Shown piece after piece: positions 1 to 17,560 of a DNA stretch of 17,560 nucleotides (positions within the stretch are counted from its first letter, which is position 1; every line of letters starts with the position of its first letter). The stretch comes from Candidatus Omnitrophota bacterium (GTDB taxonomy: Bacteria; Omnitrophota; Gorgyraeia; 2-01-FULL-45-10; JBDRSA01). Under the pieces are notes generated by a model, which was given only the letters and a program-made list of their open reading frames with translations, had not been told where the DNA came from and made no database searches. The stretch lies in NCBI GenBank assembly GCA_043825275.1, contig JBDRSA010000004.1, positions 1 through 17,560 on the forward strand, read 5' to 3'. Both the position numbers and the translations under genes were made by a program.

Positions 1-865
1 ATGATTCATCTTGCCGCAACACCTTTGGCTTTCGCATCCTGCCCTTGCGGGCAAACTCAAAGACCGTAACTTCCGGACGGCAGAGAAAACGGACCCCTTT
101 CTGCGAAACGATCCCTCTGTTAACATACATAAGCGTGTCCCGAACTTTAAAGAGCCCCGCGATATAGACAGAATGTGTCGAGTACGGAAAGATCTTCCGC
201 AGGATCGGCACGCCGCACTGGCCGCCGTGTGTATCTCCGGCAAGCACAAGCTCCGCTTTTTCGATCGCCGCCTGCTTAATTATCTCGGGAAAGTGATATA
301 GAACGATCACGGGGTCCTCATCGGGAATATTTTTGATCACCCCGGCGAGCGATCCCGGATCAGCGGGATTTACGAGCCAGAAAAACGACGATTCATCATT
401 CTTCAAATTCAGGCGCACCGCTTCATTATTCAGGATCGTTACCCCCGCCGCGTCCCACATTTTAGACTTCAGGGTCTTCGCTGCCCAGGCGTCCCCCGGA
501 GCCTCTCCGAGAACCATGTACGTACGAAATCGCGGCTCAAAGAGGCTCAACACATCAACTGCCGGCTGGACCCCCTGGCCGCTCTCAACGACATCGCCTG
601 TTATCAGTATAAGATCGGGCCGTAATTTTTCAATAATACCGATCAGCGACCGCTCGACATATCCGATCCGTTCCATGTGAAGATCGGATAATTGAACGAC
701 CGTAAGGCCTTCAAGCGCCCGGCCGAGCTTCTCATTAACGATCCGGACCCGGTCCACCCGTATCCAGTTCGGCTCGATGAAGAACATGTCCAGATAGATG
801 AGCTGGAGCGTTATCATCGCCGCGACGAAGACGATCCATAGTTTTGAGGTGACGCTTTTGATCAT
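1..865 (-). CDS. Calcineurin-like metallophosphoesterase (YkuE/LpxG-like), 3' end beyond the left window edge
   Basis: Not in the ORF track because it is truncated. Reverse-strand translation from ATG at 865 is open through position 1 (288 codons): MIKSVTSKLWIVFVAAMITLQLIYLDMFFIEPNWIRVDRVRIVNEKLGRALEGLTVVQLSDLHMERIGYVERSLIGIIEKLRPDLILITGDVV...VIVLYHFPEIIKQAAIEKAELVLAGDTHGGQCGVPILRKIF... It has an N-terminal TM, SDLH, ITGD and DTHGGQ motifs. Confidence 0.85.
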   Translation of the reverse strand, partial: MIKSVTSKLWIVFVAAMITLQLIYLDMFFIEPNWIRVDRVRIVNEKLGRALEGLTVVQLSDLHMERIGYVERSLIGIIEKLRPDLILITGDVVESGQGVQPAVDVLSLFEPRFRTYMVLGEAPGDAWAAKTLKSKMWDAAGVTILNNEAVRLNLKNDESSFFWLVNPADPGSLAGVIKNIPDEDPVIVLYHFPEIIKQAAIEKAELVLAGDTHGGQCGVPILRKIFPYSTHSVYIAGLFKVRDTLMYVNRGIVSQKGVRFLCRPEVTVFEFARKGRMRKPKVLRQDES

Positions 866-958
866 ACCGGTTTTCTCATAAGGATATAACAAGCCCCGCG
901 CCTCCGGTCATGAGGACGCGCAAGGGCGGGGCGGGGCGAGCCATTATCAATAAAGCAG

Positions 959-1141
959 CTATCTCTTTTCTATGAGCACAAGTAACAAAAGAGCGATCGT
1001 AAGCAGCAGGCAGACCGCGGAAAAACTCATAATGGCGGTCGGAAAAGAGCCGAGAAGCGGAAGATTGGCCAGTTTGGATATCACCGCGACAATCAGGCTG
1101 ACGGCTCCAACAACTAATAACGTCCTTGAGAGATTCAACAT
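959..1141 (-). CDS. Small two-TM membrane protein (60 aa from internal Met)
   Basis: C-terminal part of ORF 959..1225: MLNLSRTLLVVGAVSLIVAVISKLANLPLLGSFPTAIMSFSAVCLLLTIALLLLVLIEKR. Two hydrophobic segments with a basic C-terminus. The start at 1141 is preferred because upstream residues look non-coding. Confidence 0.55.
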   Translation of the reverse strand: MLNLSRTLLVVGAVSLIVAVISKLANLPLLGSFPTAIMSFSAVCLLLTIALLLLVLIEKR

Positions 1142-1214
1142 ACATTCACCCTTCCTTTTACTCAAATACTTAGCATATATAGTGTATGATGTCAAGCGCG
1201 CTTCGTGAAAATAA

Positions 1215-1285
1215 CTAGAGGCCATCTCATAAATATCTGTGATGGCCTCTAGTCCCGTTAGAAGCTTTGCTTCTAACGGGGCTAG
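1215..1285. terminator. Two adjacent perfect 12-bp inverted repeats, possible transcription terminator or attenuator
   Basis: ctagaggccatc (1215-1226) pairs with gatggcctctag (1241-1252). cccgttagaagc (1254-1265) pairs with gcttctaacggg (1269-1280) across a TTT loop. They lie immediately downstream of the 1282..2712 minus-strand gene; reading minus, the distal arm is followed by ttatttt. Confidence 0.5.
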
Positions 1286-2712
1286 CTGGTCCAGACGGCG
1301 TAATCATACGCGGTATCGATGATCGGCTTAAAAGGGGCCCCGGGAGAGCCGACCGTCTCAAAGATAAGCGTAACTTCTTCTCCGGCATAACGCGAGAGAT
1401 CGACATCTCCCTGGAACCATCTTCTGTCGGACTTATTCTCTTTCGGATTGATATACCTCGAAAAGAGAATAACCGCGGGTGCGTCCGGGCCGACATCCTC
1501 AACAACCCTGAACTCAACACCGTCGCCCGGCTTATCCCACGCTTCTTCCAGGACGCCAAACCCAAAGACAATGTGAACGTTCTTGCTTTGTACGGGGAAC
1601 GTTACCCGGATCTTCGTCGGCGCCGGCGCGAAAACCGCGTATTTTTCCAGGCCTCCTATCCGCACATATTTTTTAAGGGAATCGACAGTATACCTTTTTT
1701 GTGCCGCCATCTCCCGCAGACGATCAATGGTGAACTTTTCTATAAAGAACGTGATCAGCGCATTTTTCTCCTGGATGGGATGAGACCGAAAATAATGAAA
1801 AGTACCGGCGGAAGACAGATAATATTCGGCAAACTCCTCTTTGACGAACAGTACGATCTTTTGAAGGAATAGATCCTGATTGATCTTGAAAATCATTAGT
1901 TTGCGCCGAAGCCGCTGCTTCAGATCCTCAGCCGTAGAGGCGTTCGCGAACATGATGATCAGATTATGCCACCCTTCTTCGACAGTTCCCCAGAAATGAT
2001 AGTCTTGTAGCTTATTGGGATCATATTTTCTGACCAGAGCTGACCCGAGCGTGTTGTCGTCTATCGCGAACTCCATCTTACAATTCGTATCGAGCATCGG
2101 GTCATCGGGTTTGGTTGAGTCATTCCGCGCGCATACGACAAACCGATGGAGGCCTTTATTTAAATGCACCGTCTTATGCATGGCCCCTTTGCTGGAAAGA
2201 CCTTTGAAGCCGTGCCGTTCTGCGCTTTTCACCGAAGAGCTTACCCCCATATCCGCTCCTTGAATAGCCAGGGTCGGGCCGCTTTGTATCAGAAAATAGC
2301 TGCCGAAGATCTCCCGACCTTCTGGAGCGCCAGATCTCACTACTTCTATCTCGCTATCTTCTACAGTCAGATACATCTCTTCGGTGAGCGGAACGCTCTT
2401 TGGCGAGAAAGACGCGATCGCATACCCCTCCAGATCCCATTTTTTGGCGGCGGGGTTCATCTTTATCAGGTCATCGCGCGTAATGCGTTCCCACTGCTCC
2501 ACTTTTTCCCGGGTCAACAAAGAACCTATCGCGTCAAAAAGCGTGGATTCAACCTTCACGTTCCTCACATTTTCCATCAGGGTGTAAGCATAAATATCTT
2601 CTTTCTTTTTTGCGGTAAGCAGAAAGAGAGTTACACCGAAAATAAGGATCATCAGGATCGACAACTTCAGTACGACACCGAATATCCTGTTGTATACTGA
2701 CGCGCTTGACAT
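1282..2712 (-). CDS. Membrane-anchored exported protein of unknown function (476 aa)
   Basis: Long ORF with one N-terminal TM (LKLSILMILIFGVTLFLLTAKKK). The C-terminal beta-rich segment (GDGVEFRVVEDVGPDAPAVILFSRYINPKENKSDRRWFQGDVDLSRYAGEEVTLIFETVG) resembles carbohydrate-binding or jelly-roll-like modules. Confidence 0.75.
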   Translation of the reverse strand: MSSASVYNRIFGVVLKLSILMILIFGVTLFLLTAKKKEDIYAYTLMENVRNVKVESTLFDAIGSLLTREKVEQWERITRDDLIKMNPAAKKWDLEGYAIASFSPKSVPLTEEMYLTVEDSEIEVVRSGAPEGREIFGSYFLIQSGPTLAIQGADMGVSSSVKSAERHGFKGLSSKGAMHKTVHLNKGLHRFVVCARNDSTKPDDPMLDTNCKMEFAIDDNTLGSALVRKYDPNKLQDYHFWGTVEEGWHNLIIMFANASTAEDLKQRLRRKLMIFKINQDLFLQKIVLFVKEEFAEYYLSSAGTFHYFRSHPIQEKNALITFFIEKFTIDRLREMAAQKRYTVDSLKKYVRIGGLEKYAVFAPAPTKIRVTFPVQSKNVHIVFGFGVLEEAWDKPGDGVEFRVVEDVGPDAPAVILFSRYINPKENKSDRRWFQGDVDLSRYAGEEVTLIFETVGSPGAPFKPIIDTAYDYAVWTS

Positions 2713-2729
2713 ATCTTTATCAAAACTCC

Positions 2730-3989
2730 TTACTTCCCTTCTTCCGCGCTCCTTTGTTCACAAGCAGTCGAGGCGACCCCTGCTCCGACCAGCACCCAGA
2801 AGAGTCCCGCGATCTCGCTCTGGCTCCAAAAATAGTCGACCAGTCCATGCCCCAGGAATCCTGCCAGTGAACAGAGGATCCCCAGCGTAATATATGTCTG
2901 TCCGAAACCATCTGACGCCCGTATGCCTTTATACAGCTTCCGCATAACAGCTCCGTACAACCACAAGAGCGCGAGCAGCCCGAAAAAACCGAGGTTGACC
3001 GTCGTTTCCAAAAAAATATTGTGCGTCCTGAAACGAGGAACGTTCTTCCAAAAGAACATATCCGCGCCCTGACCGCGAAAAGGGTACTCCTGAATAGATC
3101 GCAGAGCGCTCTTCGCATACTCGAGCCGGATCTTCTCCGTCGGCTCAAGGGTTCCTGTCGTGAACGAGCGAAAACCGAAAAGGTTAAATAAGAACGCTGA
3201 TACTATAATACCACAGAGCAAAAAGAAGAGGGCGATAATTTTCGGCTTTCTGTATTGTACCGCGAATATGGCCACGAAACAGGCAAAGGCGAAGAAGAGC
3301 CCTATGAGCCAGCCTTTCGTCCCCGAAAGAACCGCGCAAAAGATAAATAAAACAGTTAAAGATCCGTAGACGGCTCTCCGAAAAACGCTCGAATGAGGCC
3401 GGAAGATCCAAAAACACGCGGCGAGCGGAACAAGCGCGCCGAAAAATACGCTCATATTCGTCGGCCATCCAAACAGCCCGCAGATCCGGTGAGAACTGAC
3501 CTCGGCGCTTTCGAAGAATCGCCGGAGGCCATCTATCGCGTCATGACGAAAATACTGCGCGGCCACAAATACCGAGGCAATGCAGGCGCCGGCAAAAACA
3601 CAGGAGATCAGCCGCTCAAGCCGGCGTTCACTTGTTATAAAATTAATTATCGCGAAGGCGACGATGCCGAGGCCAAAGAACCGCGCCGTGTATTTCAACG
3701 ACCAGATCATCTTTTCTGACGGTATGACGCTTGAAAAAAGATGGATCCCTAAAAAAACGATGAAGGGATAAACGAGACCTCCCCCGTTCGGGACGTTCTC
3801 CCTGTTCGACAATATCGCGATCTCCCACAATATGATGAGAATGACGACCTCAAGCGCGAAAAAACTCTTTATCGCGGGAATCGTTAATCCGAGATTCTCC
3901 AGGGAAAAATCAAACGGAAGGAATAGAGCTATGCAGCAGCAGCAGTAAAAGACGGCGCGCCGAACGAACAAGGATAGTTTCATGGGCAA
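2730..3989 (-). CDS. O-antigen ligase / Wzy-like polytopic membrane protein (419 aa)
   Basis: Many hydrophobic segments. Large-loop region with LEYAKSALRSIQEYPFRGQGADMF and RTHNIFLETTVNLGFFGLLALLWLY, typical of the WaaL/Wzy_C superfamily (R..H.x motif, HN.xLE). Start could be the second Met at 3983. Confidence 0.8.
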   Translation of the reverse strand: MPMKLSLFVRRAVFYCCCCIALFLPFDFSLENLGLTIPAIKSFFALEVVILIILWEIAILSNRENVPNGGGLVYPFIVFLGIHLFSSVIPSEKMIWSLKYTARFFGLGIVAFAIINFITSERRLERLISCVFAGACIASVFVAAQYFRHDAIDGLRRFFESAEVSSHRICGLFGWPTNMSVFFGALVPLAACFWIFRPHSSVFRRAVYGSLTVLFIFCAVLSGTKGWLIGLFFAFACFVAIFAVQYRKPKIIALFFLLCGIIVSAFLFNLFGFRSFTTGTLEPTEKIRLEYAKSALRSIQEYPFRGQGADMFFWKNVPRFRTHNIFLETTVNLGFFGLLALLWLYGAVMRKLYKGIRASDGFGQTYITLGILCSLAGFLGHGLVDYFWSQSEIAGLFWVLVGAGVASTACEQRSAEEGK

Positions 3990-4124
3990 TTATCGGGAAG
4001 AGCCGGCGCGGGAATACCGCCGATCGTTCTTCGAACCGCGGGACAATGGCCCCGTCCGCGAACATAGGGAACGGCCGGATGTCCGCCGGGAAGAAATCCG
4101 CGGTCTCGTTCTATGGCGAAGGCG

Positions 4125-5111
4125 TCACTTAACTTCTGACTGTACGCCATCAGAACTCACAAAGCAGATCCTGTTCCTTCCCGTCTCCTTCGCGTAGTAC
4201 AGGCACTCATCGGCTTTCGCGACCAACGACCTCGGGTCTTTCGAGTCATCCGGATAGGACGAGAGGCCGATGCTGATGGTAAGATGGGCGGTCGTGAGAG
4301 CTTTCTTATCGATGAATTTTGAATTCGCCACGAGCATCCGCAGGCGCTTCGCCACAATAATGGCCTTTGCCTTATCCGTCTCCGGCAGCAGCGTCACAAA
4401 CTCCTCACCGCCGTACCTGAAAACGTGGTCGGTGAACCGGACGCTTCCTGAAAGGATCTGCGCGACCTTTTTCAGGGCCCAATCACCCGCCTGGTGCCCC
4501 TGAGAATCATTAAAATTCTTGAAATGGTCGACATCGATCATCATGCACGAAAGAGGCTTCATGTATTTTGCCGCCCGCATCAGCTCATCGGGAAGCATCG
4601 CGTCAAAATGCCTCCGATTGTAGATCTCGGTCAACCCGTCAAGGATCGACAGCCGCTGATACTGCTCCTTCTCTTTCGCCTCCTTCAAGAGGAGCTGGCG
4701 CTCAACCGCCCTGCGCACGACGACCTTGATCTCCTCAATGTTGAACGGCTTTGAGATATAGTCGTACGCGCCCTCTTTCAGGACCTCCATAGCGGATTGT
4801 ATTGACGCGTAGCCGGTTATGACAATGACGCAGACATCCGCCTTCGCGCTTCTGAATTTTTTTGTGACCTCTACGCCGTCAATACCCGGCATTCTCATGT
4901 CCGTTATCACAATGCTGAAATCGCTGTTGTTGACGAGCCTCACCGCCTCTTCGCCGCTTGACGCCGTACACACCTGGTAGCCGGATTCGGTCAAGACATC
5001 CTTCAGCATGCTGCGCATAATGTCTTCATCGTCTACCACCAGAATGCTAACCGCGGCCATCGCGTTCGCGACGGCGTCTCTCGATCTCTTAACGTTCTCC
5101 CGCTCAGCCAT
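4125..5111 (-). CDS. Response regulator receiver - GGDEF diguanylate cyclase (328 aa)
   Basis: Receiver: ILVVDDEDIMR...IVITDMRMPGIDG...VIVITGYAS...GAYDYISKPF. GGDEF domain: LDGLTEIYNRRHFD...MMIDVDHFKNFND..GHQAGD...VFRYGGEEF. An RxxD (RFTD) I-site sits exactly five residues before GGEEF. Confidence 0.95.
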   Translation of the reverse strand: MAERENVKRSRDAVANAMAAVSILVVDDEDIMRSMLKDVLTESGYQVCTASSGEEAVRLVNNSDFSIVITDMRMPGIDGVEVTKKFRSAKADVCVIVITGYASIQSAMEVLKEGAYDYISKPFNIEEIKVVVRRAVERQLLLKEAKEKEQYQRLSILDGLTEIYNRRHFDAMLPDELMRAAKYMKPLSCMMIDVDHFKNFNDSQGHQAGDWALKKVAQILSGSVRFTDHVFRYGGEEFVTLLPETDKAKAIIVAKRLRMLVANSKFIDKKALTTAHLTISIGLSSYPDDSKDPRSLVAKADECLYYAKETGRNRICFVSSDGVQSEVK

Positions 5112-5134
5112 GATTTTTTGCCGCTCCTCTTTTT

Positions 5135-6898
5135 TTATTTTTTAGGCTCTTTGGATTTCACTATCGGGAAGCTCAGTATAAAAGTGGTTCCTTTCCCCTC
5201 TTCACTCTCCGCGGCAACCGTCCCTCGGTGGGCCTGAACGATCGTATGGGTTATTGAAAGCCCGAGGCCTGTTCCGGATCTTCCTACCTTGCTCGTAAAA
5301 AAAGGATCGAAGATATTTGCCAGGTTCTCCTTCGAGATCCCGCTGCCGGAATCCGAAACACGGACCTCCACATACTCAAGCGGAGGCCTGTATCTCGTAT
5401 CGCTCTTGTTCAGAGCGGTCACCTTGATCACGCCGTTCTCGCCCATAGCGTCCTGAGCGTTCTGAATAAGATTCGTGAACACCTGCTGCAGCTGATTCGC
5501 GTTCCCGTTGATCTTCCTGAGGCCTTCCGGAGAGAACGCGGCCGATACTTTCATGTTCTTCTGTGAGAGCTGGAACTCCATCATGCTGACGGTATTCTCA
5601 ATAACGTCCTGGATATTTATCTCTTCCATCTCTTCGGACGATTTCCGCGAAAAATTCAGCAGGTTCGATATGATCCACTGACAGCGCTTCGATTCCTTCT
5701 CAACCATCTCAAGGTATCTGATCGACGTATCAATGACATCCTGTGAGGGGGTAGAGGATTTAAGCCTGGATAATATCAGCTGCACGTACCCGAGGATCCC
5801 GCCGATAGGATTGTTCAGCTCGTGGGCGACGCCGGCGCTGAGCTGGCCGAGCGAGGCCATTTTCGAGGATTGGACGACCTGGTTATACGTCTGCCGCAGT
5901 TCATCCATCTGATCCTTGGCCTTCCCACGGTCGACCTGTTTATATTCGATCAACCGGTCCTCTTTCACCCTAAGCTCATCGGTTACCCGGAGGTGCGCGG
6001 CCTTCAAGGCGATCAGGCCGGTTATACTCTGAATGAGGCGGATCGCCCCTTTCAACAGCATCTCATCTCTTTTCGCGGCCGCCCCGATGACGCCGAAGAA
6101 TGCCCCCCGGTACTCAATGGGCACCAGAATAACCCCCCGGGACCCCTGCTGAAAAAATATCTTTTCTACTTCTTCAAATTTCTTCCCCCCCAAAAGACTC
6201 TTCTTAAAAACGGCTTCCTTCAATCGTATCTCGCGTATCGACGTCCCCTCTTCGTCAAGAGGGATATCTCTTCTTTCGGCCAGGCCTTCGGGGAAGAGCG
6301 GGTAAATGGTCGCCTTCTTCTTATCGCCGCTTATCAGTAGAAGAGCCGCGGAGTCTATATATTGGATCGATCGAAGGCCGTTCCTGGCTGCCTCGAGCAG
6401 ATCGCTCGTCGTTACCCCTGACGAGAGGATCTCCTGGAATTTTTGAAGGAATGAATTGCTTTGGCTGAAACTGCCGAGCGAAGATATCATCTGAGAACAG
6501 GCATGATCGATGTAGGCGATCTCGCCTTTCTCTTCTTCTATATGGCCTTCGCCGCAATACCCTTTTACTTTCTTTACCAGAACGGTCATCGGAGACAGGA
6601 TCCTGTCAAACAACGGAAAAGTAATGAGACAGACCGCCCCCAGGCTTAAAACCGCTACGAGCGCGGAAGAAAATATTACGGTGGTAAACTCCTTGCTCGC
6701 GAAAATACTGACAAGCAGCCCCGCCTCAATAAACAGAACGACCAGAACCACTCCAATAACAAAGATTTTTATGATTTTATCTTTCAAGAACGGCCATCTT
6801 TCTTTTTTCTTGAGGCTTTTAATGAAATATAGCACCACTCTTTGTGCTTTGTCAAGTTTAAATTCCTCTGTCGAAATTCCTCTGTCGGTTATTGACAC
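5135..6898 (-). CDS. GAF-containing sensor histidine kinase (587 aa as called; true start may be downstream, e.g. GTG near 6838)
   Basis: Two closely spaced TMs, a GAF-like region, H-box SLGQLSAGVAHELNNPIGGILGY, N-box NLIQNAQDAM, G1 VSDSGSGI, F-box IFDPFFTSK and G2 GTGLGLSI. Confidence 0.95.
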   Translation of the reverse strand: MSITDRGISTEEFKLDKAQRVVLYFIKSLKKKERWPFLKDKIIKIFVIGVVLVVLFIEAGLLVSIFASKEFTTVIFSSALVAVLSLGAVCLITFPLFDRILSPMTVLVKKVKGYCGEGHIEEEKGEIAYIDHACSQMISSLGSFSQSNSFLQKFQEILSSGVTTSDLLEAARNGLRSIQYIDSAALLLISGDKKKATIYPLFPEGLAERRDIPLDEEGTSIREIRLKEAVFKKSLLGGKKFEEVEKIFFQQGSRGVILVPIEYRGAFFGVIGAAAKRDEMLLKGAIRLIQSITGLIALKAAHLRVTDELRVKEDRLIEYKQVDRGKAKDQMDELRQTYNQVVQSSKMASLGQLSAGVAHELNNPIGGILGYVQLILSRLKSSTPSQDVIDTSIRYLEMVEKESKRCQWIISNLLNFSRKSSEEMEEINIQDVIENTVSMMEFQLSQKNMKVSAAFSPEGLRKINGNANQLQQVFTNLIQNAQDAMGENGVIKVTALNKSDTRYRPPLEYVEVRVSDSGSGISKENLANIFDPFFTSKVGRSGTGLGLSITHTIVQAHRGTVAAESEEGKGTTFILSFPIVKSKEPKK

Positions 6899-6920
6899 TA
6901 AGGCGATTTAGTGCTATATT
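6892..6920 (+). promoter_or_regulatory. Predicted sigma70-type promoter for the motor operon
   Basis: TTGACA (6892-6897), 17-bp spacer, TATATT (6915-6920). This gives a start ~40 nt before the ATG at 6969. Confidence 0.6.
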
Positions 6921-6959
6921 TAAATGTAAATTAGGCATTAATATTGTCGATGGAAAGAT

Positions 6960-7673
6960 TTGGCTCTTATGCATACTTCACATAGTACCATCCGGCGGAG
7001 CGGGAAGATATTATTGACAACTCTCTTCGCTCTTCTCGCGCTCTTTTTTTCCGCTTCCGAATCCTCCGCCCGGGATCCGATGCGGTCAGGTTCCCGAGAG
7101 GCCGAGGCCTACGACGATGGCATCTTCCGGGAAAACAGAGGCTACCTTGTCAGTAACGAGAATATCCCCGAGGAGCGCTCAAAATCAACCCTCTTCAGAC
7201 GCGGAGCGTTCAATAGGACTGAGACGTCTCGTCAGCGAAAGAAGAGAGCTCCGATAACAAAAATATCGTACGGGCAAAAAAAATCCCGGGAGATCTCTAA
7301 ACCGTCTCAACAGGAGTCTTCGTACATTCGTACTCTTGAAGACGCTCTCCTGCAGGAACGAGAGCGCTCGCTGCGCCAAACGAAAGAGATCGAGACGCTC
7401 AGGAGTAAACTGGAACGGGCTCTCAGGCAGCTGTCGCTGGCGACCCAGAAGATAATGGACCTCAAACAGGAGCGCCCCGCGTCTTCAAAGAGAATTTCAC
7501 AGACCTACCAGGTCAAAGCGGGCGATTCTCTCTGGTCGATCGCCGCGATGAAAGAGATCTACGGCAATCCGAAGAAGTGGCTTCTTCTCTATCACGCCAA
7601 CAGGGATCAGATCTATGATCCGAACCTTATCTTCCCGAACATGGTACTCTTGATCCCGCGTCTCAACGATTAA
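6960..7673 (+). CDS. Exported coiled-coil protein with C-terminal LysM domain (TTG at 6960 or ATG at 6969)
   Basis: Signal peptide-like ILLTTLFALLALFFSASESSA. Coiled-coil YIRTLEDALLQERERSLRQTKEIETLRSKLERALRQL. LysM: YQVKAGDSLWSIAAMKEIYGNPKKWLLLYHANRDQIYDPNLIFPNMVLLIPR. Confidence 0.85.
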   Translation: MALMHTSHSTIRRSGKILLTTLFALLALFFSASESSARDPMRSGSREAEAYDDGIFRENRGYLVSNENIPEERSKSTLFRRGAFNRTETSRQRKKRAPITKISYGQKKSREISKPSQQESSYIRTLEDALLQERERSLRQTKEIETLRSKLERALRQLSLATQKIMDLKQERPASSKRISQTYQVKAGDSLWSIAAMKEIYGNPKKWLLLYHANRDQIYDPNLIFPNMVLLIPRLND

Positions 7674-7683
7674 GGAAATATCT

Positions 7684-9726
7684 GTGGGGACCGACAACTA
7701 CACTACGGTTGGACGCTTGAAAACAACGCGCAAACTGTTTTACAGTACTCTGCCGCTGAAGGCGGCCTTCTCTGTATTGGTATGTTCGCTGGCGATCCTG
7801 CCGCCTGCCGCGGCTGCTCAGAGACGGGCCGACGAAGCGATATTGGAAAGTGACATGGCGACCCGCCTCGAATCGATGGTAGAAAAAGTCGTCGGAAAGG
7901 AGCGCTCGATCGTAAAGGTAAAGGTCACCCTTTCGCGCCCCCAGGCTGAAGCTCCTCTCGGCAGCTTAAGAGGGAAGCTGGGCGACATGCCCGGTGTCGC
8001 GTTCTCGAAGGCGGAGCCCAAAAAAGAAGAGACGGTAAAACTCTCGGTCGGCCCCACGATCGAAAAGATCGCGATCACGATCTTTCTCGACAACAAGATC
8101 GCCTCCGATAAGATCGACAGCATAAAAGAATCCATTCCCCGGTGGATGGATCTCGATTTCGAACGCGGCGATACGCTGAAGATCGAGCTGAAGCCGTGGA
8201 AAGAGCTTCCGCCGGAAGATATCGCGATAAAACAGCTGTCGTTCCTGAAAGGAAATCTTTTGGCGATCGTCGCCATCGCCAGTATCGTCATCCTGGTCTT
8301 CGTCCTTATGGCCGTACTTGCCGTACCGGCCAGGAAAATGATCAAACAGCGGTTGAAGATGCCGTCCGACGAGAAAAAGCTCAAGGATCTCGCCAAGGTG
8401 ATGGGTGACCTGAAAAACGTTATCATTAAATCGACCGCCGGCGCGGCGAAGAACGTCGATACCCTTCTTGAGGATATCAAAGGGATCCTCGCGAGAGCCC
8501 CCTCGAGAAGCGACGGCCTGCTTGAAGAAATACGGGATGTGCTTGAAAATATCGCCACAAAATCGATGAAGGGGGGCGAGGGAGGCTCCGGCGGGGCCGG
8601 CGGCTCGGCCGGATCCGCCGCCGGTTTACAGGCGCCCGAGTTCCTCCAGGCACTCAGGGATACGCTCGCGCCGATGGGCGGCGACGGAGGGTTATCCCCC
8701 GAGGCGCTCCAGGTGCTCCAGAGCATCGAGGAGCACATCAAAAGACAGGTTGACGGCGTTGCCGCGGGCGACATTCTTGACGAGCCGTTCAAATATCTCA
8801 ACTCTATCTCGACCGGTGAGATCTCCCTGTATATCGACGGCGAGGAGCCGAGGATCGCCGCCATAATACTGGGACATATCGACCCGAACAAAGCGGCGGA
8901 AGTCGTAGCTGAGCTATCCGACGAAAGAAAGATAGAGGTTTCGGTCGCCATGGCAACCCTTGTCGAGACCGATAAAGTCGCCGCCGAAATAAAGGACTTT
9001 ATCCGCCGCAAAATGCCCGAAGTCAAGCTGAGAAGCGACTTTCAGCCTATTACGGGAAGCAAGGCGCTCGCGGAGCTTTTGAGCTCTTCAACGCTTGATA
9101 TTACGAATTATGTCCTCGACAATCTCCAGAAGAGTAACCCCTCGATCGCGGAAGCGGTAAAGAAGGAGATGTTCCTCTTTGAGGATATCGCGGGCCTGCA
9201 GAATGAAGGCGTCGCGGAGCTGTTAAAAAGCACCGACCGGCATCGTCTTAGTCTTGCCCTTCTGAAGGCGTCGGACGCGGTTAAGACCAAATTTTTTAAC
9301 AACATGACCGAGCGCGCCGTCGCGATGGTCAAGGAGGAGATGAGCGCCCTGCAGCCCGTATCCGATGAGGGTTTGAAAGACGAAATTCTGTTTTTTGAGG
9401 ATATCGTAAATCTCGGCCAGAAGAGATTTCAGCAGATCTTTTCGAATATCGACCGAAATATGATAAAGCTCGCGCTCAAAGGGTCGTCCGAAGAAGTCCG
9501 TACTAGGGTCTTCGCGGTCATGACCGAGCGCGGAGCGGCAATGCTGCGGGAAGATATCGAGGTTATGCCGAACATCGCGCGGGAACGCACGCTCGAGGCG
9601 CAAAAAGAGATACTGGATTACGTGCGTAAACTGGAGATGGAACCTATTGTCGCTCAACAGGAGATCATCGCCAAGGTCAGAGAGCTCGAACGCGCCGGAA
9701 GGCTCTCGCTCGGATCGCGGTCCTGA
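7684..9726 (+). CDS. Truncated FliF (C-terminal RBM3-like + TM) fused to FliG middle/C-terminal domains (680 aa)
   Basis: GTG start with an upstream AGGAAA. FliF-like: RLESMVEKVVGKERSIVKVKVTLS...VKLSVGPTIEKIAITIFLDNK...IPRWMDLDFERGDTLKIELKPW, followed by a TM. FliG-like: DGEEPRIAAIILGHIDPNKAAEVVAELSDERK (cf. EHPQTIA.ILS.LDP..AAEVL), MFLFEDIAGL..., LALKGSSEEVRTRVFAVMTERGAAMLREDIEVM and EAQKEILDYVRKLE. Confidence 0.85.
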   Translation: MGTDNYTTVGRLKTTRKLFYSTLPLKAAFSVLVCSLAILPPAAAAQRRADEAILESDMATRLESMVEKVVGKERSIVKVKVTLSRPQAEAPLGSLRGKLGDMPGVAFSKAEPKKEETVKLSVGPTIEKIAITIFLDNKIASDKIDSIKESIPRWMDLDFERGDTLKIELKPWKELPPEDIAIKQLSFLKGNLLAIVAIASIVILVFVLMAVLAVPARKMIKQRLKMPSDEKKLKDLAKVMGDLKNVIIKSTAGAAKNVDTLLEDIKGILARAPSRSDGLLEEIRDVLENIATKSMKGGEGGSGGAGGSAGSAAGLQAPEFLQALRDTLAPMGGDGGLSPEALQVLQSIEEHIKRQVDGVAAGDILDEPFKYLNSISTGEISLYIDGEEPRIAAIILGHIDPNKAAEVVAELSDERKIEVSVAMATLVETDKVAAEIKDFIRRKMPEVKLRSDFQPITGSKALAELLSSSTLDITNYVLDNLQKSNPSIAEAVKKEMFLFEDIAGLQNEGVAELLKSTDRHRLSLALLKASDAVKTKFFNNMTERAVAMVKEEMSALQPVSDEGLKDEILFFEDIVNLGQKRFQQIFSNIDRNMIKLALKGSSEEVRTRVFAVMTERGAAMLREDIEVMPNIARERTLEAQKEILDYVRKLEMEPIVAQQEIIAKVRELERAGRLSLGSRS

Positions 9727-9785
9727 CCGCTCTCGATTCATTGATCTCAGTCATCAAAAGAAACCGGTGGAAGAAAGGATCAAGC

Positions 9786-9980
9786 ATGATCATCGTTACA
9801 AAGTTTGACGGCAAGGAACTGGTAGTGAACGCCGACCTTGTAAAGTTCGTCGAAGCGAAACCTGACACTATCATGACGCTCACCACCGGTGAAAGGATCA
9901 TCGTAAAAGAACCCCGCGATGAAGTTATCAGCCGGATCATTAAGTATAAGCAGTTGGTACATCAACCCCCCGTCCAATAG
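9786..9980 (+). CDS. flbD: FlbD/SwrD family protein (64 aa from the second Met of ORF 9741..9980)
   Basis: MIIVTKFDGKELVVNADLVKFVEAKPDTIMTLTTGERIIVKEPRDEVISRIIKYKQLV matches the FlbD pattern (I.VTRLNGK...LN.DLIE.IE..PDT.ITL..G.K..VKE....VI..I..Y). AAAGGA lies just upstream of the ATG. Confidence 0.88.
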   Translation: MIIVTKFDGKELVVNADLVKFVEAKPDTIMTLTTGERIIVKEPRDEVISRIIKYKQLVHQPPVQ

Positions 9981-9995
9981 AACAGAGAGGCGACC

Positions 9996-10751
9996 ATGGC
10001 GATAACAACTATAACCGGGCTTCTCCTGGCGGCGTTCTTTCTTCTTTTCGGTATCGCGACACGCGGCGGTATGTCCCGGATCATGGTCTTCGTCGATCCG
10101 GGATCTCTTATGCTGGTTGTCGGCGCCAGTATTTCGGCGCTCATCACGAACTATACGTTTAAAGAGATATGGCTGGCCATGAAAGCTATCCGTTTCGCCT
10201 TTCTGCCGAAACCCCCGATGCCTGAAGCGGTTATCGATCTGATCGTGCGCATGGCCATCAAAGCGCGCAAAGAAGGGTTCATTTCACTGCGGGAAGAGTC
10301 ATCCGGCGAAAAATTTCACCTGGTCGACCTGGGTGTCGGCCTCATCGCCGACGGGACCGATCCCGAGGTGACCCGGGAGATCCTCGACGCCGCGAGCTTC
10401 ACCGAGGGCGGCATGCTCGCTTCAAACGAGCGTGTCTGGAGGGACCTGTCGGTTTATACTCCCATGTTCGGTATGGTCGGAACGCTGATCGGCCTTATCC
10501 TGATGCTGCGGGGTTTGTCCGACCCCGCGACCATCGGCCCGGCAATGGCCATGGCGCTCATAACAACGCTCTACGGCATCGTTATCGCGGGTGTGCTTTG
10601 TCTTCCGATCGCCGGAAAGATCAAAAATTATAACGATCGGGTAGCGGTCCTGAGAACGCTTATGATCGAGGGCCTCATCTCCATCCAGGCGGGTGACAAC
10701 TCCCAGATCGTTGAGGCGCGCCTCAAGGCTCATATCGCCAAAGAATCCTAA
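9996..10751 (+). CDS. motA: MotA-family stator protein (251 aa)
   Basis: Four hydrophobic segments; VDPGSLMLVVGASISALI, YTPMFGMVGTLIGLILML..LSDPATIGPAMAMALITTLYGIVIAGVLCLPIAGKI and MIIEG-like MIEGLISIQAGDNSQIVEARL are diagnostic of MotA. GAGAGG is upstream. Confidence 0.95.
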   Translation: MAITTITGLLLAAFFLLFGIATRGGMSRIMVFVDPGSLMLVVGASISALITNYTFKEIWLAMKAIRFAFLPKPPMPEAVIDLIVRMAIKARKEGFISLREESSGEKFHLVDLGVGLIADGTDPEVTREILDAASFTEGGMLASNERVWRDLSVYTPMFGMVGTLIGLILMLRGLSDPATIGPAMAMALITTLYGIVIAGVLCLPIAGKIKNYNDRVAVLRTLMIEGLISIQAGDNSQIVEARLKAHIAKES

Positions 10752-10758
10752 TAAAAGA

Positions 10759-11553
10759 ATGCCCGTTCACAGCCTCTATAAAAAAAAGAAAGCTTTCCCT
10801 TCGGTCTCCGGAGAAAGCGAGCTTGAAGACAGCTGGCCGCCTACCTGGTCCGTCAGCTTTGCCGACCTGACGACGCTGCTAATGTCGGGGTTCATCCTCT
10901 GGTACGCTCTTACCGCGATGAAGATCCCGCCGGAACTTCTCGCGATCAAAGAGATCGATCAGGTTATTCCCGCCGATATCAAGATCATGGAAAACTTCGA
11001 ACAGGCGGGCGCCGATCAATCAAGGATCATGCTCAAGATCAAGGCCCTCACCCCCAAACAGCGCAGGCTTGTCAGAGAGATGAAGGCCCTGAGGGAGCTC
11101 AAAGAGACGATCGAGCGCCAGATAACCCAGGCCGGCCTTGACGACAAAGTAGACGTTCGGGTAGAGATCGACGCGGTGCTCATAACGCCGCGTGAGCCTT
11201 TTCTCTTCGGGGAGGGGGACGCCCGGCTCAAACAGAGCTCGTTCGCGCTGCTTGACACAATTATCGAAACGATACGGTCACGGTCATACTACCGGATACG
11301 CGTCGAGGGCCATACCGACAGCGCGCCGATCGGCCCTTTCCGCAAGATCCTGTTCCCCACGAATTGGGAGCTTTCCTACAAACGGGCGATAACGGTAGCT
11401 CAATATCTTATTGCCGGAAATATATCGCCCGCGGCCATCGGGGTGACCGGATACAGCGATACAAAACCGAAGGTTGTGGGCGATGACCCGGAAAGCAGAG
11501 AGAAGAACAGAAGGGTCGACATTTATATTTATCTCAAGAAGGTCGAAAGGTAG
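10759..11553 (+). CDS. motB: MotB-family stator protein, copy 1 (264 aa from internal Met; the ORF track starts at 10693)
   Basis: WPPTWSVSFADLTTLLMSGFILWYAL with the conserved TM Asp (D36). OmpA/peptidoglycan-binding region: RVEGHTDSAPI....NWELSYKRAITVAQYL...GVTGYSDTKP....REKNRRVDIYI. The ATG at 10759 is 7 nt after the motA stop. Confidence 0.93.
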   Translation: MPVHSLYKKKKAFPSVSGESELEDSWPPTWSVSFADLTTLLMSGFILWYALTAMKIPPELLAIKEIDQVIPADIKIMENFEQAGADQSRIMLKIKALTPKQRRLVREMKALRELKETIERQITQAGLDDKVDVRVEIDAVLITPREPFLFGEGDARLKQSSFALLDTIIETIRSRSYYRIRVEGHTDSAPIGPFRKILFPTNWELSYKRAITVAQYLIAGNISPAAIGVTGYSDTKPKVVGDDPESREKNRRVDIYIYLKKVER

Positions 11554-11565
11554 CGTCCTCAAGCC

Positions 11566-12318
11566 ATGATCGAATCAAGAATTCAACGGCGCGATCAAGC
11601 GACATCAACGCTTCAGGAGGTTTGGCCGCCGAAGTGGTTCTTTTCGTATTCGGACCTGTCGGTGCTCCTGATGACCTTCTTTATCATTCTCGCCACGATG
11701 CTTTCCCTGAAGATCCCGCTCTACGTGTTTGCCGACGCGAGATTAAAACCGCTCCTGGATGAACGGATGGTCGTCTTTGAAGAGATCAGGCGGCTCACGG
11801 AACTCGAGAAGATGATGATGGATGAATTTCAATCAATGCGGCCCGATCAGGTCAAGCGCCTCATCGCGCTCGAGAAGATGAATGAGTTGAAAAAAAGTAT
11901 CGATAAGTACATCAAGAAGATGCAGCTGGAAAATTTTATCAAGATCGAAGCCGGAAAGTGGAAGCTCCGGCTGGTGCCCTTGTCTCCCTTGCTGTTCGGC
12001 CGCGGCGACGCCGTTCTGCGTCAGGAAGCGAAAGATTTTCTCGATCAGATAGCGGAATTCGCCGCAATGTACCCGTCGCGCCTTTCGATCGAGGGGCACA
12101 CGGACGACACCCCTATCAACACCCGTCAATTCTCCTCAAACTGGGAACTTTCCGCGGCCCGCGCGAACAGCATTATGCGCTATCTGGCCACCGAACACAA
12201 GATCCCCTCTGATAAGATCGACGCGGTCGGATACGGGGAATACCGGCCGCTCGTCCCCAACGACTCGGATACAAACCGCGCCTCCAACCGCCGGGTCGTT
12301 ATCGAACTGCTTATTTGA
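11566..12318 (+). CDS. MotB-family stator protein, copy 2 (250 aa)
   Basis: WPPKWFFSYSDLSVLLMTFFIIL with the conserved TM Asp (D30). SIEGHTDDTPINTRQFSSNWELSAARANSIMRYL...DAVGYGEYRPLVPNDSDTNRASNRRVVIELL is an OmpA-like peptidoglycan-binding domain. Confidence 0.93.
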   Translation: MIESRIQRRDQATSTLQEVWPPKWFFSYSDLSVLLMTFFIILATMLSLKIPLYVFADARLKPLLDERMVVFEEIRRLTELEKMMMDEFQSMRPDQVKRLIALEKMNELKKSIDKYIKKMQLENFIKIEAGKWKLRLVPLSPLLFGRGDAVLRQEAKDFLDQIAEFAAMYPSRLSIEGHTDDTPINTRQFSSNWELSAARANSIMRYLATEHKIPSDKIDAVGYGEYRPLVPNDSDTNRASNRRVVIELLI

Positions 12319-12352
12319 ACAGTCGTAGAGCTTTTACATGCCACGACTGTTC
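12317..12352. terminator. Inverted repeat at the end of the motor operon
   Basis: gaacagtcgt (12317-12326) pairs with acgactgttc (12343-12352), 16-nt loop. It overlaps the stop of the second motB copy and has no clear T-tract. Confidence 0.35.
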
Positions 12353-12388
12353 ATCCTGAGCGAAGCGAACGATCTCATTCCATAACTT

Positions 12389-12409
12389 CCTCTCCCCGGA
12401 GGGGAGAGG
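12389..12409. repeat. GC-rich perfect hairpin in the convergent intergenic region, likely dispersed intergenic repeat or terminator
   Basis: cctctcccc gga ggggagagg. It lies next to CATCCTGAGCGAAGCGAACGATCTC, a string resembling common bacterial intergenic repeats. Confidence 0.45.
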
Positions 12410-12467
12410 ATTGAGGTGAGGGGTACCCTTGAATGCTTGTACATTGCTACCGGCTTCGGTATCCCGG

Positions 12468-12761
12468 TCAAAACTTCATCTGGGATCTCACCCTCGTAGG
12501 ACTGCCGTCTTCTGACGAGTGATACTTTATCTGAGGATTCATCCAATACCTAAGATAGCGGGTAATAGTCTTTCCTCCGACAATATACCCGCAAAGAGCC
12601 GCCATTATCACAATAAAAACCTTGAGCAGTATCGTGGCTCTAAATCGGCTCTTCCTTGCTATCTTCTCTTTTATCTTTATTTTAATACGGTTTTGCGAAC
12701 GGCCAAACGTATTCCCGCCCGGAGCTTTTTCCGTATTCTCATCATGTCTGAAATTATCCAT
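12468..12761 (-). CDS. Small single-TM protein (98 aa from internal Met of ORF 12468..12872)
   Basis: MDNFRHDENTEKAPGGNTFGRSQNRIKIKIKEKIARKSRFRATILLKVFIVIMAALCGYIVGGKTITRYL... Basic segment then one hydrophobic helix. It is co-directional with and just downstream of the 12838..14316 gene. Confidence 0.4.
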   Translation of the reverse strand: MDNFRHDENTEKAPGGNTFGRSQNRIKIKIKEKIARKSRFRATILLKVFIVIMAALCGYIVGGKTITRYLRYWMNPQIKYHSSEDGSPTRVRSQMKF

Positions 12762-12837
12762 GTACTTTTCCGTTATCTTTTGCCATGAACGATCTTTGTT
12801 CCCGTCAATTATCCGGCTTCCGCTGTATCTCCGGCCT

Positions 12838-14316
12838 CTACTCAACGGTAAAAGTACCGACCACCCAGTCACCGTATTTTTCGTAGTTTACATACGGCTG
12901 TTTGAACGTATCGCTTGGATAAGTCGGCTGGTCGATTTGATAAACCCCGTCCTTTCCTCTGTAGTATCTTACATAGCTTGCTCCCTCCTGAGTCTTTTGT
13001 TCAATAAAAAGACCTGCTTCAATATCATAAATGCCGGGGGGCGTATCATCAGGTATGTACACTCGCTTCGGCCCCTGGGTAATAATCTCACCAACCTTCC
13101 ATTCCGTCGCTTGAGGAATCAGTGAAGAATCGGCATTAATATAGCCGGCCTTATCGTTCTGTCGATAAATATGCATGAATAACGCGTAATTTTTCTTAAA
13201 CTTTCTTGATATTGAAAAAGATAACTCTATATCGATCGTTCCACCGGGTCGTACACTGTTTTGAGAAAGTTTTGTCCCTTCGAAAGTAACAAAAGGGCCC
13301 GTCTCATTGCCCAGATTGAAAGAGACAAGCCAAACATCATCGAGATATATTGTCGCCTGAGCGCCGCCGCGATAAAAATTAAAATCGTCTATATCGCCAA
13401 GGTCGATCTTCTCGCCGACAGCCGATAAATTAATAACATACGGCTTATCTTTCTCCGTTGTACCGGGTATTCCAACCGTAAATCTTCGTCCCGTTCTGTC
13501 TTTGATCTGCAAGGTAAGGGGAGTATTTGAATACGTGTGGCCATCCTTCTCCGGTCCATAGACGTAAAAACGCAATTCATCATAGAGTAACCAATCGTGG
13601 TATTTCGGATTACTATATCTAAAAAAATTGTTGAGTCGAACCGTAGGCATGCCGCCTTCGTTGAATGTTATTTTGGCCGCCTGCTTCCCTTGAGCAACAT
13701 TCTCTTTTTCCTGCTCAATAACGGCGCCGGATAGCTCCCATTTCCTTACATCGACCAGATCTTCAAAATCACTTATTACAAGATCTTCGATCTTCTTTTC
13801 CTCATTCTCATCTGCCGGCTCGACCACACGCAACGTCCCGACAATAAAATCTTTTATATCCGCGTTGGTATACGGCTCCCTGATATAGATCGGTCCCGCA
13901 GATGTCTGTTTCGTCGAATAGAGCCCCATCCTTACACCATACTCTCCCGCCGGTATGTCAGAAGGAATAAAAACATTGACCGGACCTACGGAAACCGCGT
14001 CACCAACTACCCACATCGTTGTAGGCGTCGCGGGCGAAAAATCATTATTGATAACGATCGCGTGCGTCTTGAGATCTACAATATGCAGATAAAACCCGTA
14101 ATCTTCCCAAATATTCTTGGTGATCGAAAAATCAGCGTTCAAGAAGAAGATCTCCCCTTTTTGGACCTTATCGGGAATATCGAGCGTCCCTAAAGTTATG
14201 ATCGCCTTTCCTTCCCGGACAATAGATTTCGCTTGAACGGTAAAAGAAAAGATGGTGCCAATTAAAAGAATAGGTATAGATACCCGCCGAATATGATAAA
14301 ACAGCATCTTTTTCAT
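12838..14316 (-). CDS. Secreted multi-domain protein with two Wzt-C-like beta-sandwich modules flanking a CBM-like module (492 aa)
   Basis: Signal peptide VSIPILLIGTIFSFTVQA. Modules FYLHIVDLKTHAIVINNDF...VSVGPVNVFIPSDIPAGEYGVRMGLYS...IKDFIVGTLRV and YALFMHIYRQNDKAGYINAD...ITQGPKRVYIPDDTPPGIYDIEAGLF...DWVVGTFTV. Middle: VISDFEDLVDVRKWELSG...YLDDVWL. Confidence 0.7.
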   Translation of the reverse strand: MKKMLFYHIRRVSIPILLIGTIFSFTVQAKSIVREGKAIITLGTLDIPDKVQKGEIFFLNADFSITKNIWEDYGFYLHIVDLKTHAIVINNDFSPATPTTMWVVGDAVSVGPVNVFIPSDIPAGEYGVRMGLYSTKQTSAGPIYIREPYTNADIKDFIVGTLRVVEPADENEEKKIEDLVISDFEDLVDVRKWELSGAVIEQEKENVAQGKQAAKITFNEGGMPTVRLNNFFRYSNPKYHDWLLYDELRFYVYGPEKDGHTYSNTPLTLQIKDRTGRRFTVGIPGTTEKDKPYVINLSAVGEKIDLGDIDDFNFYRGGAQATIYLDDVWLVSFNLGNETGPFVTFEGTKLSQNSVRPGGTIDIELSFSISRKFKKNYALFMHIYRQNDKAGYINADSSLIPQATEWKVGEIITQGPKRVYIPDDTPPGIYDIEAGLFIEQKTQEGASYVRYYRGKDGVYQIDQPTYPSDTFKQPYVNYEKYGDWVVGTFTVE

Positions 14317-14407
14317 TGTTATCTTTCTCCTTTTTTAAAATACTAAAAATACATATATCAGACAGAGGGTCTATCTTTTTGTCAGCCAGTTTTCGACGCA
14401 AATGGCT

Positions 14408-15499
14408 TTACTTCACTACTTCAATATATCCGACTATATGATCTTTAAAAGCTTGGCTTGCGTACCGCAAGCGGGGATAGCCGGTACGAAAATCAAAGGC
14501 TCCACTGTTGAGCGCGCCTCTTGAATACGATCCTCTTGATCGGGGATTAAATAGCCCGATCTGCACCGCATAGGCGCCCGGTTGAAAATCTTTCGGAATA
14601 AAGATCCTTTCCGGGCCAATTTCATATATGCCGCTTTCGGCCCACTGAGAAGTAGGGACTAATGGATCTCTGTCCGCGTTGATAAACCATCGCCGTTTTG
14701 ATGACTTTTTTTTCAATTCATTTGATTTTGAAATATGAATAAACGCTTTATACTTTTTGTCCAGCGCTTTTAAGGCCACCATACTGCAGGAAAGTAAAAT
14801 TTCCGTGCCGCGTCGAACAGTATCCGGAGCGCGCAACGAAACAAAGTCTACCATAGGATCTTCCAGGATATCTCTCTTTGCAAGATCTTCCCTATCAAGC
14901 CTTACATTGTCCAAATAAAACTCGCGATCTTCGTTTTGGGGACCGGTAAAGAGTTTAAGATAGACGATATTCGTTAGATCAACTGTATCAGCAATATCTT
15001 TGAGATCGATCCGAATATTATTTTTCCCACTTTGCATCTTTATTTTCTGCTGCGCATATCGGCCGGCTTTATCCTTTATTTTTATGTCAAGGAGTACAGG
15101 GGCATCCTGCGGGTTCCATAGCTCAAACCGTAAAGATTTAAAACGAGACCAATCTTTTTCCCCGCGAGGACCTATATTAGTGTCTTCAAGCCCTACTCCT
15201 GGAGTAGCGCTCCCTCCATGTTCTTTACTGTATAGAGTTACATGGGCGGAGTGTTTTCCAGATGACGCGTACCGGGAAGAAAGCTCAACAAAGCTTCCGT
15301 CAAGATCCCACGCCCAAAAATCCTTCGACCCCTCAAAATCACTAAGAACTTTTTCGTGAGGCGTATAAAAATAATTGACTGCCGGTTTTGTATAATTAAT
15401 AAACGTGTTAATAACTCCCGTTCTTTTTATGGAAAACCCGATCAATAAGAGCCATCCGAGGATAACACTAAATATAACTAAAAAATAATTTTTTTTCAA
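14408..15499 (-). CDS. Membrane-anchored protein with a CBM-like module and a Wzt-C-like module (363 aa)
   Basis: N-terminal TM NYFLVIFSVILGWLLLIGFSI. VLSDFEGSKDFWAWDLDGSFVELSSRYASSGKHSAHVTLY...FYLDNVRL, then YKAFIHISKSN...WFINAD...YEIGPERIFIPKDFQPGAYAVQIGLF...KDHIVGYIEV. Confidence 0.7.
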   Translation of the reverse strand: MKKNYFLVIFSVILGWLLLIGFSIKRTGVINTFINYTKPAVNYFYTPHEKVLSDFEGSKDFWAWDLDGSFVELSSRYASSGKHSAHVTLYSKEHGGSATPGVGLEDTNIGPRGEKDWSRFKSLRFELWNPQDAPVLLDIKIKDKAGRYAQQKIKMQSGKNNIRIDLKDIADTVDLTNIVYLKLFTGPQNEDREFYLDNVRLDREDLAKRDILEDPMVDFVSLRAPDTVRRGTEILLSCSMVALKALDKKYKAFIHISKSNELKKKSSKRRWFINADRDPLVPTSQWAESGIYEIGPERIFIPKDFQPGAYAVQIGLFNPRSRGSYSRGALNSGAFDFRTGYPRLRYASQAFKDHIVGYIEVVK

Positions 15500-15532
15500 A
15501 ATATAGCCTGCCGTTCGAATGCCGAGAAATAT

Positions 15533-17560
15533 TCACTTCGCCAATTCCTCTATCAACCTTCCGATCCTCTCTCTTTCTTCAAAAACCCGCTTATTGTCTC
15601 TCGTATAGTAGATTGAGGTTTTGACAATAGCGTTATTTACGCGCAACGCGTCTTCGGCCTCAGATAAACCAGCATGATAATCGCTCGAAAAGCCGTTCTT
15701 TTTTATTAAGTTTACCGTATCGTTTAACAGATAAAAGTACTCGTAATCCTCGAGGCCATCCCGAAGGACCTCGAGCCGGATAGAGCCGACCGGGTTCTCT
15801 CCTTCCGGATCCGGATAATACAACGACCCGTTTCCGTTCTGCTCTGAAAAGGTCATAGCGCTCTTCCACGGATCGGTTTTGCTCCAATAGTTTACACACC
15901 AATAGAGCAACCCTTTGGCGCCGTACTTCCAGCATATCCATGGGATGATCCGGTGCTCGATCGCGGGAACATCCAGATTGAGGTTCGGGCATGGCCTCGT
16001 CGTTCCGGCAACATACATCCAGATATCCTTGCCGGATCTTTGAAATTCGGAAACGGCGGGCTGGACCAATTCATCAACTCTTACACACCATATATCAACA
16101 TCGGGATATCCTTTCCGCGGCGCCATAGTAACAAGATTCTTTATTCCCGGATTACCCTCATGAATAAGCCGGGTAAAATCTTTGACCCGATGAAGGGTTT
16201 CATCGAATATATACGCGTAGGAGATGTTGAGCCAGCCTTTTTCTTCCAGGTGCTTTCCGTATTCTCCAAAGACGCCTACCACAGCGTTTTGATCGGTATA
16301 TCCGTACCACTTATCCGTCCACTCTCCCCGGTATCCCCAGGGCCATTCCTGGGCAATGCCGAAACAGGCTTGGCCGTTTTCAAGATAGAACGCCGCCTCT
16401 TTGTCGAATTTGTCAAACGCCAGATGATATTTCCCATCCTCTTCACCTAAGAACTTCGGATTGCCTACATTGTGTATCGGGCTGATGCGGTGCTTGAGCA
16501 TATCAAGATAATAGCTCTCAAGCAGCCTTTGGACCCGAAGTTTCCAAAATACGCCATCTTCATGCTGTTTCCGCGGATGACTTGATTTGATATGATGGGC
16601 ATAAAAGTCAAAAGCGGTTTTCAGGTTCGCTCTTTTGGGAATAGAGAAACCCCAAACGTGAAGCGTTACATCTACGCTTTTTGCCTTTTTCCCCGATGGA
16701 TGTATGATCACCGTACTCTTATATTTCCCGGGTAGAGTTTCCTTTGGGACATACACCGTGGCCCAGACCGGTTGAACAGTCTCTTTTGGGACATCAAAAG
16801 GCTCCTTGAGCGGGATCAGAGGATCGGGCCATAATCCGACTTTAACGGTATTGTAGTATGGTTTTTCTGTTTTGACATAGCCCACTTTATATAACGTTAC
16901 ATTCTCTTTTCCGATCCCGCGGCCATTCTTCTCAAAAAAATCATCTTCCAACAAAACCTCTACGTTTTGCAGATCATCCTCTCCGGGAACAACCACGATC
17001 TGAAAGCTCTCGTATTCTCCCCTTGCCGCGTAAATAGTTACGCTATCTCGATCGCTCGTATAGTCCAAATAAGCTCTCTCCTGAAATATCTTCTTGAGGG
17101 AATCAGCGGCCATTACTCCATAACCGTATTCATCTGCAAATATAACCGGTTCAGGAGACCTCTTTTTTATCGAGATCGCGCCGACCGCCCAATCATGAAT
17201 ATCCTGATTGCTGTAAGGTAACTTTTTATAGTATGCCCCGGTCGCTGTTCTCGTTTGGGAGGAAAGCCCCATAGTCACCCTATATTCTCCCTCGGGAAGA
17301 TCAAGCGGAACGTATATATAGAACGGTCCCAGATCTATCCTTTTATTGGGCTCCCAAAGCTTCTGTGGTCCCAAAGCATGGATATCAGCGTTTACATACG
17401 CCCCCGGCCAGGTTCCTTCAAGGTGTAAAAAAAGAAAATGTTCTTTCGGAAGTCGTTCCGTGATCTCCAAGCCGCATGAAATCGCAACCATATCCCCCGT
17501 AAACAGCTCAGCGGGAGATATATCAATGTTCAAAAGGTTCACCTGTTCTTCGCCATATGA
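15533..17560 (-). CDS. Wzt-C-like module plus DUF4091 / GH123-like glycoside-hydrolase-type protein; 5' end probably beyond the window
   Basis: HFLFLHLEGTWPGAYVNAD...IDLGPFYIYVPLDLPEGEYRVTMGLS, then YAARGEYESFQIVVVPG, PLIPLKEPFDVPKETVQPVWATVYVPKETLPGKYK, YAYIFDET, GLLYWCVNYW, GSIRLEVLRDGLEDYEYFYLL. A GTG at 17542 is possible, but the frame is open to 17560 and no signal peptide is present. Confidence 0.82.
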   Translation of the reverse strand, partial: SYGEEQVNLLNIDISPAELFTGDMVAISCGLEITERLPKEHFLFLHLEGTWPGAYVNADIHALGPQKLWEPNKRIDLGPFYIYVPLDLPEGEYRVTMGLSSQTRTATGAYYKKLPYSNQDIHDWAVGAISIKKRSPEPVIFADEYGYGVMAADSLKKIFQERAYLDYTSDRDSVTIYAARGEYESFQIVVVPGEDDLQNVEVLLEDDFFEKNGRGIGKENVTLYKVGYVKTEKPYYNTVKVGLWPDPLIPLKEPFDVPKETVQPVWATVYVPKETLPGKYKSTVIIHPSGKKAKSVDVTLHVWGFSIPKRANLKTAFDFYAHHIKSSHPRKQHEDGVFWKLRVQRLLESYYLDMLKHRISPIHNVGNPKFLGEEDGKYHLAFDKFDKEAAFYLENGQACFGIAQEWPWGYRGEWTDKWYGYTDQNAVVGVFGEYGKHLEEKGWLNISYAYIFDETLHRVKDFTRLIHEGNPGIKNLVTMAPRKGYPDVDIWCVRVDELVQPAVSEFQRSGKDIWMYVAGTTRPCPNLNLDVPAIEHRIIPWICWKYGAKGLLYWCVNYWSKTDPWKSAMTFSEQNGNGSLYYPDPEGENPVGSIRLEVLRDGLEDYEYFYLLNDTVNLIKKNGFSSDYHAGLSEAEDALRVNNAIVKTSIYYTRDNKRVFEERERIGRLIEELAK

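Follow-up and report, generated by a model that had tools for sequence, protein, structure and literature searches.

A flagellar-type rotor and stator operon without export or axial genes in Candidatus Omnitrophota: a candidate ion-driven motor in a polysaccharide locus

Introduction

What may the rotor and stator of a flagellar motor do in a bacterium when their genes stand in one operon without those for an export apparatus or a filament? To our knowledge, the generation of torque by FliG has until now been associated with the flagellum. The role of rotor proteins in species without motility has been raised as a question in a published survey (PMC12199754), and motAB, flbD and fliG have been reported in Elusimicrobiota genomes without flagellar structural genes, with a role that was called enigmatic (bioRxiv 10.1101/2022.07.08.499144). 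This passing remark on Elusimicrobiota is the only prior mention of such a module that we found in the literature, and the preprint gives a gene list only, without architecture, FliF-like domain, synteny or a link to polysaccharide.

The question is raised here by a window of 17,560 nt, which is the whole of contig JBDRSA010000004.1 from an uncultured Candidatus Omnitrophota bacterium (GCA_043825275.1). A sequence-only reading of this window had proposed that six co-directional, packed genes encode a reduced flagellar-type rotor and stator rather than just the motor of a classical flagellum. We report here how the individual proteins, the conserved gene context and the competing explanations bear on this proposal.

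Results

The six-gene operon and its LysM protein

Six tightly packed genes, which encode a LysM protein, a rotor fusion, FlbD, MotA and two MotB paralogs in this order, occupy positions 6960-12318 of the + strand with successive intergenic gaps of 10, 59, 15, 7 and 12 nt, and the observation of a six-gene rotor/stator operon is confirmed. A promoter-like site, TTGACA-17-TATATT with TG (6892..6920, +; 11/12 matches in a consensus scan), which rests on its agreement with the consensus alone, precedes the TTG start at 6960 by 40 nt. The first gene (6960..7673, +) encodes a protein, designated protein X, that is composed of a single N-terminal hydrophobic helix (signal or TM), a disordered region, a coiled coil and a C-terminal, peptidoglycan-binding LysM domain (Pfam LysM E 1.6e-6, residues 183-233). 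Its ortholog is found immediately 5' of the fusion gene in every locus, and the LysM block is near-invariant.

A partial FliF-FliG fusion as the rotor protein

The second gene (7684..9726, +) encodes the rotor protein of 680 aa, which was analysed with Pfam, NCBIfam, alignments to solved FliG, AF2, Foldseek, hhalign and a family alignment. An N-terminal TM or signal segment is followed by a periplasmic domain resembling FliF RBM3 (approximately residues 46-175; nt 7819-8208), and after a second TM helix (approximately residues 188-215) a Gly/Ala-rich cytoplasmic linker of about 150 residues leads to FliG_M (367-447), a truncated FliG_C with the torque helix (479-560) and a complete FliG_C (570-670). 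Pfam assigned FliG_M with E 3e-13 and two FliG_C stretches with E 3e-43, and the MotA-binding FliG_C superposes on 8ucs_H, a FliG fragment solved with MotAB (TM 0.78, rmsd 1.8 Å, 35% identity).

The YscJ_FliF_C match (E 0.095) is short of the Pfam threshold, and the FliF part was assigned on other grounds. The AF2 model of the fusion, which has only moderate confidence (pLDDT 63), gives this region an alpha-beta-beta-alpha-beta ring-building-motif fold; Foldseek matched FliG and then FliF RBM3/S-ring chains (probability 1.0, modest E of 2e-3 to 1e-2, TM about 0.5); and hhalign aligned the periplasmic domain with RBM3 plus collar of genuine full-length FliF-FliG fusions (95.8% probability, E 7e-9). 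By these results the partial FliF-FliG fusion proposed in the sequence-only reading is supported, its FliF part being of the RBM3 type.

Several features of flagellar FliF and FliG, namely those for export-gate housing, FliF binding and FliM binding, are missing from the rotor protein. PF01514 (YscJ_FliF, covering RBM1/RBM2), which does match genuine full-length FliF-FliG fusions, gave no match to it up to E <= 10. FliG_N was not found in it, the FliG similarity beginning at the M domain near FliG residue 105, and the FliM-binding EHPQR motif is degenerate across the family, with EHPQ replaced by EEPR, EEAR or EESK and the Arg by Ala. The charges of the torque helix are kept.

FlbD and the stator proteins

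The third gene (9786..9980, +) encodes a small protein of the FlbD/SwrD family (64 aa; Pfam FlbD E 2e-23), present in all loci with 43-77% identity. It is followed by a MotA/PomA-type stator A subunit with four TM helices (9996..10751, +; 251 aa; Pfam MotA_ExbB E 6e-23), whose best solved relatives are PomA and the flagellar MotA of A. aeolicus (E 2e-39) and whose NCBIfam equivalog scores are all under cut-off. Arg91, the equivalent of R88 and Arg90, is invariant in the 18 MotA sequences compared (18/18), and both pore prolines are retained. At position 99, which corresponds to PomA E96 and E. coli E98, 15 of the 16 EPS-type loci have Arg and one, L021, has Lys; the distantly related loci L018 and L023 have Glu there. 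Since Arg99 takes the place of an essential Glu and a clean compensating change in FliG was looked for and not found, the charges may not pair in the canonical way.

The two MotB paralogs (10759..11553, +, 264 aa; 11566..12318, +, 250 aa) both match Pfam MotB_plug and OmpA; each has a TM helix with the channel Asp (FADL and YSDL), a plug and an OmpA-like peptidoglycan-binding domain, and each has its own orthologs in all loci. The first shows MotD/MotS-like NCBIfam matches under cut-off, and the best solved relative of the second is the flagellar MotB of Clostridium sporogenes (E 1e-29). It had been claimed that the diagnostic motifs of these proteins are preserved: this stands for the MotB channel Asp, MotA Arg91, the pore prolines and the torque-helix charges, and does not stand for the MotA E98-equivalent or for EHPQR.

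Conservation inside exopolysaccharide loci

Co-occurrence of the six genes in relatives had been set beforehand as a test, and it holds in every locus recovered: the cassette is complete and colinear, at 30-70% identity, in 14/14 distinct loci from MAGs of Omnitrophota, Ca. Auribacterota and other members of the PVC group. Because the same six genes recur in the same order in all these loci, the arrangement is not a matter of chance. Conservation extends to a neighbourhood of nine genes, and the cassette always lies inside an exopolysaccharide locus, where its neighbours are a GH123-like hydrolase and secreted beta-sandwich proteins that share its distribution.

In the window, the first of these neighbours is a secreted protein of 492 aa with three beta-sandwich domains (12838..14316, -; AF2 pLDDT 86), which has no Pfam match and which Foldseek relates to carbohydrate-binding or accessory modules and macroglobulin-like domains. 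Its family consists of only 16 proteins, several of which share contigs with the fusion, and its orthologs adjoin the cassette in all clades. A shorter paralog of 363 aa with a signal/TM helix (14408..15499, -) has weak Agarase_CBM/CBM_11 matches and is orthologous to neighbours of about 344-370 aa in other clades, and the GH123-like glycoside hydrolase (15533..17542, -; Pfam GH123_cat and GH123 N-terminal domains), which shares the beta-sandwich module, has orthologs in loci L005, L021 and L022. At the other end of the window are a Wzy-type polymerase with about 11 TM helices (2730-3989, -; Pfam Wzy_C), an exported protein of 476 aa (1282-2712, -) and a Metallophos phosphoesterase (approximately 1-864, -), whose ORF runs off the contig end and which matches the Metallophos protein of other loci in tblastn.

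Orthologous loci carry Bac_transf, Wzy/Wzx, GT2/GT4, Polysacc_synt, deacetylases and exosortase EpsH/EpsI. With Wzy_C in the window and Bac_transf, GTs and Polysacc_synt in the orthologous loci, the locus qualifies as a Wzx/Wzy-dependent exopolysaccharide locus. No Wza/Wzc was seen within 10 kb of the cassette in the window's clade; some related modules of fusion plus MotAB adjoin Wza/Wzc, and none of the related modules seen stands next to flagellar genes.

On this evidence we lean, by a little over an even chance, to the interpretation of the cassette as an ion-driven rotor-stator module that is not flagellar, that descends from the flagellar motor or shares ancestry with it, and that in this clade forms part of a surface-polysaccharide system.

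Alternative explanations

The alternative that survives best, which we consider unlikely but still worth keeping in mind, is a non-rotating regulatory or scaffolding device, in which the FliG-like ring and the stator units would serve as a sensor of ion-motive force or envelope stress, or a c-di-GMP-controlled platform that switches polysaccharide synthesis without mechanical work, which would echo the FliG-EpsE clutch of Bacillus. The flanks of the operon are as they had been described, in that the Wzy-type polymerase and a regulatory pair adjoin it: a histidine kinase (5135-6898, -; Pfam), divergent from the operon, and a receiver-GGDEF diguanylate cyclase (4125-5111, -; Pfam) with GGEEF and an RxxD I-site. 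This pair speaks for such a device, as do a PilZ gene near one distant relative, the absence of an evident output shaft, and the Arg at the E98-equivalent of MotA, by which canonical torque coupling may be altered. However, the pair was seen nowhere but in the window and in L002, its closest relative, and most loci, including the Auribacterota-type loci, are without it. Moreover, the torque-helix charges, both MotB Asp residues and, in MotA, Arg91 and the pore prolines are retained even between widely diverged sequences, as is expected if ion-coupled movement has been selected.

A motor for surface motility or for large surface proteins, gliding-like as in GldLM/SprB or AglRQS/Glt, beside which polysaccharide genes are merely co-located, appears somewhat less probable again. 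Distant relatives of fusion and MotAB do adjoin FG-GAP/CHU_C (T9SS-type) adhesin-like proteins with PorP/SprF, and others adjoin giant ORFs of 10,883+, 14,454 and 16,931 aa with an outer-membrane barrel-TPR protein, but in the window's clade and the Auribacterota clade neither an adhesin nor a giant ORF was found within 10 kb, and the conserved partners in these two clades are polysaccharide genes and glycan-binding-like proteins. Since the polysaccharide link rests on gene neighbourhood alone and the distant relatives have these other neighbours, the output may not be specific to polysaccharide.

We regard it as improbable that the operon supplies the motor of a flagellum, whether an ordinary one or a second, divergent system, whose export, switch and axial genes lie elsewhere in the genome. 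All five motor-type proteins are of the flagellar rather than the Exb/Tol type, the order FlbD-MotA-MotB is known from flagellar operons, some Omnitrophota are motile, and the source genome beyond the window was not covered. Against this, the rotor protein is without RBM1/RBM2, FliG_N and the FliM-binding EHPQR, and the locus belongs to a polysaccharide cluster. Rod, hook, filament, FliM/FliN, FlhA/B and FliP/Q/R genes, whose absence from the operon had been pointed out, are missing also from every locus seen, and no flagellar export, C-ring/switch or axial gene was found within 10 kb in about 20 loci. Moreover, Ca. Erginobacter occultus, a carrier of the cassette represented by a 95% complete MAG, has been reported to be without flagella (PMC9324843). 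Together with the co-occurrence in relatives, these findings support, at the level of loci and not of the whole source genome, the view that the module is a reduced rotor and stator of flagellar type and not just a flagellum's motor locus.

Two further explanations, the decay of a former flagellum to a remnant and an anti-phage system like Zorya, can hardly be maintained: non-motile species are known to keep remnants of flagellar genes (PMC12199754), but here all ORFs are intact and order and motifs are conserved across two phyla, and the weak ZorB-model matches of the MotB-type proteins are generic, PADLOC having found no ZorA, ZorC or ZorD and MotA being PomA-like without the ZorA tail, so that the criteria for a Zorya system are not fulfilled.

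Discussion

Comparison with known systems

The cassette shares with the flagellar motor the RBM3 ring domain, FliG M and C domains with a charged torque helix, FlbD, a PomA-like MotA with the Arg90-equivalent and pore prolines, and MotB with plug, channel Asp and OmpA-like anchor. It differs from that motor in lacking RBM1/RBM2 and FliG_N, in having FliF and FliG as one polypeptide, a lost EHPQR, a duplicated FliG_C, Arg at the MotA E98-equivalent and two MotB paralogs, and in its position in a polysaccharide locus without FliM/N, export-gate, rod, hook or filament genes nearby.

The truncated FliF-FliG fusion of Chlamydiaceae (CT719 type) has about 330 aa, with RBM2, one further RBM and only a FliG_M-like region (Bergeron 2016, PMC4768692); it has neither FliG_C nor MotAB/FlbD partners and is tied to an injectisome. 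The present fusion, in contrast, travels with stator genes, and its 680 aa, RBM3-like domain and FliG_M with two FliG_C units rule out identity with the chlamydial type.

Like AglRQS-Glt/Nfs of Myxococcus, GldLM-T9SS, TolQR, ExbBD and ZorAB, the cassette encodes a putative A5B2-type ion motor together with envelope or surface-polymer functions, and AglRQS, which also has two B-type subunits, drives spore-coat polysaccharide deposition. These systems have A subunits of the Exb/Tol or GldL type and no FliG ring, their output being carried by the B subunit or by TonB, TolA or GldM, whereas the stator of the cassette appears to belong to the flagellar clade and would face a FliG-bearing ring.

Proposed mechanism

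If the cassette is indeed a non-flagellar rotor-stator module, the rotor protein would oligomerise through its single RBM3-type periplasmic domain into an inner-membrane ring, each subunit of which would place one FliG M-C unit beneath the membrane; as the FliF and FliG parts are covalently fused, a separate joint of FliG_N and FliF tail would be unneeded. MotA pentamers would surround a MotB dimer, possibly a MotB1/MotB2 heterodimer, whose OmpA-like domains may anchor it to peptidoglycan, and ion flow through the conserved Asp channels would turn the MotA pentamer. Its cytoplasmic face, with invariant Arg91 and with Arg99, would then push the charged torque helices, of which each rotor subunit has two because FliG_C is duplicated, and so turn the ring, with FlbD presumably aiding stator function as in flagellar motors. 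Without RBM1/RBM2, export gate or rod, such a ring could neither assemble nor rotate an axial filament. On its periplasmic face it may instead act on envelope partners, namely the secreted beta-sandwich glycan-binding proteins and the LysM/coiled-coil protein, and its likely task would be the movement, extrusion or organisation of the polysaccharide that Wzy makes. In the window's lineage the neighbouring kinase/diguanylate-cyclase pair probably couples expression or activity to c-di-GMP.

Ring formation, rotation, the A5B2 stoichiometry and what is driven are all inferred, without an experiment or a multimer model. The outputs that had been suggested, i.e., gliding, polysaccharide remodelling or a surface appendage, are likewise inferences, among which gene context favours polysaccharide for this clade.

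Implications

A TPR-tailed fusion of the same superfamily was found in Elusimicrobiota. A wider view, which we offer only tentatively and consider less likely than the reading for this clade, places the cassette as a single branch in a class of FliG-ring/MotAB rotary machines that extends over several phyla. Members of this class would never form flagella and would power work at the cell surface, on polysaccharide here and on giant proteins or T9SS-type adhesins in relatives. They would either descend from the flagellar motor or survive as relatives of a rotor-stator module older than its union with the type III export apparatus. The cassette bears on whether rotor and stator or the export apparatus came first in the evolution of the flagellum.

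If the interpretation is true, the flagellar motor would have a new use, in a conserved rotor-stator module that does without an export gate, a switch complex and an axial structure, and the six proteins of this module would be a minimal system for studying ring assembly and torque generation. The locus makes the role of rotor proteins in non-motile species testable. In Omnitrophota, Auribacterota and Elusimicrobiota, which are uncultured and about whose surface biology little is known, the module would be a candidate energy source for the handling of surface polymers or giant proteins.

Operon Structure and Conservation

The ORF listing and translation of the window gave six plus-strand genes at 6960–12318, separated by 10, 59, 15, 7, and 12 nt and preceded by a strong sigma-70-like site at 6892–6920, and no convincing internal terminator was found in the operon. 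This is the six-gene operon that a sequence-only reading had proposed. The Pfam search assigned LysM to gene 1, FliG_M plus two FliG_C stretches to gene 2, FlbD to gene 3, MotA_ExbB with MotA_N to gene 4, and both MotB_plug and OmpA to each of genes 5 and 6. Every NCBIfam flagellar equivalog model matched by these proteins scored below its cut-off, and the products, judged from sequence, belong to flagellar-type families as divergent members. No Rfam or tRNA matches were obtained for the window, and an identical piece of its DNA is present in a Logan assembly.

The family of the fusion protein encoded by gene 2 is rare: 14 proteins were found among 5.8 billion, a set of 1.84 billion representatives contained about 14 clusters, and 185,579 species genomes yielded 12 loci, whose classified carriers are all PVC-group MAGs. 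Co-occurrence of the six genes in relatives, which the same reading had set as a check, was clear in the gene tables and in a local tblastn synteny map, the order LysM protein, fusion, FlbD, MotA, MotB1, and MotB2 being the same in 14 out of 14 distinct loci, with gaps solely where a contig ends. In L021 (3567–5167), which together with L022 represents relatives having a single FliG_C, both MotB genes lie on the strand opposite to fusion-FlbD-MotA, a local inversion within the module.

The Rotor-Type Protein

The N-terminal half of the 680-aa fusion (7684–9726, plus strand) had no significant FliF match in Pfam or NCBIfam, and therefore structure and profile-profile comparisons were needed. 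According to the family alignment and an AF2 model (pLDDT 63 overall; 75–85 in folded domains), the protein begins with a hydrophobic helix, followed by a periplasmic alpha-beta-beta-alpha-beta domain (residues ~46–175), in which a poorly predicted insertion of ~40 residues separates strands 1 and 2, a second TM helix, a Gly/Ala-rich cytoplasmic linker of ~150 residues, FliG_M, a FliG_C unit ending just past the torque helix, and a complete FliG_C. When the model was compared with the PDB using Foldseek, FliG ranked first and was followed by a run of FliF RBM3/S-ring chains, including 7bk0_B, 6sd3_Q, and 6sd1_A (prob 1.0, E 2e-3 to 1e-2, target TM ~0.5). A local HMM of the N-domain matched genuine FliF-FliG fusions of full length in their YscJ_FliF_C region, and hhalign of this domain against their alignment gave 95.8% probability (E 7e-9), with the long FliF beta-collar appearing as an insertion relative to the window's family. 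Both share an "RGD-x-hydrophobic...P-aromatic" motif just before the TM helix, with PW in the fusion family and PF in FliF. On the basis of the Foldseek, N-domain HMM, and hhalign results, the description "partial FliF-FliG fusion" in the sequence-only reading was correct, and the protein keeps RBM3 and a minimal collar. It lacks FliG_N as well as the domains in which the export gate is housed, RBM1/RBM2 (no PF01514 match), and its FliM-binding EHPQR motif is degenerate.

The closest solved structure for the FliG part is Thermotoga FliG_MC (E 1e-25), and the last FliG_C can be superposed on a FliG fragment whose structure was solved in complex with MotAB (8ucs_H: TM 0.78, rmsd 1.8 Å). The internal duplication of FliG_C occupies residues 479–670 (window 9118–9693); copy 1 has the MFxF motif, ARM_C, and the torque helix, after which it ends, and copy 2 is complete. 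When aligned with FliG of E. coli and Thermotoga, both copies keep the torque-helix equivalents of K264, R281, and D288/D289, whose roles are described elsewhere (PMC12505986; PMC7564593). Since four related proteins (P0018, P0020, P0021, and P0023) carry a single FliG_C, the duplication is specific to the window's clade.

The Stator-Type Proteins

The solved structures nearest to MotA are PomA and the MotA proteins of Aquifex and Clostridium (E about 1e-39 to 1e-33). Its Arg91, corresponding to PomA R88 and E. coli R90, is invariant in 18 out of 18 orthologs and relatives examined, and MotA also keeps the two prolines of the pore and Thr at the positions of PomA T158/T186. At residue 99 (window 10290–10292), the counterpart of PomA E96 and E. 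coli E98, 16 polysaccharide-type sequences were compared: 15 have Arg and the other, L021, has Lys. L018 and L023, two distant relatives, have Glu here; the Arg stands where flagellar motors have a Glu pairing with FliG R281. The FliG sequence near the R281 equivalent is "TER" in the polysaccharide type and "SEGGK" in L018, whose MotA has Glu. A search for charge covariation of MotA residue 99 with the residue preceding the R281 equivalent gave no clean pattern and no clear compensating change in FliG, and no claim is drawn from it.

For MotB2, the nearest solved structure is flagellar MotB (E 1e-29), and the channel Asp, plug, and OmpA-like domain are retained in both MotB1 and MotB2. The two form separate orthologous groups across all loci, indicating that the duplication is old; a heterodimeric MotB1/MotB2 axle (B2) is a plausible inference.

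The Polysaccharide Neighborhood

In every one of the 14 distinct loci, the cassette lies inside a polysaccharide locus. The Auribacterota-type loci have upstream, in order, a coiled-coil protein, Bac_transf, EpsI, exosortase EpsH, a deacetylase, Metallophos, and 494-aa and 344-aa proteins, and downstream a small membrane protein, GT4, a deacetylase, GT4, a hexapeptide acyltransferase, a GFO oxidoreductase, GT4, and Wzx. The window and the related locus L002 have in common Metallophos, an exported protein of ~470 aa, and Wzy, followed by an added kinase/cyclase pair. Upstream of the window's cassette lie the histidine kinase, the receiver-GGDEF protein (GGEEF, with an RxxD I-site), and the Wzy polymerase, in agreement with the sensor kinase/cyclase pair and envelope genes named in the sequence-only reading. 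Within the longest ORF of this kinase (GTG at 6898), a strong minus-strand promoter-like site is found at 6855–6826 (region 6826–6898); the L002 ortholog is 36 residues shorter than this ORF, and the start probably lies downstream of the ORF call.

Downstream of the cassette, the window encodes two exported proteins without Pfam matches and then a GH123-like enzyme. The exported proteins of ~495 and ~350 aa and the N-terminal part of the enzyme are paralogs, and because these paralogs adjoin the cassette in every clade, including L021 and L022, the conserved system comprises at least nine genes rather than six. Just 16 proteins make up the family of the 492-aa protein, and several of these share a contig with the fusion; the model of the 492-aa protein (pLDDT 86) consists of a signal helix and three beta-sandwich domains resembling carbohydrate-binding or accessory modules of xanthanase, Endo-D, and tandem CBM22, and also macroglobulin-like domains. 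A small minus-strand ORF of uncertain start (12468–12872), located between MotB2 and the 492-aa gene, encodes a basic stretch and then one TM helix, as does the ~94-aa membrane protein found at the same position downstream of MotB2 elsewhere, with no significant similarity between the two.

Wider Relatives and Possible Functions

The N-domain HMM also matches shorter or TPR-tailed RBM3-TM-FliG_MC fusions, one of which is named Elusimicrobiota; MotA and MotB recur in the loci of these fusions, as does FlbD where listed, with neighbors other than those of the window's clade. Omnitrophota are marked by giant ORFs. In two distinct lineages, L018 (1–17051)/L019 and L025 (1–13238), the fusion, MotA, and MotB, accompanied by FlbD in L018/L019 only, are found directly downstream of such an ORF (14,454, 10,883+, and 16,931 aa) and of an outer-membrane barrel-TPR protein, whose barrel is UPF0164/FadL/PorV-like. 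Two further, unusual FliG-containing proteins could be either true fusions or artefacts of chimeric assembly: P0014 (537 aa), a ROK-family domain fused to enterobacterial-like FliG_MC, and P0026 (996 aa), in which a FliM-like N-terminus is combined with repeats and two FliG_MC units.

Two rival explanations are a non-rotating sensor or scaffold and a motor for gliding or adhesins. The loci L023 (10001–19196) and L026 (6910–18699) encode the fusion, MotA, MotB, an adhesin-like FG-GAP/CHU_C protein of 1,300–1,556 aa with the T9SS type-B C-terminal domain, and a PorP/SprF-TPR protein, and this order resembles an arrangement for gliding or adhesin secretion with a FliG/MotAB module as its drive. 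Only L026 has FlbD between fusion and MotA, and there Wza and Wzc precede the module; both loci are distant relatives of the polysaccharide type. The Desulfomonilia fusion in L024 (3590–7907; 552 aa, with a clear PF08345 match) neighbors a sigma-54 activator, a TPR protein, and a small MgtE_N-like protein, and no stator genes were found within 10 kb, showing that not all mini-fusions travel with stators.

An ordinary flagellar locus, with which the motor-type domains would agree, is unlikely, because no flagellar export, switch, or axial genes were found in any locus examined, a carrier is reported to lack flagella, and the fusion has no RBM1/2, FliG_N, or intact EHPQR motif. That carrier, Ca. 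Erginobacter occultus (P0012; loci L004/L009), is represented by a MAG of 95% completeness that has type IV pili, and according to its describers flagella are not encoded in any of the Auribacterota MAGs from Ace Lake (PMC9324843). The main text of a large Omnitrophota survey does not mention flagella, nor do those of its supplements that were available to us mention MotA, FliG, FliF, or FlhA. For the window itself the conclusion is inferential, because its source genome was not scanned. The reading of a reduced rotor/stator module without an ordinary flagellum is supported. As for a remnant or a Zorya system, Zorya membership was rejected, and the torque-helix and channel residues are kept.

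The only prior mention found in our literature searches, which returned no paper describing this system, is a preprint remark that free-living Elusimicrobiota without flagellar structural genes carry motAB, flbD, and fliG, whose role was called enigmatic (bioRxiv 10.1101/2022.07.08.499144). The nearest described architecture is a truncated FliF-FliG_M fusion from chlamydiae (PMC4768692), whose set of domains is different and which lacks a stator. Judged from sequence, the cassette is a putative variant of the flagellar/5:2 motor without a characterised precedent. Its genes, domains, residues, and synteny are observed; that the fusion forms a ring, that this ring rotates, that the two MotBs form a heterodimer, and that the output concerns polysaccharide are inferences. 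In the mechanism that we propose, the fusion subunits would form a ring through RBM3, and peptidoglycan-anchored MotA5(MotB)2 units, with assistance of FlbD, would turn it by acting on the doubled torque helices. In the periplasm, the output would pass to the LysM/coiled-coil protein and to the beta-sandwich proteins, taken here as glycan-binding, and may serve for handling of the Wzy-made polymer.

Follow-up and report, generated by a model that had tools for sequence, protein, structure and literature searches.

A FliF-FliG fusion encoded beside its own MotAB stator: a putative rotor subunit in one piece for a non-flagellar rotary machine in Omnitrophota

In a 17,560-nt stretch of a Candidatus Omnitrophota contig (the window, meaning the whole of the DNA analysed), a single gene was found to encode a 680-residue polypeptide that joins an RBM3-type ring-building domain of FliF, one transmembrane (TM) helix and the middle and C-terminal domains of FliG, and it lies in a conserved operon together with genes for a flagellar-type stator. 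Based on sequence comparison, we hypothesize, with a probability of roughly 0.6, that this fusion is the one-piece rotor subunit of a non-flagellar, MotAB-powered rotary machine. The RBM3-TM-FliG layout is far beyond chance, and the same arrangement recurs on independent contigs.

Results

Architecture of the fusion

The reading frame opens with a GTG start codon, and a Shine-Dalgarno-like AAGGA is located 8 nt 5' of it. A signal-like helix, an RBM3-type domain whose collar is short, a single TM helix, a linker of about 150 residues, FliG_M and a FliG_C with two torque helices follow one another in the following arrangement:

7684-9726, + strand: RBM3-TM-FliG fusion gene, 680 aa
7735-7821, + strand: N-terminal signal-like hydrophobic helix, residues 18-46, ending AAA/Q (hydropathy)
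7834-8217, + strand: FliF RBM3-like ring-building domain, residues 51-178 (hhalign, Foldseek, profile matches, model topology)
8242-8325, + strand: transmembrane helix, residues 187-214 (hydropathy, unbroken helix in the AlphaFold model)
8326-8778, + strand: cytoplasmic linker, residues 215-365, in part helical and including a Gly-rich stretch (low pLDDT)
8779-9024, + strand: FliG middle domain, residues 366-447 (PF14841, alignment to T. maritima FliG)
9055-9363, + strand: FliG C-terminal domain, first copy, residues 458-560, with ARM_C, the MFLFED hinge and torque helix 1, MTERAVAMVKEEM
9379-9639, + strand: second torque subdomain, residues 566-652, with the LFFEDI hinge and torque helix 2, MTERGAAMLREDIEVMPNIARER
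9640-9726, + strand: extra C-terminal helix, residues 653-680, similar to the last FliG helix and followed by the stop codon

Two hydrophobic segments, at about residues 21-45 and 187-214, are apparent from hydropathy, the second coinciding with the TM helix that an earlier note on this DNA had placed behind the FliF-like segment, at about 189-214. Cleavage of the N-terminal helix as a signal is probable, AxA-like helix ends being found repeatedly among the orthologues; a SctJ-like lipoprotein signal was rejected by eye, as no lipobox lies ahead of Cys34. The linker carries LEDIK...LL.EIRD segments conserved among the orthologues and stands in for both FliF's C-terminal tail and FliG_N, leaving FliG_M covalently attached; the cytoplasmic FliF tail that binds FliG_N is absent from the fusion, the linker occupying its place. 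The AlphaFold models, built from a 13-sequence alignment, are of modest confidence (pLDDT 62-64).

The FliF-derived domain

The earlier note had assigned residues of about 50-172 to the periplasmic ring region of FliF, quoting three peptides that we located at residues 66-84, 120-138 and 158-172, and this assignment is upheld by hhalign, profile and Foldseek matches to FliF. Against 28 canonical FliFs, hhalign returned a probability of 99.2% (E 1.2e-19, 127 columns), with residues 51-178 of the fusion paired with FliF 240-413. The HMM support for FliF proposed as a check on residues 45-175 is thereby provided, though PF08345 (YscJ_FliF_C) remains below the Pfam threshold in the fusion (E 0.027, 15.4 bits vs 23.8); the family members P0024, P0030 and P0048 exceed that cutoff. 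A profile of the RBM3 domain from 13 orthologues, searched against a library of 1.84 billion proteins, matched canonical FliFs at E 1e-12 to 1e-6, four Pfam-confirmed ones among them at E 5e-12 to 8e-9, and the matches to canonical FliF consist of two stretches, one on each side of the collar insertion. In the AlphaFold model the elements are ordered alpha-beta-(insertion)-beta-alpha-beta, and the best 18 PDB fold matches retrieved with this model by Foldseek are all FliF RBM3/S-ring chains (18/18).

The insertion between strands 1 and 2 of the model comprises 42 residues and replaces a beta-collar of about 110 residues; in the hhalign alignment the collar is about 47 columns shorter than that of canonical FliF, and the full-length, rod-contacting beta-collar is absent from the fusion. 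An RGDTL motif is present in the domain, as is an invariant P103-G104 within a conserved L-x-x-(L/M/I)-P-G motif. As had been suggested, RBM1 and RBM2 are missing and the expected gap of some ten residues was found: PF01514 (YscJ_FliF) gave no match in the fusion even at E 10, whereas canonical FliFs score 216-223 bits in the same search, and the signal-like helix is separated from the first RBM3 helix by just 5-10 residues or so.

The FliG-derived region

A FliG middle and C-terminal region had likewise been expected after the TM helix, and Pfam places both domains above their cutoffs, FliG_M at residues 380-447 (PF14841, 50 bits vs 25) and FliG_C in two stretches (PF01706, 147 bits vs 23.3), while T. 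maritima FliG is matched among PDB sequences at E 1e-25 (phmmer). With the FliG model TIGR00207 the fusion reaches 170.7 bits, where the cutoff is 226.7, profile positions 111-301 alone being covered, and FliG_N reaches 22 bits in Pfam, below its cutoff of 25, with a match that overlaps the FliG_M region. The FliM-binding EHPQR motif is degenerate, with EEPR in place of EHPQ, and the equivalent of Arg160 is an Ala that forms part of an invariant AM pair.

The first FliG_C copy was delimited from PF01706 and alignment to 1lkv, and the second torque subdomain matches the FliG C-domain 1qc7_A at E 1e-12 (phmmer). The hinges MFLFED and LFFEDI are located at residues 496-501 and 569-574, MTER...KEEM and MTER...REDIE align with SKRAAALLKDELE of T. 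maritima, and the charged torque-helix residues (R281, D288 and D289 in E. coli) are kept in both copies. The duplication of the torque subdomain is confined to the window clade and is found only there, where two motB genes are present. The extra C-terminal helix aligns weakly, as a second match, with the EAQQKIINIIRRLEEAGEI at the C-terminal end of T. maritima FliG, and its residues 653-670 are helical in the AlphaFold model.

Conservation and the wider family

Thirteen further proteins, obtained from independent samples, show the same full-length architecture, as do the genomes of 13 GTDB species. The latter are species-level Omnitrophota/PVC genomes with fusion identities of 31-70%, and the nearest homologue of the fusion shares 70% amino acid identity; the genome scan, conducted with the window-clade alignment, covers the window clade only. 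G71, R74, P103-G104, R161-G162-D163 and M496-F497-L498-F499 are invariant across the orthologues.

Among the 160 top profile hits, 84 are RBM3+FliG fusions without RBM1/2, and this wider family amounts to at least 84 clusters at 50% identity. Its members pair one MotA and one MotB with a fusion that has a single torque domain, and are labelled Bacteroidota and Gemmatimonadetes, a taxonomy that rests on two MAG labels, one of a Bacteroidota neighbour protein and the other of a Gemmatimonadetes-labelled homologue. In all six distinct contexts examined that had sufficient flank, motA-motB lies directly 3' of the fusion, and a giant FG-GAP/CHU_C surface protein often comes next; Wza/Wzc, FG-GAP/CHU_C and PorP_SprF proteins are found among the neighbours. 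A PilZ protein is encoded near one relative of the fusion.

Operon partners and genomic context

The fusion gene belongs to a conserved operon for a LysM protein (protein X), the fusion, FlbD, a PomA-like MotA and two MotBs, and this order is maintained in every locus of sufficient length. The partners and neighbours in the window are:

4125-5111, - strand: response-regulator diguanylate cyclase, divergent from the operon (Pfam)
5135-6898, - strand: histidine kinase, divergent from the operon (Pfam)
6892-6920, + strand: sigma-70-like promoter (TTGACA, 17-nt spacer, TATATT, TG also present), located 40 nt upstream of the first operon gene
6960-7673, + strand: protein X, first operon gene, 237 aa, with signal peptide, coiled coil and C-terminal LysM
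9786-9980, + strand: FlbD, 64 aa from an ATG, the start being inferred from translation (PF06289, E 2e-23)
9996-10751, + strand: MotA, 251 aa, PomA-like flagellar-type stator A subunit
10759-11553, + strand: MotB paralogue 1, 264 aa when counted from Met23 of the listed ORF, with plug, TM Asp (FADL) and OmpA-like domain
11566-12318, + strand: MotB paralogue 2, 250 aa, with plug, TM Asp (YSDL) and OmpA-like domain
12838-14316, - strand: U492, conserved secreted/membrane protein, no Pfam or NCBIfam family
14408-15499, - strand: U363, conserved protein with a faint signal of a carbohydrate-binding module (Agarase_CBM, E 1.6e-4, below threshold)

The promoter agrees with the consensus at 11/12 positions and is a consensus match only. 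The LysM peptidoglycan-binding domain of protein X was identified at E 1.6e-6 (Pfam), and its homologues, which have the motifs NRGYxxxNP and WLLLYHANRDQI in common, occupy the same position in loci L001-L004, L024 and L010-L021. FlbD belongs to a family of flagellar-motor accessories. MotA matches PomA over its full length (PDB 8brd, E 2e-39) and Aquifex MotA equally well (8gqy, E 2e-39), and scores 183 bits with the NCBIfam PomA model, under the cutoff of 341. It keeps the channel prolines (equivalents of P151 and P199) and the equivalent of the cytoplasmic Arg88; the position of PomA Glu96 is taken by Arg in the window and by Arg or Lys across the clade, and consequently the classical charge pairing between MotA and FliG may be different in these bacteria. 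Both MotBs retain the ion-binding Asp and the peptidoglycan-binding domain, the OmpA-like domain being above the Pfam cutoff in each, while MotB_plug passes its cutoff of 24 in the second (27.0 bits) and falls just under it in the first (22.0 bits).

Homologues of U492 (31-46% identical) lie beside the operon in L001-L004, L024 and L010-L020, and those of U363 in L001-L004 and L010-L020; the membership of both proteins in the machine is uncertain. The histidine kinase and diguanylate cyclase, possible regulators of the operon, are paired in this way in the closest relatives only, with the same arrangement in L003.

The operons of the window clade sit within exopolysaccharide/exosortase loci. 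In the ±10 kb flanks of the Pfam-annotated loci no flagellar family was found beyond FliG, FlbD, MotA and MotB, and neither fliM nor fliN occurs at that distance; the GTDB loci were searched solely for the genes of the module itself. An adjacent stator of its own, together with no further flagellar gene within 10 kb, suggests a rotary motor with a non-flagellar use.

Discussion

In the machine that we propose, the RBM3 domains would, by homology, bring a few tens of subunits together in an S-ring-like ring in the periplasm; isolated RBM3 of Salmonella assembles into rings (PMC8786727). The covalent link would put one FliG per subunit beneath the membrane, which would make FliG_N and the FliF tail dispensable, and the 'minimal MS/C-ring subunit' envisaged in the earlier note is, as far as sequence can tell, a reasonable inference. 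Peptidoglycan-anchored MotA5MotB2 units, assisted by FlbD, would act on the torque helices at their conserved Arg and acidic residues (MotA R90/E98 touch FliG D289/R281; PMC7564593), and their push on these helices would turn the ring, rotation being again proposed by homology. The degenerate FliM motif, no fliM or fliN nearby and the missing RBM1/RBM2 and long collar point to a machine that would operate without switch, export gate or rod, and its output would accordingly not be a filament. The most speculative step is that rotation may move or extrude surface polymers or adhesins, as in gliding or Nfs-type machines. Judged from the gene neighbourhood alone, polysaccharide or adhesin handling is possibly the output, because the operon is embedded in exopolysaccharide/exosortase loci and the relatives lie beside Wza/Wzc or giant T9SS-type surface proteins. 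No driven periplasmic component was found, the LysM partner being expected to stay static. More tentatively, and at slightly less than even odds, we consider that the fusion and MotAB may constitute a rotary engine complete in itself, with no flagellum ever built, and as such a new class of machine in the cell envelope, serving exopolysaccharide or surface-adhesin handling under three phylum-level MAG labels (Omnitrophota/PVC, Bacteroidota and Gemmatimonadetes); in it, a stator of flagellar type would turn a minimal MS/C-ring.

The assembly might instead not rotate, a FliG-bearing ring or scaffold binding MotAB in order to sense load or proton-motive force, or gating polysaccharide under c-di-GMP. 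In flagellated bacteria FliG and the stator have ties to EPS or c-di-GMP, the EpsE clutch being a FliG/EPS link. Likewise, the YcgR brake links FliG and stators with c-di-GMP in these bacteria (PMC10140304). A regulatory role would also suit the histidine kinase and GGDEF response regulator encoded divergently beside the operon here and in L003, the PilZ protein close to one relative, and a partner, protein X, that binds peptidoglycan and is presumably static. Nevertheless, the residues for ion-driven torque are all kept (Asp in MotB, the prolines of MotA and the charges on the FliG torque helices), the two-component genes are missing from the deeper clade, and a full stator with FlbD in every locus examined, across the three phylum-level labels, would be costly for a sensor; we therefore regard this alternative as unlikely.

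Every recognisable domain is flagellar, and the order FlbD-MotA-MotB is typical of flagellar operons in spirochaetes and Firmicutes, as would be expected if the fusion were the MS/C-ring protein of a real, unusual flagellum, with rotor and stator supplied by this operon and the other flagellar genes elsewhere in the genome. However, RBM1 and RBM2, which surround the export gate, are missing, the rod-holding collar is shortened by those 47 or so columns, the FliM-binding EHPQR is degenerate, and the ±10 kb of the Pfam-annotated loci hold EPS or adhesin genes and no other flagellar family. In addition, two large surveys of Omnitrophota genomes mention neither flagella nor MotA nor FliG, and we consider a flagellum quite improbable.

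Membership in a Zorya-like anti-phage system, which is likewise built on a MotAB-type motor, was rejected as very improbable, since the weak matches of the MotB paralogues to ZorB models reflect generic MotB/OmpA similarity, no ZorA match and no ZorC/D-like genes were obtained, and MotA is short, PomA-like and without the ZorA tail. An artefact, be it a chimeric assembly of fliF and fliG fragments or a pseudogenised paralogue, has a negligible chance of being correct: the contig is a 17.6-kb metagenome assembly and the FliF part is not called by Pfam, but the mis-assembly and the decayed paralogue considered in the earlier note are ruled out, the former by the uninterrupted architecture in the 13 further proteins, which come from differing samples and sources, and the 13 GTDB species, and by the at least 84 clusters of more distant fusions, and the latter by intact reading frames, strict synteny and functional motifs that are invariant or nearly so in orthologues as divergent as these.

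The nearest published precedent for the proposed rotor subunit is the natural, stator-less FliF-FliG fusion of Chlamydiaceae (CT719 type; Bergeron 2016, PMC4768692), in which one polypeptide likewise combines a truncated periplasmic part of FliF with a TM helix and, in the cytoplasm, a domain derived from FliG; Chlamydiaceae are thought to be without flagella, and both lineages belong in or near the PVC group. Compared by description, however, the chlamydial protein comprises about 330 residues with RBM2, one further RBM and FliG_M only, has no torque domain or MotAB partner and was proposed to act together with the injectisome (PMC4768692), whereas the window fusion has RBM3 only, FliG_M and a duplicated torque domain within 680 residues, and a full stator. 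FliF-FliG fusions that were engineered or arose spontaneously are functional or form rings (PMC10941966, PMC11481574). With the flagellar rotor the fusion shares the RBM3 fold, RGD-x-L, FliG_M, the ARM_C/MFxF hinge and the torque-helix charges, and with the flagellar stator the module shares a PomA-like MotA, a MotB with Asp and OmpA domain, and FlbD. It differs from them in lacking RBM1/RBM2, FliG_N and the FliF tail, in its short collar and degenerate FliM motif, in two torque subdomains, two MotBs and an N-terminal helix that is probably a cleaved signal, and in having no FliM/N, export apparatus, rod, hook or filament genes nearby.

Among the surface machines, GldLM/T9SS gliding in Bacteroidota (PMC8986121) and Agl-Glt/Nfs in Myxococcus also place an ion-driven 5:2-type motor beside surface-adhesin or polysaccharide-export genes, and relatives of the fusion adjoin giant CHU_C/T9SS-type proteins and PorP_SprF, as in such machines. 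Those systems, however, use GldL/ExbB/TolQ-type motors directly on periplasmic shafts, with no FliG or RBM ring, whereas the module described here has a true flagellar-type stator facing a FliG torque helix. The sporulation ring protein SpoIIIAG resembles the fusion in its non-flagellar setting and in a stand-alone RBM3-type domain whose first two strands are separated by an insertion, but it has neither a FliG part nor a stator; no SpoIIIAG entry occurs among the 50 fold matches listed for the RBM3-like domain, the best of which are FliF chains. In a full-text search of one collection no paper describing the module was found, and a paper on MotAB evolution (PMC12505986) mentions FliG once and no such fusions.

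If the fusion and its stator form a working motor, they would represent the smallest known flagellar-type rotor-stator pair, composed of a single rotor gene, one MotA and either one MotB or two, and would be attractive for structural and single-molecule studies of torque generation. Two torque helices paired with two MotB paralogues, a combination specific to this lineage, would then offer a natural experiment in rotor-stator matching. A FliF/FliG ring with MotAB and without export gate, rod and switch would also bear on the evolution of the flagellar motor: if the proposal is true, a flagellar rotor-stator pair can exist and be selected without a type III export apparatus, and both a pre-flagellar relic and a derived spin-off are possible. 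The fixed tie to polysaccharide-export genes, and among relatives to giant surface proteins of T9SS type, would hint at an undescribed way of powering the movement of surface polymers or adhesins, and the carriers are uncultured, possibly host-dependent nanobacteria in which a flagellar-type motor or motility had not previously been noted.

Results

The window is a contig of 17.56 kb from a Candidatus Omnitrophota MAG, and its open reading frame at 7684-9726(+) is real. An AAGGA motif lies 8 nt upstream of its GTG start at 7684; the NCBI start of a 100% identical database protein (669 aa, named only "FliG C-terminal domain-containing protein") is 11 codons downstream, and the N-terminal hydrophobic helix is retained with either start. 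Since the N-terminal helices of all fusion orthologues end in AxA-like motifs, the sequence suggests that this helix is a cleaved signal and not the first TM helix of FliF. A 402-aa antisense ORF (7818-9026(-)), entirely within the fusion gene, has nothing to support it and most likely reflects sense-strand composition.

The earlier note had read this protein as a truncated FliF, devoid of RBM1 and RBM2, fused to the middle and C-terminal region of FliG, and both the observation and the domain interpretation were confirmed. The same architecture is common to 13 more proteins, almost all of them full length, at 31-70% identity, and is encoded in 13 species-level GTDB genomes that carry the labels Omnitrophota, "PVC group" or "uncultured Planctomycetales", which rules out an artefactual fusion, including the mis-assembly that the note had raised. 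Residues invariant across the orthologues lie in the RBM3 core (G71, R74, P103-G104 and R161-G162-D163), past the TM helix and in the hinge of FliG (M496-F499).

For the FliF part, Pfam alone was unconvincing (PF08345, E 0.027) and searching the PDB with a profile gave only a marginal match (FliF 9yh6, E 0.58, via an RGD-x-L motif), and for this reason a profile, A2, was built from residues 46-186 of 13 orthologues. Run against 1.84 billion representative sequences, it matched 506 proteins at E<=1e-3, among them canonical FliFs (E 1e-12 to 1e-6) aligned in two stretches flanking the collar insertion, four of which (E 5e-12 to 8e-9) were verified by Pfam as YscJ_FliF plus YscJ_FliF_C. Compared by hhalign with 28 canonical FliFs, chosen out of its own matches, A2 gave a probability of 99.2% and E 1.2e-19, residues 51-178 pairing with FliF 240-413 across a gap of ~47 columns at the beta-collar. 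The AlphaFold model of the domain (helix-strand-[42-aa insertion]-strand-helix-strand; pLDDT 62.5, core 70-80) had FliF RBM3/S-ring chains as its best PDB matches, 18 out of 18 (E 1.6e-4 to 2.3e-3, probability 1.00). Several family members pass the PF08345 threshold on their own, and no RBM1 or RBM2 signal was detected in the fusion.

In the FliG part, the Pfam matches are FliG_M (residues 380-447) and a split FliG_C (479-560 and about 570-652). By phmmer against the PDB, FliG of T. maritima, H. pylori and Aquifex match residues 367-567 (E 1e-25 to 1e-22), and residues 570-652 match the isolated FliG C-domain 1qc7 (E 1e-12). Residue-level alignment reveals two MFxF hinges (MFLFED 496-501 and LFFEDI 569-574), and both torque helix copies keep the Arg and acidic pair (MTER...KEEM and MTER...REDIE) that in E. 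coli FliG contacts MotA (PMC7564593). EHPQR, the motif that binds FliM, is degenerate: it reads EEPR, and the residue corresponding to Arg160 is Ala. FliG_N is not present, and the match to TIGR00207 is under cutoff and confined to profile positions 111-301. The last FliG helix occurs twice (633-651 and 653-670), suggesting a nested duplication. Two torque subdomains are found only in the window clade (n=14 proteins).

The finding is larger than the note reported: the fusion belongs to a conserved operon of rotor and stator genes, near which no further flagellar gene was found. A strong putative sigma-70-like site at 6892-6920 stands upstream of six genes:

6960-7673, X, secreted coiled-coil LysM protein
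7684-9726 (+), RBM3-TM-FliG fusion
9786-9980, FlbD
9996-10751, MotA
10759-11553, MotB1
11566-12318, MotB2

Every related locus that extends far enough to show all six preserves this order. MotA is closest to PomA and Aquifex MotA (E 2e-39) and retains the channel prolines and the Arg88 equivalent. Within MotA residues about 88-101, the window clade has Arg or Lys at the position of PomA Glu96 (Glu98 in E. coli MotA); an acidic residue follows in every sequence compared but that of locus L001 (Gly). More distant relatives keep the Glu. This may be an altered charge pairing between rotor and stator. MotB1 and MotB2 both retain the TM Asp and the OmpA-like domain, and the plug match exceeds the Pfam cutoff only in MotB2 (27.0 vs 24 bits; MotB1, 22.0). 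Window-clade loci (L001-L005, L010-L021, L024), with the torque duplication (9055-9639 in the window), have two motB paralogues (10759-12318); relatives whose fusion has a single torque domain carry a single motB.

The flanks of window-clade operons hold exopolysaccharide genes: a priming transferase, exosortase EpsH/EpsI, polysaccharide deacetylases, Wzy, a Wzx-like flippase, Wza/Wzc and glycosyltransferases. Downstream in the window are:

12838-14316 (-), conserved protein, secreted or membrane, 492 aa
14408-15499 (-), conserved protein, secreted or membrane, 363 aa
15533-17542 (-), GH123-family glycoside hydrolase, 669 aa, at the window end

Wherever a related locus is long enough to include them, the first two lie near the operon; they match no Pfam or NCBIfam family and share repeated W..G....GP....IP.D..PG.Y....GL modules, with a weak carbohydrate-binding-module signal in the 363-aa protein. 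In L003, the closest relative of the window, a GH123-family gene also comes after their homologues. GC content is about 0.53-0.56 in the motor operon vs about 0.42-0.46 downstream of motB2 (12300-17560). A 476-aa ORF at 1282-2712(-), with no Pfam family, adjoins a Wzy_C (O-antigen-ligase-like) gene at 2730-3989(-).

The best 160 of the 506 profile matches comprise 84 RBM3-like, TM and FliG fusions lacking RBM1/2, 51 canonical FliFs and 25 fragments; MAG labels of the wider family beyond the window clade include Bacteroidota and Gemmatimonadetes. One group of fusions, P0167-P0186, has TPR repeats besides the FliG middle and C-terminal domains. Outside the window clade, all six distinct contexts with enough flank have motA-motB directly 3' of the fusion; in three, which come from MAGs labelled Bacteroidota or Gemmatimonadetes, a 1300-1560-aa FG-GAP/CHU_C (T9SS-type) protein and then a TPR or PorP_SprF protein follow, a layout reminiscent of the SprB/SprF gliding genes:

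L007, 13008-19108
L023, 13169-18699
L025, 11084-17178

Another has Wza and Wzc upstream of the fusion and includes FlbD. In a further one, L006 (1-8090), part of a 2.9-Mb assembly, a giant gene of 16,931 aa ends 1.9 kb upstream of an RBM3-FliG fusion with motA-motB.

Discussion

What the analysis shows is the domain composition, the conservation of catalytic and contact residues, the operon and its non-flagellar neighbourhood. A rival explanation, in which the operon and its FliF, FliG and MotAB components belong to a divergent true flagellum, meets flanks in which no further flagellar family occurs within ±10 kb of the Pfam-annotated window-clade loci; the GTDB loci were searched with the module's own genes only. 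Another rival is a c-di-GMP-linked scaffold with a regulatory or sensing role. Divergent from the motor operon, at 4125-6898(-), are genes for a histidine kinase and for a response regulator with a GGDEF domain (diguanylate cyclase); this pair, found only in the window and L003, hints at c-di-GMP control. A Zorya-like system was rejected as the identity of the operon.

In the literature searched, the only published natural FliF-FliG fusion is that of the Chlamydiaceae, of about 330 aa, with RBM2 and one further RBM, FliG_M only and no stator (PMC4768692). Fusions of FliF to FliG that were engineered in Vibrio and Salmonella form rings (PMC10941966, PMC11481574). Neither of two broad genome studies of Omnitrophota mentions flagella, MotA or FliG, a recent study of MotAB evolution contains no account of such fusions, and full-text searches found no description of the fusion-stator module in the literature covered, an absence there that is not proof of novelty.

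By analogy with the isolated Salmonella RBM3, which forms rings (PMC8786727), we hypothesize that the RBM3 domains of the fusion would assemble likewise, that their covalent link to FliG would result in a 1:1 FliG ring, and that this ring would be turned by peptidoglycan-anchored MotAB units. Such a machine would have no export gate, rod or switch, since RBM1/2, the long collar, the FliM site and a nearby fliM/N are all missing. The gene neighbourhood suggests that its output is the handling of surface polysaccharide or adhesins. Such a use would have a parallel in the logic of the Nfs/Glt machines of Myxococcus. It would likewise resemble GldLM/T9SS gliding (PMC8986121) in its logic. The operon is a member of a widespread and apparently undescribed family.
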